Of a DNA stretch of 64,000 bases, positions 1 through 64,000 are shown piece by piece (positions within the stretch are counted from its first letter, which is position 1; each line of letters starts with the position of its first letter). The translations under genes were made by a program, and so were the position numbers. This stretch comes from Flavobacterium sp. (lineage in GTDB: Bacteria > Bacteroidota > Bacteroidia > Flavobacteriales > Flavobacteriaceae). The stretch covers positions 69-64,068 of the forward strand of contig JBIKJF010000011.1 in NCBI GenBank assembly GCA_044361155.1, in the 5' to 3' direction. The notes beneath the pieces are model-generated. The model saw only the letters and a list, made by a program, of their open reading frames with translations. It was not told where the DNA came from and did no database searches.

Positions 1-168
1 TAATTTTAAAGCTTTTTTAGCTAAATTAGCTTTGCCCATATCAAGATAATGAAGAATAATTTCTTCAAATTCTTCTGAATCGAAAAAGAAAACTTTATTG
101 GTTTTCAACATGGATTCAAACTTCGATAAGGATAGATTGTAGTCTTCTTCGTCGTGATCCAAATGCAT
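1..168 (-). CDS. TPR-type protein, N-terminal part (runs off window start)
   Basis: Manual translation from ATG at 168: MHLDHDEEDYNLSLSKFESMLKTNKVFFFDSEEFEEIILHYLDMGKANLAKKALKL, an N-terminus I recall from a conserved Flavobacteriaceae TPR protein; co-oriented downstream of the aminotransferase. Confidence 0.7.
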   Translation of the reverse strand, partial: MHLDHDEEDYNLSLSKFESMLKTNKVFFFDSEEFEEIILHYLDMGKANLAKKALKL

Positions 169-268
169 AGCTTTTTGTTTAAAATTATCCTTAATAAAAG
201 TAGTTAACTAATGTCGTTATTTAAGGAAAACAGATTTTTGTTTTGAACAATTTAATTAACATTGAACA

Positions 269-348
269 GTTTCGAGTTTCGGGTTTCGGGTTTCGAGTTT
301 TTGGGAAATCTATAAAACTCGCAACTCGTAACTTTTAACCCGCAACTA
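269..348. repeat. Heptamer tandem repeats in inverted arrangement
   Basis: GTTTCGR x4 (269-296), then AACTCGC/AACTCGT/AACTTTT/AACCCGC (316-343); overlaps the stop codon of the aminotransferase. Confidence 0.85.
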
Positions 349-1549
349 TTTCATCCATCACTTCCAAAATAATCTTGCAACCTTCTCTAATTTCCTCTTC
401 AGAAATGGTTAATGGTGGCGTAATTCGGATGGCTTTTCCTTCAAACAATAACCAAAATAGAATTAATCCTTTGTCTTGACAACGCAAAATCACCTGATTT
501 GTTATTTCTTCATCAGATGTCATTGCGGCTAACATCAATCCTTTTCCTCTAACTTCTTGTATCAAAGGATGTACCAAAAGTGTTCTAAAAAGTTTTTCTT
601 TTTCTAAAGATTGTTTGGCGTAGTCTTTTTCTAAAACTTCTTTTAGTGTTGCCAAACAAGCTGCAGCAATCACAGGATGACCGCCAAAAGTTGTAATATG
701 TCCTAATTTAGGATCGTGACTTAATAAATCCATATGTTTTTCGTTGGCAATAAAACCTCCAACAGGCATTCCGCCAGCCATTCCTTTTCCAATAATGACT
801 AGGTCAGGAACGACATTATAATTTTCAAATCCAAACAATTTTCCTGTTCTTCCAAAACCAGGTTGGATTTCGTCCACAATCATTAAAGCTCCAACTTCTT
901 CGCAACGTTTTTTAACTTTAGCCAAAAAGTCATTCTGAGGTTGTATAAAACCAGCTCCACCTTGAATACTTTCTAGAATAATTCCAGCAGTTTTGGTTGT
1001 TATTTTTTGTAAATCGTCTTCATTATTATAGGTGATGAAATCAACATCAGGAATTAAAGGTCTAAAAACCTGTTTGCGTTCTTCAAATCCCATTACGCTC
1101 ATCGAACCCATCGTATTTCCGTGATAAGCATTATGACACGAAATCAATTGACTTCTTCCTGTTACACGTCTAACTAGTTTTAACGCGCCTTCACAAGCTT
1201 CAGTTCCTGAGTTTACTAAATAAACTTTGTTTAATTCTTTTGGTAAATTTTCAACCAATAATTTGCAATATTGCACAGCAGGACTTTGAGAATACTCGCC
1301 ATAAACCATTACGTGTGAATATTTATCCAATTGGTCTTTGATGGCTTGATTTACTCGCGGATGTTGATGTCCAAGCGAGCAAGCCGAAACGCCAGCAACA
1401 AAATCTAAATATTTTTTATTGTTAGTATCGTAAATATAAGAACCAATTGCATGCGAAACCTCCATTCCCAATGGATAAGGTGATGTTTGTGCTTGGTATT
1501 TTAAAAAATCGTTCAATTTTTGTTTGTTTATTTGTTCAATATTATACAA
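335..1549 (-). CDS. Class III PLP aminotransferase (acetylornithine/ornithine aminotransferase-like)
   Basis: Motifs IVDEIQPGFGRTG, IGKGMAGG (PLP lysine), TTFGGHP, YHGNT. Confidence 0.9.
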   Translation of the reverse strand: MYNIEQINKQKLNDFLKYQAQTSPYPLGMEVSHAIGSYIYDTNNKKYLDFVAGVSACSLGHQHPRVNQAIKDQLDKYSHVMVYGEYSQSPAVQYCKLLVENLPKELNKVYLVNSGTEACEGALKLVRRVTGRSQLISCHNAYHGNTMGSMSVMGFEERKQVFRPLIPDVDFITYNNEDDLQKITTKTAGIILESIQGGAGFIQPQNDFLAKVKKRCEEVGALMIVDEIQPGFGRTGKLFGFENYNVVPDLVIIGKGMAGGMPVGGFIANEKHMDLLSHDPKLGHITTFGGHPVIAAACLATLKEVLEKDYAKQSLEKEKLFRTLLVHPLIQEVRGKGLMLAAMTSDEEITNQVILRCQDKGLILFWLLFEGKAIRITPPLTISEEEIREGCKIILEVMDEIVAG

Positions 1550-1587
1550 TTTTTAATCTGTAATTTACAATCGACCAACCTGTATAA

Positions 1588-3255
1588 TTATTTCTTCTTT
1601 TTTTTGTCATAATCCAAAGTTTCCTTTCTAGGTTTCATTGGAAGTTCGTCGTTTTTTAGTTGCTCTTTAGCATCAACGGCGGCTTTTATATCATATTCGT
1701 TTTCTTCGGGTGGAAAAATATCTTCTTTAGATTTAATTCGTTCATCGCCTCTCCAAATAAAGTCTTTTAATTTTCGTGCATTTTCAGGTAACTCTTTTTC
1801 AGGAAAAATTTCTCCTTCAACTTCCTTAAAAAAAGTGATAGTATTAATTACATTTTCTTCAAGTTGCATGTTGATGCTACTACTTTTATTTTTGTTAATG
1901 CCAATCAACTCTTGATTGTCATTTCGCATAAAATAAATTACTTCTGTGTTTTTTACGACGTCTACTTCATACATTTTATTATCCCGAAATTTTCCATATA
2001 AATTTTGTCCTTTTACCTGATTAAAACCTGTGCCAACCGTGTCTTTGGATATAATAAAAGCGTTATTCATAACTTTTAATGAGTCGAGTTGCTCTGTCTT
2101 ATTATTTCCAATTAAATGCATAACCTCACCTGTCAATTGGTTTTCATAATTCCATAAAATTGGTTTTCGTATTAATTTGGTTAAACCAATTTTCTGATTG
2201 GAATGTAAAGAATCACATTTACCGCTCATGTCTGTTTTGTAAAATCTAACATTGTTATACCCTCTTATTATACGCTCGCCAATTTTTCCTGTAACAACTA
2301 ATCTTTTTCCATGAATGAACATAGAATCTTTTTCCATCAAAGTGCGAACAGAAGCTCTTTTGGTGATGAATAAAGAATCTTTATTTTTATATACTTCACC
2401 ATAATGCCCAGTTATAATGGCATTATTTATAGAATCTGTTATTTTTACATTTCTTGTTGCTGAGGCAAACTCTTTTGTTCGATCATAATATAAACTGTCG
2501 CCTTTTATTAAACGGTCGTTATATTTTATATACGATTTTTTTATAAAATGAGCTTTGTTTTTCTTAGTATCATAAAACCCTTTTTCGGTGTAAATAAAAT
2601 TTTCTTTTCCAGTTATTGTTGATGGTCCAAAAAGATAAGAATGTCCAGAATTAGTGTAATAATCTAAATGATTTGACTTAATTACATACTGTGGATTGGT
2701 TAAAACTACTGATGTCAAAAATTGATATTTTTTTTGAGCCACGTAGTATTTCCCAGATTTACTTTTTAAAGTATTTTCTTTGTTAATAATCGTACCATAG
2801 GAGTTGTAATAAGCCTCTTGACTAACTCTATCGAAGTGAATGGTGTCTGTTACTAAAGACATTTCTGGAGAAGTAAGCGATACGTTTCCTGTAGCAAAAG
2901 CACGCTTTACATTTCCATTATATTCAGCATATTTTCCGTTTAAATATAGTGTATCACCTTGCACCATTTGTACATCGCCAAAAGCTTTGATGTAATTTTC
3001 ATCTTTGTAATAGTAGGCTTTGTTGCAAGTTAATGTAATACCATCATGAACTGCACGAACATTTCCAGTTAGCAAGAATGCGCCAGGAAGTTCATATTCG
3101 TTTAAGTCAGAAAAATCAGAGTTTTCAATAAAAATTTTACTTGGTTCTTGAGCAAATACTAGAGTAAAATTAAATAAAAATAATGCGATAACGATAAGTT
3201 GTTTTTTCAAGGAAATTATTTTTGAAGCAAATTTATAAAAATAGAACCAACACAA
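1588..3255 (-). CDS. OstA/LptA-LptD-like beta-jellyroll envelope protein (true start probably TTG at 3210)
   Basis: Signal peptide after 3210 (KKQLIVIALFLFNFTLVFA); repeated AFGDVQMVQGDT / ATGNVSLT / ATRNVKITDS OstA-type strands; TAnnTTTG at 3228-3235 on the minus strand lies inside the longer ORF. Confidence 0.8.
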   Translation of the reverse strand: MCWFYFYKFASKIISLKKQLIVIALFLFNFTLVFAQEPSKIFIENSDFSDLNEYELPGAFLLTGNVRAVHDGITLTCNKAYYYKDENYIKAFGDVQMVQGDTLYLNGKYAEYNGNVKRAFATGNVSLTSPEMSLVTDTIHFDRVSQEAYYNSYGTIINKENTLKSKSGKYYVAQKKYQFLTSVVLTNPQYVIKSNHLDYYTNSGHSYLFGPSTITGKENFIYTEKGFYDTKKNKAHFIKKSYIKYNDRLIKGDSLYYDRTKEFASATRNVKITDSINNAIITGHYGEVYKNKDSLFITKRASVRTLMEKDSMFIHGKRLVVTGKIGERIIRGYNNVRFYKTDMSGKCDSLHSNQKIGLTKLIRKPILWNYENQLTGEVMHLIGNNKTEQLDSLKVMNNAFIISKDTVGTGFNQVKGQNLYGKFRDNKMYEVDVVKNTEVIYFMRNDNQELIGINKNKSSSINMQLEENVINTITFFKEVEGEIFPEKELPENARKLKDFIWRGDERIKSKEDIFPPEENEYDIKAAVDAKEQLKNDELPMKPRKETLDYDKKKKK

Positions 3256-3304
3256 ATGTTTATTAAGATTTTTTTATTAATAGTTAATTTTAAATTTCCT
3301 TTTT

Positions 3305-3312
3305 TATATTTG
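3305..3312 (+). promoter_or_regulatory. Bacteroidota -7 promoter element (TATATTTG)
   Basis: Exact TAnnTTTG match upstream of the GH13 gene. Confidence 0.55.
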
Positions 3313-3319
3313 TTGATTA

Positions 3320-5215
3320 ATGTTTATAACACGTTACATTATGAAGAAGCTAGTTGTTATCGGATTGCTTGGTTTGGCTTTAAATGCTCAATCACAAGTA
3401 AATAAAGTACTTACAAATTCTAAAGAAAATAAATCAAAAGTTAAGTCATTGGAAAGAAAAAAAGTTGTTTATCAAGTTTTTACAAGATTATTCGGAAATA
3501 AAAATACAACTAATAAGCCTTGGGGAACCATTGAAGAAAATGGGGTAGGGAAGTTTAATGATTTTACAGATAAAGCATTACAAGAAATTAAAAATTTAGG
3601 TGTTACTCACATTTGGTATACAGGTGTTCCACATCATGCTTTAGTGAGAGATTATTCTAAATATGGTATTTCAAATGATGATCCTGATGTTGTAAAAGGT
3701 AGAGCAGGTTCTCCCTATGCAGTGAAAGATTATTATAATGTAAATCCTGATTTAGCTATAAATCCAGATAAACGTTTGGAAGAATTTGAATCTTTGATAG
3801 CTAGAACGCACAAAAATGGTTTGCAATTATTGATTGATATTGTTCCCAATCATGTTGCTCGAAAATATGAAGGCAAAAACAATCCACAGGGTGTTAGAGA
3901 TTTTGGTGCCGACGATATTACCAACGTAGATTATCACCGCGACAATAATTTTTATTACATTCCAAATGAGCCTTTTCAGGTACCAACATCAAATAATTAT
4001 AAACCTTTGAATGGTGATGAATATCCAATGAGTGATGGTAAATTTAATGAAAATCCGGCAAAATGGACAGGAAATGGTTCTAGAATGGCCAAACCAGACA
4101 TCAACGATTGGTATGAAACTGTTAAAGTGAATTACGGAATGACTCCAGATGGTGACAAAGATTTCCCATTGCTGCCAGCAGGTTTTGATTCTAAATCGTA
4201 CCAAGAACATTTTGATTATTGGAAAGATAAAGATATACCTAGTTCGTGGAAGAAATTTAAAGATATTGCTTTATTTTGGACAGGCAAAGGAGTTGATGGG
4301 TTTAGGTATGATATGGCAGAAATGGTTCCATATGAATTTTGGAGTTATATGAATTCTGCAATAAAAATGAAAAATCCTAATGCTTTCTTATTGGCTGAAG
4401 TATATAACCCGGCAGAATATAGAAATTATATTCATCTTGGGAAAATGGATTATTTGTATGACAAAGTAGAAACATATGATTATTTAAAAGCCATAATTCA
4501 GGGTAGAGCTGTAGCAGATGGTTTAACAGATATTCAAAAAGGATTAGAAGATATTGAACACAATATGTTGCATTTCTTGGATAATCATGATGAGCAAAGA
4601 TTGGCAAGTCCAGAATTTGCTAAAAGTGGTAATAACGGTAAGCCCTTAATGGTGGTTTCAGCAACATTGAGTACGTCACCAACTATGATTTACTTTGGGC
4701 AAGAAGTTGGCGAAGCAGGCAATGAAAATGGCGGATTCGGAACCCGTTCTAGAACATCTATTTTTGATTATGTTGGTGTTCCAAATCACCAAAGATGGAT
4801 GAATGGTGGTAAGTTTGACGGCGGACAATTATCTGAAAGTGAGAAACAGCTTAGAGCATTTTATAAAAAACTATTAAATTTCACTATTTCAAGTGAGGCT
4901 TTGATGGGAGCATTTAGAGAGATTCAATCGGCAAATGTGAATATTACAAATCGCTATGAAACTACTATTTACTCTTTTGTTCGTTGGTCTCAGAATGAGA
5001 AATTAATTATATCTTGTAATTTTTCTCCAGATAGAACACATGCTATTGATTTGAGAATTCCAAACGAAGTAATTTCAGAGTGGCAAGTAAAAGATGGATC
5101 ATATCTAGTAACAGACCAATTATCTGGAAGTAAAAAAACAATGTTAGTTGAAAACGGTGTAGGAATTATAAAATTAGTTTTAGGAGCTAGCGAAAGTTTT
5201 ATTTTAAAAATGTAG
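3320..5215 (+). CDS. GH13 alpha-amylase family glycoside hydrolase, secreted (start probably 3341)
   Basis: Catalytic motifs DGFRYDMAE, AEVY, FLDNHDE; DIVPNHV; signal peptide. Confidence 0.92.
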   Translation: MFITRYIMKKLVVIGLLGLALNAQSQVNKVLTNSKENKSKVKSLERKKVVYQVFTRLFGNKNTTNKPWGTIEENGVGKFNDFTDKALQEIKNLGVTHIWYTGVPHHALVRDYSKYGISNDDPDVVKGRAGSPYAVKDYYNVNPDLAINPDKRLEEFESLIARTHKNGLQLLIDIVPNHVARKYEGKNNPQGVRDFGADDITNVDYHRDNNFYYIPNEPFQVPTSNNYKPLNGDEYPMSDGKFNENPAKWTGNGSRMAKPDINDWYETVKVNYGMTPDGDKDFPLLPAGFDSKSYQEHFDYWKDKDIPSSWKKFKDIALFWTGKGVDGFRYDMAEMVPYEFWSYMNSAIKMKNPNAFLLAEVYNPAEYRNYIHLGKMDYLYDKVETYDYLKAIIQGRAVADGLTDIQKGLEDIEHNMLHFLDNHDEQRLASPEFAKSGNNGKPLMVVSATLSTSPTMIYFGQEVGEAGNENGGFGTRSRTSIFDYVGVPNHQRWMNGGKFDGGQLSESEKQLRAFYKKLLNFTISSEALMGAFREIQSANVNITNRYETTIYSFVRWSQNEKLIISCNFSPDRTHAIDLRIPNEVISEWQVKDGSYLVTDQLSGSKKTMLVENGVGIIKLVLGASESFILKM

Positions 5216-5450
5216 TTAAAGTAAACAACTGTTATTTATAAGTACAATTTTGTTAAAATTGATGCGGTAGATTTATTTATATACTACTTTTGATTATATT
5301 TTTGGATTAGGAAATTGCCATTAAGAAAAAGTTTGCGCATGCAATTTATAAATCATCGAGATCTAATAAAACAAATACTATAGTGCGTTAATACCGATGA
5401 TGTAAAAGGCGATTTACATATGTTATCTATAAAAAATAAAATTTAAATAT

Positions 5451-5972
5451 ATGAAACTACTATTTTTATTTTCGATTTTGCTTAATCCTGTTGTAATATT
5501 TAATTTTTCTAAAGAAAGTACTATTTCTAATTGGAAGATTGTTGATGATGGTGTGATGGGCGGACTTTCATCTAGTGAATTCTTTGTTGATAAAGGTGGA
5601 AATGGAACCTTTAAGGGCAACGTTTCTACAGAAAACAACGGCGGCTTTTGTTCTGTTCGTCATTTTTTCAAAGCTGTGAAACTTGCCGAAAAAAGTGTGT
5701 TTAAAATTCGGTTGAAAGGTGATGGTAAAAAGTATCAATTTAGAGTAAAAAAAGATCTTAACGATTATTATTCATATATTTACGAATTTCAAACGTCGGC
5801 GGAATGGGAAACAATCGAAATTCCTTTGGATAAATTTTATGCTTCTTTTAGAGGACGAACGTTGCAACTCCCTAATTATGATGGTCAAAACTTAGAAGAA
5901 GTTGCTTTTTTAATAGGAAACAAAAAAAATGAAAGTTTCGAATTACTAATCGATAAAATTGAAGTGGAATAA
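5451..5972 (+). CDS. CIA30 family protein
   Basis: WKIVDDGVMGGLS, GNVSTENNGGF, LKGDGKKYQFR signature segments. Confidence 0.9.
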   Translation: MKLLFLFSILLNPVVIFNFSKESTISNWKIVDDGVMGGLSSSEFFVDKGGNGTFKGNVSTENNGGFCSVRHFFKAVKLAEKSVFKIRLKGDGKKYQFRVKKDLNDYYSYIYEFQTSAEWETIEIPLDKFYASFRGRTLQLPNYDGQNLEEVAFLIGNKKNESFELLIDKIEVE

Positions 5973-6036
5973 AATATCCAATTTGTTTCAGACAAAAATG
6001 TAAAAACAAATATAATTTCATTTTCTTCTAAAAGCA

Positions 6037-6071
6037 AAAATCCCAAACTTCATTCAAAAATTTGGGATTTT
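6037..6071. terminator. Bidirectional intrinsic terminator between CIA30 and purA
   Basis: AAAATCCCAAA ... TTTGGGATTTT inverted repeat between convergent genes. Confidence 0.7.
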
Positions 6072-6081
6072 ATTAGCTATT

Positions 6082-7353
6082 TTATCTCGTAATAGTTTGT
6101 TTTCTATCGGGTCCAACAGAAACTATTTTTATTGGTACTTCAACTTCTTTTTCTATAAATTCAATATATTCTTTTAATTCTTTTGGTAAACTTTCAAAAG
6201 TTGTTAAACCTGTTAGATCGGCTTTCCATCCTTGGAATTCTGTATAAATTGGTTTTACGTTTTCTTCCTCAATATTATAAGGTAAATGTTGAATAACTTT
6301 GCCTTTATAATTATAAGATGTACAAACTTTCAAGGTTTCAAATCCTGATAAGACATCGGCTTTCATCATCATTAATTGCGTTACGCCATTCACTTGAATT
6401 GCATATTTTAAAGCTACTAAATCTAGCCAACCACAACGCCTTTTTCTCCCTGTAACTGATCCAAATTCATTTCCAACTTTTGCCATAACATCGCCAGCAT
6501 CACCAAAATCTTCTGTAGGAAATGGTCCAGAGCCAACTCGAGTAGTATAAGCTTTGAAAATTCCGAAAACTTCTTTGACTTTATTTGGTGCAATTCCCAA
6601 ACCGGTGCAAGCTCCTGCTGCCGTTGTATTTGATGATGTTACAAATGGATAGGTTCCAAAATCGACATCTAAAAGCGAGCCTTGTGCACCTTCGCAAAGT
6701 ATTGATTTTCCTTCTTTTTGTGCTTGTGCCAAATATTCTTCGCTGTCAATGAATTTAAGTTTTTGTAAATCGTTGATTGCTTCAAAGAATTCATTCTCTA
6801 ATTCAGGTAAGTTGTATTGAATATCAACGTTATAGAAGGCAATCAAGGCTTCATGTTTGTCTGCCAAAGCTCTATATCGTTCTTTAAAATCTTCTAATTC
6901 AATATCGCCAACTCTGATTCCGTTTCTACCAGTTTTGTCCATATAAGTAGGTCCAATTCCTTTTAAGGTAGATCCAATTTTAGCTTTTCCCTTAGAAGCT
7001 TCTGAAGCAGCATCGAGTAATCTATGTGTTGGAAGTATTAAATGGGCCTTTCTAGAAACAATTAATTTAGATTTGATGTCTATGTTAAATTTTGCTAAAC
7101 CATCAATTTCACTTTTAAAAACTACAGGATCAATAACAACACCATTACCAATGACATTAATATTGTTATCATGAAAAATCCCAGAAGGAATAGTTCTTAA
7201 AACGTGTTTTATTCCGTCAAATTCTATAGTGTGTCCTGCATTTGGTCCTCCTTGAAAACGAGCAATAATATCGTAATTAGAGGTAAGTACATCTACGATT
7301 TTTCCTTTTCCTTCGTCACCCCATTGTAATCCGAGTAGTAAATCTACTGTCAT
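6082..7353 (-). CDS. purA: Adenylosuccinate synthetase
   Basis: GLQWGDEGKGK P-loop, GGPNAGHT, EGAQG, GSVTGRKRRCGWLD, SVGPDR. Confidence 0.98.
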   Translation of the reverse strand: MTVDLLLGLQWGDEGKGKIVDVLTSNYDIIARFQGGPNAGHTIEFDGIKHVLRTIPSGIFHDNNINVIGNGVVIDPVVFKSEIDGLAKFNIDIKSKLIVSRKAHLILPTHRLLDAASEASKGKAKIGSTLKGIGPTYMDKTGRNGIRVGDIELEDFKERYRALADKHEALIAFYNVDIQYNLPELENEFFEAINDLQKLKFIDSEEYLAQAQKEGKSILCEGAQGSLLDVDFGTYPFVTSSNTTAAGACTGLGIAPNKVKEVFGIFKAYTTRVGSGPFPTEDFGDAGDVMAKVGNEFGSVTGRKRRCGWLDLVALKYAIQVNGVTQLMMMKADVLSGFETLKVCTSYNYKGKVIQHLPYNIEEENVKPIYTEFQGWKADLTGLTTFESLPKELKEYIEFIEKEVEVPIKIVSVGPDRKQTITR

Positions 7354-7395
7354 TTTTTTATTTTTATTGTTAGTAGTTAGTTGTGATCTTTAGTT

Positions 7396-7860
7396 TTAGT
7401 TTCCTACGCTTGATTTTTTGGTAGCATAAAAGTACAACGAGTGGTTGTGAATTTCAACGCCAAAAATATCTTCCATGGTCTGTTTTATGGTTTGAATTCT
7501 TGGGTCGCAAAACTCTATAACTTCACCAGAATCAGTCATAATAATATGATCGTGTTGTTTATCAAAATAAGATTTTTCGTAATGTGCCTGATTTTGACCA
7601 AATTGATGTTTTCTAACCAAACCACAGTCTAAAAGTAGTTCGATAGTATTATATAAGGTAGCTCGTGAAACTCTATAATTTTTGTTTTTCATTTTAATAT
7701 ATAAATTTTCTATATCAAAATGCTCCTGACTATCATAAATCTCCTGCAGAATTGCATATCGTTCTGGCGTTTTGCGGTGTCCTTTATTTTCTAGATAAGA
7801 GGTAAAAACGTTTTTTACTGTTTCTTGATTTTTGCTATTATCTGATGCTATTTGTGTCAT
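7396..7860 (-). CDS. fur: Fur family transcriptional regulator (ATG at 7860 preferred over TTG 7869)
   Basis: [28 protein letters not shown]; the TTG start overlaps a TAnnTTTG promoter element. Confidence 0.88.
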
Positions 7861-7866
7861 ATCTTG

Positions 7867-7874
7867 CAAAGATA
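7867..7874 (-). promoter_or_regulatory. -7 promoter element (TATCTTTG) of fur
   Basis: Exact TAnnTTTG match ending 7 nt before the ATG. Confidence 0.6.
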
Positions 7875-7941
7875 AATTTTAGTTTAAAATTTTAAAAGTT
7901 TAATTGTTTAAAGTTATAAACCGTTGTTAATAATATTTGTA

Positions 7942-10161
7942 TCAGTTCTTGTTTACCCTAGAAACTTTATCAATTCCGTCAATTTTTTTTATGTTATCTA
8001 TTAGTTTTTTCAAAATAGTATTGTTTTGAACTACAACAGTAACTTGACCATTAAATATTCCAGCATCACCATTCAAGGAAATACTTTGAATGTTAACATG
8101 CATTTGGTTAGAAATTACTTTTGTTAACTCGTTGGTAAGTCCTAATATATCCATTCCTGTAATTTTTAAAATCGCTTTAAATTCTTGTTGTGAAGAATCT
8201 ATCCATCTCGCTTGCATAATGCGATAGGCATAATTAGATTGTAACGAAATGGCATTTGGACAGTCTTTTTTGTGTACTTTTATACCTTCATTTATAGTTA
8301 CAAATCCGAATACTTCATCGCCAGGAATAGGATTACAACAAGTTGATAGTTTGTAATCTAGTCTATCTTGCTCTTTTCCAAACACTAGTAAATCATAATT
8401 ATTACTAAGTTCTTGTTTGTGAATTTCATCAGCATTTGAACTAGGTGTTCTCTTTATCTTATTTTTGAAAAAGTTTATTAATGTATTGCTTTTTTGTGCA
8501 GCATAGTCTTTTAACTGCTGGTTTTCAATAGAACCAATTCCCATTCGATAAAACAAATCCAGACTGGTCCTTAATTTAAAAAAAATTACTAATTCATTTA
8601 CAACGGTTTCATTTAATGTTATTTTTAAATGTTTAAGTTTTCTAGTTAGTACTTCTTTTCCTTCTTCTGCAATTTTTTTAGTATTTTCGTTTAGAACGTT
8701 TCTTATTTTTGTTTTGGCTCTAGATGTTGTTACATAATCTAACCAATTGATAGTTGGTTTCTGATTTACAGATGTTATAATTTCTATTTGGTCGCCACTT
8801 TTTAGCTCATAGTTTAAGGGTACAAGTTTACTGTTTACTCTTGTTCCTCTTGTTTTAATTCCAATTTCGGAGTGAATACTGAAAGCAAAATCGAGTGAAG
8901 TTGCACCTTTTGGAAGTGATTTAATTTCTCCTTTTGGTGTGAAGACAAAAATTTCTTTGGCATACAAATTCATCTTAAAATCTTCAACAAAATCTACCGC
9001 ATTTGTCTCCGAATTTTCTAATGCTTCTTTAAGTAAATTAAGCCATACATCTAAACCATTTTCTTCTGTTGACCCTTGCTTGTATTTATAATGTGCTGCA
9101 TAACCTTTTTCAGCAATTTCGTCCATGCGTTCGCTTCGAACCTGAATTTCGACCCATCTACCTTTTGGTCCCATAACAGTAATATGAAGGGCTTCATATC
9201 CAGATGATTTTGGTGAGGAAATCCAATCGCGCAAACGACTTGGACTTGGTCGATAGTGGTCTGTAATCAGGGAATATATTTTCCAAGCTAGAAATTTTTC
9301 ATCATGAGGATTTGATTTATAGATAATTCGTAATGCAAATTTGTCGTAAACTTCATCAAAGCTTACATTTTGAGCCAACATTTTTCTACGAATAGAGTAA
9401 ATTGATTTTGGACGACCTTTTATAACGTATTCAACAGCTTCTTCATTTAACGATTTTTTTAAAACATCAGAAACAAGTTTGATATACTCATCTTGCTCTT
9501 CTTTTGTTTCTTTTATCTTACTTACAATATCCTTATAGACTTCTGGTTCGGTATATTTTAATCCTAAATCTTCAAGTTCAGTTTTAATATTATATAATCC
9601 TAAACGGTGTGCGAGAGGTGCGTAAATATATAAAGTTTCTGACGCTATTTTTACTTGTTTGTAATCTGGCATCGAATCCATTGTTTGCATGTTGTGCAAT
9701 CTGTCAGCAATTTTTATTAAAATTACACGAACATCATCATTCAAAGTCAATAGCATTTTCCGGAAATTTTCCGCTTGCATCGAAATGTTCATGTCTTTTT
9801 TAACCTGCGATATTTTAGTTAATCCCGCTACAATTTGAGCAATTTTTGGATTGAACATTTTCTCAATATCTTCTATAGTAATTTCAGTATCTTCAACGAC
9901 ATCATGCATCAATGCTGCTGCGATACTTGTTGCACCTAGTCCGATTTGAGAAGCTACAATTTTTGCAACTCCAATTGGATGAAAAACATATGCTTCTCCC
10001 GATTTACGCCTCTGATCTTTGTGAGCATCAACAGCCACGTCAAAAGCCTTTCTAATAATTTTTTTATCTTCAGGCGTAAGTGTTTGATAACTTATTCTAA
10101 GGAGCTCTTTATATTCGCGTGCTAGTGCTTTTTTTTCTTCTTCTAATTCTAATTCTGTCAT
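7942..10161 (-). CDS. rel: Long bifunctional RelA/SpoT (p)ppGpp synthetase/hydrolase
   Basis: HD domain (HDVVED), synthetase GRPKSIYSI / EIQVRSERM, TGS (DFAFSIHSEIG), CCNPIPGD, C-terminal ACT. Confidence 0.96.
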   Translation of the reverse strand: MTELELEEEKKALAREYKELLRISYQTLTPEDKKIIRKAFDVAVDAHKDQRRKSGEAYVFHPIGVAKIVASQIGLGATSIAAALMHDVVEDTEITIEDIEKMFNPKIAQIVAGLTKISQVKKDMNISMQAENFRKMLLTLNDDVRVILIKIADRLHNMQTMDSMPDYKQVKIASETLYIYAPLAHRLGLYNIKTELEDLGLKYTEPEVYKDIVSKIKETKEEQDEYIKLVSDVLKKSLNEEAVEYVIKGRPKSIYSIRRKMLAQNVSFDEVYDKFALRIIYKSNPHDEKFLAWKIYSLITDHYRPSPSRLRDWISSPKSSGYEALHITVMGPKGRWVEIQVRSERMDEIAEKGYAAHYKYKQGSTEENGLDVWLNLLKEALENSETNAVDFVEDFKMNLYAKEIFVFTPKGEIKSLPKGATSLDFAFSIHSEIGIKTRGTRVNSKLVPLNYELKSGDQIEIITSVNQKPTINWLDYVTTSRAKTKIRNVLNENTKKIAEEGKEVLTRKLKHLKITLNETVVNELVIFFKLRTSLDLFYRMGIGSIENQQLKDYAAQKSNTLINFFKNKIKRTPSSNADEIHKQELSNNYDLLVFGKEQDRLDYKLSTCCNPIPGDEVFGFVTINEGIKVHKKDCPNAISLQSNYAYRIMQARWIDSSQQEFKAILKITGMDILGLTNELTKVISNQMHVNIQSISLNGDAGIFNGQVTVVVQNNTILKKLIDNIKKIDGIDKVSRVNKN

Positions 10162-10301
10162 AGCAATTCTTCAATTAGCTAAAAATAAGAAATATTATTT
10201 GAATTACAAACAAAATTGTCAATTTCTAATAAAAATAGTACAATTTAAAAAGTACATCTTTTTTGAGAATTAAGTACAATCGCATTAGAAGTCCTCATTT
10301 G

Positions 10302-11090
10302 TCAAAAACCTCTTTGTCTTTTGGCTTCAAAAATTAAAATTGCAGACGCAACGGAAACATTCATAGAATCGATTTCGCCTTGCATTGGAATGATTATATT
10401 TTGAGTTGCATTGTCGCGCCAAGCTTGTGTTAAACCTGTAGCTTCTGTACCAACAATTAGTGCTGTTGGAGTTGTATAATTTATTTCGTGATAGGAGTTT
10501 GAATTTTGTAAAGTTGCTCCATAAATATTGATGTTGTTTTGTTTTAAAAATGCAATAACTTCATCAGTTGTTCCAGACGCAATTTGATTAGTAAACAAGC
10601 ATCCAACGCTTGAACGCACAATATTTGGATTGTATAAATCGGTTTTTGGATTGGCTAAAATTACAGCATCAACTTTTGCAGCATCACATGTTCGTAGTAT
10701 TGCTCCAATGTTTCCTGGTTTTTCAATAGATTCCATTATAAGAATCAAAGGGTTTTTAGGTAATTTTAAATCTTGTAATTGTAACGATTTTGTTTTTGCA
10801 ATAGCAATAATTCCTTCTGTAGTATCGCGATAAGCTAGTTTTTGATAAACTTCTTTGATGATTTCGATGAGTTCAAATTTATTTTTAACTAATTTTTTTA
10901 ACTCATTTTCAGAAATTAATTCAGGTAAAAATAAAATCGTTTCAAGTTCGTAATTTCCTTTAATGGCAAGCTCGATTTCGCGTTTTCCTTCAATTAAAAA
11001 AGTACCTGATTGTTTTCGAGATTTGGCTTTTTCTTGAAGTTGAATTAAAGATTTTAGATATTGATTTTGTAAAGAAGTAATTTTTTTCAA
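10302..11090 (-). CDS. TrmH/SpoU family RNA methyltransferase
   Basis: EKPGNIGAILRT, GTEATGL, IPMQGEIDSMNVSVA. Confidence 0.93.
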   Translation of the reverse strand: MKKITSLQNQYLKSLIQLQEKAKSRKQSGTFLIEGKREIELAIKGNYELETILFLPELISENELKKLVKNKFELIEIIKEVYQKLAYRDTTEGIIAIAKTKSLQLQDLKLPKNPLILIMESIEKPGNIGAILRTCDAAKVDAVILANPKTDLYNPNIVRSSVGCLFTNQIASGTTDEVIAFLKQNNINIYGATLQNSNSYHEINYTTPTALIVGTEATGLTQAWRDNATQNIIIPMQGEIDSMNVSVASAILIFEAKRQRGF

Positions 11091-11148
11091 TGGAAATGTT
11101 ATTTTTTATCGCAAATATACTGCCTTTTTATTTTTTTCTTTCATGATA

Positions 11149-12951
11149 CTACTTTGTATAATAGAGGTAGCCAGTCATAGGCGCAGGATAGTCTTTATCG
11201 TTTAGGTATAAAATATAGTAGTAAGTACCTTTGGGCGAGTTGTTGTCATCAATTCTATAATTTTGATTAGAAAAACCGTTCCAGTCCTCGGTATTATTAT
11301 TCCCTTTCCAAATCAGTTTTCCCCACCGATTGTAGATATTGAGTTCAAAATTTAAAAAAACATTTCGCAATCCTTTTATAAAAAAACCTTCATTTAAATT
11401 ATCATAATTAGATGAAACATAATTGTAAACTAGCGGGGGACAATTTTTTGTAATTAAACTAAATGAAGTTATACCGTAACAATTAGAACTATTTATTCTA
11501 ACAAAAATTTCTTTAGGAGTTGCTGTTGCTGTGTACAATGAAGTATTGAAAATTTCATTTATTTGATTTTGAGCATCTGATAAAGTTTCATAAAAAGCCA
11601 CTTCATCTGATTGATTTATCTTAACTAATTCTTCATAATTTGAAAAATTGAAAGTACCACTTGAAAGTCCTTCATTGCAAACTGTCAAATCTTCTAAAGT
11701 ATTGAAATTTGGGACAACCCAAAAACTTAATAGTTCTGCATCGGAATTATTATTTTCAATTAATTCGGTTACAATTCCATTTCCATTTCCGTCATCGTCA
11801 ACAACAAAAGTTAGTTCAACTGTATTTGGTAATCCATCAGGAATCGTTATTGTTATTTGACTGTTCCAACTTCCGTTTATAGCAATTGGTAAAAGCGTTT
11901 CTGTATATTCTATAAATTGACCGTTTGCATAAATTGCTATTGGTGTTCCCGAAGGCAATTCATTGGTACTATTGGTGTTGTAAACTGTAAAATCAACTTC
12001 AATTATTTTAGAACTACATTCTTGTGTAATAGAATCGATACTAATTGTGGCATCTGCTAATTGACTATTTAATTTTGTTACAACGGTATTAATCATTACA
12101 AAATCTTGAGCAGAAGTAAGCTGAATTATTGCTGAAGTATCACCAATATTTATGTTATTTTCGATGCTGTAAATATCTAAATCCATATTGTACATATTGG
12201 CATTTCCTGTAACACTATTAGTTCCATTAAATGCATTATTTGCTGGATTTAATGGTGGATTACTAATGATATTTCCGTTTATCGAAAGTGTTTCGTTATT
12301 AGCAAGATTTCTATCGCCTTCCCAAGCTACAAATCCAATTTTTGCATCTGCATTATCGATTACATTTAAACTATTCAAATTAATAGTTAAAACACTTGGA
12401 ACATTTTGCAAACCATCATAAATATTAAGTTGATTTAATGGTAAAGCATCATTTTTGTATACAATTACAAGTGCCCAACCTGCAAAGTTGGTTCCGTTGA
12501 TGCAATAATCTTGTGGGTTTAAAAAACTAGAAACATCCAAATCAGATAAAGTATAAGTTGCGCTTCCAGTGGCTTGTACTAAAGGCGTTACATTTGCAAA
12601 AGCACTAAAAAAAGGTTTACCCATATTTGGCCATGTTAGTGCAAAAGTTCTTTCTGCAACAATTGGATTTCCGTTTAACGTTACATTAAAATCGCCAGTT
12701 CCAGAACCAGCCCAATATAAGTAAGCGCTTTCAATGACATCTCCAGAATTCATACTGTAGTTTTCTGAGGAACTTGTCAAAATGAGGCAAGGATCATTAG
12801 CACCATTTTCAGCAACGTTCATTGTATTTCCGACAAAAGTGAAATCATAACGTCCGTTAAATTGACTGTATAACGAAACGTTTTGTCCAAAAGTCGAACA
12901 AAAAGTTATCAAAATTATACTAAAAAACACGAATCGTAGTTTTAAATTCAC
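11149..12951 (-). CDS. T9SS type-B CTD (gliding motility-associated C-terminal domain) surface protein with CARDB-like domain
   Basis: Signal peptide; C-terminal NEGFFIKGL...IYNRWGKLIW...WNG...GTYYYIL...GYLY. Confidence 0.85.
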   Translation of the reverse strand: MNLKLRFVFFSIILITFCSTFGQNVSLYSQFNGRYDFTFVGNTMNVAENGANDPCLILTSSSENYSMNSGDVIESAYLYWAGSGTGDFNVTLNGNPIVAERTFALTWPNMGKPFFSAFANVTPLVQATGSATYTLSDLDVSSFLNPQDYCINGTNFAGWALVIVYKNDALPLNQLNIYDGLQNVPSVLTINLNSLNVIDNADAKIGFVAWEGDRNLANNETLSINGNIISNPPLNPANNAFNGTNSVTGNANMYNMDLDIYSIENNINIGDTSAIIQLTSAQDFVMINTVVTKLNSQLADATISIDSITQECSSKIIEVDFTVYNTNSTNELPSGTPIAIYANGQFIEYTETLLPIAINGSWNSQITITIPDGLPNTVELTFVVDDDGNGNGIVTELIENNNSDAELLSFWVVPNFNTLEDLTVCNEGLSSGTFNFSNYEELVKINQSDEVAFYETLSDAQNQINEIFNTSLYTATATPKEIFVRINSSNCYGITSFSLITKNCPPLVYNYVSSNYDNLNEGFFIKGLRNVFLNFELNIYNRWGKLIWKGNNNTEDWNGFSNQNYRIDDNNSPKGTYYYILYLNDKDYPAPMTGYLYYTK

Positions 12952-13026
12952 CTTTTATAAAAAATTGAGGTCTAAAATTAAGCATTTATTTTTAAATATA
13001 ACTACTTTTGAAAATGGAATGGGTTA

Positions 13027-14043
13027 GTGGAAATTGTCTCATTTTCTAAAGTTTTAAATTTTATTGTGAAGAATTACCAAGTAAGACAATACCAGCCAAA
13101 CGATTTTGAAATTTGGAATGCTTTTATAAGTGTTTCCAAAAATGCTACTTTTTTATTCCACAGAGATTTTATGGAGTATCATTCCGATCGATTTCAAGAT
13201 TTTTCATTACTGGTTTTTGATGATGAAAAATTAGTTGCTGTTTTACCCGCTAATAGAGTAGGAGAAGCACTTTTTTCACATCAAGGATTGACTTATGGAG
13301 GTTTGGTTTTAGGAGAAAATGCTAAGTTGAGTTCCACTATTTTAATTTTTCAAACAGTTTTAGATTTTCTGAAAAGTAATGGTATTGAAACATTAATAAT
13401 CAAAGAACTACCAAGTTTTTACTCGGATAATTTTTCTAATGAATTAGACTATTGCCTTTTTATTTTAAATGCCAAATTGATAAGGAAAGATTCCCTTTCT
13501 GTTATTGATTTGACAAAACCATATTTTATTACAAAAACGCGAAAAGAAAGTATTCGAAGAGGTCAGAAAAATAAATTGGTCATCAAAGAAGAATTGAATT
13601 TCGAGTTATTTTGGAATGAAATATTGATTCCAAATTTGGATAAAAAACATCAGGTTAAACCAGTTCATACTGTTGATGAAATTAAATTACTGCAAACCCG
13701 ATTTCCAAGAAACATTCGTCATTTTAATGTGTATCACAATGATAAAATTGTAGCTGGAACAACTGTATTTATAACCGATAAAGTAGCGCATCCTCAATAC
13801 ATTTCGGGAAACTCACAAAAAAATGAATTAGGAAGTTTAGATTATCTTTACCATTATTTGATTACAGAAGTTTTTAAAGATAAAAATTTCTTTGATTTTG
13901 GAATTTCCAATGAAGCACAAGGAACAAAAATAAATGAAGGTTTGCTTTTTTGGAAGGAATCCTTTGGAGCCAAAACAGTTACGCAAGGGTTTTATGAAGT
14001 TGAAACTAAAAATTATAAATCATTAGAATCGGTTTTGATATGA
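13027..14043 (+). CDS. GNAT/FemAB-like acyltransferase of glycan locus
   Basis: ATFLFHRDFMEYH, SHQGLTYGG, FDFGISNE...GLLFWKESFGA (FemABX-like C-terminal motif). Confidence 0.75.
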   Translation: MEIVSFSKVLNFIVKNYQVRQYQPNDFEIWNAFISVSKNATFLFHRDFMEYHSDRFQDFSLLVFDDEKLVAVLPANRVGEALFSHQGLTYGGLVLGENAKLSSTILIFQTVLDFLKSNGIETLIIKELPSFYSDNFSNELDYCLFILNAKLIRKDSLSVIDLTKPYFITKTRKESIRRGQKNKLVIKEELNFELFWNEILIPNLDKKHQVKPVHTVDEIKLLQTRFPRNIRHFNVYHNDKIVAGTTVFITDKVAHPQYISGNSQKNELGSLDYLYHYLITEVFKDKNFFDFGISNEAQGTKINEGLLFWKESFGAKTVTQGFYEVETKNYKSLESVLI

Positions 14044-15158
14044 TTAAATTTCTCGATTTACAAAAAATAAATGCACAATATCAGGAGCAATTTCAAGAAA
14101 AATTGAAGTTGGTTTTAGATAAAGGCTGGTTTATTTTGGGCGATGAAGTCAAGTTATTTGAAACTAATTTTGCCACCTATTGTGGGACAAAATATTGTAT
14201 TGGAGTTGGAAATGGTTTGGATGCTATATTTTTAATTTTAAAAGGTTATATAACTCTCGGTAAACTTCAAAAAGGTGACGAAGTTATTGTTCCAGCAAAT
14301 ACCTATATTGCTAGTGTTTTAGCTATTTTACAAGCTGATTTAGTTCCGGTTTTAGTTGAGCCTGATATTGAAACTTACAACATCAATCCTAGTTTAATTG
14401 AAGCAAAAATTACGGATAAAACCAAAGCTATTTTACCTGTTCATTTATATGGTCAGTTGTGTGAAATGGACAAAATAAATGACATAGCATTAAAATATGA
14501 TTTATTGGTAATTGTAGATGCGGCTCAAGCGCATGGAGTATTCAAAAATCAAAAATCAAATAACAACTGTCACACTGAGCTTGTCGAAGTGCGCAACCCA
14601 TCTGCGTATAGTTTTTATCCTGGTAAAAATCTTGGTGCTTTAGGTGATGGAGGTGCAATTACTACTAATGATGATGATTTGTATAAAGCCATTTTATCTT
14701 TAAGAAATTATGGTTCAGAGAAAAAATATCATAATGAATTTATCGGAATCAATTCCAGATTAGACGAACTTCAAGCAGCTTTTTTAAATGTAAAATTGCC
14801 AAATTTAGACGCAGATAACGATAAAAGAAGAAGTATTGCCAAACGTTATTTGTCTGAAATTAAAAACTATAAAATCGTTTTGCCAACTTGGGATTTCTCC
14901 AACAATCATGTTTTTCATTTGTTTGTTGTAAGAACAGAAAATCGTCATGAATTTCAAGAATATTTATCTAAAAATAGTATAGAAACAGTAATTCATTATC
15001 CAATTCCACCTCATAAACAAAAGTGTTTTCAGAGTTGGAATTCCTTATCGTTTCCAATTACCGAAAAGATTCATGAAGAAGTTTTGAGTTTGCCAATTTC
15101 TCCTGTAATGACTTCACAAGAAGTTGATTATGTAATTCAAATTATAAACAACTATTAA
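14040..15158 (+). CDS. DegT/DnrJ/EryC1/StrS aminotransferase (FdtB/QdtB-like)
   Basis: GVGNGLDA, PVHLYGQ, DAAQAHG, SFYPGKNLGALGDGG, NSRLDELQAA; coupled to the upstream gene by an ATGA overlap. Confidence 0.93.
   Translation: MIKFLDLQKINAQYQEQFQEKLKLVLDKGWFILGDEVKLFETNFATYCGTKYCIGVGNGLDAIFLILKGYITLGKLQKGDEVIVPANTYIASVLAILQADLVPVLVEPDIETYNINPSLIEAKITDKTKAILPVHLYGQLCEMDKINDIALKYDLLVIVDAAQAHGVFKNQKSNNNCHTELVEVRNPSAYSFYPGKNLGALGDGGAITTNDDDLYKAILSLRNYGSEKKYHNEFIGINSRLDELQAAFLNVKLPNLDADNDKRRSIAKRYLSEIKNYKIVLPTWDFSNNHVFHLFVVRTENRHEFQEYLSKNSIETVIHYPIPPHKQKCFQSWNSLSFPITEKIHEEVLSLPISPVMTSQEVDYVIQIINNY
14569..14591 (+). repeat. REP-like palindrome inside the DegT coding sequence
   Basis: GTCACACTGAGCTTGTCGAAGTG, near-identical to the intergenic copy at 26074-26097. 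Confidence 0.75.
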
Positions 15159-16445
15159 TTGAATTTTATTAAAAACATAGTCAACTCTAATTTGTTTAAA
15201 GTCACCTCTTTAAATAGTATTAGTATTTTTATAAAGATTTTAGTTGGATTCGTAACTTCCAAAGTTATTGCCATTTTTGTCGGTCCGAGTGGAATGGCAT
15301 TAGTTGGTAATTTACGAAATTTCATGAGTTCTTTAGAAGCATTTTCAACATTAGGATTTGAAAATGGAGTAGTGAAATATGTCTCAGAAAACAAATCGGA
15401 CGAGGCAAAACTGCGAATTACTTTATCAACAGTTTTTTTTAGCGTTTTAGTTTCATGTTTGATAGTTTCGGTTAGTTTATTTTCATTTTCTGAATATTTC
15501 AACGCTAAGATTTTCGGACATTTAGAGTACAGCTATTTAATTAAAGCACTTATTATAATCATTCCTTTTTACATTGGGAATATTTTTTTAGTTGCCGTAA
15601 TAAATGGTTTAGGAAAGTATAGAAAAGTGATTTTAATTAATATTTTAGGTTCTCTACTTGGGCTATTTGTTACTATAATATTAATTACTCAATTTCAGGT
15701 TTCTGGAGCTTTATTTTCAATTGTTATTACACCTTCATTGTTGTTTTTTGTATCTTTTTATTTTATTAATAAAGAACTAAAGATTTTAAAATTCATTAGC
15801 AAAAAAGAAGTGAAGTTTGTTGCGTTAAAGAATTTTTCTTCATTTACTATAATGGCTTTGGTTTCTTCTGTTTTTGGACCTTTAGTTTTACTTTCCATCA
15901 GAAATCATGTTATTGGTTCACTTGGAATAGATGCTGCTGGCTATTGGGAAGGATTGAACAGAATATCGTCGTATTATTTTTTATTCATTACTTCAATTCT
16001 GGGTATTTACTTTTTGCCTAAACTTTCAAATTCCAAATCTGTTAGAGAAACAAATTCCCTTATTATTTCCTATTTCAAAACGGTTCTTCCCATATTTGTT
16101 GCAGGTTTAATTGTAATTTTTATCTTTAAAGATGTTATCATTCAGTTACTTTTTACTAAAGACTTTTCTCCAATGAGTACACTATTTTTTTGGCAAATAG
16201 TAGGTGATATTTTAAAAGCAGCTTCTTACATTTTAGCTTTTCAATTTTATGCAAAAAAAATGACAAAAGCGTTTGTTTTATTTGAAATAGCGTCTCTTGC
16301 AGTACTTTATTTTTCGAGTATATATTTTATTTCAATCTATCAAATAGAAGGTGTAGTAATTGCTCATGCTTTTACTTATGTCATTTATTTTGTTGCTTTG
16401 GTGGTTTATTTTAGAAGAAATTTATTTTTAAAGGCAAGTAGTTAA
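15159..16445 (+). CDS. wzx: O-antigen translocase (Wzx, WzxE-like)
   Basis: Polytopic membrane protein with about 12 hydrophobic segments; GPSGMALVGNLRNF, AAGYWEGLNRIS, WQIVGDILKAAS. Confidence 0.88.
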   Translation: MNFIKNIVNSNLFKVTSLNSISIFIKILVGFVTSKVIAIFVGPSGMALVGNLRNFMSSLEAFSTLGFENGVVKYVSENKSDEAKLRITLSTVFFSVLVSCLIVSVSLFSFSEYFNAKIFGHLEYSYLIKALIIIIPFYIGNIFLVAVINGLGKYRKVILINILGSLLGLFVTIILITQFQVSGALFSIVITPSLLFFVSFYFINKELKILKFISKKEVKFVALKNFSSFTIMALVSSVFGPLVLLSIRNHVIGSLGIDAAGYWEGLNRISSYYFLFITSILGIYFLPKLSNSKSVRETNSLIISYFKTVLPIFVAGLIVIFIFKDVIIQLLFTKDFSPMSTLFFWQIVGDILKAASYILAFQFYAKKMTKAFVLFEIASLAVLYFSSIYFISIYQIEGVVIAHAFTYVIYFVALVVYFRRNLFLKASS

Positions 16446-16520
16446 TTAAGTTCTAAATTATCTCATTTATTTAATGAATTTTCAAATTTTTCTGTTTTGA
16501 AATTATTGTTTTACTTTTAA

Positions 16521-17804
16521 TTATATTTCCTTTTTTCTAAAGAAATAGCTAACACAATTTCCAATTAATACATACCCTAATAACATAAACGGCATGTACC
16601 AAACTATGAAATTCATGTGGGTATGAATAAATGAATGACTTTTAAAGATTGTAAACCATGATAATGGCGCAAGAATAGAAACCCAAAGTGTGATTGTTAA
16701 TCCTAAAGTTTTTTTGGATTTGTATTTTGATAAAGTAAATATTGTTGCAATTATTAAAACACAAATACATTGAAAAAAGCTTACACTTAAATCGAGATCA
16801 TGGTATTTAAATACAAATTGATTTCCTTCAAAATATATTTTTAAAACATCCAAAACAGCACTTTTCATCGATTGATTATATACAGGGTCAAGGTACTTGC
16901 TAGGATTATCATAACTTCTTCTTAAAAAGGTTTCCATTAAATAATTCCAGCCATTTAGTTTTTGACTGTTTAAATGTGAAAGTTGAAGGAGTAATACAGC
17001 AAGTGACATGACAATTCCAATAATAGCTCCAAAAGCTGCACTAGATGATATCTTTAAAAATTTTAAAAAGCTCCAATTATCTGATATACTATAAAAAATG
17101 ACTGGCATTATAAACATTATTAACGTTGTTGTAATGTATTCATATCCAGTAAAAAAGCATTTAATAAAGATTAAAACACTTGAAAATAATCCAATTTTAG
17201 TCAAAGATAATTGTATGGTTCTACTTTTTTCAAAATATCTTAAAAGCAAAATAAATGGTAAATAAAACGACCATAAACTCCACCAAATATTTTTACTAAA
17301 AATGATAATCCAATAAGACGAAATAATTAAAATTAAAGTAATTAAAGAAGTAATTAATCCGAATTGTTGCACAACCCATTTCAAAAATAAAGTAAAAATT
17401 AAACTTGTTAAACCTGCAGTTATGAGGTAAAAAAACATCAAATTGCATTCATTTGAAAACGGTGATATTTTATCAAGAAATGAGAATAAAATCGCTTGAC
17501 CACCAATTTGACTAAAATAAGTTGTGTAGTTTTCTTTTGGAGCAGCTTTATTATTTATGTAAATGTCATATTGATTTGTATCAATAAATGTTCCATAAGT
17601 CCCAGTTAAACCGCTTTCATAAAAGATGCCTTCGCGTTCTGAAAGTGCTAATTTTCCTATTACTAATGATTCAGAATCTTTTTGAAAATCCTCAAAATTA
17701 GTGTTTAAAATCCCAAATAAATTTGTGAAAAATACTGTTGTAAGAATCAGGAATGACAGTAAATAATAAATAGTTAACTTACTGAGCCTTGTCATATTTA
17801 TCAA
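16521..17804 (-). CDS. Polytopic membrane protein, probable GT-C-type glycosyltransferase/modification enzyme
   Basis: Many hydrophobic segments with periplasmic loops (DFQKDSESLV, YFSQIGGQ, GYEYIT, HSFIHTHMN); overlaps the upstream GtrB-like gene. Confidence 0.5.
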   Translation of the reverse strand: MINMTRLSKLTIYYLLSFLILTTVFFTNLFGILNTNFEDFQKDSESLVIGKLALSEREGIFYESGLTGTYGTFIDTNQYDIYINNKAAPKENYTTYFSQIGGQAILFSFLDKISPFSNECNLMFFYLITAGLTSLIFTLFLKWVVQQFGLITSLITLILIISSYWIIIFSKNIWWSLWSFYLPFILLLRYFEKSRTIQLSLTKIGLFSSVLIFIKCFFTGYEYITTTLIMFIMPVIFYSISDNWSFLKFLKISSSAAFGAIIGIVMSLAVLLLQLSHLNSQKLNGWNYLMETFLRRSYDNPSKYLDPVYNQSMKSAVLDVLKIYFEGNQFVFKYHDLDLSVSFFQCICVLIIATIFTLSKYKSKKTLGLTITLWVSILAPLSWFTIFKSHSFIHTHMNFIVWYMPFMLLGYVLIGNCVSYFFRKKEI

Positions 17805-18711
17805 TTTGTAATTTTATGTTTTTCTTGTCTATATTGGTGATTAAATCTAAAATTAAACCACAACAAAAAAGCAATAATGACATGATTATTAAACTTATAG
17901 CTAAAATTGCTGTTGGAACTTTATAGACATATCTATATTCGATATATTCATAAACTGGAAATGATGAAAGTACACAACCAACTATGAAAAATACTGATGA
18001 AAATAAAGTAAAAAATGACAAGGGTTTATACAAACGATACAGTTTAAAAATCGTTTTTATCACTTTAAATCCATCTGAAAATGTATTTAGTTTAGAAATA
18101 CTTCCCTCAGGTCTATCATTATATTGTATTGGAACTTCTTTTACGATTAAATTGTAATTTAATGAAAAAAGCGTTAAATCTGTTTCTAGTTCAAATCCTT
18201 TGACTAAAGTTGAATAATTTTTTACAAATGCTTTATTAAAAACTCTGTAACCACTTAAAATATCATCTAATCTTGAATTGAAAATAGTATTTATTAACCA
18301 TTTTATCAGCCAATTCCCAAAACCATGAAATTTTCTTTTGTTGTTATTTTGATAGGATTTATTTGTAATTCTATCACCAACAACCATATGAGCTTCATTT
18401 TCTTCTAATTCGCTAATCAATTTTAACACTTCTGAAGCTGGATAGGTATCATCACCATCAACCATTACATAAATATCGGCATCAATGGTATTAAAAAGTT
18501 TTAAAACGGCATTTCCTTTTCCTTTTCTGAATTCTTTTAAAACTTTTGCACCTGATTTTTTGGCTAGCTCAGCAGTTTTATCAATTGAATTGTTATCGCA
18601 AACATAAATTTCTGCATTGGGCAAAACAGCTTGAAAATCAGTTACTACTTTTTCAATTGTTTTTTCTTCATTTAAACAAGGAATTAATATGGCTATTTTA
18701 TTATTTGTCAT
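17779..18711 (-). CDS. GT2 polyprenyl-phosphate glycosyltransferase (GtrB/DPM1-like)
   Basis: IPCLNEE, DNNSIDKT, VMVDGDDTY, DILSGYR, two C-terminal TM helices. Confidence 0.88.
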   Translation of the reverse strand: MTNNKIAILIPCLNEEKTIEKVVTDFQAVLPNAEIYVCDNNSIDKTAELAKKSGAKVLKEFRKGKGNAVLKLFNTIDADIYVMVDGDDTYPASEVLKLISELEENEAHMVVGDRITNKSYQNNNKRKFHGFGNWLIKWLINTIFNSRLDDILSGYRVFNKAFVKNYSTLVKGFELETDLTLFSLNYNLIVKEVPIQYNDRPEGSISKLNTFSDGFKVIKTIFKLYRLYKPLSFFTLFSSVFFIVGCVLSSFPVYEYIEYRYVYKVPTAILAISLIIMSLLLFCCGLILDLITNIDKKNIKLQIDKYDKAQ

Positions 18712-19598
18712 GTTGTTACTATTTTAAATCTAACCAATATTTCCAAATGAATGTATTTTAGAACTAAACTGTAATGTGAGTTTTTTAAATTTAGTAAAAT
18801 TTCAAAATGAACTCTTTTCATTAAAGCACGATGTTCTTCACTTGTTTTATTTAATGCTAAAGCTTTTTTAAGAATGATGAAAGTTGAAAGATTGATTTCA
18901 TGCTTTTTTTTGTAAAATTTTGTACCATGCGAATTTTCAACGATTCTTTTTTGTACAATCGGAGCATCTATAAAATCAAATTCATAAATTCTTGAAGCTC
19001 TTATCCAAAAATCTAAATCTTCATAAAATAGAGATTCATCGTAACCATTTAGTTTGTCATAGACCTCTTTTTTTATCATAGAAGAAACAGCACACATTGA
19101 TGCGCCACCTCCAGCAAGAATTCTTAAATATTCATCACCACTGGTTCTTTCTTTGATAAGTTTTAAGTTTTCATCTACAGGAAAATAATAGGAAGAATGA
19201 TTTCCTCTTTCATCAATTAATTCAGCATTTCCATAGACAATTCCAAGGTTTTTATAATCGCTGTTTTGAAATTTTTCTATTTGTAATTCGACACACTTTA
19301 GATTTAATACATCATCTGCCGCCAAATCAATAATATAGTCACCTTTAGCAAGATTAAGTGCTTTGTTAAAAGTTTTTGTATTACCAATATTTTTATCATT
19401 TTTTATAAAAGCAACCGCTTGATTAGTTTCTAACCAATGGGTAATAACTTTTACTGAATCATCGGAACTAAAGTCATCAACAATAATAATTTCAATAGAA
19501 GGGTAGGTTTGATTTTTTATAGAGTTCAAGCATTCAATCACAAATTCACTATGATTGTAATTCATACAGATAACAGAAACAAGAGGGAAATTTGTCAT
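18708..19598 (-). CDS. GT2 glycosyltransferase
   Basis: VSVICMNYNH, VDDFSSDDS, DLAADD, EDLDFWIR. Confidence 0.9.
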   Translation of the reverse strand: MTNFPLVSVICMNYNHSEFVIECLNSIKNQTYPSIEIIIVDDFSSDDSVKVITHWLETNQAVAFIKNDKNIGNTKTFNKALNLAKGDYIIDLAADDVLNLKCVELQIEKFQNSDYKNLGIVYGNAELIDERGNHSSYYFPVDENLKLIKERTSGDEYLRILAGGGASMCAVSSMIKKEVYDKLNGYDESLFYEDLDFWIRASRIYEFDFIDAPIVQKRIVENSHGTKFYKKKHEINLSTFIILKKALALNKTSEEHRALMKRVHFEILLNLKNSHYSLVLKYIHLEILVRFKIVTT

Positions 19599-19729
19599 TG
19601 AAATAAAGTAATTGAGGCAAAAATCAATTTTGTAAAAGTATGAATTTTGTATAAATTGAAGATAGAATTTGATTTATTTCTAAACAATCAAATAAAAATG
19701 CTATTTTTGATTTATTCTTTTTATAAAAT

Positions 19730-20134
19730 ATGACCACATTACAAGATATTTCACTAATAAATTTACCTGTTGTAGAAGATGCCAGAGGTAATTTAGCCTA
19801 CATTCAACCAGGTATTTTGCCTTTTGATTTTAAGAGAGTTTATTATCTTTTTGATGTACCAAGTTCTTCGTTTCGTGGTGGTCATTGTCATATCAATCAG
19901 CTAGCAGTTTTAATTGCTTTAAGTGGAAGTTTTGAGGTCGTTCTTGATGATGGAAAAAACAAAAAAACTATTTTGTTAAACAAACCCAATGTAGGATTAC
20001 TTATTCCAAGGCAAATTTGGAGAGAATTGCAAAACTTTTCTTCGGGCTCGGTTTGCTTAGTTTTAGCTTCAGATGTTTTTGATGAAAATGATTATATAAG
20101 AGATTATAACGTCTTTTTAGAAAGTAAAAAATGA
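19730..20134 (+). CDS. FdtA/QdtA (WxcM-like) cupin sugar 3,4-ketoisomerase
   Basis: DARGNL, KRVYYLFDVP, RGGHCH, GSFEVVLDDG, CLVLASDVFDENDYIR. Confidence 0.92.
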   Translation: MTTLQDISLINLPVVEDARGNLAYIQPGILPFDFKRVYYLFDVPSSSFRGGHCHINQLAVLIALSGSFEVVLDDGKNKKTILLNKPNVGLLIPRQIWRELQNFSSGSVCLVLASDVFDENDYIRDYNVFLESKK

Positions 20135-21228
20135 AAATTTTATACATTACGCCAACAATTAATACTGAAGGCGGTTTGGAACGAGTTTTGTCAATAAAAA
20201 CCAATTATTTTATTGAGAAATTTGGCTACCAAATTGACGTTATAACTTGTAATAATGGTTTTCAAAATTCATTTTTTAATTTCAATTCAAAAATTAAGTT
20301 TCACGATATACTATTAAATTCAAATAAGTTAGGTAACTTAATTAACTACAAAGTAAAAATTCAAAAACTTATTAATGCAATAAACCCAGATTGCATTGTC
20401 ATTTGTGATTTCGGATTAAAAGGATTTTCCTTTCCAATTTTATTTAACAATAAAGTTCCAATAGTTATTGAAGCTCATGGTTCAATTTACAACGAATCAC
20501 AATATTATAAAGTCAATTTTTTTTCTAGAAATGCTAGAAGATTAAAGTATGAGTATAAAAAATTTTGCTCCAAAAAATTTGATTATTTTGTGGTACTTTC
20601 TAATGAAAGTTTAAAAGAATGGCCCGTTGTGAATTATGAAATTATTCCAAATCCAAACATAGGAAGTGCTATAATCTCAGATTTGACAGCTAAAAATGTC
20701 ATTTTAATTGCAAGACATTCACATGAAAAAGGAATTGATTATGCTTTGCAAATTTGGAAGAGAGTCACTCAAAAATATCCTGATTGGACCTTGTCTATTT
20801 TTGGAAAAAAGGATGAGCAAAATACTTTTATTAATTTAGCCAAACAATTGCAAATTGATGATAAAGTTAATTTTTTTGAACCTGTAAAAGAGATTCAAAC
20901 TCAATATAGTAAATCCTCAATTTCAATAATGACCTCCAGAACAGAGGGATTTCCAATGGCATTGATAGAGGCAATGAGTTGTGGTTTGCCTGTTGTAGCT
21001 TTTGATTGTCCAATTGGTCCAAGATCGATTATTACAAATAAAGAAGATGGTTTTTTAATTGAAGCTTTCAATTGCGATGCATTTGCCTCCAAAATTGTTC
21101 AATTGATTGAAAGCGAATCTTTACGAAAAGAAATAGGAGTAAAGGCTAAACAAAGTGTTTCTAAATATGATATTGATAAAGTTATGCTTCAATGGAACAC
21201 TTTTTTTGAAAAGATTACTTCTCGTTAA
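20131..21228 (+). CDS. GT4 glycosyltransferase
   Basis: GGLERV, ARHSHEKG, SRTEGFPMALIEAMSCGLPVVAFD. Confidence 0.92.
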   Translation: MKILYITPTINTEGGLERVLSIKTNYFIEKFGYQIDVITCNNGFQNSFFNFNSKIKFHDILLNSNKLGNLINYKVKIQKLINAINPDCIVICDFGLKGFSFPILFNNKVPIVIEAHGSIYNESQYYKVNFFSRNARRLKYEYKKFCSKKFDYFVVLSNESLKEWPVVNYEIIPNPNIGSAIISDLTAKNVILIARHSHEKGIDYALQIWKRVTQKYPDWTLSIFGKKDEQNTFINLAKQLQIDDKVNFFEPVKEIQTQYSKSSISIMTSRTEGFPMALIEAMSCGLPVVAFDCPIGPRSIITNKEDGFLIEAFNCDAFASKIVQLIESESLRKEIGVKAKQSVSKYDIDKVMLQWNTFFEKITSR

Positions 21229-22108
21229 GCATACAGAAATAGCCTAATTTATAAAAATCTAAAATCCTCAATTTTGGATTGTTAGAAAGAAGATGTCTTT
21301 CAAGTCTTTTTTCTAGTTTTTTGAATAAAAATGAGACGATTGATGTTGTGTTAGTTTTTTCAAGAAAAGTAAAGGCAGTAACAATTTTACTTTCGTCAAT
21401 TTTACTTTTATCAATTTTATAAAGCATCGATAAATTTTGAAGTGACGCTTTAATTTTTTCTAAATAAATCGCCGATGTTTCTAAATTGAGATGATAACCT
21501 TCATTTTCAATATGTTGAATGGCTTCCGACTTTTCTTTCAAATTTTTTATGAATAATAAATCTTCATAACCATATTTAGTTATATTTTCATCAAATTGGA
21601 TGGTCGTAAAAAGCTCTTTTTTAATGAGTAAATTAGAAGTTAGCGCCGATTTGTATGGATTTTGTTGTCTTTCTTCCGATGGAATAGCTTCTCGTTTTAT
21701 GCCATAAATCCAGCGTAACATTTCATTGTCATTTGGTTTTTCAGGTTTATAACAAATACCTCCAAAGACAACACTAAAGTAGTTTCTTTCAATGCATTCA
21801 AAATATTTTTCTATAAAATAATTTTGCTTCGGAAAAACATCGCAATCTAAAAGTAAAAGCCAATTGAACGATGCTTTTTCAGCCAATGAATTTATGTTTT
21901 TTCCACGTCCTAAATTTTCAGGGTTGATGTGAAAATAACAATTTTTAAAGGATGTGATTTTTAAATTTTCTACATTTAATTCCGAATGGGAAGCATCATC
22001 TTGAACAATTATTTCAAAAGGAAAACCTGATTTGACACATTGATTATACAATTCGCTAACCAAGGAATAGCAATTATAATCGTATGTCGGAATTAAGATA
22101 GAAAGCAT
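21215..22108 (-). CDS. GT2 glycosyltransferase
   Basis: LSILIPTY, VQDDAS, LLLDCD, YGYEDL. Confidence 0.88.
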   Translation of the reverse strand: MLSILIPTYDYNCYSLVSELYNQCVKSGFPFEIIVQDDASHSELNVENLKITSFKNCYFHINPENLGRGKNINSLAEKASFNWLLLLDCDVFPKQNYFIEKYFECIERNYFSVVFGGICYKPEKPNDNEMLRWIYGIKREAIPSEERQQNPYKSALTSNLLIKKELFTTIQFDENITKYGYEDLLFIKNLKEKSEAIQHIENEGYHLNLETSAIYLEKIKASLQNLSMLYKIDKSKIDESKIVTAFTFLEKTNTTSIVSFLFKKLEKRLERHLLSNNPKLRILDFYKLGYFCMLNEK

Positions 22109-22791
22109 TAAACTGTTCTTTGAACCACTTCAAATATAGAACCATCTTCACATTTTAATGTTTTAGATGGGAATTTCATAAGTAAAGCGTAATCGTGCGT
22201 TGCCATGATGATAGTTTTTCCGTTAGAATTAATGTTTTTCAACACTTCAAGTACTTCTGCACTAGTTTGAGGGTCAAGATTTCCTGTAGGTTCGTCGGCT
22301 AAGATTATTTCAGGATCGTTTAGCAAAGCTCTTGCAATCGCTACACGCTGTTGCTCTCCTCCAGAAAGTTGATGTGGCATTTTGGCAGCAAAACCTTTCA
22401 TACCAACTTTATCTAAAACTTCATCAATTTTATTTTGCATTTCAACTGGATCAATCCAACCAGTTGCTTTTAATACAAAAAGCATGTTATCGTTTACACT
22501 TCTATCTGGAAGCAATTGAAAATCTTGAAAAACAATTCCGATTTTTCTTCTCAAATAAGGAATATCGTCATCTTTTAAACCGTTTAAATCAAATTCTACA
22601 ATATGTCCTTCACCTTCAGTTAAAGGTAAATCTCCATAAAGCGTTTTCATAAAACTACTTTTTCCTGTTCCTGTTTTTCCAATAATATAAAGGAATTCTC
22701 CATGATTTACCTCAAGATTTACTTGTGACAAAATCACTTTATTTTCTTGATAAATAGTAACGTTTTTTAATGAAAGTACAGGTTGTGACAT
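22108..22791 (-). CDS. ftsE: FtsE-like ABC ATP-binding protein
   Basis: Walker [44 protein letters not shown]. Confidence 0.8.
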
Positions 22792-22826
22792 AAGAAATTT
22801 TGTTTATTGGGTAAAAGTAATAAATT

Positions 22827-22948
22827 TTAGATATTAGATATTAGATTTTAGAAATATAAATTTTTGGGTTTACTTATTTTTAAACTTAAAAGCTTGATTT
22901 TTATTGTTTAAAATCTTTTTAATATCTAATATTTAAAATCTAATATCT
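22827..22948. repeat. Heptamer tandem repeats in inverted arrangement (divergent intergenic region)
   Basis: TTAGATA/TTAGATA/TTAGATT/TTAGAAA (22827-22854) and AATATCT/AATATTT/AAAATCT/AATATCT (22921-22948). Confidence 0.75.
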
Positions 22949-23049
22949 TAAATTAGATTGTTAAGAAAAATGTTTATAATAAAACCAAACAAATGCTCGT
23001 TATACCTAAGTATAGTAATATTTTTGAATGATTAATAAAAATTTAAGCA

Positions 23050-26000
23050 ATGCAAAAAATAATAGCGATTATAGTTCTAAATTTCCTAGTTGGATTTACA
23101 ACAATTTCGGCTCAAAAAACAGAGATTTACAATCATCAATTAGCGGAATTTGACAAAGCCGTTTTATTGTATAATGACAAGCAATATTTGGCAGCTCAAA
23201 TTATCTTTGATAAAGTTAAACAAGACAATAAATCACTTGATGTTCAGTCGGATTGTGCTTATTATATTGCGTTTTGCGCTATTAAGTTAAATCAGAATAA
23301 TGCCGAACAATTGATGGAAAATTTCGTTACAGAATACCCAACAAGTTCAAAACAAAATCAGGCTTATATTGGAGTTTCTCAATATTATTTTGCACAAGGA
23401 AATTACCCAAAAGCGTTGCAATATTTTGATAAAGTTGATGAAAGCGGACTAACTTATGATGAGTTAGAAAAGTATAACTTTCAAAAAGGTTATGCTTATT
23501 TTACAGCCAAAAAGAAAAAAGAAGCAACAACCTATTTCAATAAAGTTCAAAATTCGAAAGAATATGGATCACAAGCCAAATATTATTTAGGATTTATGGC
23601 TTATGAAGAAGATAACTATAAAGAGGCAACTAAGCAATTTGACCAAGTTTCTGGGGAAGAAAAATATAAAGAAAAGTTATCCTATTTTCAAGCGGATATG
23701 AATTTCAAACTTGGAAATTTTCAAAAAGCAATCGATTTAGGAAAAGCAGCAATGGCAAAATCTAACGCTGCTGAAAAATCGGAGTTGAATAAAATTATTG
23801 GTGAAAGTTATTTCAATTTGAAACAATATGGTGAAGCATTACCTTATTTAAAGGAATATAAAGGCAAAAAAGGAAAATGGAGCAATACCGATTTTTATCA
23901 GTTAGGATATACTTATTACCAACAAAAAGATTACGAAAATGCTATTTCACAATTCAATAAAATCATTGATGGAAATGACTTTGTAGCTCAAAATGCGTAT
24001 TATCATTTGGGAGAAAGTTATATGAAAACCGATAAAAAGCAACAGGCTTTAAACGCATTTAAAATTGCTTCGGAAATGGATTTTGATAAAAAAATTCAAG
24101 AAGATGCCAATTTGAATTATGCTAAAATCAGTTATGAAATTGGAAATTCATTTCAATCGGTTCCTGATGTTTTATCTTCATTTTTGACAAAATATCCAAA
24201 CTCACTTAGCAAAAATGAAATTGAAAACTTATTGATTAACTCATACATCACTTCTAAAAATTACAAAGAAGCGTTGACTTTGTTGGAAAAAAATAAAAAT
24301 CCAGAAAACAGATTGGCGTATCAAAAAGTAACTTTTTATAGAGGTTTAGAATTATACACAGACGGAAATTATCAAGAAGCACAAAAGATGTTTGCCAAAT
24401 CGTTGAAAGAACAAAAAGATGCAAAATTCTCAGCAAGAGCTACATTTTGGAAAGCTGAAACAGAATTTACTTTAGATAATTTCAACGAAGCATTGTTAAG
24501 TTTCAAACAATTTGAAGGAATGGCAGAAGCTAAAAATACTCCTGAATTCAAAAATGTAAATTACAACATCGCTTATTGTTATTTCAAACAAAAAGAATAT
24601 GAGCAAGCAGGAAATTATTTTCAAGCACAAATTGATGCTGTTAAAGACGACAAAATTAGATTGAATGATTCCTATTTACGACTTGGAGACAGCCGTTTTG
24701 TAACTTCTAAATATTGGCCAGCAATGGACGCTTACAATAAAGCAATCGAATTAAAAAGCGTTGATGCTGATTATGCTGCGTTTCAAAAAGCAATTTCTTA
24801 TGGTTTTGTAAGTAAAAATGATAAGAAAATCGAAGATTTTACTAAGTTTTTAGCAACTTTCAAAACCTCTCAATATCGTGACGATGCTTTGTTTGAACTA
24901 GGAAATACTTATGTTGCTGATAATAAAACTGATTTAGCAATTAAAACCTACGATCAATTATTATCAGAATTTAAAAATGGTTCTTATGCTTCAAAAGCGG
25001 TTTTGCGTCAAGGATTGATTTATTACAATGCTAATAAAGACAACGAAGCCATAGTGAAATTCAAAAAAGTAGCTGCTGATTATCCAAGAACTCCAGAAGC
25101 AATCGAAGCAGTTTCTACAGCAAGATTGATATATGTTGATAACGGAAAAGTAGACGAATATGCAACTTGGGTTAGAACTTTAGATTTCGTAGAAGTTTCA
25201 GATGCTGAATTAGATAATGATACTTATGAAGCGGCTGAAAAACAATATTTGCAAAATAATACTAAACAAGCCATTGCGACTTTAAGTGGTTATGTTGCTA
25301 AATTTCCAAAAGGAATTCATGCTTTGAAAGCCAATTTCTATTTAGCGCAATCCTATTATGCTGATGGATTGGAAGCTAATTCAGTTCCAAATTATGAATA
25401 CGTAATTGCGCAATCGAAAAGCGAATTTACAGAACAATCGTTAGCTCGTTTATGTGAAATTCATTTGAAAAAAGATGATTTTAATAAAGTAATTCCGGTT
25501 TTAAAGCGATTAGAAACTGAAGCTGATTTTCCACAAAACGTAACTTTTGCTCAAGCTAATTTAATGAGAGCTTATTATTCACAAAAAGATTATCCAAATT
25601 CGGTAGTTTATGCTGATAAAGTTTTGGCGAATCCAAAAACAGATAATAAAGTAAAAAGTGATGCTCAAATTATTGTAGCACGTTCAGCAATAAAAGCTAA
25701 TGACGAAGCTAAAGCAAGAATAGCTTATGCTAATTTATTAAAAATCGCCAAAGGTGAATTAGCTGCTGAGGCATTATTTTATGATGCTTTTTTCAAAAAT
25801 AAAGATGCAAAATTTGCTGAATCCAATAAAGTAGTTCAGAAAATCGCTAAAGATTATTCAGGATACAAGTATTTTGGAGCCAAAGGTTTAGTAGTAATGT
25901 CAAGAAACTATTATGGATTGAAAGACAGTTTTCAAGCGACAGCAATTTTAGAAAGTGTTATAGAAAATTTTGCTGAATTTACAGATGTTGTTGAAGAAGC

Positions 26001-26064
26001 CCAAGCCGAATTAAACACAATAAAAGCAGAGGAAAGTAAAACGAATTCATCAATTGAAAAATAA
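23050..26064 (+). CDS. Large exported tetratricopeptide repeat protein
   Basis: Signal peptide, then many TPR units (AYYHLGESY, ALFELGNTY, ANFYLAQSYY). Confidence 0.88.
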   Translation: MQKIIAIIVLNFLVGFTTISAQKTEIYNHQLAEFDKAVLLYNDKQYLAAQIIFDKVKQDNKSLDVQSDCAYYIAFCAIKLNQNNAEQLMENFVTEYPTSSKQNQAYIGVSQYYFAQGNYPKALQYFDKVDESGLTYDELEKYNFQKGYAYFTAKKKKEATTYFNKVQNSKEYGSQAKYYLGFMAYEEDNYKEATKQFDQVSGEEKYKEKLSYFQADMNFKLGNFQKAIDLGKAAMAKSNAAEKSELNKIIGESYFNLKQYGEALPYLKEYKGKKGKWSNTDFYQLGYTYYQQKDYENAISQFNKIIDGNDFVAQNAYYHLGESYMKTDKKQQALNAFKIASEMDFDKKIQEDANLNYAKISYEIGNSFQSVPDVLSSFLTKYPNSLSKNEIENLLINSYITSKNYKEALTLLEKNKNPENRLAYQKVTFYRGLELYTDGNYQEAQKMFAKSLKEQKDAKFSARATFWKAETEFTLDNFNEALLSFKQFEGMAEAKNTPEFKNVNYNIAYCYFKQKEYEQAGNYFQAQIDAVKDDKIRLNDSYLRLGDSRFVTSKYWPAMDAYNKAIELKSVDADYAAFQKAISYGFVSKNDKKIEDFTKFLATFKTSQYRDDALFELGNTYVADNKTDLAIKTYDQLLSEFKNGSYASKAVLRQGLIYYNANKDNEAIVKFKKVAADYPRTPEAIEAVSTARLIYVDNGKVDEYATWVRTLDFVEVSDAELDNDTYEAAEKQYLQNNTKQAIATLSGYVAKFPKGIHALKANFYLAQSYYADGLEANSVPNYEYVIAQSKSEFTEQSLARLCEIHLKKDDFNKVIPVLKRLETEADFPQNVTFAQANLMRAYYSQKDYPNSVVYADKVLANPKTDNKVKSDAQIIVARSAIKANDEAKARIAYANLLKIAKGELAAEALFYDAFFKNKDAKFAESNKVVQKIAKDYSGYKYFGAKGLVVMSRNYYGLKDSFQATAILESVIENFAEFTDVVEEAQAELNTIKAEESKTNSSIEK

Positions 26065-26073
26065 ATAGTTGTT

Positions 26074-26097
26074 GTCACACTTAGCGCAGTCGAAGTG
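26074..26097 (+). repeat. REP-like palindrome
   Basis: GTCACACTTAGCGCAGTCGAAGTG; its terminal GTG supplies the probably false ORF-track start at 26095. Confidence 0.75.
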
Positions 26098-27882
26098 AAA
26101 TGCTTAAAAATGAAAAACATGAAAATTAATTTCCAATATAAAATCGCAATTGTAACTTTTCTTTTAGGAACTCAAATTACTTTTGCTCAAAAGAAAGACG
26201 AAAACATCGGAACCGAAGTTGTAAATGTGGTAAAGCCATATACGCCAGCTATTTCGGATGCTTTTAAAGTAAAAGAAACACCTTCTTTAGAAGATGATGA
26301 TAATTCTAAAAAAGAAGACATTCAATACAATATTTTCTCTTTTCCTGTAGCTTCAACTTTTACACCTTCTAAAGGAAAAGCGGCTGGAGTAGACAAAGAA
26401 AAAGAAGAAAAAATATTTAGTAATTATGCCACATTAGCAGCAGGAAATTACGGAAATATTAACGCTGAATTATTCGTAACGCAAACTCTAGAAAGCGGAA
26501 ATTATATTGGTGCCATGTTACGTCATCTTTCTTCGCAAGGCGGAATTAAAGAAGTTGAATTGGATGATAATTTTTCAAATTCTTCACTAGATTTAACTTA
26601 CGGAAGTAGAACCAATGCTCTTTCCTGGAATGCTGATTTAGGATATCAAATGCAATCTTATAATTGGTATGGTTTAAATCCTGCATTGTATGAAACTTTA
26701 TTACCGACGGATAAAGATATATTTATCAATCAAATAAATGAAAAGAATGCTTATCAAACTATTTCAGTAGGAGGAAGACTTTCTATGAATAAAAGTATTT
26801 TTAAGGAAGCTAACATTAAATTCAATCGTTTTACTGATGATTTTACAATTGCTGAAAATAATTTTGTTGCCAAACCATCTTTCGAGTTTGACGTTATGGA
26901 AGAAACGGTTAAAGCTGAATTTATAGTTGATTATATTAGTGGTAACTTCAATGATTATACAAACAAAACTGTTGAAAATAAATATGCTTATACCAATTTT
27001 GGTTTCAAACCGAGTTTTCAAATAAACAAGGAAGATTTATCCGTTAATGTTGGTGTTGGAATGTTTTATAGCGGAGCTTCTCAAGGAGGCGAAAATAAGT
27101 TTTTTATCTATCCAAATGTCACTGCTTCCTATAAAGTTGTTGGTGATTTAATGATAGGATATGCTGGTGCAGAAGGTGGTTTAATTCAAAATAGTTACAG
27201 AAATTTTGTCGATACCAATTTTTTTATGTCACCAACATCGATGATAGCCCCAACAGACCAAAAGTATGATTTATATGTTGGTTTAAAAGGAAAGCTAGCC
27301 AGTTCGATCGCTTATAATGTAAGAGGTTCTTTTATAAACGAAGACAACAAAGCGCTTTTTAAAAGCAATTCATACTTTGTAGATAATACAAATACAGAGG
27401 GTTATGCTTTTGCAAATTCTTTTGGGTTGGTTTATGACAATGTAAAAACCATCACTTTCTTTGGTGAGTTAAAAGCCGATTTTTCAAAAAATACTACGTT
27501 TGGTATTAATGGCGAGTTTAATAGTTTTTCTACGCAAAACGAAAGAGAGGCATGGAATTTACCTACACTGCGAATAGCAAGTAACCTAGATATTACTATT
27601 ACAAATAAATGGTCTGCAGGATTAAACGTGTTTTTTGTTGGAGAACGATTAGACCAATTTACTAGAGCCTCTTTAGGTCCGACTTTCCCCACAATAAGTA
27701 CCGATGTAAAATTGGAAAGCTATTTTGATTTGAACACTAATCTTCTTTATAAATACAGTGAACGTTTGAGCTTTTGTCTTAAAGGCAACAACTTGGCAAA
27801 TCAAAATTATCAACGATGGATTAATAGCCCCGTACAAGGAATTCAAGTTTTATTAGGTGCTAATTACAAATTTGATTTTTAA
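26095..27882 (+). CDS. Outer-membrane beta-barrel, TonB-dependent-receptor-like (start probably ATG 26119)
   Basis: Signal peptide, amphipathic beta strands, TBDR-like C-terminus GNNLANQNY...LLGANYKFDF. Confidence 0.75.
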   Translation: MKCLKMKNMKINFQYKIAIVTFLLGTQITFAQKKDENIGTEVVNVVKPYTPAISDAFKVKETPSLEDDDNSKKEDIQYNIFSFPVASTFTPSKGKAAGVDKEKEEKIFSNYATLAAGNYGNINAELFVTQTLESGNYIGAMLRHLSSQGGIKEVELDDNFSNSSLDLTYGSRTNALSWNADLGYQMQSYNWYGLNPALYETLLPTDKDIFINQINEKNAYQTISVGGRLSMNKSIFKEANIKFNRFTDDFTIAENNFVAKPSFEFDVMEETVKAEFIVDYISGNFNDYTNKTVENKYAYTNFGFKPSFQINKEDLSVNVGVGMFYSGASQGGENKFFIYPNVTASYKVVGDLMIGYAGAEGGLIQNSYRNFVDTNFFMSPTSMIAPTDQKYDLYVGLKGKLASSIAYNVRGSFINEDNKALFKSNSYFVDNTNTEGYAFANSFGLVYDNVKTITFFGELKADFSKNTTFGINGEFNSFSTQNEREAWNLPTLRIASNLDITITNKWSAGLNVFFVGERLDQFTRASLGPTFPTISTDVKLESYFDLNTNLLYKYSERLSFCLKGNNLANQNYQRWINSPVQGIQVLLGANYKFDF

Positions 27883-27978
27883 TTATTAACCACAAAGTTT
27901 ATACAGTTTATACGCAGTTCACTATATAATTTGTGCTTCTTGTGCTTTCTTCGTGAACTCTGTCGTTAAATTATTTAT

Positions 27979-28422
27979 ATGAAACAACAAATTCTTAAGC
28001 AACACCAACAATTACTTCAAGATAAAATCGATGTCTTCCGTGACATGATTTCTGGACTAACCGAAGATGCTCAAAACGATGCTAAAGGTTCGGCAGGTGA
28101 TAAGCATGAAACCGCTTTGTCGATGATGCATATCGAACAAGAAAAACTGAACCACAAGTTAAAAGAAATTCTCGGCCAAAAAGCAATTCTAGATAAAATT
28201 GACGCTTCTGCAAATCATACTAAAATCGCTTTAGGAAGTTTGGTTCAAGCCAATGGAATGCTTTTATTTATTAGTGCAGCTTTACCTAAAATCACTGTTG
28301 AAGATAAAACTATTATCGCAGTTTCTCCACAATCACCACTTGGAAGTAAGTTGATGGGAAATGAAGTGGGTTTTGAGTTTGAAATTAATACAACAAAATT
28401 TAAGATAGAATTTGTTTTATAG
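27979..28422 (+). CDS. GreA/GreB-like protein
   Basis: N-terminal coiled coil with SAGDKHET tip; C-terminal IALGSLV and VSPQSPLGSKLMG. Confidence 0.7.
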   Translation: MKQQILKQHQQLLQDKIDVFRDMISGLTEDAQNDAKGSAGDKHETALSMMHIEQEKLNHKLKEILGQKAILDKIDASANHTKIALGSLVQANGMLLFISAALPKITVEDKTIIAVSPQSPLGSKLMGNEVGFEFEINTTKFKIEFVL

Positions 28423-28691
28423 CTCTTAATGAAACTTAATTACTTAATGGTTTAAAAAAATATTCATTGTAATTTATTAACAATTTCTAACCTAAAACCA
28501 CAATTTAAAACAATTTTACTTTATAATTTTTATATAAAATCAATTTTTAGTTTAAAATTATAACTAATTATTCTTTTTTGGTTTTAATATTTGAAGTATT
28601 ACCTCAATTTTGCTTCATCAAATAAAGAATATAGTTTTTGAGATAACCTTATAAACTCTTAAACTTTTTTAAACTTTTAAACTAGAATAAA

Positions 28692-30365
28692 ATGTGTGGA
28701 ATTGTATGCGCCTTTGATTTAAAACAAAAATCAGAATCATTAAGACCTCAAGTATTAGAAATGGCTAAAATCATCCGTCACCGCGGACCAGATTGGAGCG
28801 GAATTTTTAGTAACGATAAAGCTATATTAGCTCACGAAAGATTAGCTATTGTAGATCCAGCTTCAGGGAAACAACCTTTGTTTAGTCAAGATAAAAGTTT
28901 GGTTCTTGCAGCCAACGGAGAGATTTACAATCACAGAGAATTACGCAAACAATTTGAAGGCAAGTACCAATTTCAAACAGAAAGTGATTGCGAAGTAATT
29001 CTTGCTTTATATAAAGAAAAAGGAGTTCACTTCATAGACGAAATGAACGGAATTTTTGGATTTGCAATCTACGATGTTGAAAAAGATGAATATTTCATTG
29101 CTCGCGACCACATGGGAATTATTCCATTATACATCGGTTGGGACCAATACGGAACATTTTATGTAGCGTCAGAACTAAAAGCTTTAGAAGGATACTGTAC
29201 AAAAATAGAATTATTTCCACCTGGACATTATATGTCAAGCAAAGATGGCGAATTCGCAAAATGGTACAACAGAGAATGGACTGAGTATGATGCTGTAAAA
29301 GATAACGCAACAAGCATTGACGAAATAAAAGTAGCATTAGAAGCAGCAGTTCACCGTCAATTGATGAGTGATGTTCCTTATGGTGTTTTACTTTCAGGTG
29401 GTTTAGATTCTTCAATTACATCGGCTATTGCCAAAAAATATGCTCAAAAACGTATTGAATCAGGAGACACAGTTGATGCTTGGTATCCACAATTACACTC
29501 ATTTGCAGTTGGTTTAGAAGGTTCGCCAGATTTAGCTGCTGCACAAGTTGTAGCTGACCATTTAGGTACAATTCACCACGAAATAAAATTCACCATTCAA
29601 GAAGGTTTAGATGCTGTTCGTGACGTAATTTACAATCTTGAAACTTACGATGTTACTACAATTCGTGCATCAACACCAATGTATTTAATGGCAAGAGTTA
29701 TTAAATCAATGGGAATCAAAATGGTGCTTTCAGGCGAAGGTTCTGATGAGTTGTTTGGTGGTTATTTGTATTTTCACAAAGCTCCAAATGCGAGAGAATT
29801 CCACGAAGAAACCGTACGTAAATTAAGTAAATTACATATGTACGATTGCTTGCGAGCTAACAAAAGTTTGGCAGCTTGGGGAATTGAAGGACGCGTACCA
29901 TTTTTAGATAAAGAATTTATGGATGTTGCCATGCGCATCAATCCACAAGACAAAATGATTAACGGAGAACGCATGGAAAAATGGGTTTTGCGTAAAGCAT
30001 TTGAAGATATGTTGCCAGCAAGTGTTGCTTGGAGACAAAAAGAACAATTCAGTGATGGCGTTGGATACAGTTGGATTGACACTTTAAAAGAAATGGTCGT
30101 AAAAGAAATTTCCGATGAGCAATTGGAGAATGCAAAATTCAAGTTTCCAATTCAGACGCCAACATCTAAGGAAGAGTATTATTATCGTTCTCTTTTTACA
30201 GAGCATTTCCCAAGCGATATGGCAGCATTGTGCGTTCCTCAAGAAGCAAGCGTTGCTTGTAGTACCAAAATTGCATTAGAATGGGATGAAGCTTTCAAAA
30301 ACATTAATGATCCATCGGGTAGAGCAGTGGCAAACGTGCACGAAGACGCCTATATAAAAGTTTAA
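28692..30365 (+). CDS. asnB: Asparagine synthetase B (glutamine-hydrolysing)
   Basis: N-terminal MCGI, RHRGPDWSG, HERLAIVD, LLSGGLDSS, SGEGSDELFGGY. Confidence 0.98.
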   Translation: MCGIVCAFDLKQKSESLRPQVLEMAKIIRHRGPDWSGIFSNDKAILAHERLAIVDPASGKQPLFSQDKSLVLAANGEIYNHRELRKQFEGKYQFQTESDCEVILALYKEKGVHFIDEMNGIFGFAIYDVEKDEYFIARDHMGIIPLYIGWDQYGTFYVASELKALEGYCTKIELFPPGHYMSSKDGEFAKWYNREWTEYDAVKDNATSIDEIKVALEAAVHRQLMSDVPYGVLLSGGLDSSITSAIAKKYAQKRIESGDTVDAWYPQLHSFAVGLEGSPDLAAAQVVADHLGTIHHEIKFTIQEGLDAVRDVIYNLETYDVTTIRASTPMYLMARVIKSMGIKMVLSGEGSDELFGGYLYFHKAPNAREFHEETVRKLSKLHMYDCLRANKSLAAWGIEGRVPFLDKEFMDVAMRINPQDKMINGERMEKWVLRKAFEDMLPASVAWRQKEQFSDGVGYSWIDTLKEMVVKEISDEQLENAKFKFPIQTPTSKEEYYYRSLFTEHFPSDMAALCVPQEASVACSTKIALEWDEAFKNINDPSGRAVANVHEDAYIKV

Positions 30366-30442
30366 AGCCAAATGTAGTCTCTTGATTTTATATTGAAGTT
30401 TAGTTTGTTTGTTTGTTTAATCTGAACTTGTTTCAGATTCTT

Positions 30443-30471
30443 AACGCTTGTCATTTATGATGAGCGTTTTT
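30443..30471 (+). terminator. Intrinsic terminator after asnB
   Basis: AACGCT-TGTCATTTATGATG-AGCGTT followed by a T run; flanked by two AATCTGAA..TGTTTC.GATT palindromes. Confidence 0.6.
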
Positions 30472-30864
30472 GTTTAATCTGAAATTGTTTCTGATTCTCA
30501 TTAAACTTATCAAGATAGTTTGTCGTTTAGAAATAATCGGGAGCGGATAGTAAGTTTTTTATCAGCAATCCATTTTCCTGCTTTCCATTCCAAGTTTTTC
30601 TTTTGTTGACTTTGAGTAACCTCAGGCAAAAAAAGAAAAAGCTTTGCATTTGAAACTTAGTTCACTGAACGCAAATAGAAATAAACGTTATGTAAAGTAA
30701 TCTGGGCTAGCTAGCATTTGTCAGTATATCAATTAGTTGTAAAAAACACTTTATGTGTAACTTCAAAAAAGCGTTTTAAATCAATTAAAATTTATTAAAA
30801 GCTAAATGTTAATAACTTCTACTTCAAAATGCTTTAAAATGCTTTAAAATCACCTCAATTATTA

Positions 30865-30872
30865 TATATTTG
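30865..30872 (+). promoter_or_regulatory. -7 promoter element (TATATTTG) of gyrB
   Basis: Exact TAnnTTTG match 38 nt before the ATG. Confidence 0.6.
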
Positions 30873-30904
30873 CGTGTTAGACAAAAATCATACATACGAT
30901 ATAA

Positions 30905-32851
<1,947 letters not shown>

Positions 32852-32880
32852 TTAGTTTTGATATTTTATTAATATATAAG

Positions 32881-32922
32881 GTGAAATCTACGACTATTAT
32901 TGTTGTAGATTTTACTTTTTTT
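32881..32922 (+). terminator. Intrinsic terminator after gyrB
   Basis: GTGAAATCTACGAC-loop-GTTGTAGATTTTAC followed by a T run. Confidence 0.7.
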
Positions 32923-32971
32923 TGTGTCAGCAGTAATAAATACTAAGTACTAACCAATCAAATAAACTAAA

Positions 32972-33973
32972 ATGAAAAAAACTAAATTGTATTTTGCCTT
33001 TTTTGGGTTTTTAATTTTTCCATTTACATATTCTTTTTCACAAACAATACAGCAGGCAAATGCTTTTATCAATGATGCACTATTTTATTCAGATAAATTT
33101 ATAACTCCTGCCACCGATGGTGTGGTTTATCAATCTTCTTCAGCATGGATTACTTCACCCAAAAAACGAAAAATGTGGGATGTTACACTCGGTATTCATA
33201 CCAATTTATTTTTTGTACCCAACAAGAATAGAGATTTTCAAATAAATAATTCTGATTTTTCTTTTTTTGAAATTGAAAATGCATCAACAGCAATGGTTCC
33301 ATCTGCTAATGGCGGTTCTGGACAAAATTTTTTAACTGGTGAAATTGCAGGTCAAGATATTCGAATAAAAGCACCTAATGGTGTGCGACAAGATGTTGTT
33401 TTTTATCCGCATTTGTCTGCAGGAGTTTCGGCGTGGTACGGAACAGAGGTTTTGTTAAAATATGCGCCAAAAACAAATTTAAAAAACGGTGATTTTAAAG
33501 TATTCGGATTTGGATTAAAACACAATATAGATCAATATTTTAAATCACTTGAAGCAAAAAAAATACATATTTCTGGACTTTTAGCCTATACAAAATCTGA
33601 TATGAACTTCGATTTCATAGATTCGAATTCTGACTTTGGAAGTATCGGAATCAATAGAATTTCTGCTTTAGTAGATACTTATCAATTTCAAGTAAATGCT
33701 TCAAAAGAGTTTAAACGATTAGAACTTATGACCGGAATTATTGCTAATACAAGTACTTTTGATTACAAACTTTCTGGCGATGTTGGATTTCTAGAAGCTA
33801 TTTTTCCTTTGCAAAGAACATTGAATAGTAGATTACAAGAAATTCAATCAAATAAAACAAATGTGATGGGTGAATTTTCGGGTAGATACCAATTTAGCAA
33901 AATTTATGTGCAAACTACAATTGCTTTTGGTAAATTTGTAAATTCAAATATATCAGTTCAGTACGAATTTTAA
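32972..33973 (+). CDS. Outer-membrane protein, DUF6588-like
   Basis: Signal peptide, GFGLKHNIDQY, beta-rich body, terminal YEF. Confidence 0.6.
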   Translation: MKKTKLYFAFFGFLIFPFTYSFSQTIQQANAFINDALFYSDKFITPATDGVVYQSSSAWITSPKKRKMWDVTLGIHTNLFFVPNKNRDFQINNSDFSFFEIENASTAMVPSANGGSGQNFLTGEIAGQDIRIKAPNGVRQDVVFYPHLSAGVSAWYGTEVLLKYAPKTNLKNGDFKVFGFGLKHNIDQYFKSLEAKKIHISGLLAYTKSDMNFDFIDSNSDFGSIGINRISALVDTYQFQVNASKEFKRLELMTGIIANTSTFDYKLSGDVGFLEAIFPLQRTLNSRLQEIQSNKTNVMGEFSGRYQFSKIYVQTTIAFGKFVNSNISVQYEF

Positions 33974-34001
33974 TTTTTTTTAAACATAAACACACAATAA
34001 A

Positions 34002-34934
34002 ATGAAAGTTACCATTGTAGGAGCAGGGAATGTTGGTGCTACGTGCGCTGATGCAATTGCTTACAGAAGAATTGCGAGTGAAATCGTATTATTAGACATC
34101 AGAGAAGGTTTTGCAGAAGGTAAAGCTTTAGATATTATTCAAACTCAAACAACTTTAGGATTCAATACAAAGGTTTCTGGAAGTACAAATGACTATTCAA
34201 AAACTGCGGGAAGTGATGTAGTAGTTATTACATCTGGAATTCCAAGAAAACCAGGTATGACTCGTGAAGAGTTAATCGGAATTAATGCAGGAATTGTAAA
34301 AGGAGTGGCTGAAAATTTATTAGCACATTCGCCAAATGCCATTGTTGTTGTAGTTTCTAATCCAATGGATACCATGACTTATTTGACATTAAAAGCAACT
34401 GGTTTACCAAAAAATAGAATTATCGGAATGGGTGGAACGCTAGATAGTTCACGTTTCAAAACCTATTTATCGCTTGCATTAAATAAACCAGCCAACGATA
34501 TTCAAGGAATGGTTATTGGAGGTCACGGTGATACAACTATGATTCCTTTAACTAGATTAGCATCTTACAACGGCGTACCAGTTTCAGAATTTTTATCTGA
34601 TGAAGAATTGGAAAAAGTAGCTGCAGATACTATGGTTGGAGGTGCAACTTTAACGGCTCTTTTAGGAACTTCTGCTTGGTACGCTCCAGGTGCTTCTGTT
34701 GCATATTTAGTAGACAGTATTTTAAACGATCAAAAGAAAATGATACCTTGCTCTGTTATGCTTGAGGGCGAATATGGTCAAAGTGACATTTGTATTGGTG
34801 TACCTTGTATTATCGGTAAAAACGGAATAGAAAAAATCGTTACTATTGAATTAAACGAAGACGAGAAAGCTAAATTTGCAAAGAGCGCAGACGCAGTAAG
34901 AGCTATGAATGCTGATTTGAAATCAATTTTATAA
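34002..34934 (+). CDS. mdh: Malate dehydrogenase (LDH-like)
   Basis: GAGNVG, GIPRKPGMTREEL, VSNPMD, GGHGD. Confidence 0.95.
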   Translation: MKVTIVGAGNVGATCADAIAYRRIASEIVLLDIREGFAEGKALDIIQTQTTLGFNTKVSGSTNDYSKTAGSDVVVITSGIPRKPGMTREELIGINAGIVKGVAENLLAHSPNAIVVVVSNPMDTMTYLTLKATGLPKNRIIGMGGTLDSSRFKTYLSLALNKPANDIQGMVIGGHGDTTMIPLTRLASYNGVPVSEFLSDEELEKVAADTMVGGATLTALLGTSAWYAPGASVAYLVDSILNDQKKMIPCSVMLEGEYGQSDICIGVPCIIGKNGIEKIVTIELNEDEKAKFAKSADAVRAMNADLKSIL

Positions 34935-34995
34935 AGCTTTAATAGTCAAAAATAGTTGGTAAAAATGCTTTAAAGCTTTGTATAATATAATGTTT

Positions 34996-35033
34996 AAAAA
35001 AGTTTATTGAAATTCGTTTCAATAAACTTTTTT
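34996..35033. terminator. Bidirectional intrinsic terminator
   Basis: Perfect AAAAAAGTTTATTGAAA-TTCG-TTTCAATAAACTTTTTT. Confidence 0.85.
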
Positions 35034-35187
35034 ATTAAATGGTAATTCACATTAAAAAAGTAAAATTCAAAAAATAATAACAATAGAAAAATACAAATCT
35101 AATTTCACTTTCTCTATTAATTAATATTATACTTGGGTTTAAGTTTTTGAATATTTTAATAAACTACAATTTAGTTTACACACAGAA

Positions 35188-35955
35188 TCATTCATAAACT
35201 ATATAACCTGCATTTGCTCTATAAATTGAATGATGTACCTTAAAATTATTGGTTCCAAGAACTTCCCTAAATGCTTTTGTTTCTCCAGGGAACTCGTGAA
35301 CATTTATTTCGTCAAAGGCAATAACCGCTCCTCGACTTAAGTAGGGTAGGATTTTTTCTAGACATTCTTTTGTTGGTTTGTATAGATCAAAATCGAAATA
35401 TACGAATGAAATTATACTTTCTTGGTGTTTGGTCAAATATTCGTCGATAGTTGTAATGGCATCACCTTTTACTAAAGTATGTTTTTTTATATTTGGTATG
35501 GGAGCCATTTGTTCATGAATGTTAATTACTTTTTCAAGATATAATTCGTAGTTTTGTGGAACTCCAAAATCCCCAGAGTCCCAATTTTCTGTATCTTTTG
35601 AACTGTCAACAGATGTAAAGCCCTCCCAAGTGTCAAATCCTATTATTTTCCTATTATGATTAAAAGGTTCATAAATTCCTCGCAAACTTGTTAGTAAAGC
35701 TATATTTTGACCATATCGAACACCAAATTCAACAATACTTCCGTGAATAGTTAGTATTTTCTGATACAATTCATTCATGTATAAAAAACGTGATAAATTA
35801 CGTCTATCAACAAACAATCCCATATTATTAAATAATTCTTCTTTTGGTATTGGAGTTTGCTCAAATAAATCTTGAAGTGCATTCCTTTTTTGGACATCAT
35901 CTTCATTATAAAAAGTATTTATCTTTACCTCACTTTTGGTATCAATCTTTTTCAT
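35188..35955 (-). CDS. TylF/MycF-family O-methyltransferase
   Basis: GSIVEFGV, GFDTWEGF, LVKGD, VYFDFDLYKPT, FDE...FPGET. Confidence 0.8.
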   Translation of the reverse strand: MKKIDTKSEVKINTFYNEDDVQKRNALQDLFEQTPIPKEELFNNMGLFVDRRNLSRFLYMNELYQKILTIHGSIVEFGVRYGQNIALLTSLRGIYEPFNHNRKIIGFDTWEGFTSVDSSKDTENWDSGDFGVPQNYELYLEKVINIHEQMAPIPNIKKHTLVKGDAITTIDEYLTKHQESIISFVYFDFDLYKPTKECLEKILPYLSRGAVIAFDEINVHEFPGETKAFREVLGTNNFKVHHSIYRANAGYIVYE

Positions 35956-36190
35956 TTATTTTGTTTTTATTAGATTGTTATCAAAACTACCAAATTAAAT
36001 TTATTTATTGCTGTTTAGTTGTAATTAGTTTAATTTTAGATTGATTAGTCTCAATAATAGGCAACTTTAGTGCATCTTACTATTTAGATTATTTGTTTGG
36101 TATAACGTGCTATGTTTCATAGTCTTCAGATTGCTTATATCTTTATTATTTTAAATAATTCCGTTTAGGAGAACAATACTACTGATAGAG

Positions 36191-37222
36191 TTACATTTTT
36201 TGATAACCAGATTCGCCATTTCGTTTAAGCTTGACTTTATAATTGTCGCAACGATCGCAACGATAAGTAGATTGCCAAGTAAGTGAAAATTCATGAACAC
36301 CCTGTGTATTGCCTATTCGGGAAGTATTGTAATCATAAGAATAACCAAATGTGAATTCACTAGATTTGAAAGATAGTACTGGGTTTAATGATGTAAGCAT
36401 ATGGCTATTTGATGTTTTCCCCTCGGGATTGATTGCAAAAATTAAACCAAAACTAAAACGACTATAATCCATAACTGTGCCTATGTCCAATCGATTATAC
36501 TCTCCTTGTCTCATGTAATTTCCTGTAATCAATAAGTTTGTCCCTTCTGGAATCAAAGAAGTGGGTGAATTCAAAAATTCATAATAGAAACCACCATGAA
36601 CTGTTAAAAATAAATCTAAGGGAACATTTGCATTTTCTCTAAATGAAATATCAGGTCTGTTTAAATGTTTTACAGCAGCACCAAACCAGGCATTTTCCTG
36701 ATCAAATACAAATCCAGCTGAAAAGTCAACAAAATTAATATTATTAGTAGTATTAAGAACCCCGGGATCGATACTTACAGGATTTATAGCACCAGTATTA
36801 ATATTAATTTGATCTTCCAATAAAAGGTTACTAAAATTAAAATCTTTTCTTCCATAACCAGCTTCCAATCCTAATCTAAGACGCCAAGTGTAATCTAAGT
36901 CAATTCTATAAGCAAAAGCACCGTTGAAGTTAAAATAATTATATCCTGTAAAAACTTCACTATGGTTCAATACTGATATTCCAACCCCAATTTCATCACT
37001 AATTAGGTTATTAGCAAAACCAAATTGAGTATCAATTCTTCGATTACCGTCAGGCCATTGTCTTCTATGTATAATTCCTGCATTCCATGTATTTGATATT
37101 CCTGTAAATGCAGGATTTAAAGTTTCGGGTACAAGATAAAATTGTGTGAATACTGGATTTTGTGCATTACTTATGCTAATAATCAAACATAAAGTCACCG
37201 CTAAGATAAATTTTAATTTCAT
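36191..37222 (-). CDS. PorP/SprF family T9SS membrane protein
   Basis: QNPVFTQFY...LNPAFTG, HRRQW, FGYSYDY, GVHEFSL; adjacent to a type-B CTD cargo gene. Confidence 0.92.
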   Translation of the reverse strand: MKLKFILAVTLCLIISISNAQNPVFTQFYLVPETLNPAFTGISNTWNAGIIHRRQWPDGNRRIDTQFGFANNLISDEIGVGISVLNHSEVFTGYNYFNFNGAFAYRIDLDYTWRLRLGLEAGYGRKDFNFSNLLLEDQININTGAINPVSIDPGVLNTTNNINFVDFSAGFVFDQENAWFGAAVKHLNRPDISFRENANVPLDLFLTVHGGFYYEFLNSPTSLIPEGTNLLITGNYMRQGEYNRLDIGTVMDYSRFSFGLIFAINPEGKTSNSHMLTSLNPVLSFKSSEFTFGYSYDYNTSRIGNTQGVHEFSLTWQSTYRCDRCDNYKVKLKRNGESGYQKM

Positions 37223-37233
37223 ATTATTTAGTG

Positions 37234-40200
37234 TTACTTAATTAAAACAAATGTTTGATTTTCATTTACAATAGTTCCATAGAATGTTTCTGCTGTTACT
37301 TTACTGTAATAGTTTCCGTTTTCAGCATTCAAACCTTTTATTTTGCCATCCCATCCTATAATTACATCTCCCTTCTCAGCATAAATAAGGGAGCCCCAAG
37401 TATCATAAATTTCCAATTGAACCTCTTTCAATCTTTTAGTTACTGGTCGGTAAGTATCATTTAAAGTATCGTTATTTGGAGTAAATGCCGTGGGTACTAC
37501 TAATAAATATCCCTTTTCAACTAGTAGAGTGATGGTTTGCACATATACACAACCAAAAGGATAAGTAACGGTTTGTGTTACTACATAATCTCTTGGGATG
37601 AGATAAGTGTGCACAGGGTTTAACTCAGTTGAAAATGTTCCATCTCCAAAATCCCAAGAAACTGATAAATAATCCCCTGTAATGGTACTATTGAATTGAA
37701 TTGGATCTCCGATGGAATAAATACCGTAGGTAGTATATCCGAAAGAGGTTGCTTCAAAAGAAGTATTACCAATTACAGGGTTGTCTACATCTACAGTATA
37801 ACTAGCTGAACAACCAGCACCATCTGTAACTGTTAGAATTACTGTCCCATTTGTTGTTGAATTCATTATTTGATTGTTCACACCACTTATATTTCCACTT
37901 GACCATTGGTATTGATAAGGGGGAAGGCCACCACTTGCTTGTGCCACAAAATTTTGAGTTACTTCGCGTGTTGTACAATCAAAATCTGTTTGGGTTGTAA
38001 CCGCTATTATCACTGGAGTAGGTCTGACTAAGGAATATTGACCCGAAATGACGCAGTTGTTAGCATCGGTTACTGTTACTAAATAATTTCCTGCATTCAA
38101 ATTGGTCAGGTCTTCTATTGTTGAACCATTTGACCAACTGTAATTGAATGGAGCAGTGCCACCCGATACAATTAAATTTATTGCTCCGCTATTAGCAATA
38201 GTACAATCTAGTGGATTAGTGATATTTGCTGAAAGTACCAAGGGTTGAGGCTGTATTATATTAAATGTTCTCACAATGAAACAAGGCGTGCCATCTGATA
38301 TTGTAGCTACATATGTTCCTGGAGCCAGATTATTTCTTATTAATCCTGCAGTACTACCATCACTCCATGTCAATGCTACCGGAGCAATTCCTCCTGTTAA
38401 ATTAAGATTAATACTTCCATTATTTGCGCCGAAACAAGTTACGTTTGTTACTATCGGATTTACGGTAAATATTGGTGCTTCTGGAATTATTATATTTTGA
38501 ACTTTACTACATCCTAAATTATCTGTTACAGTTATTACATAGGTTCCGGCAGATAGGTTTGTTTGGTTTAAAGTAGTAGCTAAGTTATTCCATTGGTATT
38601 GATATGGGGCGTTTCCACCCGATATTGTTGCGGTTATTGATGCATTGTTTCCACCAAAACAGGTAATTGGTGTTGTAGTAAAACTAACAATAATTTCAGT
38701 TGATTGTGTAATTATAACTACCAAATTTGCAGAACATCCTTGATTATCAGTAACTGTTAGATTGTAAGTTCCTGCTGCAATTGAATTTAAATTTTGATTA
38801 TTATTAGTAAAACCATTTGGTCCAGTCCAAGCATATGTGTAATCTAATGTAGAAGGGTTTGGTGTTCCTCCAACTACATTTATTGTAATAGCTCCTGTTG
38901 CTGTACCAAAACACAATACATTGGTTTGACTCACTAAACTTACCACCAAAAGCGGTGGCTCTGTTATAGTAAACGTGTCTGTTTTTGGACCGCAATTATT
39001 CACGTCTGTAACTGATACAACATAAGTTCCTGGTGTGAGATTAGAAATATCTTGAGTAGTGGCAAAAGGAACATTATTTTTTGTCCAAGTATAAGAATAG
39101 CTCCCTGTTCCACCGGATACCGAAATCGCAATGCTCCCATTTTCACTACCAAAACAAGTACTATCATCTTCATTATCAACTGTAACTACAATATCAGCAG
39201 GTTCACTAATGGTATAAGAGTTTGAAAATGGACAACCTCCAACATCATCAATACTAACATTATAAACTCCTGGTAATAAATTAGTAATATTCGCCGCGGA
39301 AGAAGTAAATCCATTTGGCCCTGTCCAATTTATTGAATAAGGAGGAATTCCACCAGTGATATTGGTAGTAATAGAAGCTGTATTGATACCAAAACAAGTA
39401 TTGTTATTAGCAACTACATTTGGATTAATAGCAGGATTTACAGTTACAGTAACTGTAAAGTTATCACCAGTACATACACCCGAAATTGGCGTAACTGTGT
39501 AAGTAACTGTTGCAGGACTAGTAGTGGAATTCACTAATGTCTGGCTTATATTGGTCTGGGGAGTGTTTTGAGCTGATGCTCCTGTTATGGAACCTGCGGG
39601 AGATATCGTTGGGTTTGACCAAGTATAGGTTGTGCCCGAAGGTATAGTATTTCCTGAAGCAGTAGTCGGAGTAATGGTAAAAGTAGTACTGCTGCAAATG
39701 GTAGTTATTTCTGGCACTATAACGGGATTTGGATTAATGGTTACCTCAGCAGGATTGGATACAATCAATGAGCAAGAACCTGATATAGCGGGAAAAGTAA
39801 CTTCACAGTAATAAAATGTTGTCCCAGTTGGAGTGGCTGGTGGATTATAAGTAGCATTTGTTGCCCCAGAAATTAAAGTTCCACCAATATTAGCACTAAT
39901 GGTGTTGGAATACCATTGATAATTTGGCGTACCTGCACCATTAGCGACGGTTAATGATAAAGTTGTAGGCGTTGCACCTAAACAAATAATACTAGATTGA
40001 GGTTGATTGACAATAGCAGGAGCCAAATTAACATTAACTGTTGCAATAGCGCTCGTTACATTACAGCCTATTCCTGCCGGTTGGGTTATTAAACAGTAAT
40101 AATACAAAGTGCCTGCAATGGTAGTTGAAGGTGTAAAACTATTGTTAGTTTCCCCGACTAATAAAGTACCCGCAGAAGTGTTATTAACTAATGAACTGAA

Positions 40201-43200
40201 CCATTGATAGGCATAAGTAGTACCAATTCCTCCAGAAGCTACTACTGATAATACTGTAGCAGGTGAGTTTTGACATAACGTTTGAGATGCCAATGGTTGA
40301 GTCACTATTATAGGGTCGTTAATCACATCAACTTGTGCTACGGTACTTGTTATTGAACCACATCCACTTCCGCTAAAACTAATCACCACGTAATAATAGT
40401 AAGTTCCTGATATGGTATAGATTGGTGGTGTGTACGATGGTGAATTTATTCCCACAGTTGTTCCACCTGTTGTAGAACTACTTGTATTGCTATACCATTG
40501 ATAACTCGCTGTTCCTGTTCCGCTAGTATAAGAAACTGTCAGCGGATTGGGTAAACTTCCTCCAATACATATGCCTTGATTTGGTATTGGTTGTTGATCA
40601 ATAGTTGCTCCAGGCGTTATTGTCACAACTGCAGTATTAGTAGATACTATAGCACAACTTCCTGATATTCCTGAAAAAGTGATAATACAATAATAATATA
40701 TCGTACCTACAGCCGTAGCTGGAGGGTTAAACGTTGGATTTGTTTCACCAGTTATTGCTACTCCAGTAGTAGTATCATTAACAGTATTAGAATACCACTG
40801 ATAGCTTGGAGTACCAATACCAGTAGTAAAAGTAAATGATAAAGGTGTAGGTGTACCACCAGTACAGACCGTACTTGATACTGGTTGATTAACTATAGTT
40901 GGGGAAGCATTTATTATTACAGTTGCCAAATTACTAGTAACACTACAACCTGGCGTAGACTGCGTAATTATACAATAATAATAAGTTGTCCCTACAGTTG
41001 TTGTAAGTGGGATATAAGTTGCACTATTTGCGCCCGGAATAGCAATACCACCAGTCGTATTGTTAGTAGTATTTCTATACCATTGGTATACAAAAGTTCC
41101 ATTTCCGCCAGATGCAGCAACTATCAAATTACTTGGAGTTGCTCCTTGACATAAGGTTTGCGATATGAGAGGTTGAGTAGTAATTATAGGGTCATCAAAA
41201 ACAGTGACTTGAGCATTATTGCTTGTTACAGCACCACATCCATTTCCTGATAAATTAACTATCACATAGTAATAAAAAGTTCCTGAAACAGTATAAACGG
41301 GAGGTAAATATGTTGCATTAGTTGCACCTGTTATCAATGTTCCACCTGAAGTTGAATTGGTAGAATTGGAATACCATTGATAGGTAGCCGTTCCTATTCC
41401 TCCTGAATAGGAAACCGATAATGGTGTTGGAATAGTTACTCCAACACATAAGTTTTGCGAAACTAAAGGTTGGGTTGTAACTGTTGGCAATGGAGTTATT
41501 GTGACTGTAGCTACATTAGAAGTTATATTTGAACATCCACCAGAGGTTAATGTAATAATACAATAGTAATATAGCACTCCAACTGCACTAGCAGGAGGAT
41601 TATAGGTGGCATTGGTTGCACCAGTAATCAAAGTTCCTCCTGTATTGGAATTAATTGTATTGGAATACCATTGATAAGTTGGTGTAACAGTTGAACTACT
41701 TAAAACTACAGACAATAAAGTAGGCGTTCCTCCCAAACAAACTGTGCTTGAAGCAGGCTGTGTAGTGATTGATGGAGCTGGATTAACAGTAACAACATAA
41801 TTAACGGGTGTCCCGATACAACCTCCCAATGTTGGCGTAATGACATAAGTAACCGTTCCAGGAGATGTATTAGTAGTAGTAATAGTCTGTACAGGTATGG
41901 TGTTAGTACCAGAGGATAAAAACCCAGTTATTCCTGCTGTGGATGTGGCTGTCCAGCTAAATGTGGTACCCGCTGGAGTTGCAGTTAAAGTAACTAATGA
42001 TGTTGATGAACCCGAACAAATGGTTTGACTTAAATTGGTGTTTGTAATTGTTGGTGCTGTATTTACTGTAAAAGTTCGTATAGCAGTACTGGAAGGACCA
42101 CATTCATTACTAACTATTAATGAAACAGTATATGGGCCACCTGCTGGATAACTAATAATTCCTGGGTTAGCGGTATTTGCCGATGATGGTGTACCTCCGG
42201 GGAAACTCCATGCATATGCTAATGTACTTCCTGTTGGCGCACAACTATTTACTGTTGCTGTTGGATTTATAGAAGCTGTACCACATGCATTTGGTATCGC
42301 TGCAATTGCTGCTGTTGGTGGTTTTTTTACGGTAACTGTTTGTGTTGTGTTAAAACTTCCACACGAATTAGTTACCGTTAATCTAATCAAATACGTTCCT
42401 GGCTCTGTAAAGTTATAGGATGCATTTGGTGCCGTTTGATTTGGAATAGTAGGTATTGTAGTTCCGCAAAAAGCAGGTGTGTACTGTACCGACCACACAT
42501 AAGTTGGCGGTGCACATTGATTTGTTAAAGTAGTAGTATTAGTTGCTGTTATCGATAAAGGTGTACATCCTGAATTTGTGTTTAATGTGAATTGAGGTGC
42601 TAATGGCGGTTCTATGCAGATTGTTTTTGTTTCAATATCTGCGCCACATTTATTACCTGTTTTTATTGTAATTGTATAGGTGCCTGGTTGAGTAAAATTT
42701 ATACATAATGGACTTGTACCAGATGTCCAAAGATCAGGATTATTACTTCCAAAATCGTTTCCAAGGGAACCTGATGTTACTGTAAATCCTATCGATGGAG
42801 AAATTGTCCACACAAACTTTGGGCTTGTATTACAATTACTACTACTTCCTAAGTTATCAAACGCACCTATTGATGTATTATTTAAACAAACTTGAGTATT
42901 TACACATGCAGAAGTTGGTAACGTAAAATTTGCAATGGGAGGTGTTGAAACATAAATTGGTACAACACCAATTGCCGACACTCCGCAAGGATTAGCTGCT
43001 ACAATATTAGCTGAAAATGAATTTTGGAAGGTAGTAGTACCATTAGAACTTGAAACTCCACAAGATGTAGTTAAAAACGTATGTGTTACTGATGGTGGTG
43101 GTGGATGACTAAAAATTTGGGATGCAGAACCATCATTGAAGGAAACAGTGTAGGTTGTCCCTGGAGGATTATTATTGGTACCTGTTATTGGAAATGTTAA

Positions 43201-43920
43201 AGGACTTGAACTACAAATATCCGTATTCCCCGGATTTCCCAATGAAACAGCCGGATTTGAACCAACAAATACAATGTAATTTTTTGTAATGCTACATCCA
43301 TTGCTACTTTGAATTGTATATACCAAGTTCCATAAGCCAACTTGATAAGTGTGCGTTAATGGTGTTGTCCATGTATTTGAGGTGAAATTTGGAGAACCAT
43401 CACCCCATGCAATTGTATAATTAGTATTCAATGTGGATGATGTGTTCGATCCATTAGTAAATGTAAAAGTAGAGACATTGTTATTGCATATTCTAAAAAC
43501 AGGAACTCCTCCAAAAGTAGTTCCAGAGCCTGTCCCATTAATTGTAGCATCTGGCTGCGGATTTACTGTTATCATAGCACTATTTGATACTGTTACTGTT
43601 ACGGGTGGTGTCGCCGAGTCCGTAACACTCACCAAAGCATAAGTAAAAGTTCCTGCAGTTGCTGTTGGAGCATTTAAAGTAACAACACTATTGGTTCCTG
43701 TTGTTGAAATTGTTTGATTTGCTCCGCCATTTATAGTATAAGTAAACGTATAAGGAGCTGTTCCACCACTACCTGTAAAAGTAATCAATGGGCTAGCGGC
43801 ATTTTGACAAACGGTAGTAGTACCTGCTATAGTAGCACTGGGCGGAAGAATTACCACATTGGCATGAGCAACACCCATATTTAAAATTAAATAAAAAATA
43901 AAAAAATATAAATGCTTCAT
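37234..43920 (-). CDS. Giant T9SS type-B adhesin (PKD, Ig-like and SprB repeats)
   Basis: Signal peptide; PKD (WGDG/WDFGDG); seven ~98-aa Ig-like repeats (39733-41781); SprB repeats (GGTAPFNYSWSNG...VTVTDANNC); CTD VPTAFTPNNDTLND...IYDTWG...WDG...GNY. Confidence 0.92.
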   Translation of the reverse strand: MKHLYFFIFYLILNMGVAHANVVILPPSATIAGTTTVCQNAASPLITFTGSGGTAPYTFTYTINGGANQTISTTGTNSVVTLNAPTATAGTFTYALVSVTDSATPPVTVTVSNSAMITVNPQPDATINGTGSGTTFGGVPVFRICNNNVSTFTFTNGSNTSSTLNTNYTIAWGDGSPNFTSNTWTTPLTHTYQVGLWNLVYTIQSSNGCSITKNYIVFVGSNPAVSLGNPGNTDICSSSPLTFPITGTNNNPPGTTYTVSFNDGSASQIFSHPPPPSVTHTFLTTSCGVSSSNGTTTFQNSFSANIVAANPCGVSAIGVVPIYVSTPPIANFTLPTSACVNTQVCLNNTSIGAFDNLGSSSNCNTSPKFVWTISPSIGFTVTSGSLGNDFGSNNPDLWTSGTSPLCINFTQPGTYTITIKTGNKCGADIETKTICIEPPLAPQFTLNTNSGCTPLSITATNTTTLTNQCAPPTYVWSVQYTPAFCGTTIPTIPNQTAPNASYNFTEPGTYLIRLTVTNSCGSFNTTQTVTVKKPPTAAIAAIPNACGTASINPTATVNSCAPTGSTLAYAWSFPGGTPSSANTANPGIISYPAGGPYTVSLIVSNECGPSSTAIRTFTVNTAPTITNTNLSQTICSGSSTSLVTLTATPAGTTFSWTATSTAGITGFLSSGTNTIPVQTITTTNTSPGTVTYVITPTLGGCIGTPVNYVVTVNPAPSITTQPASSTVCLGGTPTLLSVVLSSSTVTPTYQWYSNTINSNTGGTLITGATNATYNPPASAVGVLYYYCIITLTSGGCSNITSNVATVTITPLPTVTTQPLVSQNLCVGVTIPTPLSVSYSGGIGTATYQWYSNSTNSTSGGTLITGATNATYLPPVYTVSGTFYYYVIVNLSGNGCGAVTSNNAQVTVFDDPIITTQPLISQTLCQGATPSNLIVAASGGNGTFVYQWYRNTTNNTTGGIAIPGANSATYIPLTTTVGTTYYYCIITQSTPGCSVTSNLATVIINASPTIVNQPVSSTVCTGGTPTPLSFTFTTGIGTPSYQWYSNTVNDTTTGVAITGETNPTFNPPATAVGTIYYYCIITFSGISGSCAIVSTNTAVVTITPGATIDQQPIPNQGICIGGSLPNPLTVSYTSGTGTASYQWYSNTSSSTTGGTTVGINSPSYTPPIYTISGTYYYYVVISFSGSGCGSITSTVAQVDVINDPIIVTQPLASQTLCQNSPATVLSVVASGGIGTTYAYQWFSSLVNNTSAGTLLVGETNNSFTPSTTIAGTLYYYCLITQPAGIGCNVTSAIATVNVNLAPAIVNQPQSSIICLGATPTTLSLTVANGAGTPNYQWYSNTISANIGGTLISGATNATYNPPATPTGTTFYYCEVTFPAISGSCSLIVSNPAEVTINPNPVIVPEITTICSSTTFTITPTTASGNTIPSGTTYTWSNPTISPAGSITGASAQNTPQTNISQTLVNSTTSPATVTYTVTPISGVCTGDNFTVTVTVNPAINPNVVANNNTCFGINTASITTNITGGIPPYSINWTGPNGFTSSAANITNLLPGVYNVSIDDVGGCPFSNSYTISEPADIVVTVDNEDDSTCFGSENGSIAISVSGGTGSYSYTWTKNNVPFATTQDISNLTPGTYVVSVTDVNNCGPKTDTFTITEPPLLVVSLVSQTNVLCFGTATGAITINVVGGTPNPSTLDYTYAWTGPNGFTNNNQNLNSIAAGTYNLTVTDNQGCSANLVVIITQSTEIIVSFTTTPITCFGGNNASITATISGGNAPYQYQWNNLATTLNQTNLSAGTYVITVTDNLGCSKVQNIIIPEAPIFTVNPIVTNVTCFGANNGSINLNLTGGIAPVALTWSDGSTAGLIRNNLAPGTYVATISDGTPCFIVRTFNIIQPQPLVLSANITNPLDCTIANSGAINLIVSGGTAPFNYSWSNGSTIEDLTNLNAGNYLVTVTDANNCVISGQYSLVRPTPVIIAVTTQTDFDCTTREVTQNFVAQASGGLPPYQYQWSSGNISGVNNQIMNSTTNGTVILTVTDGAGCSASYTVDVDNPVIGNTSFEATSFGYTTYGIYSIGDPIQFNSTITGDYLSVSWDFGDGTFSTELNPVHTYLIPRDYVVTQTVTYPFGCVYVQTITLLVEKGYLLVVPTAFTPNNDTLNDTYRPVTKRLKEVQLEIYDTWGSLIYAEKGDVIIGWDGKIKGLNAENGNYYSKVTAETFYGTIVNENQTFVLIK

Positions 43921-44077
43921 AATTTTACAACAAGATTAACTTTATTATACTTATTTTTTAGCGTAAGATTTGTAGCTATATTTTTTTTAAGATAAGTAAA
44001 AAACAAAAAAAATCTATTTATGCAAATGCCTACAATGTTGTGGCTCTGCATGAAATAGTAACTACCAATAAAAAAAA

Positions 44078-44413
44078 TTATAAAATTTTCTCAATTTTTT
44101 CAGGTTCAATTGAATGATGTGAATCTTTAAAAATCACTTTTTTATCTTTTAGAACAATAATTTGTGGTGATTGATGCGTAACGTTTAGCTGTTTGGCGAT
44201 GTAATTCGATACCGAGCGATACGTAAGTAAATCTAAGTAATTAAAATCGGCGGTTGCGGTCATTAGATCAGAGCCTTGCTCTAATCGTTCTTTGGCATAC
44301 GCACTAATGCCGCAAGTGGTACTATCTTTAAAAATAATTTGAGGCTTTAGTTCCGATGCGTTTATTATTGCGCTAACATCTTCGTCGCTTGTAATTTTTT
44401 TCCAGGTATTCAT
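44078..44413 (-). CDS. ytxJ: YtxJ-like monothiol thioredoxin-fold protein
   Basis: IFKDSTTCGIS, YLDLLTYRSVSN, VTHQSPQ. Confidence 0.85.
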   Translation of the reverse strand: MNTWKKITSDEDVSAIINASELKPQIIFKDSTTCGISAYAKERLEQGSDLMTATADFNYLDLLTYRSVSNYIAKQLNVTHQSPQIIVLKDKKVIFKDSHHSIEPEKIEKIL

Positions 44414-44623
44414 AGTTTTATCTTGTAATTTATTTATTTGTAAAGTAATTTTTGTGTTGCAACCAGTTTATAATTTAAGCGAATTATTAAACAATGAAAC
44501 TTTCAAACACCATTTGTGTAGTTTCTTTTGAAGGTATTTTTGTCGATACTAAAAATTCGATAATTTTTGACTTTCTGTAAAATTGGCGACATTTTCTTGC
44601 TTTTATATAGAGCTAAATGATTA

Positions 44624-44866
44624 TCAAACATGCTCTACTATCTCAATTTCTTCTTGTATCAACCCTTGCATCTTATAAAACATGAAATCTTCTTCTCTTT
44701 CCAATAAACTTGATTCTATTTGCGTTTTGTTTTTTCTCTTTTTTAAAGGGTTGATTGTACTGTAAAATCTATTATCACGTTCAAACTTACCAAAAATAAA
44801 TAACTTTAATAAAAGTTTACTGGGTAGCTTTAAGTGATTTGGTAAAGGTAAAAAAGAAGTTTTATA
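44624..44866 (-). pseudogene. Start-less fragment resembling the C-terminus of a type IIG/Eco57I-like R-M protein
   Basis: Open frame without ATG ending ...KTQIESSLLEREEDFMFYKMQGLIQEEIEIVEHV*, like the IDQLVYKLYGLTEEEIKIVE tail of such enzymes. Confidence 0.4.
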
Positions 44867-45058
44867 CTATTTTACGGTTTCCCGCATTTTATTAAAAAAA
44901 GTTTAGATTTTTTTTTAATAACGTTAGGTAGCCATTGATGGTACAAGTTAAATTATTTTTAAATTTATTGACGGCCTAGTTTTTTTTAATTTTGTAACCC
45001 AACGATGCAATGAAAAAAAGCTAAAATTTGAAACAAAAAACCTAATTTTTAGAATCAA

Positions 45059-45190
45059 TTAAAAAAGTTTAAACGTCTTGATTAAATGTTTTTTACCTTT
45101 TGCTTGTTGGGCAGATAATATGCCAATGATTTTGGGTTTTGGCATTTCTTGCCAATGTGCATAAACGTATATATCGGTTTTTGTTGACAT
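45059..45190 (-). pseudogene. hipA: Truncated hipA toxin (N-terminus only)
   Basis: MSTKTDIYVYAHWQEMPKPKIIGILSAQQAKGKK matches my recollection of Bacteroidota HipA N-termini; it then diverges and stops after 43 aa; lies directly downstream of the HipB-like HTH. Confidence 0.75.
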
Positions 45191-45220
45191 CTTAGATTTT
45201 TAGAAGGTTAGGTTGTAGAT

Positions 45221-45246
45221 GAGATTGCTTCGTTCCTCGCAATGAC
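45221..45246. repeat. REP-like palindrome
   Basis: GAGATTGCTTCGTTCCTCGCAATGAC (ATTGC...GCAAT stem), a repeat type I recall as common in Flavobacterium. Confidence 0.7.
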
Positions 45247-45247
45247 T

Positions 45248-45538
45248 TTATTTTAGTAGTTCAAGGTCTTGGAGTTTTCTTCCTAGTTCATCGTCTGCTG
45301 CTAGTTGTAGAAAATCATCTTGTAGGCCTAAAACACGTAGCACATTGAAATAGGCTCCCATTGCTACACTTGTGTTTCCTTGTTCAATTAAATGCAATGT
45401 TGACCGAGAAATAGCTGCTCGCTCTGCTACTTGAATCATAGTGAGTTTTCGCCTTTTACGAGCTATCTTGATATTTTCTCCCATTTGTTCTAAAACCTTT
45501 TTATACTTTGGGAAAACAATTTGTTCTTTGGTTGCCAT
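45248..45538 (-). CDS. XRE-family HTH protein, HipB-like antitoxin
   Basis: IKIARKRRKLTMIQVAERAAISRSTLHLIEQG; precedes the hipA remnant. Confidence 0.88.
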   Translation of the reverse strand: MATKEQIVFPKYKKVLEQMGENIKIARKRRKLTMIQVAERAAISRSTLHLIEQGNTSVAMGAYFNVLRVLGLQDDFLQLAADDELGRKLQDLELLK

Positions 45539-45615
45539 TTCTTGTTATTGTATTTTAATTTAAATCTTTCTATCTCAAATTGCAATAGATAAATAACTTA
45601 AGCAAAGATTTTGTT

Positions 45616-45717
45616 TGGCGACTGGCAGTAGACCATCCCAACCAAAAAGTACCACCATGCATTCAAAGAGCACCAATAGAAAAGGATGGTGAATATCGGT
45701 TGTTGTTGATTTGTTAG
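45616..45717 (+). pseudogene. C-terminal fragment of a DUF1826-like gene
   Basis: WRLAVDHPNQKVPPCIQRAPIEKDGEYRLLLIC*; in-frame stop at 45586-45588 and no start codon. Confidence 0.6.
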
Positions 45718-45735
45718 AAGATTAGATATTTTTAT

Positions 45736-46119
45736 TTAAAAAACATTCTCACTAAAAGTCAATATTGGTAAATAATCGACTTTGCTTAATTCATATTCAT
45801 CACAATACTCTTTCATCCATTTTTTGATGTTTGGATTGTTTTCTATCGAGATATCTTCTGAGAAATTTTCTTTTAGTTTTACTTCAAAATAATATTCGGT
45901 TGTAGAGTTTTCTTTACCTTTTATTTTTGATTTATGTTTGTGTTTGATAGATTCAATTTCACCAAAATAGGAGGTAAGGTGAAATGCTTTTGCACGACCA
46001 CCAGAATAGATTACAAGCTTTTTAGCATTGTATAAATCGTAAGGAAACTCCAATAAATTATTTTGTTTGTGTGTAGAATGAAAATAAAATATTTTTAATA
46101 CTAAATTGATTAAAAACAT
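45736..46119 (-). CDS. Hypothetical protein (start uncertain, may be a fragment)
   Basis: 127-aa ORF with protein-like composition after about residue 24; no recognised motif. Confidence 0.4.
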   Translation of the reverse strand: MFLINLVLKIFYFHSTHKQNNLLEFPYDLYNAKKLVIYSGGRAKAFHLTSYFGEIESIKHKHKSKIKGKENSTTEYYFEVKLKENFSEDISIENNPNIKKWMKEYCDEYELSKVDYLPILTFSENVF

Positions 46120-46242
46120 TTTTTTTATTTAAATAATTGAAAATGAATAGGTTTTAATTTTGTTTGTAAAATATTGATTTTGATCACATTATAATTTGTT
46201 TTTATGAAATAATGATCTAATATTTGCATTAAATCATTTATT

Positions 46243-46722
46243 ATGAATACATCTTTTGAACGTTGTGAAAACACTAAAGTTGAATGGTTAACACCACCAG
46301 AATTAGTAGAAAAATTAGGTAAATTTGATTTAGACCCATGTAGTCCAATCAATCCGCCATTTTTACATGCAACAAATAATTTCACAACTAATGATAATGG
46401 ATTGACTAAAAAATGGTTTGGTAGAGTTTATCTAAATCCACCATATGGAAGAGGAATGGAATTGTGGATGGAAAAATTAAAAATTCACGGAAATGGGATT
46501 GCATTAATTTTTGCAAGAACAGAAACAAAGTGTTTTTTTGAGCATGTTTGGAATGATGCAGATGCTGTTTTATTTGTAAAAGGTAGAATCAGATTTTATC
46601 ATGTTACAGGAATTCAAGCAGGTACTCCTGGAGCTCCAAGTGTATTTATAGCTTACGGTAAAGAAAATTCAGAAATACTTATGAATTCAGGAATTGAGGG
46701 ACGATTTATAAAATTGAAATAA
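46243..46722 (+). CDS. Phage-type DNA N6-adenine methyltransferase (Dam, PF05869-like)
   Basis: EWLTPPEL, FDLDPCS, DNGL...W, VYLNPPYG, LIFARTET, FVKGRIRF. Confidence 0.9.
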   Translation: MNTSFERCENTKVEWLTPPELVEKLGKFDLDPCSPINPPFLHATNNFTTNDNGLTKKWFGRVYLNPPYGRGMELWMEKLKIHGNGIALIFARTETKCFFEHVWNDADAVLFVKGRIRFYHVTGIQAGTPGAPSVFIAYGKENSEILMNSGIEGRFIKLK

Positions 46723-46929
46723 TTATAAAATTTCATAACAAATAAATTCTGCAACATTAAACTCAGAATCAATAATCCAATCATTTTCTAATAATAACTT
46801 TTTATAAGCTTCATTTTCATCAGAAACATTTTCGACAATACCGATTACTTGCATATTTTCAATTTCATTTCCGTTTGGTGAAAATGTACTTCCTTCTGGA
46901 GTTATAAATATGTATTTTTTCATTTCCAT
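46723..46929 (-). CDS. Small acidic hypothetical protein
   Basis: 68 aa, overlaps the end of the PLD-wH gene by 10 nt; its stop abuts the Dam stop. Confidence 0.6.
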   Translation of the reverse strand: MEMKKYIFITPEGSTFSPNGNEIENMQVIGIVENVSDENEAYKKLLLENDWIIDSEFNVAEFICYEIL

Positions 46930-47714
46930 AGTTTTCTGTAATGACCATTTCCTAAAAATTCAACTAATCCCAAATCTCTTAAATATTGAAGTTGTTGTCT
47001 TATTTTATCTGTTATATGCTCATTATTAGGATAAATTATTTTCAATTGGTTTTCAAATTTATTTATTTCAGTTGATGTAAATACCTGATTTGGAATTATA
47101 TTAATACATTTAAAAACTTCTAATTTCCAGCCTTTTAATGATGAAGATATTGTTTGGTTAGGTATTTCCAGAGTATCATAATTGTTTTCTGGTGATTCAA
47201 AATTAAAATTAGGAAATTTTACTGATTCATTTGATGGAATTTTTGATAATATTTCTTTTACTTTTTCTAAATGAGAAAGATTCAATTCACCAGTTCTTTT
47301 GTTATCAGATAATAAATTAAAATCGTTTGATACTTTAGAAACTAGGTTTTTCTCATTTGAATAAATTCCATACTCATAATTATTAACTAAACCTCCATAA
47401 GTTAAATTTCCGGAACTAATTATCACTTCTTTATCATCAAATAAATAAATTTTAGAATGAAGTTTTGAAAAATTTTTTACGATTCCTTTTTGGTTAATTA
47501 TCTTCTCAATTGCAGCAATATCCAAAGAACCTGAATAAATATTTCCAAGTTTGAATGAAGTTATTAGTTCTAATTTTACATTAGATTGTTTTGCAGATAA
47601 CATTTCATCACAAATATTTTCTTTAACGAAAGGAGATGTTATTTTTATTGATTTTTTTGAATTTGAAACTAATTCTAGAAAATCTGATTTCCAAGGTGTT
47701 GTAATTGTCTTCAT
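46920..47714 (-). CDS. PLD-family nuclease fused to a DpnI-type winged-helix m6A reader
   Basis: Single HKD motif LHSKIYLFD...ISSGNLT; C-terminal KGWKLEVFKCI...YPNNEHITDKIRQQLQYLRDLGLVEFLGNGHYRKL closely follows the DpnI C-terminal domain. Confidence 0.88.
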   Translation of the reverse strand: MKTITTPWKSDFLELVSNSKKSIKITSPFVKENICDEMLSAKQSNVKLELITSFKLGNIYSGSLDIAAIEKIINQKGIVKNFSKLHSKIYLFDDKEVIISSGNLTYGGLVNNYEYGIYSNEKNLVSKVSNDFNLLSDNKRTGELNLSHLEKVKEILSKIPSNESVKFPNFNFESPENNYDTLEIPNQTISSSLKGWKLEVFKCINIIPNQVFTSTEINKFENQLKIIYPNNEHITDKIRQQLQYLRDLGLVEFLGNGHYRKLWK

Positions 47715-47923
47715 TTTTTTATTTACAACTAATGAGTTAAATTCAAAAATGGTTTCGCTTGCATCTATAAAATATTTATCTCCAAACTTAATGATAATCC
47801 ATCACACTAAAAAATATTTTTAAGTTGAATAATCATAATAATTATGTCAGAAGAATAGTGTGCTTGGGTATTTTAAAACTAAAGTATAGTCAAATAAATA
47901 ATTGATTTTAGGGTTTTACTTTT

Positions 47924-49843
47924 TTAAAAACTTACTTGTCTCAAGATGGTTTTACCAAATGGAATAAGCGTGATGTTTTCTATTTGTTGCGTAGTTTTAT
48001 TTTTTGCTTTGATTGTAATTTGACCCTTATTGAAGGAAGCTTGGTTTTCTTCAATAAATTCAAAACGATGGTTGTCTTTTGGTTTATAGGTTAAATCATC
48101 AAAATTGGTGAAATAAGATTTACCTTTTTGTTCAAAAGCTTCGATAGGTTTAGCATAAAATAATGCACCATAGCTGAAATAGTTTTCGTTGTTCAAGTCT
48201 TTTTTTATTTCAACCTCGGCTTTGAATTCTAAAGTTAGCGCCTCTTGTTTTTTAAATTTTCTATTGAATACAATAAAGTCGTTTTCAATGGTATATTTTT
48301 CATTCGTTACAATCTGTTTCACCCATGATGGTTTTCTAATTTTTAAAACAAAGGAAGCTTGCTTTGGATTTGAAATTTTGAAAACGAATTTGTTCTCATA
48401 AGGATATTCCGTTACTGTCTCGATAGTGATGGGTTTATTTTGAATCTTAGTGGTAACACTATTGGGCATTAGAAGCACATTTACTAAGGTGTTTTTATTT
48501 TCTTTCAACCATGCTTTTTCTATAAAGTAAGGCGTAATTCGTCCAGCATTAGGATTGCAACAAACCGCTACATCTTGGTGCGCAGGAGAATATTTGTAAC
48601 GTGTTTGTTTTCTGTCGGCTTCGATTTCACCATTTTTTGTGCCTTCCATTTCAAAGGAATTATCGGTTTTAAGATAAGCAATACAAGAATGATTTGGATT
48701 ACGTGAACCTTGAGCCGCATTGTAAAAAATAGTTTCAATGGCTTCAGCAGTTTTTGGATTTCCTTGCTTTTGAAACACTACAGAATAGCTATCTAATAAT
48801 TCTTGAAGAGAACAATATTCATAACCAGTGTGAGTAGCATCGGCAGTTCGTTTAGCAATCCATTCGTCACCAATGGCACCACCAGTTAGGGTTGTAGTAT
48901 TTTCAATTCGTTGAATGTAAATTTGAAGTGCTTTTTGTAGTTCTTTATTATCAGAAGCATATGCAGCAACTAGTAGTGGTCGCAAATGCTCATAGGTATG
49001 CACACCATGCGATTGTAATTTGTAATTGGGATTTAAAATATTGCTCAATTGCACATCTTTTTCTGATTGATAGGTTTTGCTAAAATCTTGATATAGAAAC
49101 AGCGCATAATCGGTATATTTTGTGTCACCTGTAATTTGATACATTTTATCCAAAACATCGGTAAAAGTCAATCCGTGAGAAACGCCACCATTAAATGCAG
49201 TACCCGAAGAAAACGGACTGGATGTTCCAATAGGATAATTGGTCATTACATTGTCAACCGCTTTCACAATAGCGTTCCACAATTTTTTATCTTTGGAGTA
49301 TTCGTAATAGGCAAGTAAACCTCTATACATTGTTGCTTTAGACCATAATTCACCATTTTCAGAGTTGAATTGGTAGCGTAATTCCTTATCGTAAATGCCA
49401 ATATAACCGTCTTCATCTTGCGTTTTCAAAACCTCTTGAATGTACTTTTCTACTTTTTTAAGACCTACCTTATCGTTGATTAAAATTACGTTTCTGATGT
49501 AACCATCCCACCAATTGGATTGGGTTTCGCTGTTCCACCATTTGTATTGTTCACTGCCTTCCGCATCGCCTTCTTTATTGTTTCCTAAATCTTTAACTGT
49601 GCTATTTTTGTGTAATCTACCTGTGCTGTAAATAGGGTCATTGATTAAGTCAGGCACCAATTTATCCAAATTACCTACAAAACCATCAACATCTTTTTGC
49701 ATTTGTTCTTTAATCCAGCCAGTGGGTTTTATGCTTCCAAAAGGTAATATCTGATATTTTTCTGCTGTTTTAGTTGCATTTTTTTCTTGTGAATTCATTG
49801 TGAATGACGCTAGAATTACTATTGATAAATATAAATTTCTCAT
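47924..49843 (-). CDS. GH127/GH146-like beta-L-arabinofuranosidase-family glycosidase
   Basis: Signal peptide; PFGSIKPTGW, HGVHTYE, GYEYC and VAVCCNPN (Zn-Cys3 site). Confidence 0.8.
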   Translation of the reverse strand: MRNLYLSIVILASFTMNSQEKNATKTAEKYQILPFGSIKPTGWIKEQMQKDVDGFVGNLDKLVPDLINDPIYSTGRLHKNSTVKDLGNNKEGDAEGSEQYKWWNSETQSNWWDGYIRNVILINDKVGLKKVEKYIQEVLKTQDEDGYIGIYDKELRYQFNSENGELWSKATMYRGLLAYYEYSKDKKLWNAIVKAVDNVMTNYPIGTSSPFSSGTAFNGGVSHGLTFTDVLDKMYQITGDTKYTDYALFLYQDFSKTYQSEKDVQLSNILNPNYKLQSHGVHTYEHLRPLLVAAYASDNKELQKALQIYIQRIENTTTLTGGAIGDEWIAKRTADATHTGYEYCSLQELLDSYSVVFQKQGNPKTAEAIETIFYNAAQGSRNPNHSCIAYLKTDNSFEMEGTKNGEIEADRKQTRYKYSPAHQDVAVCCNPNAGRITPYFIEKAWLKENKNTLVNVLLMPNSVTTKIQNKPITIETVTEYPYENKFVFKISNPKQASFVLKIRKPSWVKQIVTNEKYTIENDFIVFNRKFKKQEALTLEFKAEVEIKKDLNNENYFSYGALFYAKPIEAFEQKGKSYFTNFDDLTYKPKDNHRFEFIEENQASFNKGQITIKAKNKTTQQIENITLIPFGKTILRQVSF

Positions 49844-49851
49844 AGAATATA

Positions 49852-52005
49852 TTATTGTTTTGTCATTTGAAAATTTAGAGTGCCACCAGTCATGATTTCT
49901 GAATAGGTTATGAATGGTTTTGTTAGTGATGTACTGTTCAGTTTGGCGTTTTCTTGATAAATATTCTCGTTAGAGAAGTTAGTTGCTTCAATGGTAAAAG
50001 TTTTATTGTTTTTTAAATGCAAAGTTGCTTTTTTAACTTGTGGAGCACCAAGAACAAATTCGCCATTCGCAGGATTTACAGAATAAAAACCTAACGTAGA
50101 CAAAATATACCAAGCCGACATTTGTCCGCAATCGTCGTTGCCAATCATACCATCAGGCGTGTTGTTGTGAAATTCGTTAATGATTTTATGAATGTATTTT
50201 TGACCGAATTTAGGGGTTTCCGAAAAAGCATATAAATATACAATGTGATGGCTCGGTTCGTTACCATGAGCATACTGACCAATCATCGCTTCCTGACCTA
50301 AAAATTTGTTTGGATTTAAACTTTCAATAGTAAAGAAATCATTCAGTTTTTTTGTGAATTCCTTTTTTCCGCCCAATAGATTTTTCATACCATCGATGTC
50401 GTATTGTGCTGGAGTCCAAAAATACTGCCAAGCATTGGCTTCGGTATAATCGCCAGGATTGTTCATGGGTGAAGTTGCTGTTAATGGATCAAAAGGTGTT
50501 CTCCAATTGCCATTGGTATCTTTACCTCTAAATAACTTTGTTTCAGTATCAAAAAGGTTTTTATAATAATTGGCTCTTTTTTGAAAGGAAACTTGATTTA
50601 TTTTATCGTTTAAATTTTTAGCCATTTGCGCCACACACCAATCGTCATAACCACTTTCTAAAGTCCTTGAAACCGCTTCATTATCTAATTTATCAAAAGG
50701 ATAATAACCATATTGATTATACAATTCCCAATCGGAATTAATGTGACTTTTAGTTGAAGTTTTAATCATGGCTTTGAGTGCTTCGTCTTTATCAAAACCA
50801 TCAAAACCATTAGTATAAGCCGATAAAATCATAGGAATAGCATGATTACCAATCATACAATAATTATCTTGTCCCCAAGCCGTCCAAATGGGTAAAAAGC
50901 CAGCAGCTTTGTGATGCAGAAGTAAGGTATTTATAATGCCATCAATTTTTTCGGGAGCAATAATTTGAAGCAACGGAAACGCACCTCTATAAATATCCCA
51001 AATCGATAGAGTAGAGTAGTAGGCTTTATTTGGTGCTAATGCAATCTTATCATCGGCACCACGATAGTTTCCATCAAAATCAGCAATATTGGATGGTTGC
51101 AAAAGCAAATGATATAGCGAAGTATAGAAGACTTCTTTTTGTTTTTGAGGTGCTTCAATGTCAATTCTATTCAAATAATTATTCCAAACTTTTTCAGCAT
51201 TTTGTCTTACTTTTTGAAAGCTCCAATGCGGAATTTCAGACTTCAAATTTTGTTTTGCTCCAGCAAAACTTACCGTTGATAAAGCAATTTTTAGCTGCAA
51301 AATTCTATTTTTTGACAAATTAAAATCCAAAATGTATTTGGGTGCATTTTGCTTTTTCTCTTTCGGAAGTTCTTTTGATGCTACAAATGGCGTTTGAAAT
51401 TGAATTGTAAAGAAATACTTTTTGGTTACCCAACCTTTGGTTTTGCAATACCCAGAAATAGTGTTATTGTTTTCGATTTTGATGTCACTTTCCAAAACCA
51501 AACTATCGTTTAGAAATTGAAATCCATGTTGGAAATCTAATAATAATTTTGCTTTTTTGCTTGGGTAAGTATATTTATGAAATGCTACACGTTCTGAACA
51601 ACTTAATTCAACTTTAACTCCATCTTTTTTAAGCAATGAATAATAGCCAACACCAGCTTTTTCAGAATTTTTGAAATAACTATTTTTAAATTTTAACTTT
51701 TTTTCATGGAATGGAAGCAACAAAATGTTACCCATTTCACCAATTCCAGTTCCGCTGAAACGCGTTTGTGAAAACCCCAAAAGCAAAGTGTCTTTGTATT
51801 GATAACCACTCGTATGATTCCAACCAGCGATATTGTTATCAGGTCCGGGTTGTATCATTCCAAAAGGCATTGAAGGTCCTGGAAATGTATGTCCGGTGCC
51901 ATCTGTACCAATAAAGGTATTTACAAATTTGGCATTATTTTGGGCATTTATATTCCAAAAACAAAACAATAATAATCCGCTAAAGAGTGTTTTTCTTATT
52001 TCCAT
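49852..52005 (-). CDS. GH92 alpha-mannosidase family
   Basis: FIGTDGTGHTFPG, YTEANAWQY, QYAHGNEPSHH, GNDDCGQMSAWY. Confidence 0.93.
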   Translation of the reverse strand: MEIRKTLFSGLLLFCFWNINAQNNAKFVNTFIGTDGTGHTFPGPSMPFGMIQPGPDNNIAGWNHTSGYQYKDTLLLGFSQTRFSGTGIGEMGNILLLPFHEKKLKFKNSYFKNSEKAGVGYYSLLKKDGVKVELSCSERVAFHKYTYPSKKAKLLLDFQHGFQFLNDSLVLESDIKIENNNTISGYCKTKGWVTKKYFFTIQFQTPFVASKELPKEKKQNAPKYILDFNLSKNRILQLKIALSTVSFAGAKQNLKSEIPHWSFQKVRQNAEKVWNNYLNRIDIEAPQKQKEVFYTSLYHLLLQPSNIADFDGNYRGADDKIALAPNKAYYSTLSIWDIYRGAFPLLQIIAPEKIDGIINTLLLHHKAAGFLPIWTAWGQDNYCMIGNHAIPMILSAYTNGFDGFDKDEALKAMIKTSTKSHINSDWELYNQYGYYPFDKLDNEAVSRTLESGYDDWCVAQMAKNLNDKINQVSFQKRANYYKNLFDTETKLFRGKDTNGNWRTPFDPLTATSPMNNPGDYTEANAWQYFWTPAQYDIDGMKNLLGGKKEFTKKLNDFFTIESLNPNKFLGQEAMIGQYAHGNEPSHHIVYLYAFSETPKFGQKYIHKIINEFHNNTPDGMIGNDDCGQMSAWYILSTLGFYSVNPANGEFVLGAPQVKKATLHLKNNKTFTIEATNFSNENIYQENAKLNSTSLTKPFITYSEIMTGGTLNFQMTKQ

Positions 52006-53360
52006 AAGGCATCCATTTGTTCTAGACTTTTATTTTTGGTTTCAGGTACTTTTTTCCAAACGAAAAATAAAGAAAATAAGCAGATTAAAGAAAACAAATA
52101 AAACGGAAAAGCACCATTAAAATTATCTTTCAACCATTGGTTTTCAATCAAACTTGGAAAAACTTGTGTTACCACAAAATTGGCTACCCATTGAATAAAA
52201 ACACTAATCGCCAATGCCAAACTTCTTATCTTGTTTGGAAAAATTTCTGATAGTAACACCCAAACAATTGGTCCCCATGAAATACTAAAGGAAGCCATGA
52301 AAAGTATTAAAAAGGGTAGTACATAATTCCCAACAGCTTCATTGTAAATAAAAATACCTACTGCTGCCAATGAAATAGTCATTCCTGCTGAGCCAATGTA
52401 AAGCAATGGTTTTCTTCCCATTTTGTCAACCCATTTAATGGCTAGTAAAGTAAAAATTAAGTTTACAACACCTAAAATACTGGTTTCTAGCAAAGAAGCG
52501 TCGGTTGAACTACCTAAACTTTTAAAAATTTCTGGAGCATAATATAATATTGCATTGATACCGGTTAGCTGTTGTAAAATAGAAAGTCCAATGCCAACAA
52601 ACAGTGCTTTTTTATAGATTGGATTTACTAGATTGTTCCACTGACCTTTGTCTTCTTGTTCCAATGAATTTTGAATTTCAGATTGCACTTGAGCCACGTC
52701 TTCTGGTGCGTTTATTTTTTCTAATACAGCTACAGCTTGTTCCGATTTTCCTTTTTGCAATAACCATCTAGGGCTTTCGGGAATTAGAAATATAAAAACT
52801 AGAAATAGGATAGAAGGAATGATTTCAGAACCAAACATCCAACGCCATCCAATGTTCAAATTCCATTGGGCATCACCTTGCAAAGCAATGAAGTAATTCA
52901 CAAAATAAACCACAACAATACCGATAACAATGGCTAATTGATAGTTGCCTACCAAAGCACCACGTCTTTTTGGAGGAGCAATTTCTGCGATATACATCGG
53001 TACAACCATAGAAGCTATACCAACACCAATTCCGCCCACAATACGAAATAGCACAAACATTGTGAATGAATTAGGTAGCGCCGTTCCAACAGAATTTAGA
53101 ATAAAGAGAATTGCTGTAATTAGCATTGTAGCTCTTCGTCCCAGTCGGTTACTCAAATAATCAGAGAAAAAAGCACCAATTAAACAGCCAACCAATGCAC
53201 TTGAAATAGCCCAGCCAGTTTCAATAGGAGTCAAATGGAAATATTCGGTTAGATTACCAATGGCTCCAGAAATTACTGCCGTATCATAGCCAAATAATAA
53301 GCCGCCAAGCGCTGCACTTAAAGCAATAAAAAGAATATAATTTTTGTTGTTTTTATCCAT
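51996..53360 (-). CDS. Sugar porter MFS transporter (XylE-like)
   Basis: GGLLFGYDTAVISGA, DYLSNRLGRR, PESPRWL, QQLTGINAILYYAP, VPETKNKSLEQ. Confidence 0.93.
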   Translation of the reverse strand: MDKNNKNYILFIALSAALGGLLFGYDTAVISGAIGNLTEYFHLTPIETGWAISSALVGCLIGAFFSDYLSNRLGRRATMLITAILFILNSVGTALPNSFTMFVLFRIVGGIGVGIASMVVPMYIAEIAPPKRRGALVGNYQLAIVIGIVVVYFVNYFIALQGDAQWNLNIGWRWMFGSEIIPSILFLVFIFLIPESPRWLLQKGKSEQAVAVLEKINAPEDVAQVQSEIQNSLEQEDKGQWNNLVNPIYKKALFVGIGLSILQQLTGINAILYYAPEIFKSLGSSTDASLLETSILGVVNLIFTLLAIKWVDKMGRKPLLYIGSAGMTISLAAVGIFIYNEAVGNYVLPFLILFMASFSISWGPIVWVLLSEIFPNKIRSLALAISVFIQWVANFVVTQVFPSLIENQWLKDNFNGAFPFYLFSLICLFSLFFVWKKVPETKNKSLEQMDALWK

Positions 53361-53363
53361 TGG

Positions 53364-54194
53364 TTAAAGGTTTTGTTGTAAATAGTGTTTCATTTCAAGA
53401 TTGATTTCCCATTGATTCGAAAGCGGTTTCTTTGTGAAAGGCTCTTGAGGCATGTAAGGAAATGGTCCAAATTCGGGTGTAATGGTTATTTGAGAATAGT
53501 TTCTTTTCTTTTGAATTTCAATAATTTCTTTCCACCAACTTAAATAACGCTCTAAATGTGTATTCCATTCTGGTGCGAAAGGATGGTTCACTTGCGGACT
53601 TTGCTCAAAGCCAACACGAGCATGGATGTGTTTTATATTGGGATAAATTTTGGATAATAACTCTTTTTGGTCTTCTAAATTACTTTCTGAAACTACACAA
53701 AAATGTGAGAAATCGGCAATTAGTTTTAATTTGTGGTAGATGTCAATATATTTTAAAAGCGTTTTTAAATGAAATGAAAATCGCCCACGATGAATTTCAT
53801 GCCAAATGGGAATCCCTGAATTTCGAGCAATATGTTCTGTGATTTCAATTATTTTACAATTATCGCTGAAATCATAAAAATCTTTTCCTGTATGAGAGTT
53901 AATGTAATTGGGTTTTAAAGTGGTTAAAAATTCCAATCGTTTTGTAATTCTGTCAATGTATTCATCGACCGTTTCGTTTTTATTGGATAACACTTGTTGC
54001 GCAATAAAAATAAAATTAGGATTAATAGTATTTCTAATGTTCGCTAATTCTTCAAGAAATTCCGCCACAAAATTTGCATCATCAGGAAAATTGATTTCCA
54101 CACCATCATAACCATTGTTCACAACATTGGATAGAAATTCTTTTGCCGATTGATGCTCGCAACCCCAATAGGTACAGGTATATTTTACATCCAT
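53364..54194 (-). CDS. Sugar phosphate isomerase/epimerase (xylose-isomerase-like TIM barrel)
   Basis: YDGVEI, NSHTGKD, HEIHRGRF, ADFSHF, HIHARVG, TPEFGP; ATG 54194 lies 1 nt after the PhyH stop. Confidence 0.8.
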   Translation of the reverse strand: MDVKYTCTYWGCEHQSAKEFLSNVVNNGYDGVEINFPDDANFVAEFLEELANIRNTINPNFIFIAQQVLSNKNETVDEYIDRITKRLEFLTTLKPNYINSHTGKDFYDFSDNCKIIEITEHIARNSGIPIWHEIHRGRFSFHLKTLLKYIDIYHKLKLIADFSHFCVVSESNLEDQKELLSKIYPNIKHIHARVGFEQSPQVNHPFAPEWNTHLERYLSWWKEIIEIQKKRNYSQITITPEFGPFPYMPQEPFTKKPLSNQWEINLEMKHYLQQNL

Positions 54195-54195
54195 A

Positions 54196-55023
54196 TTAGT
54201 TTGAATATAAAATTGGATTAATAGGAGAGTTGATGATTTCACCAATTTTTGCACCCGGACACCAAGTATTCCAATCGTGTATCTGGTTTTTATTTTCAGG
54301 ATTTTTTAGAATCATGTCTTTGTCCATATAAATGATGGTCATGACTTTTCGCATTTCGTCAGTTACATTAGCACCAGCACGATGAAACACCCAACCGGAA
54401 TGAAAACTAATCTCGCCAACATCAAAAGGTTCAATAACATGTTTGAAATCAGTAACACGTAGTTTTTTCTGAATTACTTCTTCACTCTCGTCTCCAATTT
54501 CCAATTCGCGTCCTTCAACAATTGTATGACTTCCTGCACTGAATTCTAAAGGACCCATTTCTAGTGGTGTTGCTTGCAATGGCATCCAAGCCGTAACCGT
54601 TTTATCAGTTTCTAATGGCCAATAATATTGATCGGCATGCCAAGGAGTAATTCCACCGCCACCTTCTTTAAATAAAGCTTGGTCATGGTATAAACGAACT
54701 CCGTTTACTTCCATTAAATCGGATGCGATTTTAGCTATTCGTTTACTAAAAATTAATTCTTTTACAACATCATTTTCCAACCATAAATTGAATAATTGCA
54801 GAAATGCTTTTCCATACGTTGTTCTATCCTCAAGTGCTGTTTGCTCTTGATTCATTGCGTTTACTTGTTTTGTAATAGCATCGTTAAAGAATAGAACAGT
54901 TTCTAGATTTAGAACTTCCTTCAATTTGATATATCTATTTTTTTGATAGAAATCAATTTGTTCTTGCGAAAGCGAATAAGGCGTTTCAAGAAATTCTGAT
55001 ATTGATTTTGGTAGTGTTTGCAT
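54196..55023 (-). CDS. PhyH-family Fe(II)/2-oxoglutarate dioxygenase
   Basis: LYHDQALFKE, TPWHADQYYW (HxD), VTAWMPL, FHSGWVFHRAGAN (distal His, Arg). Confidence 0.9.
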   Translation of the reverse strand: MQTLPKSISEFLETPYSLSQEQIDFYQKNRYIKLKEVLNLETVLFFNDAITKQVNAMNQEQTALEDRTTYGKAFLQLFNLWLENDVVKELIFSKRIAKIASDLMEVNGVRLYHDQALFKEGGGGITPWHADQYYWPLETDKTVTAWMPLQATPLEMGPLEFSAGSHTIVEGRELEIGDESEEVIQKKLRVTDFKHVIEPFDVGEISFHSGWVFHRAGANVTDEMRKVMTIIYMDKDMILKNPENKNQIHDWNTWCPGAKIGEIINSPINPILYSN

Positions 55024-55210
55024 ATTCTAATTATTAAATTAAAGTAAATTAAAATGGAACATTCTATTTTAGGAATTTCAAAACTATTCATTCGTTTTGG
55101 TAAGATTTAACATTAATTTGTTTAATTATGACACTATATTGAATTATTTTTGAATGATTATATATTTTAAAGTTTATAGTATATTATGAAATCGCCATAA
55201 ACAAAATCGT

Positions 55211-56119
55211 TTGCTTGCAAACACCAATGAAAATAAAGCGATAACATATGACCTTAAAAACAATAAATATTTACATATGAAAGCTACATTAGAGAACATC
55301 CCATCAGAAAAAGGAACTTCAAGTTTTTATGCTTATCGTTTTCAGGTTCCCTTTTTTGAATTCAAATGGCATTATCACCCAGAATTTGAGTTGACTTACA
55401 TTGTTAAGGGAAGTGGCTACAGAATTGTTGGGAACTCTTATGAATATTTTAGCAATGGTGATTTAGTTTTGTTGGGAAGCAATTTGCCGCATACTTGGTC
55501 TGGTAAATTAGAGGATGACGTAAAATCGGATGCAATTGTAATTCAGTTTTCTAAGGAATTTATAGCACCATTCTTAGAACTAAATGAAAGTGTATTAATT
55601 AAGGACATGTTGCAACATTCTGAAAGAGGAATAAGTTTTGAGATTGATGAAGCGTTAGTTTCAAAAATTATTGATTTAACCGAAGCTAAAGGAGTGGATA
55701 GGGTATTAAAGTTGATTTCGATTTTGGATGTACTGTCTAAAAAGCAAGCAAGGTTGATTGCACCAAATGCTTTTCATAATGTTGTATCTAAAAAAAATGA
55801 GCTACGGATTAATAAAGTTTGTTCGTTTATACAAAACAACTTCTATAATAAAATCTCTCTAAAACAAGCAGCAGACTTAATTTATTTGACGGAAAGTAAC
55901 TTCTGTAAATTTTTCAAAAAGGCCACAGGAAAAACCTATTCTGATTATTTAAATGAGTTAAGAATAAACGAAGCTTGCCGAATGTTAATCCAATCAGAAA
56001 AAACGATTAGTCAAATATCTTTTGAATGTGGTTTTGAAACGCTTAGTTATTTTAACAGAGTTTTTTTCAATAAAAAAGGAATGACACCTTCTACATTTAA
56101 AAAAGAAAATCTAATTTGA
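55211..56119 (+). CDS. AraC family regulator with cupin sensor (start probably ATG 55277)
   Basis: WHYHPEFEL, LPHTW, FCKFFKKATG...LRINEACRML, CGFETLSYFNRVF; divergent from the sugar operon. Confidence 0.92.
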   Translation: MLANTNENKAITYDLKNNKYLHMKATLENIPSEKGTSSFYAYRFQVPFFEFKWHYHPEFELTYIVKGSGYRIVGNSYEYFSNGDLVLLGSNLPHTWSGKLEDDVKSDAIVIQFSKEFIAPFLELNESVLIKDMLQHSERGISFEIDEALVSKIIDLTEAKGVDRVLKLISILDVLSKKQARLIAPNAFHNVVSKKNELRINKVCSFIQNNFYNKISLKQAADLIYLTESNFCKFFKKATGKTYSDYLNELRINEACRMLIQSEKTISQISFECGFETLSYFNRVFFNKKGMTPSTFKKENLI

Positions 56120-56155
56120 TATTCGGATAATACAATTCAACTATTTAGAAGTTCA

Positions 56156-56503
56156 ACGTTGGCTGAGGCTCTCGAAACCAATGTGGGGATTAACTACGTT
56201 GTTCCCATATAGGGAATCCTGGGCAAAAGAAAACTTTACTGATTATTGCTATAATCAATAGTTTTTTGTTCATCACGTTGGCTGAGGCTCTCGAAGCCAA
56301 TGTGGGATTAACTACGTTGTTCCCATATAGGGAATCCTGGGCAAAAGAAAACCTAAATGATTATTTGCATAATCATTTGTTTTATACTTCACGTTGGTTG
56401 AAGCTCTCGAAGTCAATGTTGGGATTAACTTCGTTGTTCCCAGATAGGGAATCCTGGGCAAAAGAAAACCTAAATGATTATTTGCATAATCATTTGTTTT
56501 TTT
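56156..56503. repeat. Three tandem ~117-bp structured repeats
   Basis: Units start at 56156, 56275 and 56391; each has TTGG-CTGAGGCTCTCGAAG-CCAA-like, TTCCC-A.ATA-GGGAA and GATTAT-TTGC/TGCT-ATAATC hairpins plus a T-rich tail. Confidence 0.92.
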
Positions 56504-56560
56504 ATTTCAAAAAAACGACTTTCAAAAGCAAAGCTTTTGAGCCATTTTTTTGTAATAAAA

Positions 56561-56587
56561 AAACCGATTAGCTATGCTAATCGGTTT
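56561..56587 (-). terminator. Intrinsic terminator downstream of the tRNA 3' fragment
   Basis: Perfect AAACCGATTAGC-TAT-GCTAATCGGTTT, followed by a T run on the minus strand. Confidence 0.85.
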
Positions 56588-56592
56588 TCTTT

Positions 56593-56610
56593 TGCGGAGA
56601 AAGAGGGATT
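56593..56610 (-). other. att core: duplicated 3' end of a tRNA-Ser-like gene
   Basis: Minus strand AATCCCTCTTTCTCCGCA equals the T-arm 3' half, acceptor strand and G73 discriminator; the T-loop is broken (GGTT-AATCCC instead of GGTTCGAATCCC) and the rest of the tRNA is absent. Confidence 0.8.
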
Positions 56611-56666
56611 AACCTCGTGCCTTTATATTGCTGATATACAATGTAGTATATTTTGTTTTTAATTCA

Positions 56667-56687
56667 AGTACCCCTAATAGTACCCCT
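56667..56687 (+). promoter_or_regulatory. Direct repeats, candidate integrase arm-type sites
   Basis: AGTACCCCT at 56667-56675 and 56679-56687, about 60 bp inside the att. Confidence 0.45.
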
Positions 56688-56839
56688 CTAAATTATTGTG
56701 GTTTATCATCTATGTTGATACTTCAAATTTACAAAAAATACTTCAATTTAAATTCCGTTTTGTGATTAAAATTTGAATTGGTAGTTATTTATTTTACAGA
56801 CAAGTAAAGTTTGTTTTTTGAACAAGTAAACTTTAAAAA

Positions 56840-57043
56840 CTAACCAATAATAAGACGCTCAACTTGTTCATATTTTAAGCTAGTGTATTGGCAGAACTCC
56901 TCGATGCTCACAAGTTCATTTTGGAGCTTATTGAGGTCCTTTCTGATATTTTGCAACATTCGTATGCTTTGCCTGTAACTCTTCCCTGTAATACGTTGTA
57001 TGTCCTTTGGGTAGATACACAATCTCTTATTTTCAATTTTCAT
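56840..57043 (-). CDS. Small basic HTH protein, excisionase/RDF-like
   Basis: 67 aa, IYPKDIQRITGKSYRQSIRMLQNIRK (MerR/Xis-like HTH); first gene inside the att. Confidence 0.6.
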   Translation of the reverse strand: MKIENKRLCIYPKDIQRITGKSYRQSIRMLQNIRKDLNKLQNELVSIEEFCQYTSLKYEQVERLIIG

Positions 57044-57206
57044 ACACTATCTATAGCTTTAACTAGGCTTTGACTTACATGAAAGCCGTATAATCCAATT
57101 TTTTGAACAGGATAAAATTAGTAAAAAATCTATTTTGTTTAGAAGCTGCAATTTACTTTTAATTTTTAGGTTCAAAAACGTGTATTTATGTCGATTTCTG
57201 CCATTT

Positions 57207-57223
57207 ATGTCACAAAGTGACAT
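57207..57223. promoter_or_regulatory. Operator-like palindrome in divergent intergenic region
   Basis: ATGTCAC-AAA-GTGACAT. Confidence 0.45.
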
Positions 57224-57355
57224 ATTGTATTGGTGCTACTTTTTTAATCGGTTTAATTGACTAAAATTTGTTTTTGAAATCAATCGATGGATGTTGCAAC
57301 AGAATGATGATTGAGGGAAATGATCACTGATTTTAATAATTAAAATTTTGAAGTT

Positions 57356-58114
57356 ATGGCTAGACAGAAAGGCATAATTAAACTAAAAGGTACTATCGGA
57401 GATATTACTTTTTACAAAACGCAAGATGGACACTTAGCAAGAGAAAAAGGCGGAATTGACGCTAGTAGAATTGCCAGTGACCCTGCGTTTCAAAGAACGC
57501 GTGAAAATGGTTCGGAGTTTGGCAGAGCTGGCAAAGCCGGAAAGGTTTTGAGAACGGCATTAAGAGCATTGCTTTTAAATTCTGCTGATGGTAGAATGGT
57601 TAGTCGTTTGACGCAAGCGATGGTAAAGGTTATTCAAGCGGATTTGGTGAGCGACAGAGGCTTGCGTAACGTGATTGATGGTGAAGCGGAATTGCTTACG
57701 GGATTCGAGTTTAACATTCGTGGTAAATTAGGAACTAGTTTATTCGCTCCTTTTGTTGCAACAATTGACCGTGTTGCTGGAGAAATAAGTGTTGATTTGG
57801 CTTCGTTTATTCCAGTTAATATGATTGCAGCTCCATCAGGAACTACTCATTTTAAAATTATTTCTGCTGGTGCTGAAATTGATTTTGAAGCTGAAACGTT
57901 TGTCGAAACGCATTCAGAAACTGCCATTTTACCATGGGATGCCACTGCAACTGCTGTGATAAGCCAAGTAAATGCAGTTACGCCTGCGAGTACAAAACCA
58001 TTGTTTTTGGCATTAGGTGTTGAATTTTATCAGCAAGTAAATGGAACTATGTACCCGCTTAAAAATGGTGCTTTCAACCCGTTATCGGTTGTGAAAGTAG
58101 ATAGCGGTGTGTAA
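57356..58114 (+). CDS. Hypothetical 252-aa protein (basic N-terminal arm, beta-rich C-terminal half); possible virion structural protein
   Basis: MARQKGIIKLKGTIGDITFYK...; no signal peptide; TAATG-coupled to DUF5675. Confidence 0.8.
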   Translation: MARQKGIIKLKGTIGDITFYKTQDGHLAREKGGIDASRIASDPAFQRTRENGSEFGRAGKAGKVLRTALRALLLNSADGRMVSRLTQAMVKVIQADLVSDRGLRNVIDGEAELLTGFEFNIRGKLGTSLFAPFVATIDRVAGEISVDLASFIPVNMIAAPSGTTHFKIISAGAEIDFEAETFVETHSETAILPWDATATAVISQVNAVTPASTKPLFLALGVEFYQQVNGTMYPLKNGAFNPLSVVKVDSGV

Positions 58115-58509
58115 TGGTTCTTGAATTGACCAGAACTTATTTCCCTAACGGAACTAACGGAAAACTCGAATGTAAAGGAAAATCGATTTGTAATACAATT
58201 GAGTTACCATGGAGAGAAAATGAAACGAGAGTTTCCTGCATTCCGGAAGGGAAATATTTTATTAAAAAACGATACAGCCAAAAATTTCAATGGCATTTGG
58301 AGGTTTTGGATGTGAAAAACAGAAGTCTAATTCTGTTTCATCCAGCCAATAATGCTTTGCAAGAATTGAACGGTTGTATTGCTCCAGTAACTAAACTTTC
58401 TGGACCAGGATTAGGGTTGATGTCCCGAAAAGCTTTTATAAGTTTAAAATCGATGGTTTATAAAGCTTTGGACAAAAAAGAAAGTGTTGAATTGATTGTG
58501 AAATCTTAA
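58114..58509 (+). CDS. DUF5675 family protein (L,D-transpeptidase-like His/Cys peptidoglycan enzyme, putative endolysin)
   Basis: TNGKL...CNTIELPW...SCIPEGKY, ILFHPANN...GCI; no signal peptide. Confidence 0.8.
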   Translation: MVLELTRTYFPNGTNGKLECKGKSICNTIELPWRENETRVSCIPEGKYFIKKRYSQKFQWHLEVLDVKNRSLILFHPANNALQELNGCIAPVTKLSGPGLGLMSRKAFISLKSMVYKALDKKESVELIVKS

Positions 58510-58521
58510 ATAGTTATTTTT

Positions 58522-58773
58522 ATGAATATACTAGAAAGAGCGAAAGCTCCAACTCCGAAATTTTTTAAGATTTTGAGAAGTATTGGATTGGCATTATTGG
58601 GTATTAGTGGTTCAATAGTAGCTGCTCCAGTTGTTTTACCTGCAGCAGTAGTTACTGCAGCAGGTTATGTAGCTGTTGCAGGTGGTGTAATTTCTGCAAT
58701 TAGCCAAATAACTGTTGATGATAAAGCCAAGAAAGAAATTGAGAACCTCAGCAAAGCGCGTGATGGAAACTAA
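58522..58773 (+). CDS. Small membrane protein, holin-like
   Basis: 83 aa, long Ala/Val/Gly hydrophobic stretch (about 2 TM), basic N-terminus, charged C-terminus. Confidence 0.6.
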   Translation: MNILERAKAPTPKFFKILRSIGLALLGISGSIVAAPVVLPAAVVTAAGYVAVAGGVISAISQITVDDKAKKEIENLSKARDGN

Positions 58774-58939
58774 TATTTCTTTAAAAGCTGGCACTGCATC
58801 AGGAACAGTATTGAGTATTTTACCCAATATTCTTTCTGAAGATATTGTAAAAACAATTATCTTAGCAGCGTTGGGAGCAACTGTTAGTTTTACGGTTTCG
58901 CTCTCATTAAAATGGTTGACAAAATCTAAAAATAAATAG
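58763..58939 (+). CDS. Small membrane protein, holin/antiholin-like (58 aa, ATG 58763)
   Basis: METNISLKAGTASGTVLSIL...IILAALGATVSFTVSLSLKWLTKSKNK; hydrophobic segments and basic tail. Confidence 0.55.
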   Translation: METNISLKAGTASGTVLSILPNILSEDIVKTIILAALGATVSFTVSLSLKWLTKSKNK

Positions 58940-58979
58940 TCCAGTTTTCGTGTGGTAACCTTTACTGGATTAACTTAAG

Positions 58980-59007
58980 AAGCCTAGTCGTTAGACCAGG
59001 CTTTTTT
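58980..59007 (+). terminator. Intrinsic terminator ending the four-gene operon
   Basis: AAGCCTAGTC-GTTA-GACCAGGCTT-TTTT; preceded by a second hairpin TAGTCCAGT...ACTGGATTA (58937-58972). Confidence 0.75.
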
Positions 59008-59429
59008 CATTTATTACAATAGCGGTATAAAATTACTCTTCGCATATCGTTTATGAGATTGATATTCTCATGAAACTGCTTTTCCTTTTGTTCTAGAAGC
59101 TTTAGTGCTGCAATATGCTTAACATGTTGCTCGTGCTCTTCCATCATGATTTTTGCTTTTGGAAAAAACTCTTTTTTGAAGTCTGGAAGACGTAAGAATG
59201 GAATTACGGAACCACAAAGAAATTGGTGCCAGAATTTTGTTTTCCATAAACTATAAGCAATGAAAAATAAACTTTCGCATTCATCCTCGTTTTGAAAAAT
59301 GATAACAAAACTGTTCGTAAATGGCTCTTTTTGTGGCTTTCCGCTGTTCATCCCTTTGTTAAGTACAAATAAATGAGGTCTTGAGTAAATCGTGTCTTTT
59401 CGGTGGGTTTTGATGATAAAATTCGGCAT
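59007..59429 (-). CDS. DUF6943-like protein
   Basis: FVLNKGMNSGKP...PFTNSF, LCGSVIPFLRL, C-terminal amphipathic helix. Confidence 0.7.
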   Translation of the reverse strand: MPNFIIKTHRKDTIYSRPHLFVLNKGMNSGKPQKEPFTNSFVIIFQNEDECESLFFIAYSLWKTKFWHQFLCGSVIPFLRLPDFKKEFFPKAKIMMEEHEQHVKHIAALKLLEQKEKQFHENINLINDMRRVILYRYCNK

Positions 59430-59569
59430 AACATTCGGCTTTAAAAATTGATTATATTTTCAATTTTCTGCGGATTTTCTCTTGAAATGCAGGTGTCTCT
59501 CGCTACGCTCGACCTATAAATTTTTCAAAAGAAAAAAAAGAAAAAAAGAAAGCCATTCGTTCAAGTGGA

Positions 59570-60689
59570 AGGTTTCAAAAAAGCAAGTTTTTTTGAAAAA
59601 ATACTACCCGAATGGGTGGAGATTTTTTCAAAAACCCGTAGGGCTTGAACTTGCTTTTTTGTAAACCTGGAACTTATCTTTGCTCTCTTTTTTTTTATTT
59701 TTTATTTTGATTTCATTTACTAAACATCATCGTATAATCTGAATTTGTTTGAAGGATTGGGTGTTGATGTGGAAGATGGTCGTCTTTGGAAGTGTATCAA
59801 TTTTTTGTAGATGGATGACTGAGTGTGATGAAAAAGAAAATGTGCTTTATCCATCTGAAAAATTGATACTCTTCCTTCTACAATTTGATTTTTGAGGATG
59901 CTTAAATAGTGTTCAGTTTTCAGGATTTAGTAATCAATCGGAATGTTGTTATGGAAATGGGAAGCATCTTCAAAAAACAATGCAAATACTTACCAAGTGC
60001 GTTGGCAGAAGCTCAGAGCAAGGGTATCATTTTTTTATTTGCTTATTGGGAGTTTCTGATTGCTTTTATTAATAGCTGATGCCACAAATAGTGTTCAGTT
60101 TACAGTTTTTAGTCTTCAGCATAAACTTGTTTAGTAACGTTATGGCATCAGCTATTGTGAAAGCAATTACCTCTGTGCGTTGTGGCAAATGAAAAATGAT
60201 ACTCTTGCTGGCTCTTTTGGTTTTGTGGGTGCCTGATTGATGTTCTGACGGAAGAAGTTATTGCCCAGAAAAAAGTTGTTATGAAAATGAAAAGGCACTT
60301 ACAAAAGCAATGAAAACACTACCGATTTAACAAGTTAGTTGCTAAAAACAGTTACCGTAAACGTTCTTGAAAGTAAGTATGACCGTAAAGTTTCCTATGA
60401 AATAGCGAACGTTGTTGAAGACAGTGGCGAAGGGTGGTTTTTTGAGTAGCCGGCTGGTGCGATGGAAGCTGCTCAAAAAGTTGCCCTAGAGCCACTGGCA
60501 AGCGCGTTGGGTGTGGCGGCTTTTTTACATAATGTTATTATAGTGCATCCTAATATTTCATTAGTAGCAGGGTGTTTCTTTATGCACTATAATGCCACAT
60601 TATGTAAAGAAGCTTGGGGAAAAAAATTACTGGCATGAGTCGCTTTGCGAACATGTTTTTGTTCCAAAAACCATGACAGTAATTTTTTT
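59570..60689 (+). other. Non-coding array of at least seven long imperfect hairpins (structured ncRNA or ssDNA element)
   Basis: Stems 59570-59668, 59788-59875, 59889-59976, 60017-60209 (nested 60059-60167), 60422-60497, 60519-60613, 60620-60689; no credible ORF. Confidence 0.8.
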
Positions 60690-60742
60690 GGAGCGTTGGC
60701 AAAGGAGTGGCATTTGAAAACTTAAAACGTAATTAAAAAAGA

Positions 60743-62341
60743 TTATTTTCTATGCCTTTTATTTATAAGTTTTTGTCTAATATTTTCTATTTTATCAATC
60801 TCCTCAACTGTTAAACCAAGTGTTCCGTTAAGTATTTGATAGTTATATTTATTTAGAATATCTTTTATAGAAGTCTTATTTTTAAATTCTGAGATATATT
60901 CTTCAAAGTTATTGCAATTGGTATAAGGAATTGGTAGTACTCTCAATTCATTTGGTGTCAATTCTAAAACTCCACCTCCATAATATCTTCCTTCTAATTC
61001 TGCAAAAGCTAATGTTAGTGAATTATAAAAAGAAAAAATAAAATTATTTAATTCAAAGCCTTCTTTAATTTCAATTTTGTATGCGCTGTCAGTAACAAGA
61101 ACATCTGCATCATTTCTTAAAAGTTTAGGATATTCATGTGCTCTCTTAAAAAAGAAAGCTTCAGGAATTGTAGCTATGTTTGGCACCTTGTACCATCTTT
61201 CCCTTTGTTTGCATTTGAACCTTGAAGGTAATTCCAATTGATTACCAATATTAAAATATTCGTTCATTTCAGGAGTAATTTCATTATCAATTAAAGAATT
61301 GAAATCAAGCAAATATGTTGGTTTACGCTCTTCAACTAATGTATCAAAATCTTTTTTATTGAATGTAACCGAACCGTTTACGAAGAATCCTTTTTGAACA
61401 ATTGGTTTAGCAAAATTTTGAAAATTATATGCTTGAACAACATCATTATTTACTATGAAATAATTGTTGGCAGCAGTAACTATTCCCGCTTTATTATTAA
61501 TGAAATGTGTAACATTTTGTATGCGCAGTTTTAAGTTTTCTAGAAACTCATATTCTTCGGGTGTTATAAAATGATGTGACCACTTCCTGTCTGAATTAGC
61601 AAGTGCGGTATTTTCATAAAACTCATAATTATCATTTTCTAAATCGTCTAATGCATTAATATTAGTATAGAATGTTCCTTGATTTTCATGTGCTTTATAT
61701 CCAATTAATAAAACCGTATCTTGTCCTTTACATTCCTGGAATTGAAGTTCATTAAAAGTAAAAATTTCTATTCTTTGAAATTCATTTATTAATAACGATC
61801 TTATTTCTTCAGTAAATTTGACTTGCAATAATTCTAATGGTAATATCATCGCCAAAATACCATTATCTTGTAGTTTAGTAATTCCGCTTATTAAAAAAGA
61901 TGTCCAAATATTATTAATACTTCTATCTGATAAATATTTTTCAGAATGAATCCTTTTTGCTAACTCTTTCTGCTCCTCTGACAAATGATTTTTTTTAACA
62001 TAAGGAGGATTTCCGATAATAAGTGAGTAGCGATTTTGGTCGTTGAAATGGAAATTTAAGTAATCTAAATTATTTGGAATTAAATTAATTTTTTGATTTA
62101 TTTCAAGATCAATTACTTTTTGTAATTCGTCATTTTCTTTTTCTACAACTGTATTGTTAATCGTTTCAAATCTTTCAAGTTCTTGACTTTTTGATATTGC
62201 ATTGATAAAAGCACCATCCCCAACACTTGGTTCAAGTATAGATATAGTTTGTTGATTGTCTATCTTGGATAAACAATAATCTGCCACAAAATCTGCTAAT
62301 CTTGTAGGTGTATAATAAGAACCTAACTTTTTTTTATTCAT
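60743..62341 (-). CDS. Gamma-class N6-adenine DNA methyltransferase (Eco57I/TaqI-like)
   Basis: LGSYYTP, motif I ILEPSVGDGAF, motif IV IIGNPPYV, C-terminal AELEGRYYGGGVLELTPNE. Confidence 0.92.
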   Translation of the reverse strand: MNKKKLGSYYTPTRLADFVADYCLSKIDNQQTISILEPSVGDGAFINAISKSQELERFETINNTVVEKENDELQKVIDLEINQKINLIPNNLDYLNFHFNDQNRYSLIIGNPPYVKKNHLSEEQKELAKRIHSEKYLSDRSINNIWTSFLISGITKLQDNGILAMILPLELLQVKFTEEIRSLLINEFQRIEIFTFNELQFQECKGQDTVLLIGYKAHENQGTFYTNINALDDLENDNYEFYENTALANSDRKWSHHFITPEEYEFLENLKLRIQNVTHFINNKAGIVTAANNYFIVNNDVVQAYNFQNFAKPIVQKGFFVNGSVTFNKKDFDTLVEERKPTYLLDFNSLIDNEITPEMNEYFNIGNQLELPSRFKCKQRERWYKVPNIATIPEAFFFKRAHEYPKLLRNDADVLVTDSAYKIEIKEGFELNNFIFSFYNSLTLAFAELEGRYYGGGVLELTPNELRVLPIPYTNCNNFEEYISEFKNKTSIKDILNKYNYQILNGTLGLTVEEIDKIENIRQKLINKRHRK

Positions 62342-62967
62342 TATCTTCTAATTTCTTTCAACTTATAAGGTCTTATTTTTTTTCTTTTTTCGGTTATATC
62401 ACTTAACTTTGAGAAAGCATCAATTAGATTTAATATAGATTGCTTATCTGCTAAAATTAAATCCAGTTTACCTAATTTTTCAAGGTCTTTTCTAACCGCT
62501 AAAGCTCTTTCATTTAATAATTGTTCCCTTCTTTCATATATAAGTTGTGCTCTATTTAAAAATAATCGTTGAGTAATATAACTGCTACTTATATAATTAC
62601 CTGCAAGTTTGTATGTTTTTGTATCTAGCGTAAATAATGTTGAATAGTCATATATTGATGGATCTGGATAGCAACATATATTTAAACTATATGCATCATT
62701 TGGCCAATCATCACTTTTAAATCTATTGCAAATAGGACATGCATAGAATAAATTTAAAATATTATTTTCTAAATGCTGAAATCGCGCAAACGACTTTGGT
62801 TTATAATGTTCAATATGGTAGTGGTCAATACCACCAAATTGTGTTTCATTTATCGAACAATAAACGCATTGATAAAAACATTCCTCTGCAATCTGCTCTT
62901 TCCAGTCAGAATAAATACCAGTTGTAGGTTGTTTGGCAGGATTTTTAATTATTAATTTCCAATTCAA
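62341..62967 (-). CDS. Zn-finger HNH endonuclease
   Basis: QCVYC, HIEHYKPKS, NLFYACPICNRFKS. Confidence 0.9.
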   Translation of the reverse strand: MNWKLIIKNPAKQPTTGIYSDWKEQIAEECFYQCVYCSINETQFGGIDHYHIEHYKPKSFARFQHLENNILNLFYACPICNRFKSDDWPNDAYSLNICCYPDPSIYDYSTLFTLDTKTYKLAGNYISSSYITQRLFLNRAQLIYERREQLLNERALAVRKDLEKLGKLDLILADKQSILNLIDAFSKLSDITEKRKKIRPYKLKEIRR

Positions 62968-63680
62968 TTTTGATTCAATTTTGATTGTAATTCAGTTTTA
63001 AGTTTTTCTAATTCCAATATTGTATTTTCATATTGGTCTAGCCATTCTTGCCTATCATTAAGTGTAGTGTCTAGCGGTAAATGCAATTTAGTTTGTAATG
63101 CTAACAAGCTATCATATTCATCTTGACTGTATTCACCAGACGCTACTTTTTCAGATAGTTTTTGAAACTCTTGTAATTCAATTTTATTCTCATCCAAATA
63201 CCTCTGTGTAGCTCTAATGATTCTATTAACATATTTATCTCCTTCATTTATGAATTCTTGTCTTTCTATTATATCTTCAAATTCACTGAATTTTGCAGTC
63301 AATTCATCGTCACCTTTATTAGATGTTATTACATAAATTGGAATGTCTTTAAAACGTTCACGAATTACTGAAACCAATTGGTCTCCTCTATAATTAACGG
63401 GTCCAATTCCCTTTTCAGTTTCATTATTCATCCTCTCGTCAAAAATCAAACATACAATGTTTTCATCTTTTATCCATTGGAAATATTCCTGAAATGTTTC
63501 AGTAACAAATGGGAAAATATCAATTATTTCAAAAGTTGAATCATTATTTTCTAAATAAGCTCCAAGAGAAAGTCTTAAGGTTTCTCTTTGGTCAAAATTA
63601 TCATCAATAATTCCAATTTTGTATATTTTGACAGTTTCTAGATTTTCAGTACCCTCGTTTTTAATATCAATTTTACTCAT
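62964..63680 (-). CDS. Response-regulator receiver protein with helical tail (no HTH)
   Basis: IGIIDD (D26-D27), LIFDERM (D81), IYVITS (T119/S120); R140 at the usual Lys position. Confidence 0.75.
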   Translation of the reverse strand: MSKIDIKNEGTENLETVKIYKIGIIDDNFDQRETLRLSLGAYLENNDSTFEIIDIFPFVTETFQEYFQWIKDENIVCLIFDERMNNETEKGIGPVNYRGDQLVSVIRERFKDIPIYVITSNKGDDELTAKFSEFEDIIERQEFINEGDKYVNRIIRATQRYLDENKIELQEFQKLSEKVASGEYSQDEYDSLLALQTKLHLPLDTTLNDRQEWLDQYENTILELEKLKTELQSKLNQN

Positions 63681-63683
63681 AAT

Positions 63684-64000
63684 TTATTTCTTTTCTAGTG
63701 GTAACCAAACTTTAAATCGTGCTCCTTTTAAAGTAGGATCAATATCAAAAGACACTTTTCCCTTTAAATCCCTTACAATTGAACTAACAACAGTCAACCC
63801 TAGTCCAGTTCCAATACTATTACTACCTTGTGTAGGATTTATTTTTGTAGAAAACAAAGGTTCAAAAACACGATGACTAAATTCCTTTGATACACCTGGA
63901 CCAGAATCTGATACAATTATTGAATACCCTTGTAATTCTGTTTTTTTATTGATTTTAGCATCTTCTCTTGTGAGCGAAACAATAATTTTTCTTTCGCCTC
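63684..64000 (-). CDS. Histidine kinase / HATPase_c, C-terminal part (runs off window end)
   Basis: Manual translation ...IIVSDSGPGVSKEFSHRVFEPLFSTK...GTGLGLTVVSSIVRDLKGKV...GARFKVWLPLEKK*, giving the G1, F and G2 boxes. Confidence 0.9.
   Translation of the reverse strand, partial: GERKIIVSLTREDAKINKKTELQGYSIIVSDSGPGVSKEFSHRVFEPLFSTKINPTQGSNSIGTGLGLTVVSSIVRDLKGKVSFDIDPTLKGARFKVWLPLEKK

Follow-up and report, generated by a model that had tools for sequence, protein, structure and literature searches.

In textbooks, a methylase and a methyl-dependent nuclease with a common recognition word are opposites, as in DpnI versus DpnII or dam versus drg. In pneumococcus, DpnI together with DpnD efficiently restricts methylated DNA, and to our knowledge the DpnD-type and AF_1447-type partners of such systems have gone unexplained since 1986. 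The Neisseria drg gene (NmeBII/Drg) is a low-GC gene that encodes a GmeATC-specific endonuclease and occupies the place of dam (PMC516771, PMC4269198). Gm6ATC dependence has been shown experimentally for Flavobacterium FcyTI. Among nucleases that join a PLD domain to a winged helix (PLD-wH), Aba4572I and CbaI are toxic in Dam+ E. coli; Aba4572I adjoins a predicted CGATCG methylase, and its authors note possible self-restriction (PMC11037411). Finally, in the Pgl system of Streptomyces coelicolor, phage DNA is tagged for later attack by a methyltransferase whose uncontrolled activity is toxic (PMC4365076).

The locus described here lies in a stretch of 64,000 nucleotides from Flavobacterium sp. 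(hereafter, the window). A sequence-only reading had reported a phage-type Dam methylase with an NPPY motif converging on an operon that encodes a PLD nuclease fused to a DpnI-type winged helix and a 68-aa acidic protein. All three open reading frames exist where that reading had placed them, the stop codons of the methylase and the small gene abut at 46722/46723, and both enzyme assignments were borne out by Pfam: PF05869 for the methylase (E = 3.9e-11; 43.4 bits against a cut-off of 28.1; NPPY at residues 65–68), and PLDc_2 (2.4e-16) and DpnI_C (7.4e-28) for the nuclease. The third product is indeed acidic (pI 4.05; 13 acidic and 4 basic residues) but shorter than reported, as the conserved ATG at 46923 is most likely its start and gives 66 aa; the two extra 5' codons are found in PLD-type loci only. 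The three-gene frame was also too narrow: the dam stub, the methylase promoter and orf127 belong to the same unit (Table 1).

Table 1. Features of the locus, with positions in the window
Feature	Position	Strand	Description
Phage-type N6-adenine methylase gene	46243-46722	+	159 aa, PF05869, NPPY; convergent with nuclease operon
Small acidic partner gene	46723-46923	-	66 aa, AF_1447/PF27350 type; ORF as listed 46723-46929, 68 aa
PLD-winged-helix nuclease gene	46920-47714	-	264 aa; one HxKx4D PLD domain plus DpnI-type winged helix
dam 5' stub (MQAKPFLNLTH*)	47764-47729	-	14 nt upstream of nuclease start
Methylase promoter	about 46170-46242	+	two GATC words
orf127	45736-46119	-	free-standing C-terminal domain of DpnA-like (N6_N4) methylase

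The methylase also matches PHROG 111 (6.4e-34) and is labelled an orphan MTase by PADLOC. Its relatives at ≥80% identity fall into >120 clusters, every one of 159–160 aa; the motifs FDLDPC, NPPYG and FARTETK are invariant, 60 of 66 assessable copies are intact and dN/dS is 0.113 (dS about 1.27). Full-length phage relatives of 150–160 aa are 45–55% identical to it. Identity to T1 Dam is 24% over 112 aa, and the score against TIGR01712, an equivalog family of characterised phage N6A methylases, is 33.5 bits, below the cut-off of 97; a fold search with the methylase model gave no significant match, the weak ones being to Rossmann methylases (E ≥ 0.03). We infer both its specificity (m6A at GATC), for which the GATC pair in its own promoter and the past of the locus as a GATC system speak indirectly, and its control; a literature search on PF05869 specificities and Flavobacterium methylomes yielded nothing usable. 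The non-specific methylases Hia5/Hin1523 were considered as PF05869 members and dropped, the paper showing 281-aa Dam-like (alpha-class) enzymes. RNA data consisted of a few unstranded metatranscriptome contigs, and one from freshwater covers the methylase body only (weak, unstranded). No terminator-like site was found between the methylase and the small gene, and an Rfam scan of 43.5–49 kb of the window returned nothing.

The HxKx4D motif of the window nuclease is intact, with H86, K88 and D93 invariant among 25 relatives, and its winged helix aligns to residues 185–257 of the DpnI structure 4esj. The DpnI pocket E228/K229/R231/Q232/Q235 corresponds to D236/K237/R239/Q240/Q243, in which K237, R239, Q240 and Q243 are kept and E228 becomes D236. 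On this sequence evidence the enzyme is predicted to read methyl-GATC through its winged helix, and the Dam+-dependent toxicity of the related Aba4572I and CbaI lends indirect support to Gm6ATC-dependent cleavage. It carries PF17726 only, where a DpnI cassette has PF06044 and PF17726, and it departs from the description of PLD-wH enzymes as stand-alone genes with no methylase of overlapping specificity nearby, as a PF05869 methylase whose specificity may overlap converges on it and is conserved with it. The convergent layout would fit a classical type II restriction–modification system; the reading domain and the DpnI orthologues of sister loci predict methyl dependence.

Together, these genes form one conserved cassette with a fixed methylase and partner and a nuclease that is swapped. 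When metagenomes were scanned with the methylase as seed, the small gene lay tail to tail with the methylase in 46 of 47 close methylase relatives, and a nuclease lay upstream of the small gene in 29 of the 31 loci with enough sequence (20 DpnI, 5 PLD-wH and 4 NmeDI_C); a winged-helix-seeded scan recovered a matching layout in 17 of 80 loci. Whether the genes co-occur elsewhere was the sequence-only reading's own test, and >60 loci were found to combine the methylase and the small gene with a nuclease that reads methylation. The methylase tree shows at least 14 switches of nuclease type, the exchanged types being PLD-winged-helix enzymes, true DpnI orthologues and HARE-HTH/NmeDI_C, and the partners are absent from methylase relatives below about 65% identity. 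The window and one sister locus (L081; such loci are numbered with L) share 94.8% DNA identity over 45591–46942, a span in which orf127 travels along with the methylase and the partner gene; beyond the partner gene's 5' end the two sequences are no longer similar, and L081 carries another nuclease. A sister-locus nuclease matches DpnI (PDB 4esj, E = 1e-103) with the RAGW methyl pocket kept, and a sister-locus DpnI orthologue matches PF06044 (1.2e-80). The NmeDI_C-type nuclease gave no match to the PLD-wH alignment, and so no DpnI-type winged helix is claimed for it; a type II restriction–modification reading could hold for NmeDI_C-type loci.

The geometry of the convergent pair is similarly conserved, with stop codons −6 to +26 nt from each other in 36 of 47 loci. 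Convergent transcription, proposed earlier as the switch, is plausible but not essential, as 186–992 bp of DNA (IS200-like genes) separates the convergent genes in 11 of the 47. The cassette is chromosomal, and a search of a plasmid collection returned zero copies of the small gene. Carriers are freshwater Bacteroidota (dozens of genomes), and those in culture include Flavobacterium nackdongense (CP037933.1, NmeDI_C type) and Runella salmonicolor S5 (PLD-wH type). In a further carrier, F. aureirubrum J3, a stop codon interrupts the nuclease gene.

GATC sites had been called plentiful in the window, and counting them shows the opposite: 48 are present versus 158.7 expected (observed/expected ratio, O/E, 0.30), the strongest depletion of all 16 palindromic 4-mers. 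Genomes with the promoter GATC pair have O/E values of 0.30–0.34, and depletion is also seen in loci that have no cassette (O/E 0.51); the scarcity may have been left by a DpnII-like enzyme that the locus once encoded. Between 44.3 and 50.4 kb there are just two GATC, both in the methylase promoter (46182 and 46214), and the flanking sites lie at 44266 and 50487. The promoter words (46182–46185 and 46214–46217) are 32 bp apart at −61 and −29 from the ATG, each has a TA-N3-TTTG box directly downstream, and they form the closest GATC pair in the window. A self/non-self rule based on site density was rejected as unsupported, GATC spacing in the window being ordinary apart from this pair. Both words are invariant columns among 30 aligned promoters, and a GATC pair 31–32 bp apart is found in 39 of 51 distinct upstream regions and with all three nuclease types. 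Because this conserved pair sits in the methylase promoter, we take GATC to be the functional word of the cassette.

These data bear on a reading, which we consider unlikely, in which the methylase targets a non-GATC site or is regulatory, the nuclease is an ordinary stand-alone type IV enzyme and nothing but a common defence hotspot keeps the genes together. The methylase is only remotely related to characterised GATC enzymes, as its identity to T1 Dam illustrates, and it is absent from 25 of 31 full-length PLD-wH loci; Helbrecht et al. likewise found most winged-helix nucleases alone, with nearby methylases usually non-conflicting (PMC11037411). Arguing against mere cohabitation are the near-obligate linkage in both counts of the methylase-seeded scan, maintained through the repeated nuclease swaps, the fixed tail-to-tail geometry, a promoter GATC pair that is invariant in GATC-poor genomes and the lack of partners beside more distant methylase relatives. 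Because of the linkage in >60 loci and the promoter GATC pair, we regard the methylase/nuclease paradox as real and not as chance adjacency.

The locus is what remains of a DpnII-like GATC restriction–modification system. The first 7 codons of the window's dam stub match the start of intact dam in L083 and L072, dam remnants that differ in length precede the nuclease in at least 18 sister loci, and the DpnI locus L036 of a Streptococcus has a dam 5' stub too. The window's stub marks a replacement of dam, whose former promoter probably now drives the nuclease operon. The orf127 product is the C-terminal domain that ends a 5'-truncated DpnA-like (N6_N4) methylase in L099 and L100 and is a leftover of the locus's second original methylase; the adjacent DpnA-like methylase is always truncated, without its DPPY end. 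Given such an ancestry, the methylase and the small gene might simply be the conserved border of a site where cassettes are exchanged, as in the pneumococcal DpnI/DpnII locus, kept as recombination homology arms or because a DpnII-like state that comes and goes in the population needs them. Swap borders that coincide with the 5' end of dam and the start of the small gene, many independent nuclease exchanges and the clear derivation of the locus from a dam-R-dpnA type system would suit this explanation, which we nonetheless hold to be very improbable: among about 55 cassettes just one (L083) pairs dam with a possibly classical nuclease, purifying selection on the methylase and the small gene is strong with most copies beside DpnI-type nucleases, and the true flank genes (dam and dpnA-like) decay in the same loci.

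The small acidic protein is coupled translationally to every nuclease type, and in the window its ATG overlaps the nuclease stop as ATGA. Its gene has a dN/dS of 0.114, and its AF2 model reaches a pLDDT of 95.9. Precomputed annotation assigns it to PF27350 (AF_1447), fold searches against PDB and BFVD gave nothing significant (best E 0.09–0.3), and it does not match DpnD/PcfM (PF14207), with an hhalign probability of 1% against the DpnD alignment. About 500 representatives make up the widespread partner family (AF_1447 type), whose members also follow DpnI and NmeDI_C nucleases and come after DpnI-like genes even where the methylase is missing; long forms have a C-terminal tail in common with DpnD. 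By position, the small protein is the equivalent of DpnD.

Its acidity and constant coupling to the nuclease could suggest a toxin–antitoxin or addiction module, in which the methylase would keep the chromosome Gm6ATC, the nuclease would be a poised toxin and the acidic protein would inhibit it labilely, perhaps by offering the winged helix a mimic of DNA, such that cassette loss or shut-off by a phage frees the nuclease. The GATC depletion would be expected from chronic self-cutting, and full-length dam is coupled directly to the nuclease in L001, L057, L061, L072, L078 and L099, and in the cassette loci L061, L083 and L099. A phage collection search further gave one weak fusion match, with an uncultured jumbo phage carrying the hairpin domain of the partner, as would be conceivable for an anti-restriction protein. 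We rate this module as distinctly unlikely, however. A neutralising partner would make loss of dam needless, yet most loci retain no more than stubs of dam, and this repeated loss of the canonical gene argues against an inhibitor strong enough for constitutive GATC methylation. Similarly, the efficient restriction by DpnI with DpnD in pneumococcus implies that proteins in the DpnD position are not constitutive inhibitors, and the small protein matched no known inhibitor, antitoxin or DNA mimic in sequence or fold.

We tentatively favor a reading of the cassette as a write-then-cut restriction system, in which the methylase, kept under restraint, marks DNA and does not protect it. It would write m6A at GATC as a marker, with its output on resident DNA held below the full GATC methylation that the nuclease needs. 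The methylase may be restrained by a methylation-sensing promoter of its own, by head-on transcription from the nuclease operon and by the GATC-poor chromosome; like DpnA, the enzyme whose gene it replaced, it may also act on single-stranded or hemimethylated DNA only. DNA from outside that enters or replicates in the cell would thus acquire Gm6ATC and be cut, a failure of control (as might follow a shut-off of host transcription) would lead to self-cutting in the manner of abortive infection, and the small partner might tune the nuclease or the methylase. The earlier suggestion of a conditional mark-and-destroy module survives in this leading reading, with GATC scarce instead of abundant and the PLD-wH enzyme as one of three interchangeable nucleases. 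Neither proposed control is universal, because the GATC pair is missing from 12 of 51 promoters and 11 of 47 loci have inserted DNA. Also counting against write-then-cut are a presumed target for a methylase with 24% identity to T1 Dam, a score below the TIGR01712 cut-off and no significant fold match, the full-length dam of L061, L083 and L099, which fits an inhibitor better, a GATC depletion that may be inherited and the putative nature of methyl dependence in the NmeDI_C-type nuclease.

A broader form of the idea, which we put forward as a doubtful but conceivable generalization, is an inverted-logic restriction in which a resident writer and a methyl-dependent cutter act together and self is spared not by modification but by the timing of the writer (a methylation-sensing promoter) and the form of the DNA on which it acts (single-stranded or hemimethylated), and by GATC avoidance. 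The writer might then be the PF05869 methylase here and perhaps DpnA-like methylases in sister cassettes, and it is similarly conceivable, if far from assured, that the DpnD-type and AF_1447-type partners are regulators. A cassette that keeps both opposites under purifying selection while dam decays would point to mark-then-cut self recognition or to a controlled suicide module, and it offers a handle on the function of the DpnD-position partner and on a natural methylation-sensing promoter in Bacteroidota. If true, the same design would explain DpnI-plus-methylase pairs in several phyla.

There are precedents for the parts (DpnI/DpnD, Neisseria drg and PLD-wH enzymes) and none for the cassette. 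In the pneumococcal DpnI cassette (dpnC-dpnD), too, a small coupled partner gene comes after the gene of a methyl-GATC-dependent nuclease, and at that locus Dam-like and DpnA-like methylases alternate with the nuclease cassette, which is exchanged with DpnII (dpnM-dpnA-dpnB). Here, in contrast, a methylase stays in the cassette with the methyl-dependent nuclease, the partner is of the AF_1447 type instead of DpnD/PcfM, and the window nuclease is PLD-wH, not PD-(D/E)XK. As with Neisseria drg, the nuclease stands in place of dam, of which the window keeps 7 codons; Dam and drg are alternatives there, whereas here a phage-type methylase and a small partner are retained. Aba4572I and CbaI have the same two-domain PLD-wH architecture with Dam+-dependent toxicity, and the paper describing them covers 27 members, with conflicts as rare exceptions (PMC11037411), compared to the 491 clusters with a PLD domain and a DpnI-type winged helix found here; a sub-lineage fixed in a cassette with a PF05869 methylase, a partner and a GATC-pair promoter is absent from that paper. 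The resemblance to Pgl is functional only and conditional on our reading, namely the modify-then-restrict logic, as PglX/W/Y/Z are unrelated and Pgl has no defined methyl-dependent nuclease and no GATC. Lastly, the Dam enzymes of the phage T1/HP1 type (PF05869) are small, TRD-less proteins with a (D/N)PPY motif, like the methylase of this locus and its phage relatives, but the gene described here is chromosomal, lies outside any prophage and is tied to a nuclease expected to cut its presumed product.

The three open reading frames described by the sequence-only reading are present as stated, including the acidity of the small protein (pI 4.05) and the exact abutment of the convergent stop codons, between which a search found no terminator-like site. 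The island at 45.7–48 kb has 23–25% G+C, against 33–37% in its flanks. Besides its Pfam assignment (table), the 159-aa methylase matches PHROG 111 "DNA methyltransferase" (6.4e-34) and the PADLOC orphan-methylase model. The PLD motif of the nuclease, H86-x-K88-x4-D93, is invariant among 25 relatives, and its winged helix aligns with DpnI residues 185–257. In the DpnI structure, K229, R231, Q232, Q235 and E228 line two methyl pockets (PMC3424567); in our alignment the equivalents of the first four are retained and E228 is replaced by D. The small gene has a conserved ATG start at 46923, in an ATGA overlap with the nuclease stop codon.

Nuclease, partner and methylase form a conserved three-gene unit. 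A nuclease-seeded scan of reference genomes yielded 80 loci, 17 of which carry a winged-helix nuclease, the small gene and the opposite-strand methylase in that order. In a metagenome scan seeded with the methylase only, and hence unbiased as to partners, the small gene was found in 46/47 loci (methylase ≥72% identical, ≥250 nt of downstream sequence) and in all 31 loci with ≥1,100 nt, 29 of which also have the upstream nuclease; methylase relatives at 57–63% identity (n = 4) have neither. Most copies are intact (methylase, 60/66 assessable; nuclease, 41/45), and median dN/dS values of 0.113 for the methylase and 0.114 for the small gene, at dS ~1.27, indicate that both are under purifying selection. 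The sequence-only reading would have been undermined had the genes never been linked in other genomes; on these results they are linked at many loci. Purifying selection also argues against the methylase and small gene being a mere recombination scaffold, an explanation we consider improbable. In two near-identical metagenome contigs (L106 and L107), ~500 bp of non-coding DNA lies where the nuclease is expected, and therefore the pair can persist without it. Inserts of 186–992 bp separate the small gene from the methylase in 11/47 cassettes, and a 153-aa IS200-like Y1 transposase gene (PF01797, 1.9e-31) lies there in several loci.

The methyl-reading nuclease is the modular component. Three unrelated nucleases occupy its slot: PLD-wH proteins (PLD domain plus DpnI-type winged helix), true DpnI orthologues and a protein of 236–247 aa whose Pfam annotation is NmeDI_C (PF27126) and whose N-terminus is HARE-HTH-like. 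The DpnI orthologue at sister locus L035 matches PDB 4esj (E = 1e-103), carries PF06044 and PF17726 and keeps the R135/W138 "RAGW" pocket. At least 14 changes of nuclease type map onto the methylase tree. The window and sister locus L081 share 94.8% DNA identity over orf127, methylase and small gene, and this identity does not extend beyond the small gene's 5' end; the L081 nuclease is NmeDI_C-type and that of the window PLD-wH. These swaps and this border thus mark the methylase and small gene as the fixed part of the cassette.

The partner belongs to PF27350 (AF_1447; precomputed annotation), with ~500 family representatives at 50% clustering in a profile search. Its confident AlphaFold model (pLDDT 95.9) predicts a long beta-hairpin, then a helix, with a strand at the end; a fold search against PDB and BFVD gave no significant match. 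Distant family members follow DpnI genes without the 159-aa methylase, and thus the family is a general companion of these nucleases. In many winged-helix loci, DpnD/PcfM proteins (PF14207) hold the partner's position; homology between these and the AF_1447-type partners was not detectable. Long forms of both types have a common C-terminal tail (DYLW.DE..HYEE..HIF..LK), and in one protein, P0269, an AF_1447-like domain is fused to a DpnD-like domain; on these sequence features the two families look like two alternative heads fitted to a single module. A 187-aa protein of an uncultured jumbo phage (LR756500.1, 462 kb) has a C-terminal domain resembling the partner's beta-hairpin (KKFIVLTDEGTTMSPNGKDVENLQVLAILE), which could be an anti-restriction decoy or merely a shared fold.

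Remnants at the locus record its history. In the window, 14 nt upstream of the nuclease start, lies ATGCAAGCGAAACCATTTTTG (MQAKPFL), followed soon by a stop; it matches codons 1–7 of intact canonical dam in sister loci exactly. In at least 18 cassette loci the nuclease is preceded by a dam stub, ranging in length from ~18 to 78 codons, and full-length dam (PF02086, 1.5e-64) remains in three (L061, L083 and L099). On the other side of the 159-aa methylase is a DpnA-like N6_N4 methylase gene whose 5' end, with the DPPY motif, is missing in every cassette locus; winged-helix loci that lack the 159-aa methylase often have this gene in full length. By sequence, orf127 is the C-terminal domain of this gene; it has a weak match (E = 0.0033) to the phage PDDEXK_15 family. 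Copies of orf127 also occur close to DpnI-like genes at loci that lack the 159-aa methylase (L040 and L062). The stubs and the truncated gene therefore identify a former dam–nuclease–dpnA type GATC system, in which, judging from these remnants, a methyl-dependent nuclease took dam's place. The same type of replacement has been described for pneumococcal DpnI/DpnII cassettes. In Neisseria, drg is likewise a methyl-dependent nuclease replacing dam (PMC516771, PMC4269198).

Canonical GATC methylases thus decay beside these nucleases, as expected from conflict, while the 159-aa methylase is preserved. This dam graveyard weighs against a model in which methylation is constitutive and the small protein acts as antitoxin, a model that the few loci where full-length dam is coupled to the nuclease favour and that we regard as quite unlikely. 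Such coupled dam ORFs (301–343 aa, FxGxG and DPPY) end 0–2 nt before the nuclease start or overlap it, a second, even starker writer/reader pairing. The Rfam Flavo-1 RNA (RF01705, 44–62 bits) also occurs at dam-or-stub/nuclease junctions, always antisense to both, and the "full-length" dam ORFs there run through its motif; the element may be a mobile repeat mediating cassette exchange. An Rfam search of 43.5–49 kb of the window did not find it.

Features of the cassette in the window, at other loci (L numbers) and in individual proteins (P numbers)
Feature	Location	Strand	Remarks
orf127	window 45736-46119	-	free-standing copy of C-terminal domain
159-aa methylase	window 46243-46722	+	Pfam Dam PF05869 3.9e-11, above curated cut-off; NPPY
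264-aa nuclease	window 46920-47714	-	PLD domain + DpnI_C winged helix
5'-truncated DpnA-like N6_N4 methylase	L099:2746-3777, L100:2810-3841		with fused orf127 domain
Full-length dam	L001, L057, L061, L072, L078, L083, L099		coupled to DpnI-like, PLD-wH or NmeDI_C-type nuclease
Flavo-1 RNA	L061:5378-5456, L050:5377-5453, L099:5484-5566, L118:5408-5486		
Methylase + small gene	L106:2924-3616, L107:476-1168		no upstream nuclease
IS200-like Y1 transposase	L035, L039, L055, L070, L074, L087 (e.g. L087:4670-5131)		
CACAC-N5-GTGTG	L009:6808-6910, L051:3768-3870	-	methylase upstream regions with the repeat, two examples
Long AF_1447-type and DpnD forms	P0269, P0254, P0255, P0262, P0301		common tail
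Phage protein	L142:3129-3692		

GATC is the cassette's word. The sequence-only reading had called these sites plentiful, which does not hold: the window has 48 against 158.7 expected, making GATC its most depleted palindromic tetramer, and pooled cassette loci are three-fold depleted (observed/expected 0.34). The stretch 44.3–50.4 kb around the genes has just two sites, both in front of the methylase, at positions −61 and −29 relative to its start codon. This GATC-pair promoter is conserved: a pair spaced by 31–32 bp occurs in 39/51 distinct methylase upstream regions, representing all three nuclease types, and an alignment of 30 promoters has both tetramers invariant and adjacent columns variable. 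Just downstream of each lies a TA-N3-TTTG box that, by our own reading of the consensus, resembles the Bacteroidetes −7 element. Placing recognition sites inside the promoter of the methylase itself is an autoregulatory device known from restriction–modification systems. As the other 12 promoters show no such pair, their sole conserved element being a CACAC-N5-GTGTG inverted repeat, the device is common here, not obligatory. In many loci this repeat is conserved upstream of the pair and may be the operator of some regulator or part of a divergent promoter.

The methylase shares 24% identity with T1 Dam and scores under the TIGR01712 cut-off, making family membership remote. We consider it unlikely that its specificity is unrelated to the nuclease's. 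We infer that it writes m6A at GATC and that some restraint limits its action on the double-stranded resident DNA, the loss of canonical dam with retention of this enzyme being read most simply as no full chromosome methylation in steady state. Restraint could come from a GATC-sensing methylase promoter; from head-on transcription, made possible by convergent stops within −6 to +26 nt of each other in 36/47 loci; or from a DpnA-like limitation to single-stranded or hemimethylated substrates, possible because the methylase physically displaced the DpnA-like gene. In unstranded, low-depth metatranscriptomes, contigs cover only the methylase body in one freshwater dataset (n = 1) and the nuclease in two others. 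The selective value of the methylase would lie in marking DNA otherwise invisible to the nuclease, with suicide as the failure mode. We advance this write-then-cut reading tentatively, as plausible though short of probable.

Helbrecht et al. described the PLD-wH family (27 members), demonstrated Dam+-dependent toxicity and characterized Flavobacterium FcyTI as Gm6ATC-dependent (PMC11037411). They counted <100 potential conflicts among >1,000 enzymes and noted neighbouring methylases "inactivated by a frame shift", with which our dam stubs are consistent; the three-gene cassette is not among the systems they described (PMC11037411). For the write-then-cut reading, the nearest functional analogy would be Streptomyces Pgl (PMC4365076).

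Follow-up and report, generated by a model that had tools for sequence, protein, structure and literature searches.

In Prochlorococcus, tycheposons carry a tyrosine recombinase, target tRNA and tmRNA genes, and form tandem arrays that build genomic islands; they combine replication-type genes with variable cargo and have no conjugation genes. In Flavobacteriales, the 10K genomic island of Riemerella anatipestifer is located at a tRNA-Arg gene, has a 53-bp att sequence, and excises into a circle (PMC6764341). Here, we analyzed a 64,000-nucleotide stretch of DNA from Flavobacterium sp. (hereafter, the window), the right end of which comprises the integrase-distal arm of a site-specific integrative island of 33.1 kb, together with the initial part of its cargo. 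The following features were assigned in the window.

56594..56610, no strand: left boundary and distal att core, a 17-bp copy of the tRNA-Ser(TGA) 3′ end
56667..56687, no strand: paired AGTACCCCT repeats, candidate integrase arm-type sites
56840..57043, − strand: 67-aa basic protein, small HTH-like gene divergent from the 252-aa gene
57356..58114, + strand: 252-aa protein, the most conserved gene of the family
58114..58509, + strand: DUF5675 protein (Pfam E 7.6e-32; PHROG 1501)
58522..58773, + strand: 83-aa membrane protein, holin-like (ORF and hydrophobic segments; syntenic in related loci)
58715..58939, + strand: 74-aa membrane protein, holin- or spanin-like, overlapping the 83-aa gene
59007..59429, − strand: DUF6943 protein (Pfam E 9e-57)
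59505..60735, + strand: conserved long-hairpin array of ~1.2 kb, within non-coding 59430-60742
Hairpin stems of the array at about 59571-59667, 59788-59875, 59887-59978, and 60023-60204, the last with an inner stem at 60057-60169
Further stems at about 60228-60299, 60422-60497, 60527-60605, and 60620-60689
60743..62341, − strand: Eco57I-type adenine methyltransferase, first cargo gene (Pfam and PADLOC MTase_II, E 1.2e-131)
62341..62967, − strand: PtuB-like HNH nuclease, cargo (profile match)
62964..63680, − strand: receiver-like protein, cargo (weak Response_reg match)
63684..64000, − strand: C-terminal part of a 780-aa protein with two GHKL ATPase domains, cargo

The sequence-only reading had listed an att site, an Xis-like gene, a structural/lysis-like operon, a half-HsdS-like gene, a hairpin array, and a defence operon, and all six items were present in the claimed order. 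The att site placed at the left end was borne out: the reverse complement of GCGGAGAAAGAGGGATT (56594-56610) matches the T-arm and acceptor 3′ end of tRNA-Ser(TGA), and an exact repeat of this 17-mer was found 33,122 bp rightwards on the same contig, at window-equivalent position 89716, beyond the window. The intact tRNA-Ser(TGA) gene containing the 17-mer was located on contig C40, and no tRNA gene was found beside the att site inside the window. The island is thus bounded by 17-bp direct repeats and inserted in the 3′ end of tRNA-Ser(TGA), and it is a tRNA/tmRNA genomic island in the Islander sense. The 17-bp tRNA-Ser fragment was also observed about 720 bp to the left of the 252-aa gene in 40 of 80 related loci. 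A second element follows the 33.1-kb island in tandem, and the genome that carries this island also contains a 55.4-kb paralogue between ssrA and a repeat of the ssrA 3′ end matching at 24 of 26 positions. In another genome, the closed G123, two elements (31.9 and 34.6 kb) lie in tandem after tRNA-Ser, and the same core bounds them. On the host side, a 3 × 118-bp repeat (56156-56503) lies outside the island and was found nowhere else in the genome.

Positions 56593-64000 had been regarded as a view of the whole element, which they are not: the element is much larger than this part of the window, and the arm for integration, regulation, and replication lies 25–30 kb further right. This far arm, outside the window, contains genes for a tyrosine integrase, RteC, an HTH_17 protein, a phage-type replication initiator, and a DnaC-like loader. 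The integrase is of the Bacteroidota type with Arm-DNA-bind_5 and SAM_5 domains, and the RteC regulator adjoins the HTH_17 protein, which is of the excision type. The initiator-like protein has a winged-helix domain and a DUF4373-like domain, and the DnaC-like helicase loader matched PHROG 50 (E 1.1e-13). The island would therefore have its own replication module, a satellite trait, with an initiator and a loader of predicted theta type; these two functions are assigned by profile matches of weak to moderate strength (E 1e-13 and 7e-16, the second being to families whose function is unknown).

A near-copy of the AGTACCCCT repeat, GTACCCCGAATAGTACACC, adjoins the integrase at the other end of the island. 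A related arrangement was observed in the plasmid p1 of Marivirga, a deposited 25-kb circular replicon that represents a circularised relative, with 46% identity, from another order and with many genes fragmented. The order across its junction is small HTH gene, arm sites, core, hairpin, arm sites, and integrase, and pairs of GTGTCCA flank the core. Because of the near-copy by the integrase and the analogous GTGTCCA pairs around the Marivirga core, the AGTACCCCT pairs are candidate arm-type sites of the integrase. Circular forms had been proposed as a check on the element; the deposited circle provides one for a relative.

Among species representatives in the genome collection, at least 532 loci of the family were detected, 80 of which were inspected for synteny and cargo. 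In these 80 loci, the left arm was syntenic and consisted of the small HTH-like gene, the 252-aa gene, the DUF5675 gene, two genes for membrane proteins, the DUF6943 gene, and the 1.2-kb hairpins. The proposal that the left ~4 kb forms a conserved core was therefore supported, with the syntenic region extending from 56594 to 60735 (~4.1 kb). The family was present in 30 of 401 sampled Bacteroidota genomes and 20 of 178 sampled genera, and also on Cytophagales plasmids; it is a mobile-element family as had been proposed, with a range wider than the genus Flavobacterium to which it had been ascribed. Several copies per genome were common, often two to four and also in tandem, with intact frames. 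The elements ranged from 11 to 55 kb in size, and some relatives were plasmids with ParAB. No description of the family was found in the literature on DUF6943, DUF5675, RteC with Flavobacterium, Bacteroidota satellites, and tycheposons. The results indicate that the family is very widespread in Bacteroidota and apparently undescribed.

The 67-aa gene was kept in 78 of the 80 loci, and an identical 67-aa protein was present on 212 contigs. The 67-aa and 252-aa genes were also paired in distant genomes and on Fulvitalea plasmids without a nearby integrase. Neither protein matched a family in Pfam, PHROG, or NCBIfam, and "Xis-like" is therefore a provisional label for the 67-aa protein. The operon at 57356-58939 (+) encodes the 252-aa protein, the DUF5675 protein, and the two small membrane proteins, and a two-way terminator lies behind the 74-aa gene at about 58975-59006. 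The identity of the 252-aa protein was 83–98% among the inspected loci, and the protein formed more than 6,600 clusters at 90% identity. Its AlphaFold model (pLDDT 85) consists of a helical N-terminal domain and a C-terminal beta-sandwich, and the fold search yielded no PDB or BFVD match at E<1e-3. The family was absent from IMG/VR and from INPHARED (50,697 phage records). We considered and rejected a capsid reading of the protein, with no capsid or scaffold fold among the PDB and BFVD results and with the two virus collections empty; the name "Phage major capsid protein" given to two UniRef entries was not supported by Pfam, PHROGs, or NCBIfam. The operon had been labeled "structural," a label that fails because the predicted model of the 252-aa protein shows no capsid fold. 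The DUF5675 protein, found in 83 phage records, is probably a cell-wall cysteine peptidase of the YkuD/C82-like type; DUF5675 has been termed C82-like (bioRxiv 10.64898/2026.04.11.717860).

The DUF6943 gene was present in 64 of the 80 loci at varying distances from the operon. The model of its product (pLDDT 80) contains a small alpha/beta domain and a single helix of about 58 residues; against the PDB, the profile search gave nothing below E 0.2, and no significant fold match was obtained. An HsdS-half reading was tried and found no support, with HsdS-containing Foldseek entries appearing only at E 0.83 to 8 and TM ≤0.21. The earlier "half-HsdS" label cannot be kept because there is no significant sequence or fold match to HsdS.

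Collinear homology of the hairpin array was also detected in 64 of the 80 loci. The folding z-score of the non-coding hairpin DNA was −8.07, and the array covaried, with 661 G-U cells versus 60 A-C cells. In the hairpin at 60422-60497, compensatory changes occurred in 18 of 27 pairs, and 96.5% of the cells pair. The + strand of the array was about 88 kcal/mol more stable than the other strand in all 24 homologues compared. A search of 59430-60742 with Rfam 15 covariance models gave no match at E≤1, and a scan of the region for Bacteroidota-type promoters gave one + strand candidate at 59675, with imperfect spacing, and none on the − strand. We infer that the array belongs to the backbone and functions as a single strand of + polarity. 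Structured RNA is its most likely form, with single-stranded DNA being less likely. The two are not distinguished by sequence; three conserved tandem G-U pairs in one stem favor RNA.

Homology among the related loci stops at 60703-60735, immediately before the cargo. The array had been proposed to mark the insertion sites of interchangeable defence cassettes: its 3′ end does coincide with this boundary between conserved and variable DNA, whereas the array itself is conserved backbone and does not provide a site for each cassette. The Eco57I-type methyltransferase gene was absent from all 80 related loci, and the gene for the GHKL protein extends past the window end to window-equivalent position 66026. 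The right-hand cargo had been expected to vary, and its turnover was nearly complete: 269 of 328 protein clusters were singletons, and the most widely shared cluster occurred in 7 loci. The cargo included restriction-modification types I, II, and IIG, HerA, an SLFN-type protein, AbiE, and TOTE, together with efflux and metal-resistance genes. Cassettes unrelated to one another, for anti-phage defence, toxin-antitoxin systems, and resistance, fill the hotspot between the arms.

The boundaries, the two-arm backbone, the cargo turnover, the tandem arrays, and the circular replicon of the relative are the observations on which we base our preferred reading, namely, that the locus is probably an integrative, self-replicating, plasmid-like island with two conserved arms and a cargo hotspot between them. 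The island would be excised by its own integrase and would replicate as a circle, in the manner of a plasmid, using its own initiator and loader. Cargo may be swapped when the conserved arms of tandem or co-resident copies undergo homologous recombination, and the array would work as a + polarity single strand, as RNA with higher likelihood than as single-stranded DNA. The lysis-type cassette suggests that the island is released by lysis, with or without a helper phage.

The island had been called satellite-like, and we consider this unlikely. A phage satellite would be induced by a helper, replicate, and be packaged in helper-made capsids, with the 252-aa protein and the lysis cassette hijacking the helper or timing lysis. 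The integrase, the AlpA-like HTH_17 protein, and the phage-type replication genes do resemble those of PICI and P4-like satellites; the occurrence of DUF5675 in phages, the defence-rich cargo hotspot, and an element without conjugation and virion genes also fit. However, no virion gene was recognised in the element, which does not qualify as a prophage, and neither arm gave a Pfam, PHROG, or NCBIfam hit for a helper-packaging factor such as a small terminase subunit, a capsid-size or scaffold factor, or a capsid-remodelling protein. No resident large terminase of either of two main families (PF03237 and PF03354) was found. The predicted fold of the 252-aa protein, the absence of its family from the phage collections, a size range incompatible with one capsid, and the existence of ParAB plasmid relatives also argue against a satellite.

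Rather doubtful, in our estimation, is a reading in which the ultra-conserved 252-aa protein would assemble with the 1.2-kb + strand hairpins, as RNA or single-stranded DNA, into a particle or ribonucleoprotein of the island's own, released by the peptidase-holin cassette, so that the island spreads without conjugation or a helper capsid. If true, the island would represent a transfer agent of a new kind; even short of that, the hairpins would define a new class of large structured nucleic acid associated with mobile islands of defence genes.

It is very improbable that a conjugative element of the donor mobilises the island as single-stranded DNA, with the + strand hairpins serving, in a leading region, as priming sites or single-strand promoters that turn on DUF6943 and the − strand cargo at entry. 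The hairpins are strand-specific, a + strand template would express the strand carrying DUF6943 and most of the cargo, and RteC and the integrase type are common to CTnDOT/NBU-type elements of Bacteroidota. Nevertheless, no conjugation (tra/mob) or relaxase family was found in the 33-kb and 55-kb copies at the Pfam level, at which a divergent relaxase among the unannotated ORFs is possible. Neither this genome nor 15 of 20 genomes with the element had the conjugation ATPase TraG (TIGR03783), which was commoner in genomes without the element than in carriers. The theta-type replication genes and the tandem G-U pairs, which favor RNA, are also at odds with such transfer. Finally, a decayed and itself immobile prophage remnant, which the lysis-type cassette, the integrase at a tRNA gene, and the phage-type replication genes might suggest, can hardly be reconciled with an intact-frame gene set in hundreds of genomes, often in two to four copies and in tandem, the identity of the 67-aa protein across contigs, the circular relative, and the lack of a trace of any virion gene.

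This unnamed family seems to play a major part in carrying anti-phage and resistance genes, both in Flavobacteriia and in other groups. Its fixed arms offer a convenient handle for discovering new defence systems, with anything between the hairpin array and the loader gene being a candidate.

PICI/SaPI and P4-like satellites share with the island a tyrosine integrase at a fixed site, a small AlpA/HTH_17-type regulator, their own replication initiator, the absence of virion genes, and a variable cargo site rich in anti-phage genes. Unlike them, the island has no recognised packaging or capsid-redirecting gene, varies five-fold in size, carries its own peptidase-plus-holin-like cassette, has ParAB-plasmid relatives, and has no known helper. 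The tycheposons, to which PMC11876622 refers, resemble it in having a tyrosine recombinase, tRNA/tmRNA targets, tandem arrays, replication-type genes with variable cargo, and no conjugation genes, but belong to another phylum and have another backbone gene set; nothing comparable to the hairpin array or the 252-aa operon has been reported for them, to our knowledge. Several long strand-specific hairpins in one non-coding region are also found in filamentous-phage intergenic regions and in plasmid single-strand origins and promoters, whereas the array is 1.2 kb long, the island has no rolling-circle or morphogenesis genes, and the tandem G-U pairs suggest RNA. In contrast to an integron, the integrase is not of the integron type, and the hairpins, instead of following each cassette, make up a single conserved block that flanks the cargo on one side. 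The 10K island (PMC6764341) is likewise small, located at a tRNA gene, and composed of a tyrosine integrase gene and mostly hypothetical genes; it targets tRNA-Arg with a 53-bp att, in contrast to tRNA-Ser and 17 bp here. CTnDOT/NBU-type elements of Bacteroides differ in that the island has no tra/mob genes and its host genome no conjugation ATPase, but the Arm-DNA-bind_5 and SAM_5 integrase and the RteC gene beside an HTH_17 excision-type gene are common to both.

The 17-bp att sequence at 56594, a 3′ fragment of tRNA-Ser(TGA), was found again at position 89716 when the numbering of the window (C5:69–64068) was continued along the same contig, immediately past an integrase gene, and its third occurrence in the genome (62 contigs, 99.99% complete) lay within tRNA-Ser(TGA) on contig C40. 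The island was therefore delimited to about 33.1 kb, between the displaced tRNA 3′ fragment and the second copy of the 17-bp core. The order of genes and features proposed in the sequence-only reading was borne out by ORF listing and family scans, as follows.

Features of the island; positions beyond 64000 continue the numbering of the window
56594–56610: 17-bp att sequence, GCGGAGAAAGAGGGATT
56840–57043, − strand: 67-aa ORF
57356–58114, + strand: 252-aa protein, first gene of an operon; no match in family scans
58114–58509, + strand: DUF5675 protein, second gene of the operon (E = 7.6e-32)
58522–58773, + strand: small membrane protein 1
58715–58939, + strand: small membrane protein 2, overlapping the preceding gene
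59007–59429, − strand: DUF6943 protein (E = 9e-57)
59430–60742: about 1.3 kb without conserved ORFs
After 60742, − strand: cargo operon encoding an Eco57I-type methyltransferase, PtuB-like HNH and receiver-like proteins, and a GHKL protein whose gene extends past the window
Beyond the window: cargo with the remainder of this GHKL protein (780 aa, double-GHKL), AbiEii/AbiEi, an M48-TPR protein, a 1,234-aa CHAT-TPR protein, several unknown ORFs and a PASTA penicillin-binding protein
Second conserved block, − strand: 217-aa protein
Second conserved block, − strand: 202-aa DnaC-like loader (PHROG 50, E = 1.1e-13)
Second conserved block, − strand: 279-aa initiator-like protein (N-terminus winged-helix, C-terminus DUF4373-like)
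Second conserved block, − strand: HTH_17 protein, then RteC
88222–89466, − strand: 414-aa tyrosine integrase of the second conserved block (Arm-DNA-bind_5 and SAM_5)

On the host side of att, just past the native tRNA terminator, 56156–56503 carried three tandem copies of a 116–119-bp unit, which a search of the whole genome located nowhere else.

A new 67-aa gene, whose product was 70% identical to that of the island, started right after the second core copy, and C5 ended within this gene; this is a second element, in tandem behind the 33.1-kb island. A third set of integrase, RteC, HTH, initiator and loader genes was present on contig C52, which terminated within a hairpin array (37411–37654, 88% identical to 60491–60734). 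Contig breaks in the assembly seem to coincide with copies of the element, which puts the copy number of the genome at three or more. Contig C41 contained a 55.4-kb paralogue bounded by ssrA and a repeat matching the ssrA 3′ end at 24 of 26 positions, with both arms as in the 33-kb island and a 252-aa protein of 91% identity. In a closed genome of the same genus, a pair of complete elements, 31.9 and 34.6 kb long, lay behind tRNA-Ser(TGA); both had an integrase at one end and a 67-aa gene at the other and were flanked by AATCCCTCTTTCTCCGC.

The left ~4 kb had been proposed to be the conserved core of a mobile element family with changing cargo to its right. Using the 252-aa protein as a query, we found at least 532 loci in species-representative genomes, and 80 were retained. 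The 67-aa gene (−), the 252-aa, DUF5675 and two membrane protein genes, and the DUF6943 gene (−) were syntenic in nearly all of the 80 loci, and the non-coding region 59430–60735 was collinear in 64 loci with 66–80% identity. Homology broke at 60703–60735, within 40 bp of the start of the cargo, and to the right of this break 269 of 328 protein clusters were singletons; the common clusters consisted of the backbone only, and the most widely shared cargo cluster occurred in 7 loci. As the left arm was syntenic and the cargo was not invariant, the proposal stands. In 40 of the 80 loci, the tRNA-Ser fragment was located about 720 bp to the left of the 252-aa gene, and the integrase of a neighboring element was directly to the left of this fragment in approximately 15 loci, indicating that tandem arrays are common.

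The cargo of the relatives included anti-phage and related genes (restriction-modification types I, II, and IIG; HerA systems; an SLFN-type protein; mads; Olokun; AbiE; TOTE; and PRTase-CE) as well as RND efflux, P-type ATPase, copper oxidase, and ACR3-like genes, and low-cargo elements (L013, L025, and L039) were only about 11–14 kb long. Two additional variable sites were located between the membrane-protein genes and the DUF6943 gene (offsets of 1.2 to 6.6 kb) and between the integrase and RteC. Within the present island, three unknown ORFs, the M48 peptidase-TPR gene, and the gene for the 1,234-aa TPR-CHAT (caspase-like) protein, in this order, occupied 68081–75914 (L001 12081–19914) and possibly form a further defense module. 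The PASTA-domain penicillin-binding transpeptidase (82121–84130; L002 12121–14130) is unusual in Bacteroidota. The 55-kb ssrA island (C41 80001–136200; L003–L005) carried a lanthipeptide set consisting of LanB/LanC-type proteins, a C39 ABC exporter, and HlyD, together with Gabija-like and SIR2/HerA-type genes, an erythromycin esterase, and MazF.

The hairpin array had been suggested to mark the point at which cassettes are inserted. It borders the cargo but is no per-cassette site, and cargo exchange through homologous recombination between the conserved arms would be a simpler explanation. The tandem and multi-copy arrangement would favor such arm-to-arm recombination, and mosaicism is apparent in the left arm. 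DUF5675 proteins of the related loci fell into two identity classes (about 80% and 55%), and the two membrane proteins formed complementary classes whose combinations with the DUF5675 types varied by locus. This mosaicism indicates recombination inside the arm.

The hairpin region folded far better than shuffled sequence (z = −8.07). In alignments of 23–24 homologues, six blocks had 14–71 consensus pairs each, 82%–97% of the cells could pair, and 13–26 pairs per block showed compensatory changes. For the hairpin at 60422–60497 (34 sequences), 96.5% of the cells paired, compared to 43–54% with slid partners; double changes were observed at 18 of 27 pairs, and the observed score was reached by none of 500 shuffles. 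The array was specific to the + strand, with 661 G-U cells versus 60 A-C cells, and in 24 of 24 homologues the + strand formed the more stable fold, by a mean of 88 kcal/mol relative to the − strand. Because of this covariation and strand specificity, the array is read as part of the conserved backbone that probably functions in single-stranded form. It could do so as single-stranded DNA or as RNA; the latter is more likely, judging from three adjacent conserved G-U pairs in one stem and from the theta-type replication genes of the family. No Rfam match to the array was found.

The 252-aa protein was the most conserved product of the family (83–98% identity versus 45–87% for its neighbors), and its gene formed a local G+C peak (0.42 versus approximately 0.31). 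Its predicted structure (pLDDT 85) comprised a helical domain and a beta-sandwich, preceded by a disordered, basic N-terminus. A capsid identity was rejected, as fold searches of PDB and BFVD gave no recognizable capsid match (best matches with E > 1e-3 and TM ≤ 0.28). Searches of IMG/VR and of 50,697 phage records found no relative. What persists in distant family members is the pair of 67-aa and 252-aa genes; this argues against a dedicated excisionase role for the 67-aa gene, previously taken as Xis-like, and for a role as a partner of the 252-aa gene or as its regulator. Divergent 252-aa paralogues (28–36% identity) adjoined some elements (L015 6424–7777, L074 7817–8620, L045 6274–7032, and L086 6872–7717), one of them directly next to a DUF6943 gene without lysis genes; they may represent a second, smaller element type.

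DUF5675 carried the His...Gly-Cys signature of YkuD/C82-type peptidases, had no signal peptide, and also occurred in phages, among them those of Cellulophaga, Salinibacter, and Vibrio; in a 2026 preprint (bioRxiv 10.64898/2026.04.11.717860) it is regarded as a C82-like lysin. Together with the two overlapping small membrane proteins encoded downstream, it can fairly be read as a putative lysis-type cassette. The DUF6943 protein was predicted to combine a small alpha/beta domain with a single very long helix, and its former label as a half-HsdS was dropped, with HsdS entries appearing only among the non-significant matches.

Neither the 33-kb nor the 55-kb copy contained conjugation or relaxase families, and no large terminase of two main families was found. 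Both parts of the 279-aa protein (winged-helix and DUF4373-like) also occur in phages. TraG, the Bacteroidota conjugation ATPase, was absent from this genome and was present in 5 of 20 element-carrying genomes versus 15 of 19 genomes without the element (Fisher p = 0.0012). Ecology or genome size may lie behind this scarcity, or the defense cargo of the islands may exclude conjugative elements. Within the genus, TraG was found in 2 of 7 carriers and 9 of 9 non-carriers.

Relatives of the 252-aa protein with 38–46% identity were encoded on Cytophagales plasmids. On Fulvitalea plasmids, the 252-aa and 67-aa genes adjoined a replication initiator and ParAB. The circular 'plasmid p1' of Marivirga sp. 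BKB1-2 (25,320 bp) carried the entire backbone in the order expected for a circularized island: the two membrane proteins, DUF5675, and the 252-aa gene on one strand, and the 67-aa gene, integrase, HTH_17, initiator, and loader on the other. Between its 67-aa gene and integrase lay arm repeats, core, terminator hairpin, and arm repeats. This junction layout is the product expected from joining both ends of the island in the window, and the circular form sought for the element was thus recovered in a relative. The family, present in 30 of the 401 Bacteroidota genomes sampled and in 20 of 178 genera, therefore has the architecture of integrative islands able to live as self-replicating circles; for the copy studied here, we infer this life cycle, as well as excision, replication, hairpin transcription, and transfer.

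Neither the 252-aa protein nor the hairpin array has a known counterpart, and a literature search found no description of the family. Its nearest counterparts among known elements are phage satellites with defense hotspots, tycheposons, CTnDOT/NBU-type elements, and tRNA islands (for example, the 10K island of Riemerella). The family lacks the packaging genes of satellites and the transfer genes of conjugative or mobilizable elements, shares the regulator and the integrase type with CTnDOT/NBU-type elements, and falls within the definition of tRNA/tmRNA islands.

Follow-up and report, generated by a model that had tools for sequence, protein, structure and literature searches.

A conserved operon at the left end of integrative elements of Flavobacteriaceae joins an unannotated core protein to a putative lysis cassette

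We describe an operon of Flavobacterium sp. (contig JBIKJF010000011.1) that is conserved, by comparison of sequences and gene order, as the left-end (attL) module in a family of plasmid-like integrative elements of Flavobacteriaceae. Its lead gene encodes P252, a member of an unannotated family and, by the same comparisons, part of the conserved core of mobile elements in Bacteroidota; the genes behind it encode a putative peptidoglycan peptidase and two membrane proteins that resemble holins. Lysis or release programmed by a mobile element seems to fit this anatomy best, and we propose, tentatively but as a serious possibility, that the operon gives an integrative plasmid-like element a means of exit or killing under the control of a repressor, in which a cassette of the endolysin-holin type would be co-translated with the mobile-element core protein P252.

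Results

An operon of four coupled genes

The stretch of DNA analysed here (the window) comprises 64,000 nucleotides, and a check of its open reading frames placed four closely spaced genes at positions 57356-58939 of the forward strand, with a hairpin terminator at their end (Table 1). This agrees with the initial annotation, which had seen a compact, coupled operon with its own terminator: the stop codon of P252 and the start codon of the DUF5675 gene overlap in TAATG, 12 nt separate the DUF5675 gene from the third gene (TM83), the ATG of the fourth (TM58) lies 11 nt within the third, and the hairpin is followed by a T-run. For the fourth gene the ATG at 58763 (58 aa) is more likely to be the start than the TTG at 58715 (74 aa), and TM58 is annotated as 58 aa in two related loci, L006 and L169. 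The hairpin was not listed by a strict terminator scan because its stem carries one mismatch; it also serves the DUF6943 gene, tail-to-tail.

Matching loci numbered more than 599 in GTDB species-representative genomes, and the best 80 of these made up the synteny survey, across which the unit of a divergent HTH67 gene and P252-DUF5675-TM-TM was kept; the synteny was also seen in 80 metagenome loci, and P252 relatives are encoded at more than 540 other loci of metagenome contigs. Carriers of the element include F. aquatile, F. croceum DSM 17960 and F. mekongense. Since the operon recurs in this way, its arrangement is far beyond chance. Elsewhere in the window the genes encode host functions and, as had been noted, include no terminase or portal gene; a capsid gene is absent there too.

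Table 1 Features of the operon and its surroundings in the window
Feature	Position	Strand	Description
Left end of island, att-like junction	56581-56616		conserved 28-nt motif at 56583-56610
HTH67	56840-57043	-	67-aa helix-turn-helix protein, divergent from operon
P252	57356-58114	+	252 aa, lead gene of operon
DUF5675 protein	58114-58509	+	131 aa; PF18925 match; translationally coupled to P252
TM83	58522-58773	+	83 aa; two hydrophobic segments and charged C-tail (hydropathy)
TM58	58763-58939	+	58 aa from ATG; 74 aa if started at the TTG at 58715
Hairpin and T-run terminator	~58977-59011	+	local RNAfold of 58940-59015
DUF6943 protein	59007-59429	-	140 aa; PF22105, E 9e-57
Multi-hairpin region, blocks A-E	59505-60700	+	ORF-free, strand-specific, 1.2 kb
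Start of variable cargo	60743-64000	-	Eco57I-type methyltransferase, PtuB-like HNH protein, 238-aa protein

A putative peptidase and two holin-like proteins

The second gene product matched DUF5675 in Pfam (PF18925, E 7.6e-32) as well as phrog_1501. An H-x11-C motif and the lack of a signal peptide had been pointed out in this protein, and both observations held: His76-x11-Cys88 (the latter in 'GCIAP') and His61 were invariant in alignments of 31, 45 and 73 homologues, and there was no hydrophobic leader. His76 and Cys88 provide the conserved catalytic-type His and Cys expected of a C82 member. No sequence match to YkuD family profiles or PDB chains was obtained, Pfam giving DUF5675 only, and the top Foldseek match of the protein's own model, the L,D-transpeptidase 5uwv (E 0.27, not significant), is only suggestive because the model, made from a shallow alignment, is poor (pLDDT 58.5). 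A preprint describes DUF5675 as 'C82-like' by predicted structure, among candidate phage lysins, and also reports significant structural differences from C82. The protein is a putative cytoplasmic His/Cys peptidoglycan peptidase, C82/YkuD-like.

The two small membrane proteins said to follow it were borne out by hydropathy, with TM83 displaying a class II holin-like topology and TM58 a single transmembrane segment with an acidic flank and a lysine-rich C-tail, a pattern ('SEDI..TM..KWLTKxKxK') that was kept in 119 variants. TM83 was present in 76 of the 80 best loci (of more than 599), and TM83 and TM58 were each kept in 75-76 of these. Neither protein matched a holin family in searches of Pfam, PHROG and related profiles; the arrangement itself, in which a candidate wall hydrolase is adjoined by small membrane proteins with holin topology, is that of a lysis cassette. 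The earlier view that phage-like lysis genes lie within a mobile island is supported.

The P252 family

P252 had no sequence match in Pfam, PHROG, NCBIfam, PADLOC or PDB, and remote homology searches, by profile against PDB and by Pfam scans of each member, were both empty. The family is nonetheless large: clustering at 50% identity gives at least 3282 clusters, and near-identical copies number in the thousands in Flavobacterium of freshwater and wastewater. Mean identity was 87% across the best 80 of more than 599 GTDB species-representative loci, amino-acid identity between species ranged from 87 to 98%, and several genomes carried at least two copies of the module.

The AF2 model of P252 (pLDDT 96) found nothing at E<=1e-3 in a fold search of PDB and BFVD, the top matches being partial C2/Ig-like sandwiches, for which the TM-score normalised to the target was ~0.4-0.5. 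Neither HK97 nor a single or double jelly roll was matched in that search, so P252 has a non-virion fold, the outcome that the initial annotation had named as telling against its capsid reading. The basic N-terminal arm and beta-rich C-terminal half that had been described stood in part: the N-terminal half is basic (pI about 10) and the C-terminal half is modelled as a beta-sandwich, but the N-terminus is modelled as folded, with three strands plus helices, rather than as a loose arm. A hydrophobic leader is absent. The N-terminal half is invariant and the C-terminal half variable, and this invariant basic half suggests that P252 may bind nucleic acid or another conserved partner. Neither a set of 50,697 phage genomes nor IMG/VR yielded a relative (tblastn, patterns). 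Some UniRef entries for P252 carry the name 'Phage major capsid protein', and one distant homologue is solitary and adjoins a type I CRISPR-Cas locus.

HTH67 and the plasmid homologues

Of the best 80 among more than 599 GTDB loci, 76 had HTH67, its median position relative to P252 being -481 nt. HTH67 is likely to be the regulator of the operon; its family matches were only weak, to HTH_17 or Cox-like excisionase families. A palindrome at 57206-57224 was considered as a conserved operator and rejected, being found in just 2 of 78 loci.

On Fulvitalea plasmids of 44, 62 and 107 kb, P252 homologues adjoin the replication initiator, in a replication and partition region where their neighbours are Rep3 and ParAB, and an HTH67 homologue (43% identical, E 1e-16) is likewise divergent from them. 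Fulvitalea axinellae is a host of such P252 plasmids. Further P252 homologues, again with the divergent HTH partner, occur on plasmids of 250 and 325 kb, and no lysis genes were found on any of these plasmids. Since the Fulvitalea plasmids carry P252 without lysis genes, the role of P252 needs no lysis. P252 and HTH67 are an older pair, present also beside the replication initiator of Cytophagales plasmids.

The element family

The backbone of related loci encodes an AAA ATPase, a replication-type protein, an HTH_17 Xis-like protein, RteC (E 1e-84) and a tyrosine integrase. RteC is typical of Bacteroidota transposon-like elements, and it occurs together with the tyrosine integrase in L034, L056, L080, L120, L128, L131, L150 and L161, a combination expected of RteC-type integrative elements (mobilizable or conjugative transposons) of Bacteroidota; the present window stops inside the cargo. 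At their far end, where a complete tailed-phage gene set would have told against the initial annotation, the related elements have replication, RteC and integrase genes and no such set; the far end of the island studied here lies beyond the window.

Phage structural, virion and packaging genes, terminase and portal included, were absent from the neighbouring genes of related elements, as were, among the families listed, homologues of terS, cos/pac, Sid/Psu, cpm/ppi and capsid-morphogenesis functions from backbone and cargo proteins. No relaxase/oriT or type IV secretion set appeared among the 25 families listed of 133 (150 flank proteins, flanks of 10 kb), nor any relaxase or type IV secretion gene among the L034 backbone proteins, and none of the 80 metagenome loci was a circular contig with P252.

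Cargo is variable and rich in defence genes, with toxin-antitoxin and metal-resistance genes in addition; here it continues past the window with a HATPase protein and AbiEi/AbiEii, and nucleotide homology to other elements ends at about 60700. The DUF6943 gene, present in 66 of the 80 best loci (of more than 599), is the first of a leftward unit, and cargo is often inserted between it and the fourth gene of the operon. This gene is missing from minimal elements, and in compact loci such as L169, an incomplete contig of 5.3 kb, the module lies immediately beside the AAA and Rep genes with no intervening cargo.

At the left end, homology to a second element (L001) begins at 56594, and the 28-nt motif at 56583-56610 is common to L017, L040, L064 and L070. 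In DNA run X4 the depth fell from ~20 at 56515-56615 to 3.7 from 56616, and a contig of depth 3.73 begins at 56581; the island is absent in part of the population sampled by that run. The att-like motif (56585-56612) is a copy of a motif inside 118-bp repeats. Its resemblance to a tRNA 3' end was pursued and discarded, as ARAGORN detected none in the window itself and very few tRNAs across 60 related loci.

A structured region downstream of the operon

The ORF-free stretch at 59505-60700 was kept at the nucleotide level in 40-62 of the best 80 of more than 599 loci, and codon periodicity is absent from it. Of its 183 predicted pairs, 75 showed changes on both sides, a strong covariation signal, and in block C 94.9% of cells were paired versus 86.4% in shuffles (reached in 0 of 500) and 35-50% with partners slid. 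Folding was better on the forward strand and U-G pairs were conserved, and the covariance models of Rfam 15 gave no match at E<=1 within 59430-60740. The block A DNA motif occurred in two IMG/VR contigs, one otherwise dissimilar and the other consisting of integrase fragments. The stretch was present in one RNA library; depth in that library was rejected as a measure of expression, since DNA runs show identical depth spikes and depth is confounded by multi-copy conservation. We regard the stretch as a candidate structured RNA or single-stranded-DNA element, and the conserved U-G pairs and its presence in an RNA library lead us to lean towards RNA.

Discussion

In the exit or kill module that we propose, HTH67 would hold the operon off, and activation of the element would lead to joint production of P252, the leaderless His/Cys peptidoglycan peptidase and the two holin-like proteins. 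The membrane proteins would then give the peptidase access to the wall, the cell would be breached or killed, and this step could either free amplified element DNA or sacrifice the host. Translational coupling, the common terminator, the invariant His/Cys pair and the leaderless DUF5675 protein all support this reading, as do the C82-like class given in the preprint, the gene pair of Vibrio phage Virtus, the synteny, the RteC/HTH_17 backbone, the compact loci, the defence-rich cargo, the multiple copies, the partial loss in X4 and the plasmid homologues of P252 and HTH67. Counting against it are the P252 genes of Fulvitalea plasmids, which come without lysis genes, and the lack, among the families listed, of a relaxase, as well as of a packaging gene or circular contig, by which DNA would reach a new cell; TM83 and TM58 also fall outside the holin families, the palindrome is not conserved, and the DUF5675 model is of low confidence.

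The module might instead serve abortive infection or kil-type defence, in which the variable C-terminal sandwich of P252 would sense phage or stress and set off cell killing by the peptidase and the membrane proteins, the module being carried like other defence cargo. It is invariably next to defence islands, it occurs on plasmids and islands with several paralogues per genome, and both the variability of the C-terminal half beside an invariant N-terminal half and the solitary homologue near CRISPR-Cas would suit such a role. However, the module is constant backbone and not variable cargo, PADLOC contains none of its proteins, 87-98% identity between species is unusual for an arms-race sensor, and the Fulvitalea homologue sits beside a replication initiator with no effector genes, so that we consider defence unlikely.

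A non-lytic role in maintenance is, in our view, quite unlikely. Here P252 would act in replication, establishment or anti-defence, and DUF5675 and the membrane proteins would locally reshape the wall, for instance to let DNA through, with the cell surviving. The Rep3 and ParAB neighbours on plasmids, the closeness to Rep that HTH67 and P252 would have once an element is circularised, and the nearby strand-specific hairpins, which recall single-strand promoters, are in its favour, but P252 is tightly coupled to holin-like proteins and a wall hydrolase without a leader, the classic layout for lysis, and transfer machinery and relaxase are missing among the families listed.

It is also conceivable, if decidedly improbable, that P252 and HTH67 mark a so-far-undescribed function shared by plasmids and integrative elements of Bacteroidota, which in the Flavobacterium elements, together with the lysis cassette and possibly the adjacent 1.2-kb structured RNA, would amount to capsid-independent horizontal transfer, in which DNA coated or condensed by P252 is released by lysis or in vesicles.

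The layout of PICI and P4 comprises an integrase, an Xis-like protein, replication genes, a divergent regulator and a defence hotspot, and the elements studied here recall it. As a phage satellite of this kind, the element would use P252, a very highly conserved protein with an Ig/C2-like sandwich, to bind or remodel a helper capsid and genes 2-4 to time lysis; we think this very unlikely, since terS, cos/pac, Sid/Psu and capsid-morphogenesis homologues are missing among the families listed, P252 was not found in IMG/VR, and it occurs on plasmids of up to 325 kb, beyond any capsid's capacity.

It is extremely unlikely that P252 forms the coat of a minimal virus without a tail, be it through a new capsid fold or in a membrane vesicle, with genes 2-4 serving that virus for lysis: its basic N-terminal half and beta-sandwich, its place at the head of a lysis operon, the UniRef names and the small element backbone invite the idea, but there is no capsid fold match in PDB or BFVD, no relative in the phage genomes or IMG/VR, no small circular contig among the 80 metagenome loci, cargo size varies freely, and homologues sit on 44-325 kb plasmids without lysis genes. 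An inovirus, considered in view of the small coat-like TM proteins and the hairpins, was rejected by eye, the ATPase looking DnaC-like and not Zot-like and the Rep DnaD-like and not HUH.

P252 represents a large family with a confident predicted fold unlike any solved structure, and it marks mobile DNA with defence and metal-resistance cargo. Its function would explain how islands that show no relaxase among the families listed, and no capsid, spread at 87-98% identity between species, and in Bacteroidota it would help to trace such islands together with their defence hotspots. As a candidate, the array of hairpins over 1.2 kb could be a large structured RNA of a new kind or a signal in single-stranded DNA; if capsid-independent transfer were true, it would found a new class of large RNAs of mobile elements.

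Comparison with known systems

Like phage endolysin-holin cassettes, the operon is a compact unit with its own terminator in which a leaderless wall-hydrolase candidate directly precedes small membrane proteins whose tails are charged; in Vibrio phage Virtus a gene for a TM helix comes after a DUF5675 gene (PMC9229204). In contrast to those cassettes, the operon opens with a 252-aa protein that is not known from phages and is translationally coupled to it, no spanin or holin family is matched, and the operon lies within a non-viral integrative element. With the L,D-transpeptidase/YkuD fold (MEROPS C82) DUF5675 shares an invariant His and Cys in a G-C-I/V context, but its His-Cys spacing is 11 residues and it has no sequence match to YkuD families or PDB chains.

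The stretch at 59505-60700 resembles Frpo/ssi single-strand promoters (PMC11541004) and the multi-hairpin intergenic region of filamentous phages in its long, strand-specific hairpins, free of ORFs and upstream of opposite-strand genes. It differs in having five consecutive hairpin blocks over 1.2 kb, and these Flavobacterium elements show no relaxase or rolling-circle Rep among the families listed.

Plasmid kil-kor loci and colicin lysis genes are, like the module, potentially host-lethal and found on a mobile element beside a small repressor-like protein; the module differs from them in its divergent arrangement and has no sequence relationship to them. PICI/P4-like satellites share with the element its small size, integrase, Xis-like protein, replication module, divergent regulator and variable defence hotspot, whereas the element, which among the families listed has no packaging or capsid-redirecting genes, carries RteC and a core gene common to large plasmids.

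The operon and its related loci

The G+C content of the window is about 30%, and sequences related to it come from genomes of Flavobacterium and from lake metagenomes. The four genes of the operon, led by that of the 252-aa protein P252, are tightly packed in both the ORF listing and the raw sequence: the P252 stop overlaps the gene 2 start as TAATG, 12 nt separate gene 2 from gene 3, the gene 4 ATG lies within the 3' end of gene 3, and a hairpin followed by a T-run (~58977-59011) closes the operon, as expected of the coupled unit with its own terminator described by the initial annotation.

We kept 80 loci, nearly all from Flavobacterium, as the best of more than 599 matches in GTDB species representatives. 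In these best 80, the conserved neighbours follow a recurring order, with the minus-strand gene for the helix-turn-helix protein HTH67 diverging from P252, DUF5675 and two small membrane-protein genes (TM) on the plus strand, usually followed by DUF6943 on the minus strand. Some genomes carry extra P252 copies nearby and inverted, or a pair of modules separated by 55 kb of the same contig (L013, L040, L068, L078, L120; L160/L161), and seven GTDB assemblies hold two separate loci. Many related loci (for example L015, L018, L019, L024, L041, L057, L080 and L082) also have 1-4 extra minus-strand genes at the position of window 58940-59007, between gene 4 and DUF6943, making this gap a second cargo hotspot, inside the module and downstream of DUF6943.

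Features of the module, with their presence in the 80 related loci and mean amino-acid identity to the window
Feature	Position	Strand	Length	Loci	Mean identity	Source
HTH67		-	67 aa	76/80	72%	
P252	57356-58114	+	252 aa	80/80	87%	ORF listing and raw sequence
Gene 2 (DUF5675)	58114-58509	+	131 aa	73/80	76%	ORF listing and raw sequence
Gene 3 (TM83)	58522-58773	+	83 aa	76/80	63%	ORF listing and raw sequence
Gene 4 (TM58, or TM74 with TTG start)	58763-58939	+	58 aa; 74 aa if upstream TTG at 58715 used	75/80 (TM74)	64% (TM74)	
DUF6943	59007-59429	-	140 aa	66/80	69%	
Structured stretch	59505-60700	+	~1.2 kb	40-62/80		

The island: backbone, cargo and junction

Nucleotide homology with other elements runs from ~56830 to ~60700 and ends there, and past ~60700 the gene content varies by locus. 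The variable cargo includes restriction and defence genes (an MmeI-type enzyme, AbiE, Thoeris-like TIR proteins, BrxL, a type I restriction subunit) as well as HipA, Schlafen/AlbA_2 proteins and heavy-metal ATPases or RND pumps. In the window the cargo opens with genes for an Eco57I-type methyltransferase and for a PtuB-like HNH protein, and past the window end it continues with a HATPase protein and AbiEi/AbiEii. This region (L005; window 60743-63680 and beyond) resembles a defence cluster, with the Eco57I-type methyltransferase, PtuB-like HNH (E 3e-18), 238-aa protein, 780-aa HATPase_c_3 protein and AbiEi/AbiEii, followed by M48-TPR and CHAT-TPR proteins.

In the gene maps of 80 genome and 80 metagenome loci, a backbone recurs on the opposite side of the cargo; it consists of an AAA ATPase, a ~290-aa replication-like protein, a Xis-like protein of the HTH_17 type, RteC (E 1e-84) and a tyrosine integrase. 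In compact loci, such as L169, whose 5.3-kb contig stops inside the element, these genes come straight after gene 4, without cargo, DUF6943 or the hairpin region. None of the mapped loci has phage structural or packaging genes. The initial annotation had seen none in the window, and this held, the remainder having the gene content of an ordinary chromosome (among it gyrB, purA, glycosyltransferases, a giant SprB-type adhesin and GH92); nor does a tailed-phage gene set occupy the far side of the related loci, where the backbone genes lie, the right end of this island being outside the window. G+C dips to 0.24-0.26 at 16000-19000 and 46000-48000, away from the module.

In 14 of the 80 loci an integrase lies ~2.2 kb upstream of P252. 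The window and one related locus (L001) are homologous only from 56594 onward, past the integrase of the latter, a 28-nt motif at 56583-56610 is common to other loci, and in one lake sample depth falls from ~20 to ~4 at 56581-56616; these observations place a junction site between the upstream integrase and HTH67. This assigns the upstream integrase to a neighbouring tandem element or, which is equivalent, puts it next to HTH67 once the element is circular. A 112-118-bp unit is repeated three times in tandem at 56156-56502, each copy bearing the 'GGGATTAAC..CGT' motif by which the island junction (56600-56618) is marked as well; these repeats, also found left of the module in L035, L028 and L012, may be reiterated att-like or integrase arm sites.

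P252 and its distant homologues

Neither the P252 sequence nor a 118-member profile matched Pfam, PHROGs, NCBIfam, PADLOC or PDB sequences, and we found no relatives among 50,697 phage genomes or, by pattern scans, in IMG/VR. The family is nonetheless large: the scored candidates form more than 6656 clusters at 90% identity, and there are 3282 at 50% identity (E<=1e-3), nearly all of ~250 aa. An AlphaFold2 model from a diverse alignment was confident (pLDDT 96, pTM 0.87) and comprises an N-terminal three-stranded sheet, helices in 36-94 and a C-terminal beta-sandwich (116-249). Foldseek returned nothing at E<=1e-3 from PDB or BFVD, and no HK97 or jelly-roll capsid match, its sole hits being partial ones of the sandwich to C2 or Ig-like domains. 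As first described, the N-terminal part is basic and the C-terminal half beta-rich. The N-terminal half is nearly invariant and basic (pI ~10), which suggests that P252 has either nucleic acid or some conserved partner as its ligand; the more variable sandwich is acidic (pI 4.7). Codons 1-24 show about half the synonymous variation of the remaining gene, and in DNA metagenomes from lakes 57340-57530 reaches 5-8x the flanking depth, which together point either to an added constraint on the nucleotide sequence or to a segment shared very widely.

A tblastn search of PLSDB placed P252 homologues (38-46% identity) on seven Fulvitalea axinellae plasmids of 44 to 325 kb and on a 25-kb Marivirga plasmid. 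On the three inspected Fulvitalea plasmids with a clear layout (44, 62 and 107 kb), P252 adjoins a replication initiator (Rep3 type on pFA12, which was scanned), has before it a small ORF and a divergent gene homologous to HTH67 (43% identity, E 1e-16, 'IYPKDIQRITGKS' motif in common), and is followed by neither a DUF5675 nor a membrane-protein gene. ParB or ParAB lies near P252 on pFA12 and on the 250-kb plasmid. The Marivirga plasmid carries an integrase and retains an HTH-like gene along with P252, a DUF5675 fragment and one small ORF. Two of three distant metagenomic relatives keep DUF5675, and one stands alone next to a CRISPR-Cas locus. From these layouts we conclude that P252 and HTH67 are an old core pair of Bacteroidota mobile elements, to which the lysis-type genes are a frequent yet dispensable addition. 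In one Fulvitalea strain, seven plasmids each carry their own P252 homologue, which may have a plasmid-specific function there; a small divergent gene precedes it on pFA5, pFA7, pFA9 and pFA12 (L175-L178), confirmed as an HTH67 homologue on pFA12, and the pair adjoins a replication initiator in three of these four.

Genes 2-4 resemble a lysis cassette

Gene 2 matches Pfam DUF5675 (E 7.6e-32) and phrog_1501, and His61, His76 and Cys88 are invariant in its homologues, so that the H-x11-C motif first noted, which lies in a 'GCIAP' context, is confirmed. A hydrophobic leader is absent from DUF5675, again in agreement, and also from P252. Both following genes proved to encode hydrophobic segments, as proposed: gene 3 has two and a charged tail, and gene 4 a single membrane segment with an acidic flank and a lysine-rich tail kept in 119 variants. 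A preprint on candidate phage lysins assigns DUF5675 to a 'C82-like' class (L,D-transpeptidase fold) from predicted structures, and in Vibrio phage Virtus a TM-helix gene directly follows the DUF5675 gene (PMC9229204). The DUF5675 profile found nothing among PDB sequences, and our model from a shallow alignment was poor (pLDDT 58.5), with a non-significant top Foldseek match to an L,D-transpeptidase (E 0.27). Genes 2-4 appear comparable to a phage endolysin-holin cassette, with the classic layout of a leaderless wall-enzyme candidate and two small charged-tail membrane proteins, although genes 3 and 4 match no holin family.

A structured stretch between DUF6943 and the cargo

The stretch between DUF6943 and the cargo has no notable ORF, no codon periodicity (ratios 1.0-1.3, versus 3.6-17 in P252) and no Rfam match. 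It folds into five blocks (A-E) of long hairpins, the plus strand always folding better and with conserved U-G pairs, and a hairpin with a T-run near 60690 closes it. RNAalifold on an ordinary MAFFT alignment of 21 loci gave 183 pairs, with changes on both sides in 75. In block C, 94.9% of cells paired versus 86.4% in shuffles (0/500 attaining the observed value), double-change cells numbered 105 versus 35.5, and with partners slid only 35-50% of cells paired.

One small RNA-type library covers the stretch at depth 43-127 with P252 nearly absent; other libraries show the same depth spikes as DNA runs over conserved pieces present in multiple copies, which leaves the RNA evidence weak. Since the stretch is absent from minimal elements and distant modules, it accompanies DUF6943 and the cargo. 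A large structured RNA is one candidate identity for it; the other is a series of single-strand DNA signals comparable to Frpo/ssi promoters, which likewise combine hairpins with genes on the opposite strand (PMC11541004); the latter would suit the orientation of DUF6943 and most cargo.

By eye, DUF6943 may resemble, in its 'NKGMNSGKP' stretch and its C-terminal helices, a single target-recognition domain such as type I restriction specificity subunits contain.

A possible role and comparison with known systems

The data establish how well the operon is conserved, that its genes are coupled, where it sits in the element and what kind of neighbours it has. Taken as a whole, a lytic release or kill mechanism under HTH67 control is the reading we tentatively favour. 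HTH67 would repress the divergent operon; upon activation the element would be excised via the integrase with Xis and RteC and replicated via Rep with the AAA ATPase, P252 would be co-translated with the putative peptidase and membrane proteins, and the envelope would then be breached, releasing amplified element DNA or killing the host. That the operon acts instead as an abortive-infection or kil module is unlikely, and a non-lytic role in maintenance or establishment somewhat more so; a satellite module acting on a helper phage we consider improbable. Least credible is the suggestion that P252 is a true coat protein, which is hard to reconcile with homologues on plasmids of hundreds of kb, the fold search without a capsid match and its absence from virus collections.

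A full-text search found DUF5675 mentioned in only three papers, DUF6943 in no paper, nothing relevant on RteC-type Flavobacterium islands and no description of P252, HTH67 or this element family in the literature searched. Beyond the integrase and RteC, we saw in the mapped loci no defining features of a virus, a PICI/P4 satellite or a conjugative element; in organisation, as known here from sequence, the element is comparable to integrative plasmids or to satellite-like islands that contain a defence hotspot.

Follow-up and report, generated by a model that had tools for sequence, protein, structure and literature searches.

An array of nine long hairpins (HP1 to HP9), carried by hundreds of Flavobacterium genomic islands, is under selection for the folding of one of its strands, the + strand. 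This conclusion is strongly supported by the covariation and by the asymmetry between G-T and A-C appositions in 62 homologues. Our reading, to which we give a probability of roughly 45%, is that the array is a cis-acting region which works when the + strand of the island is single-stranded DNA, and that it probably governs the establishment of the island after transfer. Two of the hairpins point in this direction. HP1 has the appearance of a promoter for single-stranded DNA, by analogy with the Frpo promoter of the F plasmid, and the sequence of HP8 suggests a recombination site formed only when single-stranded DNA folds, comparable to attP of the CTX phage. A first-pass annotation of the same DNA had proposed either a large structured RNA or folded single-stranded DNA; with HP1 and HP8 taken into account the DNA is somewhat better supported, and the RNA remains its rival.

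The RNA, which we regard as possible but doubtful, would be a structured non-coding RNA of about 1 kb, extending from roughly 59687 to 60690-60735 and transcribed from the HP1 promoter in duplex DNA. The promoter boxes would fire rightwards, and the transcript would consist of HP2 to HP9 and end at the U-run of HP9, convergent with the cargo genes. Such an RNA might serve as a scaffold or decoy with its GCG(A/U)UGG motifs and the HP7 loop as binding sites, or as an antisense insulator that separates the cargo from the DUF6943/integrase module. An unlikely explanation is that the array functions in double-stranded DNA only, with HP1 as a palindromic divergent promoter and bidirectional terminator, HP9 as terminators, and duplex sites for a recombinase or regulator whose inverted-repeat arrangement would be fortuitous. 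Cruciforms might then be extruded occasionally, and neither strand would need to fold alone.

Location and Conservation of the Array

The window is the whole 64-kb stretch of DNA that was analyzed. The array is present in it as a single copy, in a gene-free part at 59521-60735 (Table 1), between a module of conserved small genes and variable defence cargo, where the first-pass annotation had correctly placed it. The nine hairpins have z scores of -3.7 to -7.8 against dinucleotide shuffles, and neither the open reading frames nor the comparison of homologues gave a conserved ORF in 59430-60742. The stretch is kept in 61 Flavobacterium genome loci and in at least 80 metagenome loci, and in all 61 complete loci the order of the hairpins is fixed with one copy of each per module. 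The island family is very common, with 381 matches among one-per-species genomes and at least 120 metagenome matches. The islands occur in tandem and in the same orientation, several per genome, which counts for the single-stranded DNA reading.

Similarity of the array end to other loci stops at 60709-60734. In four loci, cargo genes separate the terminal segment from partial copies of it that lie 1.3-6 kb further on. The extra copies are 3' fragments of varying length, and none is a complete hairpin; partial 3'-end copies of variable 5' extent around cargo are also known from RNA genes whose 3' ends serve for integration, a point in favor of the RNA. A search for att sites compared the array end with the region past the integrase and gave no direct repeats of at least 11 nt. 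The non-coding block to the left, at 56560-57360, has a z score of -2.8 on both strands, and its structure is not unusual. The cumulative GC skew of the window peaks at about 61 kb, which is only a weak hint of integration at the chromosomal dif.

The annotation had also suggested attC-like sites of the minus-strand cargo genes. Like the array under this explanation, integron attC sites or other cassette hairpins would be recombination hairpins read on one strand beside co-oriented cargo, and they would fit the four loci with a partial array-end copy after a cargo block. They are nevertheless very improbable, since RYYYAAC (R'') and GTTRRRY (R') boxes are absent at the bases of all nine hairpins on both strands, there are no ORFs between the hairpins and no ORF-attC cassettes, the neighboring integrases are of the IntDOT type and none is of the IntI type, the extra copies are partial, and the array is a fixed syntenic unit. 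It is hardly credible that the hairpins are selfish palindromic repeats (MITE or REP-like) without function for the island, or a known repeat family as had been allowed for, since each is present once per module in fixed order and once in the window, and covariation and conserved unpaired motifs point to function; such repeats would explain the small hairpin-forming insertions inside some copies, for example a 50-nt insert near 59515 in loci L007, L045 and L049, and a metagenome depth over HP1 of 4-6 times that of its neighbors, which the presence of HP1 in other element families accounts for.

Known RNA genes were not recognized. The families of Rfam 15, at the gathering threshold, gave no matches in the window and nine related loci, and with E values up to 10 the array gave only miRNA-like hairpin noise. 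A tRNA and tmRNA scan of the window found none. A simple scan for sigma-70 promoters and terminators was uninformative for the Bacteroidota, the promoters of which differ from the sigma-70 type.

Table 1. Positions in the window of the hairpins, boxes and motifs of the array and of the adjoining gene.
Feature	Position	Strand	Evidence and remarks
DUF6943 gene, 140 aa	59007..59429	-	Pfam PF22105, E 9e-57
HP1, composite long hairpin	59521..59710	+	helices 1-7, 96-99% paired, compensatory pairs; Bacteroidales homologues
HP1 outer stem I1, 29 nt, A-rich/T-rich	59525-59553 / 59682-59710	+	inverted repeat
HP1 core stem	59563-59675	+	includes inverted repeat I6, 59573-59589/59648-59664
HP1 apical stem	59604-59619	+	tip insert of 0-85 nt, varies between loci
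HP1 side hairpin	59635-59643	+	part of composite HP1 fold
Bacteroidota sigma-A boxes, HP1 3' arm	TTG 59651-59653, 21-nt spacer, TATCTTTG 59675-59682	+	-33/-7 type
HP2 hairpin	59788..59875	+	I3, 59788-59805/59858-59875; helices 9-11; z -7.2
HP3 hairpin	59885..59980	+	helix 12; loop with tandem heptamers AGTNTTY, 59908-59928
HP4, outer stem around HP5	60011..60214	+	together with HP5: I4, I7; helices 14, 15
HP5 hairpin, inside HP4	60057-60170	+	I7, 60071-60087/60140-60156; loop heptamers 60090-60117
HP6 hairpin, paralogue of HP3	60217..60310	+	D1 repeat; helices 16-18
Linker, sequence-conserved, mostly unpaired	60313..60420	+	direct repeat ACCGTAAAC/ACCGTAAAG; near-invariant columns
HP7 hairpin	60422..60497	+	helices 24-26; near-invariant apical loop with GCGATGG, 60459-60465
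HP8 hairpin	60518..60614	+	arms are two inverted dif-like sites; I18, 60537-60548/60582-60593
HP8 5' arm, ATAA-N5-TTATGTAAA	60524-60541	-	dif-like pattern
HP8 3' arm, ATAA-N7-TTATGTAAA	60589-60608	+	dif-like pattern
HP9 hairpin	60619..60689	+	I5, 60620-60637/60672-60689; helix 30; flanked by A7 and T7
Terminal segment, GGAGCGTTGGCAAAGGAGTGGCA...	60690..60735	+	end of conserved block
Unpaired GCG(A/T)TGG motifs, four conserved	59999-60005, 60459-60465, 60504-60510, 60693-60699	+	homologue alignment
Extra copy of the GCG(A/T)TGG motif, window only	60177-60183	+	motif scan

Folding of the + Strand and Covariation

The long stems named by the first-pass annotation were all found where it had placed them, and the further inverted repeats I4, I8 and I20 were found as well. 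When both strands were folded against dinucleotide shuffles, as the annotation had proposed, all hairpins were significant (z of individual hairpins as RNA, -3.7 to -7.5) and the + strand folded better, with an RNA minimum free energy for the array of -376 kcal/mol on the + strand and -297 kcal/mol on the - strand. The + strand folds better in 61 of 61 homologues with RNA and DNA parameters alike. HP6, for example, has a fold energy of -28.4 kcal/mol on the + strand and -15.3 kcal/mol on the - strand. The energy asymmetry amounts to -75 kcal/mol when RNA parameters are used and to -25 kcal/mol with those for DNA; the larger value for RNA favors the RNA and counts against single-stranded DNA.

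Covariation among homologues, which had been put forward as a test, is extensive. In our alignment of 62 homologues (the window and 61 loci), 93.4% of 16559 cells are paired and 88 covarying pairs have changed on both sides, and compensatory cells number 1000, where shuffles give 332 and slid controls about 200. HP7 is 98.7% paired with compensatory change in 17 pairs; in HP2 such change affects 8 of 9 inner pairs, and in helix 15 (HP4/HP5) 12 pairs. A function in duplex DNA does not predict that stems of 15-30 bp are kept up by compensatory change over 1 kb.

G-T appositions on the + strand outnumber A-C appositions by 1564 to 187 cells and by 74 to 18 columns in the homologue alignment. A strand-neutral test, in which helices were set without G-U and symmetric mismatches were then counted, gave 12 G-T and 2 A-C in the window and 786 and 128 in all 62 sequences, and base composition alone predicts a ratio of 1.55:1. 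Thus the plus-strand excess of G-T noted by the annotation stands, and its statement that A-C was absent was slightly overstated. The conclusion drawn there, that the + strand is selected for single-strand folding, is the one that the homologues uphold. An 8:1 preference for G-T over A-C on one strand in every hairpin is also not predicted by a duplex function. The excess could in part be due to C-to-T deamination of an exposed strand instead of selection.

Several details of the stems bear on whether the folded strand is RNA or DNA. HP7 keeps 3-4 consecutive G-T(U) pairs in more than 85% of sequences (columns 1441-1444 are G-U in 52-56 of 62). Such a run of pairs fits well into an RNA helix and gives an internal loop in DNA, which counts against single-stranded DNA. 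Many columns also alternate between G-U and Watson-Crick pairs, again in favor of RNA. On the other side, near-perfect stems of 15-30 bp with hypervariable loops and few conserved junctions are unlike known large RNAs, and stems of such length would be RNase III substrates. GOLLD, ROOL, HEARO/omega RNA and OLE resemble the array in their size of 0.6-1 kb, covariation, location in mobile DNA and unassigned function. They differ in having multi-helix junctions and pseudoknots where the array is linear with variable loops, and the array has no Rfam match and has one hairpin that spans a putative promoter.

The repeats reported by the annotation were recovered. The loop start common to HP3 and HP5 is repeat D2, 85% identical over 33 nt, and is explained by the tandem AGTNTTY heptamers in both loops. 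The same heptamers are present in the HP1 apical insert of some loci, so HP1, HP3 and HP5 look like one kind of object, which counts for the single-stranded DNA reading. The recurring segment of about 50 nt is repeat D1, with 76% identity, and D1 and D3 together show that part of the array has been duplicated, with HP2-HP3 and HP4/5-HP6 as the two copies at a spacing of 330 nt. GCGTTGK is present four times in the array, each time on the + strand, of 10 occurrences in the 64-kb window. GCG[AT]TG is conserved at about 59999, 60459, 60504 and 60693, and its density per array is 3.5 on the + strand and 0.11 on the - strand.

HP9 has a stem core, ATTACTGGC.../...CAGTAAT, that is kept in distant lineages, and it may terminate transcription from both sides where the array meets the convergent cargo genes. 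Runs of A and T flank HP1 and HP9 in the manner of bidirectional terminators, which suits a duplex function, whereas nine hairpins far exceed what termination needs.

HP1 and Its Promoter Boxes

The DNA fold of HP1 has a minimum free energy of -47 kcal/mol and a z score of -7.8. As DNA, HP1 of the window folds about equally well on both strands, as a duplex-only function would allow. A transcript that begins at about 59687 would lack the 5' arm of HP1, although HP1 shows covariation and a G-T:A-C count of 220:13; this argues against the RNA. In 1.38 Mb of loci each module has one HP1, apart from three cases of a second module or a single additional copy; locus L063 holds a second copy of HP1. 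In two loci a different structured, + strand-biased non-coding stretch fills the slot downstream of HP1, a point in favor of the RNA.

The -7 box TAnnTTT[GA] was found in 54 of 62 sequences and is the sole such conserved box on either strand of 1.3 kb. In the consensus and DNA folds it lies within a conserved 9 x 6 internal loop. The published Bacteroidota promoter consensus has its -7 box at positions -12 to -5 (PMC9723704). For the RNA this is a conserved -33/-7 promoter directly upstream, the only one of the region, and in duplex DNA it points rightwards into the array. The lack of a conserved promoter box upstream of HP1 counts against the RNA. No duplex -7 box belonging to DUF6943 itself was recognizable, which counts for the single-stranded DNA reading; the DUF6943 gene lies directly 5' of HP1 on the complementary strand and is the proposed target of the single-strand promoter. 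A motif that we take to be that of the CTnDOT attB site, GTANNTTTGC, was considered as a rival meaning of the -7 box of HP1, and was dropped as it was found neither in the literature searched nor in the CTnDOT joint region.

Homologues of HP1 are present in other elements, and the Bacteroides and Flavobacterium versions differ by compensatory changes. A CTnDOT-type element has one at its right end, a 290-nt hairpin with a z score of -8.9, upstream of opposite-strand genes for two hypothetical proteins, PcfK and PcfJ. In a Bacteroides ovatus element a homologue lies 76 nt upstream of opposite-strand JAB-ArdA-DUF3873 genes, and further ones were found in Phocaeicola vulgatus and Bacteroides fragilis plasmids. 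In all five HP1 contexts a complementary-strand gene starts about 70-250 nt from the 5' side, and the 3' side has no consistent gene. The genes beyond the hairpin base are DUF6943, the hyp-hyp-PcfK-PcfJ set, the JAB-ArdA-DUF3873 set, a gene of 108 aa with a hypothetical gene, and an f2-like gene, and in all five contexts they have the hairpin strand as their template. The MobB relaxase gene is opposite to the HP1 strand in 5 of 5 Bacteroidales records with both, which would suit a transfer in which the mob operon is the last part to enter.

In the B. ovatus HP1 a bubble contains the -7 box, whereas the box is paired in the CTnDOT-type HP1, where the other arm also bears a near-consensus -7 box. 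Thus a palindromic divergent promoter in duplex DNA is possible in CTnDOT, and this second box is among the evidence for a duplex-only function.

HP8 and Its dif-like Arms

The arms of HP8 are two dif-like sequences, inverted and 47 nt apart. The layout used for comparison was that of dif, with an 11-nt XerC arm, a 6-nt center and an 11-nt XerD arm. The dif-like pattern has two matches in 64 kb, both of them HP8 arms, where 0.28 were expected, and in the related loci (1.19 Mb) 81 of 84 matches fall in HP8. A solitary match at L080:696 was rejected as merely a terminator-like palindrome. The XerD-like arm, TTATGTAAAGA, matches dif of B. subtilis and F. alni at 9 of 11 positions. Over 20 nt, F. 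alni dif (ATAATGCACATTATGTCAAG) and HP8 (ATAATGCCACATTATGTAAAG) differ by one inserted base and one substitution. The likeness is to these reference sequences, and a likeness to the dif of Flavobacterium itself is putative.

In 65 of 68 metagenome loci the spacers are 5 nt in the 5' arm and 7 nt in the 3' arm, where the canonical spacer is 6 nt. The DNA fold of HP8 has a 2-nt bulge and an imperfectly paired central region. Each arm alone is a dif-like duplex sequence, as a duplex function would have it; the conserved 5/7 asymmetry and the lack of a canonical 6-bp spacer in either arm speak against such a function. In an RNA, too, the dif-like arms and their spacer asymmetry have no obvious meaning. 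The stem sequences of HP8 and HP9 persist in GC-rich lineages that are otherwise unalignable, which fits recognition of the stems by proteins.

Integration of the CTX type is questioned by two results. First, 120 conserved nt (HP9 and the terminal segment) follow HP8, and for this type of integration the hairpin should be at the very end of the element. Secondly, the island borders in the related-locus sequence examined gave no dif-like site.

Island Genes and RNA Libraries

DUF6943 has 1942 homologues and 381 genome loci, and is present in 37 of 44 metagenome loci that were found through the array. Its function was not revealed by Pfam, PHROGs, PADLOC, NCBIfam or a profile search of the PDB, and its AlphaFold model (pLDDT 57) is too poor for a fold search. 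The annotation had considered that the array might be a phage packaging signal. Neither DUF6943 nor the array has a true match in 2.9 million viral contigs, which speaks against this; the HP1 pattern gave 15 matches there, all of which failed the HP1 profile, and phage blastn gave one weak match. A partner RNA of the defence operon had also been considered, and finds no support as the cargo varies from locus to locus and the array is constant.

The flanking cargo genes are all on the strand whose template is the + strand, which counts for the single-stranded DNA reading. Conserved island genes resemble RteC, an HTH_17 excisionase-like protein and a DnaC/DnaI-like loader. Within 10 kb of the array we found no relaxase, oriT or rolling-circle Rep, which counts against the single-stranded DNA reading. 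Of 80 loci, 17 have an adjoining IntDOT-type integrase, and thus Xer is not obviously needed. Many array copies, those of the window and of F. psychrophilum included, have no adjoining integrase.

Array words are present in many RNA runs (metatranscriptomes and other RNA-type runs). RNA libraries gave 13 near-identical contigs of the array and one of the flanks, in favor of the RNA, but these contigs are strandless and carry-over of DNA is possible.

Proposed Mechanism

The conservation, covariation, strand bias, promoter box, dif-like arms, and HP1 homologues with their gene contexts are observed; from them we infer that single-stranded DNA is produced, which strand it is, and that polymerase and recombinase recognize the folds. 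The array would be a control region for the single-stranded phase of an integrative island of Flavobacterium. The + strand would be the single-stranded form, most likely after mobilized conjugative entry into a new cell, and would also be the template for DUF6943 and all cargo genes. On this strand HP1 would fold into a duplex-like promoter, with the -33/-7 boxes on its 3' arm and the -7 box in a bubble, from which host RNA polymerase would transcribe leftwards through the 5' arm into DUF6943 while the complementary strand is still missing. The transcript from HP1 could also prime synthesis of that strand. Frpo acts in this way on the F plasmid. In HP8 the two inverted dif-like half-regions would pair to give a single duplex site, to be used by a tyrosine recombinase, either Xer-type or the integrase of the island itself; the site would have an unequal, partly unpaired center and would be masked in double-stranded DNA. 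The other hairpins and the four GCG(A/T)TGG motifs might serve in SSB/RecA exclusion, as priming sites, or in protein binding.

A broader version of this reading is tentative, and we hold it to be doubtful. Bacteroidota elements may have a single-strand system of their own, with an Frpo-like promoter built on the unusual -33/-7 boxes of the phylum and a CTX-like folded dif-type site; the islands would be Xer-exploiting elements of a new kind, and HP2-HP7 and the GCG(A/T)TGG motifs would be further, undescribed classes of single-stranded DNA hairpins. The promoter would be common to conjugative transposons of the CTnDOT family (ArdA, PcfK-PcfJ) and to Flavobacterium defence islands, and the islands would enter by mobilized conjugation, express DUF6943 from single-stranded DNA and integrate as folded single-stranded DNA.

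Comparison with Known Systems

The biology of Frpo of the F plasmid has been described (PMC11541004). Like Frpo/ssi of F and ColIb-P9, HP1 is a long imperfect hairpin on the template strand, with host promoter boxes on one arm and mispairing at the melting box, and has genes just beyond the hairpin base on the complementary strand. One of the HP1-homologue contexts contains ArdA, the classic early gene under a single-stranded DNA promoter in ColIb-P9. Conjugative or mobilizable elements are involved in both cases. HP1 differs in that its boxes are -33 TTG and -7 TAnnTTTG and not TTGACA/TATAAT, and in that 1 kb of further hairpins follows it in the window. No paper linking Frpo with Bacteroidota was found in the literature searched.

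HP8 resembles the attP(+) site that the CTX phage uses with XerCD (IMEX) in having two inverted dif-like sequences a few tens of nt apart, the arms of which can pair into one duplex site that has an imperfect center and is masked in duplex DNA. Tandem accumulation in the same orientation, and many copies without an integrase of their own, are further likenesses. The Flavobacterium case differs in its Bacteroidota host, an island of 10-60 kb and no filamentous phage, in the spacers of HP8, its position away from the element end and the lack of a hybrid dif at the borders, and in the IntDOT-type integrase of some islands.

The Ff intergenic region and the sso of rolling-circle plasmids and ICEBs1 are gene-free and have several strand-specific hairpins that act only in single-stranded DNA, one of which is recognized by RNA polymerase and gives a primer. 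The array is likewise gene-free with several strand-specific hairpins. Those regions are 150-500 nt long and belong to replicons with a rolling-circle Rep or relaxase, whereas the array is 1.2 kb long and no such enzyme was found near it.

Significance

We know of single-stranded DNA promoters and folded single-stranded DNA recombination sites in a handful of proteobacterial and firmicute systems each, and to our knowledge the Bacteroidota have so far given no example of either. Tetracycline and erythromycin resistance in gut Bacteroides is carried mainly by CTnDOT. If our reading of HP1 is true, zygotic expression of anti-restriction or establishment genes from the incoming strand would be directly testable in CTnDOT, and equally in Flavobacterium defence islands, including those of the fish pathogen F. 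psychrophilum. Should HP8 be a site that a recombinase uses in folded form, integration of single-stranded DNA would extend beyond vibrio phages. If instead the RNA is real, it would be a new and widespread structured RNA of 1 kb, itself a rare thing. On either reading, this very common island family is sharply marked by its array.

The hairpin array and the strand that folds

The region between the start of the DUF6943 gene and the end of a type II methyltransferase gene (59430-60742), both on the minus strand, contains no conserved ORF and is occupied by an array of long hairpins. This array is a real and widespread feature. In one-genome-per-species contigs the DUF6943 gene has 381 occurrences, often several per genome, and in the best 80 loci blastn similarity to the window extends over ~56840-60730, with an abrupt end on either side. 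The complete non-coding array is present in 61 loci at 61-96% identity and nearly constant length. The host is a low-GC member of the Bacteroidota and, going by these homologues, a Flavobacterium from fresh or waste water.

Folding, together with the consensus of 62 homologues, gave a model of nine hairpins (HP1-HP9). All stems named in the first-pass annotation were found in the window, the repeats it described reflect an internal duplication (HP2-HP3 / HP4/5-HP6) with a spacing of 330 nt, and the loop start it saw in two stems is a run of AGTNTTY heptamers. Compared with dinucleotide-shuffled versions, every hairpin folds more stably, with z from -3.7 to -7.5 for RNA; HP1 folded as DNA gives z -7.8.

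Features of the array, its flanks and related loci. Positions refer to the window unless a homologous locus of another genome or metagenome (L number) is named.
Feature	Position	Strand	Remarks
Dam-type methyltransferase	46243-46722		in cluster 45248-47714
PLD/DpnI-C-domain nuclease	46920-47714		in cluster 45248-47714
252-aa protein gene	57356-58114		conserved block; without family match
DUF5675 protein gene			conserved block
Small membrane protein gene			conserved block
DUF6943 protein gene	59007-59429	-	conserved block; strand opposite the other three genes
HP1	59521-59710	+	folding and consensus
HP2	59788-59875	+	folding and consensus
HP3	59885-59980	+	folding and consensus
HP4	60011-60214	+	encloses HP5
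HP5	60057-60170	+	inside HP4
HP6	60217-60310	+	folding and consensus
Linker	60313-60420	+	conserved, largely unpaired; between HP6 and HP7
HP7	60422-60497	+	folding and consensus
HP8	60518-60614	+	folding and consensus
HP8 5' arm, dif-like		read on -	ATAA-TAACA-TTATGTAAA
HP8 3' arm, dif-like		+	ATAA-TGCCACA-TTATGTAAA
HP9	60619-60689	+	folding and consensus
Terminal segment	after HP9 to ~60735	+	conserved
Type II methyltransferase gene	60743-62341	-	
Partial direct copies of array 3' end	L006:6824-6858, L069:575-602, L080:2430-2660, L082:4844-4924		
Insertions near HP1	columns 206-250, 525-610 of the array alignment (A1)		L007, L009, L045, L049, L050, L063, L073, L075, L081

The first-pass annotation proposed selection for folding of the + strand as a single strand, and the homologues bear this out. 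Of the 16559 cells in the array alignment, 93.4% are paired, and two-sided changes occur in 88 of 273 pairs, amounting to 1000 cells; shuffling the columns gives 332 and sliding the partners ~200. Consensus pairs contain 1564 G-T against 187 A-C cells (74 against 18 columns), an excess seen in every hairpin, where base composition predicts a ratio of only 1.55:1. A strand-neutral test, in which helices were sought without G-U and symmetric mismatches counted afterwards, gave 786 G-T versus 128 A-C over the homologues. Applied to the window, it upheld the reported G-T excess (12) and showed the reported absence of A-C to be slightly overstated (2). The MFE of HP2-HP9 is lower on the + strand in all 61 homologues (-320 vs -245 kcal/mol with RNA parameters, -169 vs -143 kcal/mol with DNA parameters). 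Thus, covariation, G-T excess and MFE asymmetry together show that the + strand folds by itself and is selected to do so.

The motif GCG(A/T)TGG is likewise conserved, in four unpaired copies and on the + strand only. An extra GCGTTGG is located on the + strand outside the array (58868-58874), in the gap that separates the small membrane-protein gene from the 3' end of DUF6943.

HP1, a putative single-strand promoter

HP1 is the best-conserved portion of the array. Its TATCTTTG at 59675-59682 is the sole conserved TAnnTTT[GA] in the 1.3 kb, counting both strands (54 of 62 sequences), and a TTG lies 21 nt upstream. Sigma-A promoters in Flavobacterium and Bacteroides have this TTG/TAnnTTT[GA] pattern, with the box spanning -12 to -5 (PMC9723704). 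Both boxes are on the 3' arm of HP1, the -7 box inside a conserved 9 x 6 internal loop whose facing side is variable in sequence and in no case complementary to the box.

HP1 homologues, with compensatory stem differences, are recognisable in Bacteroidales plasmid records. For example, a circularised CTnDOT-type conjugative transposon (int, tetQ, rteABC, mobABC, traA-Q) carries a ~290-nt HP1 hairpin (z -8.9) near its right end, directly upstream of opposite-strand hyp-hyp-PcfK-PcfJ-DUF3873. HP1 of a B. ovatus element precedes an opposite-strand JAB/RadC-ArdA-DUF3873 operon by 76 nt and has a perfect promoter box, likewise within a bubble. The geometry is repeated in two more plasmids and in a second HP1 copy of locus L063, while the 3' side varies among contexts (array, doubtful small ORF or convergent genes). 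A relaxase gene stands opposite the HP1 strand in 5 of 5 records with both, which agrees with a single-strand promoter but is not independent evidence.

HP1 resembles the Frpo/ssi sites of F and ColIb-P9 in that the hairpin strand is the template for the neighbouring genes and the promoter boxes are on the arm serving as the non-template strand. The early genes that the single-strand sites of ColIb-P9 serve include ardA, ssb and psiB. Frpo/ssi sites provide early gene expression from the incoming single strand (PMC11541004). A literature search for work linking Frpo-type promoters with Bacteroidota found no such paper.

Two further observations concern HP1. The second L063 copy (L063:8038-9042) is 250 nt upstream of an opposite-strand gene for a 217-aa protein, the N-terminus of which (GKxxGxxGxxV...NPRT..Q) resembles the 252-aa protein of the window; thus, the family of the latter can also be HP1-associated. 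In some loci, small hairpin-capable insertions of ~45-50 nt (TTTTCGCCAAAT...GGAAGCGAAGAATATTCA) and ~100 nt are found immediately ahead of HP1 and directly behind its T-run, and look like miniature mobile insertions.

HP8, a folded pair of dif-like sequences

The arms of HP8 are an inverted pair of dif-like sequences; they were compared with dif of B. subtilis (...TATATATTATGTAAACT) and with the dif predicted for F. alni (CACGCCGATAATGCACATTATGTCAAGT). The 64-kb window contains two matches to the pattern ATAA-N5-8-TTATGTWAA (0.28 expected), and both fall in HP8; of 84 matches in 1.19 Mb of related loci, 81 are inside HP8. The spacers are unequal, 5 nt in one arm and 7 nt in the other, in 65 of 68 loci, so neither duplex copy has the canonical 11-6-11 layout. 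Folded HP8 would instead present a bulged centre between two perfect predicted binding arms. This resembles CTX phage attP, in which two inverted dif-like sites are paired in the single-stranded genome and the resulting site is masked once the prophage is double-stranded.

When metagenome contigs were searched with the invariant portion of the 5' arm of HP8, at least 120 matches were obtained. Among the matches listed, DUF6943 was present in 37 of 44 loci and HP1 in 39 of 51 loci with enough flank, so sampling from the array side upholds the linkage. Some matches come from distant lineages, even GC-rich ones, without any blastn alignment, in which the stems of HP8 and HP9 are still kept, along with GCGTTGG motifs and a stem resembling HP7.

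Island context and variant loci

The conserved block consists of the array and four genes; DUF5675 is treated as lysin-like in the literature. Genes to the right, all on the minus strand, vary among loci, and the assignable ones are defence-like, including AbiE, DUF3800, Schlafen/AlbA ATPase and UmuDC. In addition, a 1,034-aa cargo family (f29) may be a type I restriction subunit, and one protein, judged by eye, may be an OLD-like ATPase. The window's cargo is the methyltransferase and a PtuB-like HNH protein. Upstream of the cargo are RteC, an HTH_17 protein, a 280-aa protein and a DnaC/DnaI-like ATPase. An IntDOT-type tyrosine integrase lies left of the block in 17 of the best 80 loci; in the window and the F. 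psychrophilum copies the left neighbours are ordinary chromosomal genes, not an integrase. Islands stand in tandem, in the same orientation throughout. The module had been called phage-like, but nothing connects it with phages, and viral contigs gave no true matches.

In two loci (L043:8300-9700, L074:8600-10000; reverse strand, corresponding to the window orientation) a different non-coding stretch replaces HP2-HP9, and DUF6943 and HP1 or an HP1-like A/T stem are retained. This stretch is ~600 nt, purine-rich and strongly folding (MFE + -337/-343 vs - -280/-299 kcal/mol), its copies are 73-85% alike, and it had no match in Rfam. In four other loci partial copies of the array 3' end, identical in their 3' limit and 30 to ~150 nt in 5' extent, lie 1.3-6 kb past the array. 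The cargo between, without integrase, includes Abi-like, UmuDC plus SRAP, and AbiEii-like (f32) genes and others. The copies look like a recombination scar.

Other observations were made in the window. A second conserved non-coding block (56590-57355) is upstream of the 252-aa gene, with unremarkable structure (z -2.8, both strands). Similarity to the nearest loci begins precisely at 56590-56594, right after a terminator hairpin (56560-56588), and contigs of sequencing runs X43 and X46 begin at 56594, with the region's top depth. Cumulative GC skew rises from ~3 kb to a maximum at ~61 kb, at the array, and then falls, which would fit a terminus- or dif-proximal site, although the right side is only 3 kb of probably foreign DNA. 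A small separate cluster among sugar-utilisation genes (45248-47714; HTH protein, PDDEXK-like ORF, methyltransferase, nuclease) may be a methylation-dependent restriction pair. Lastly, a 2228-aa ORF (36191-43920), used to place the organism in the Bacteroidota, and the adjoining PorP/SprF gene probably encode a type IX secretion cargo and its partner.

Single-stranded DNA or RNA

No described RNA or repeat family, nor attC, matches the array, and the earlier suggestion of attC-like sites is not supported. An ssDNA control region is placed first, at a probability of about 0.45, for several reasons. First, HP1 covaries with the same strand bias as the other hairpins, yet an RNA starting at HP1's own promoter could not include it; HP1 apical inserts of some loci carry the heptamer loops common to HP3 and HP5. 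Secondly, the designs of HP1 and HP8 are meaningful in DNA only. Third, the long near-perfect stems and hypervariable loops are like ssDNA sites and unlike known large RNAs. Against this reading, up to 10 kb from the array there was no sign of a relaxase, oriT or rolling-circle Rep, HP8 is not terminal in the conserved block, and no hybrid dif sites were found.

A 1-kb structured RNA comes second and is somewhat less likely, although the two are not mutually exclusive. In duplex DNA the HP1 boxes would direct transcription into the array, and HP7 keeps 3-4 successive G-U pairs that form a helix as RNA but a loop as DNA. RNA-type libraries contained 13 near-identical array pieces versus one flank piece. 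In addition, another structured stretch fills the array slot in two loci, and the variable partial 3'-end copies flanking inserted cargo are the pattern of RNA genes serving as integration targets. A transcript from the duplex form could be made and yet not be what selection acts on.

HP1 and HP8 are thus a putative Frpo-type promoter and a putative CTX-type folded recombination site, neither type being known in this phylum, and one conserved 1.2-kb cassette combining both putative site types is undescribed.
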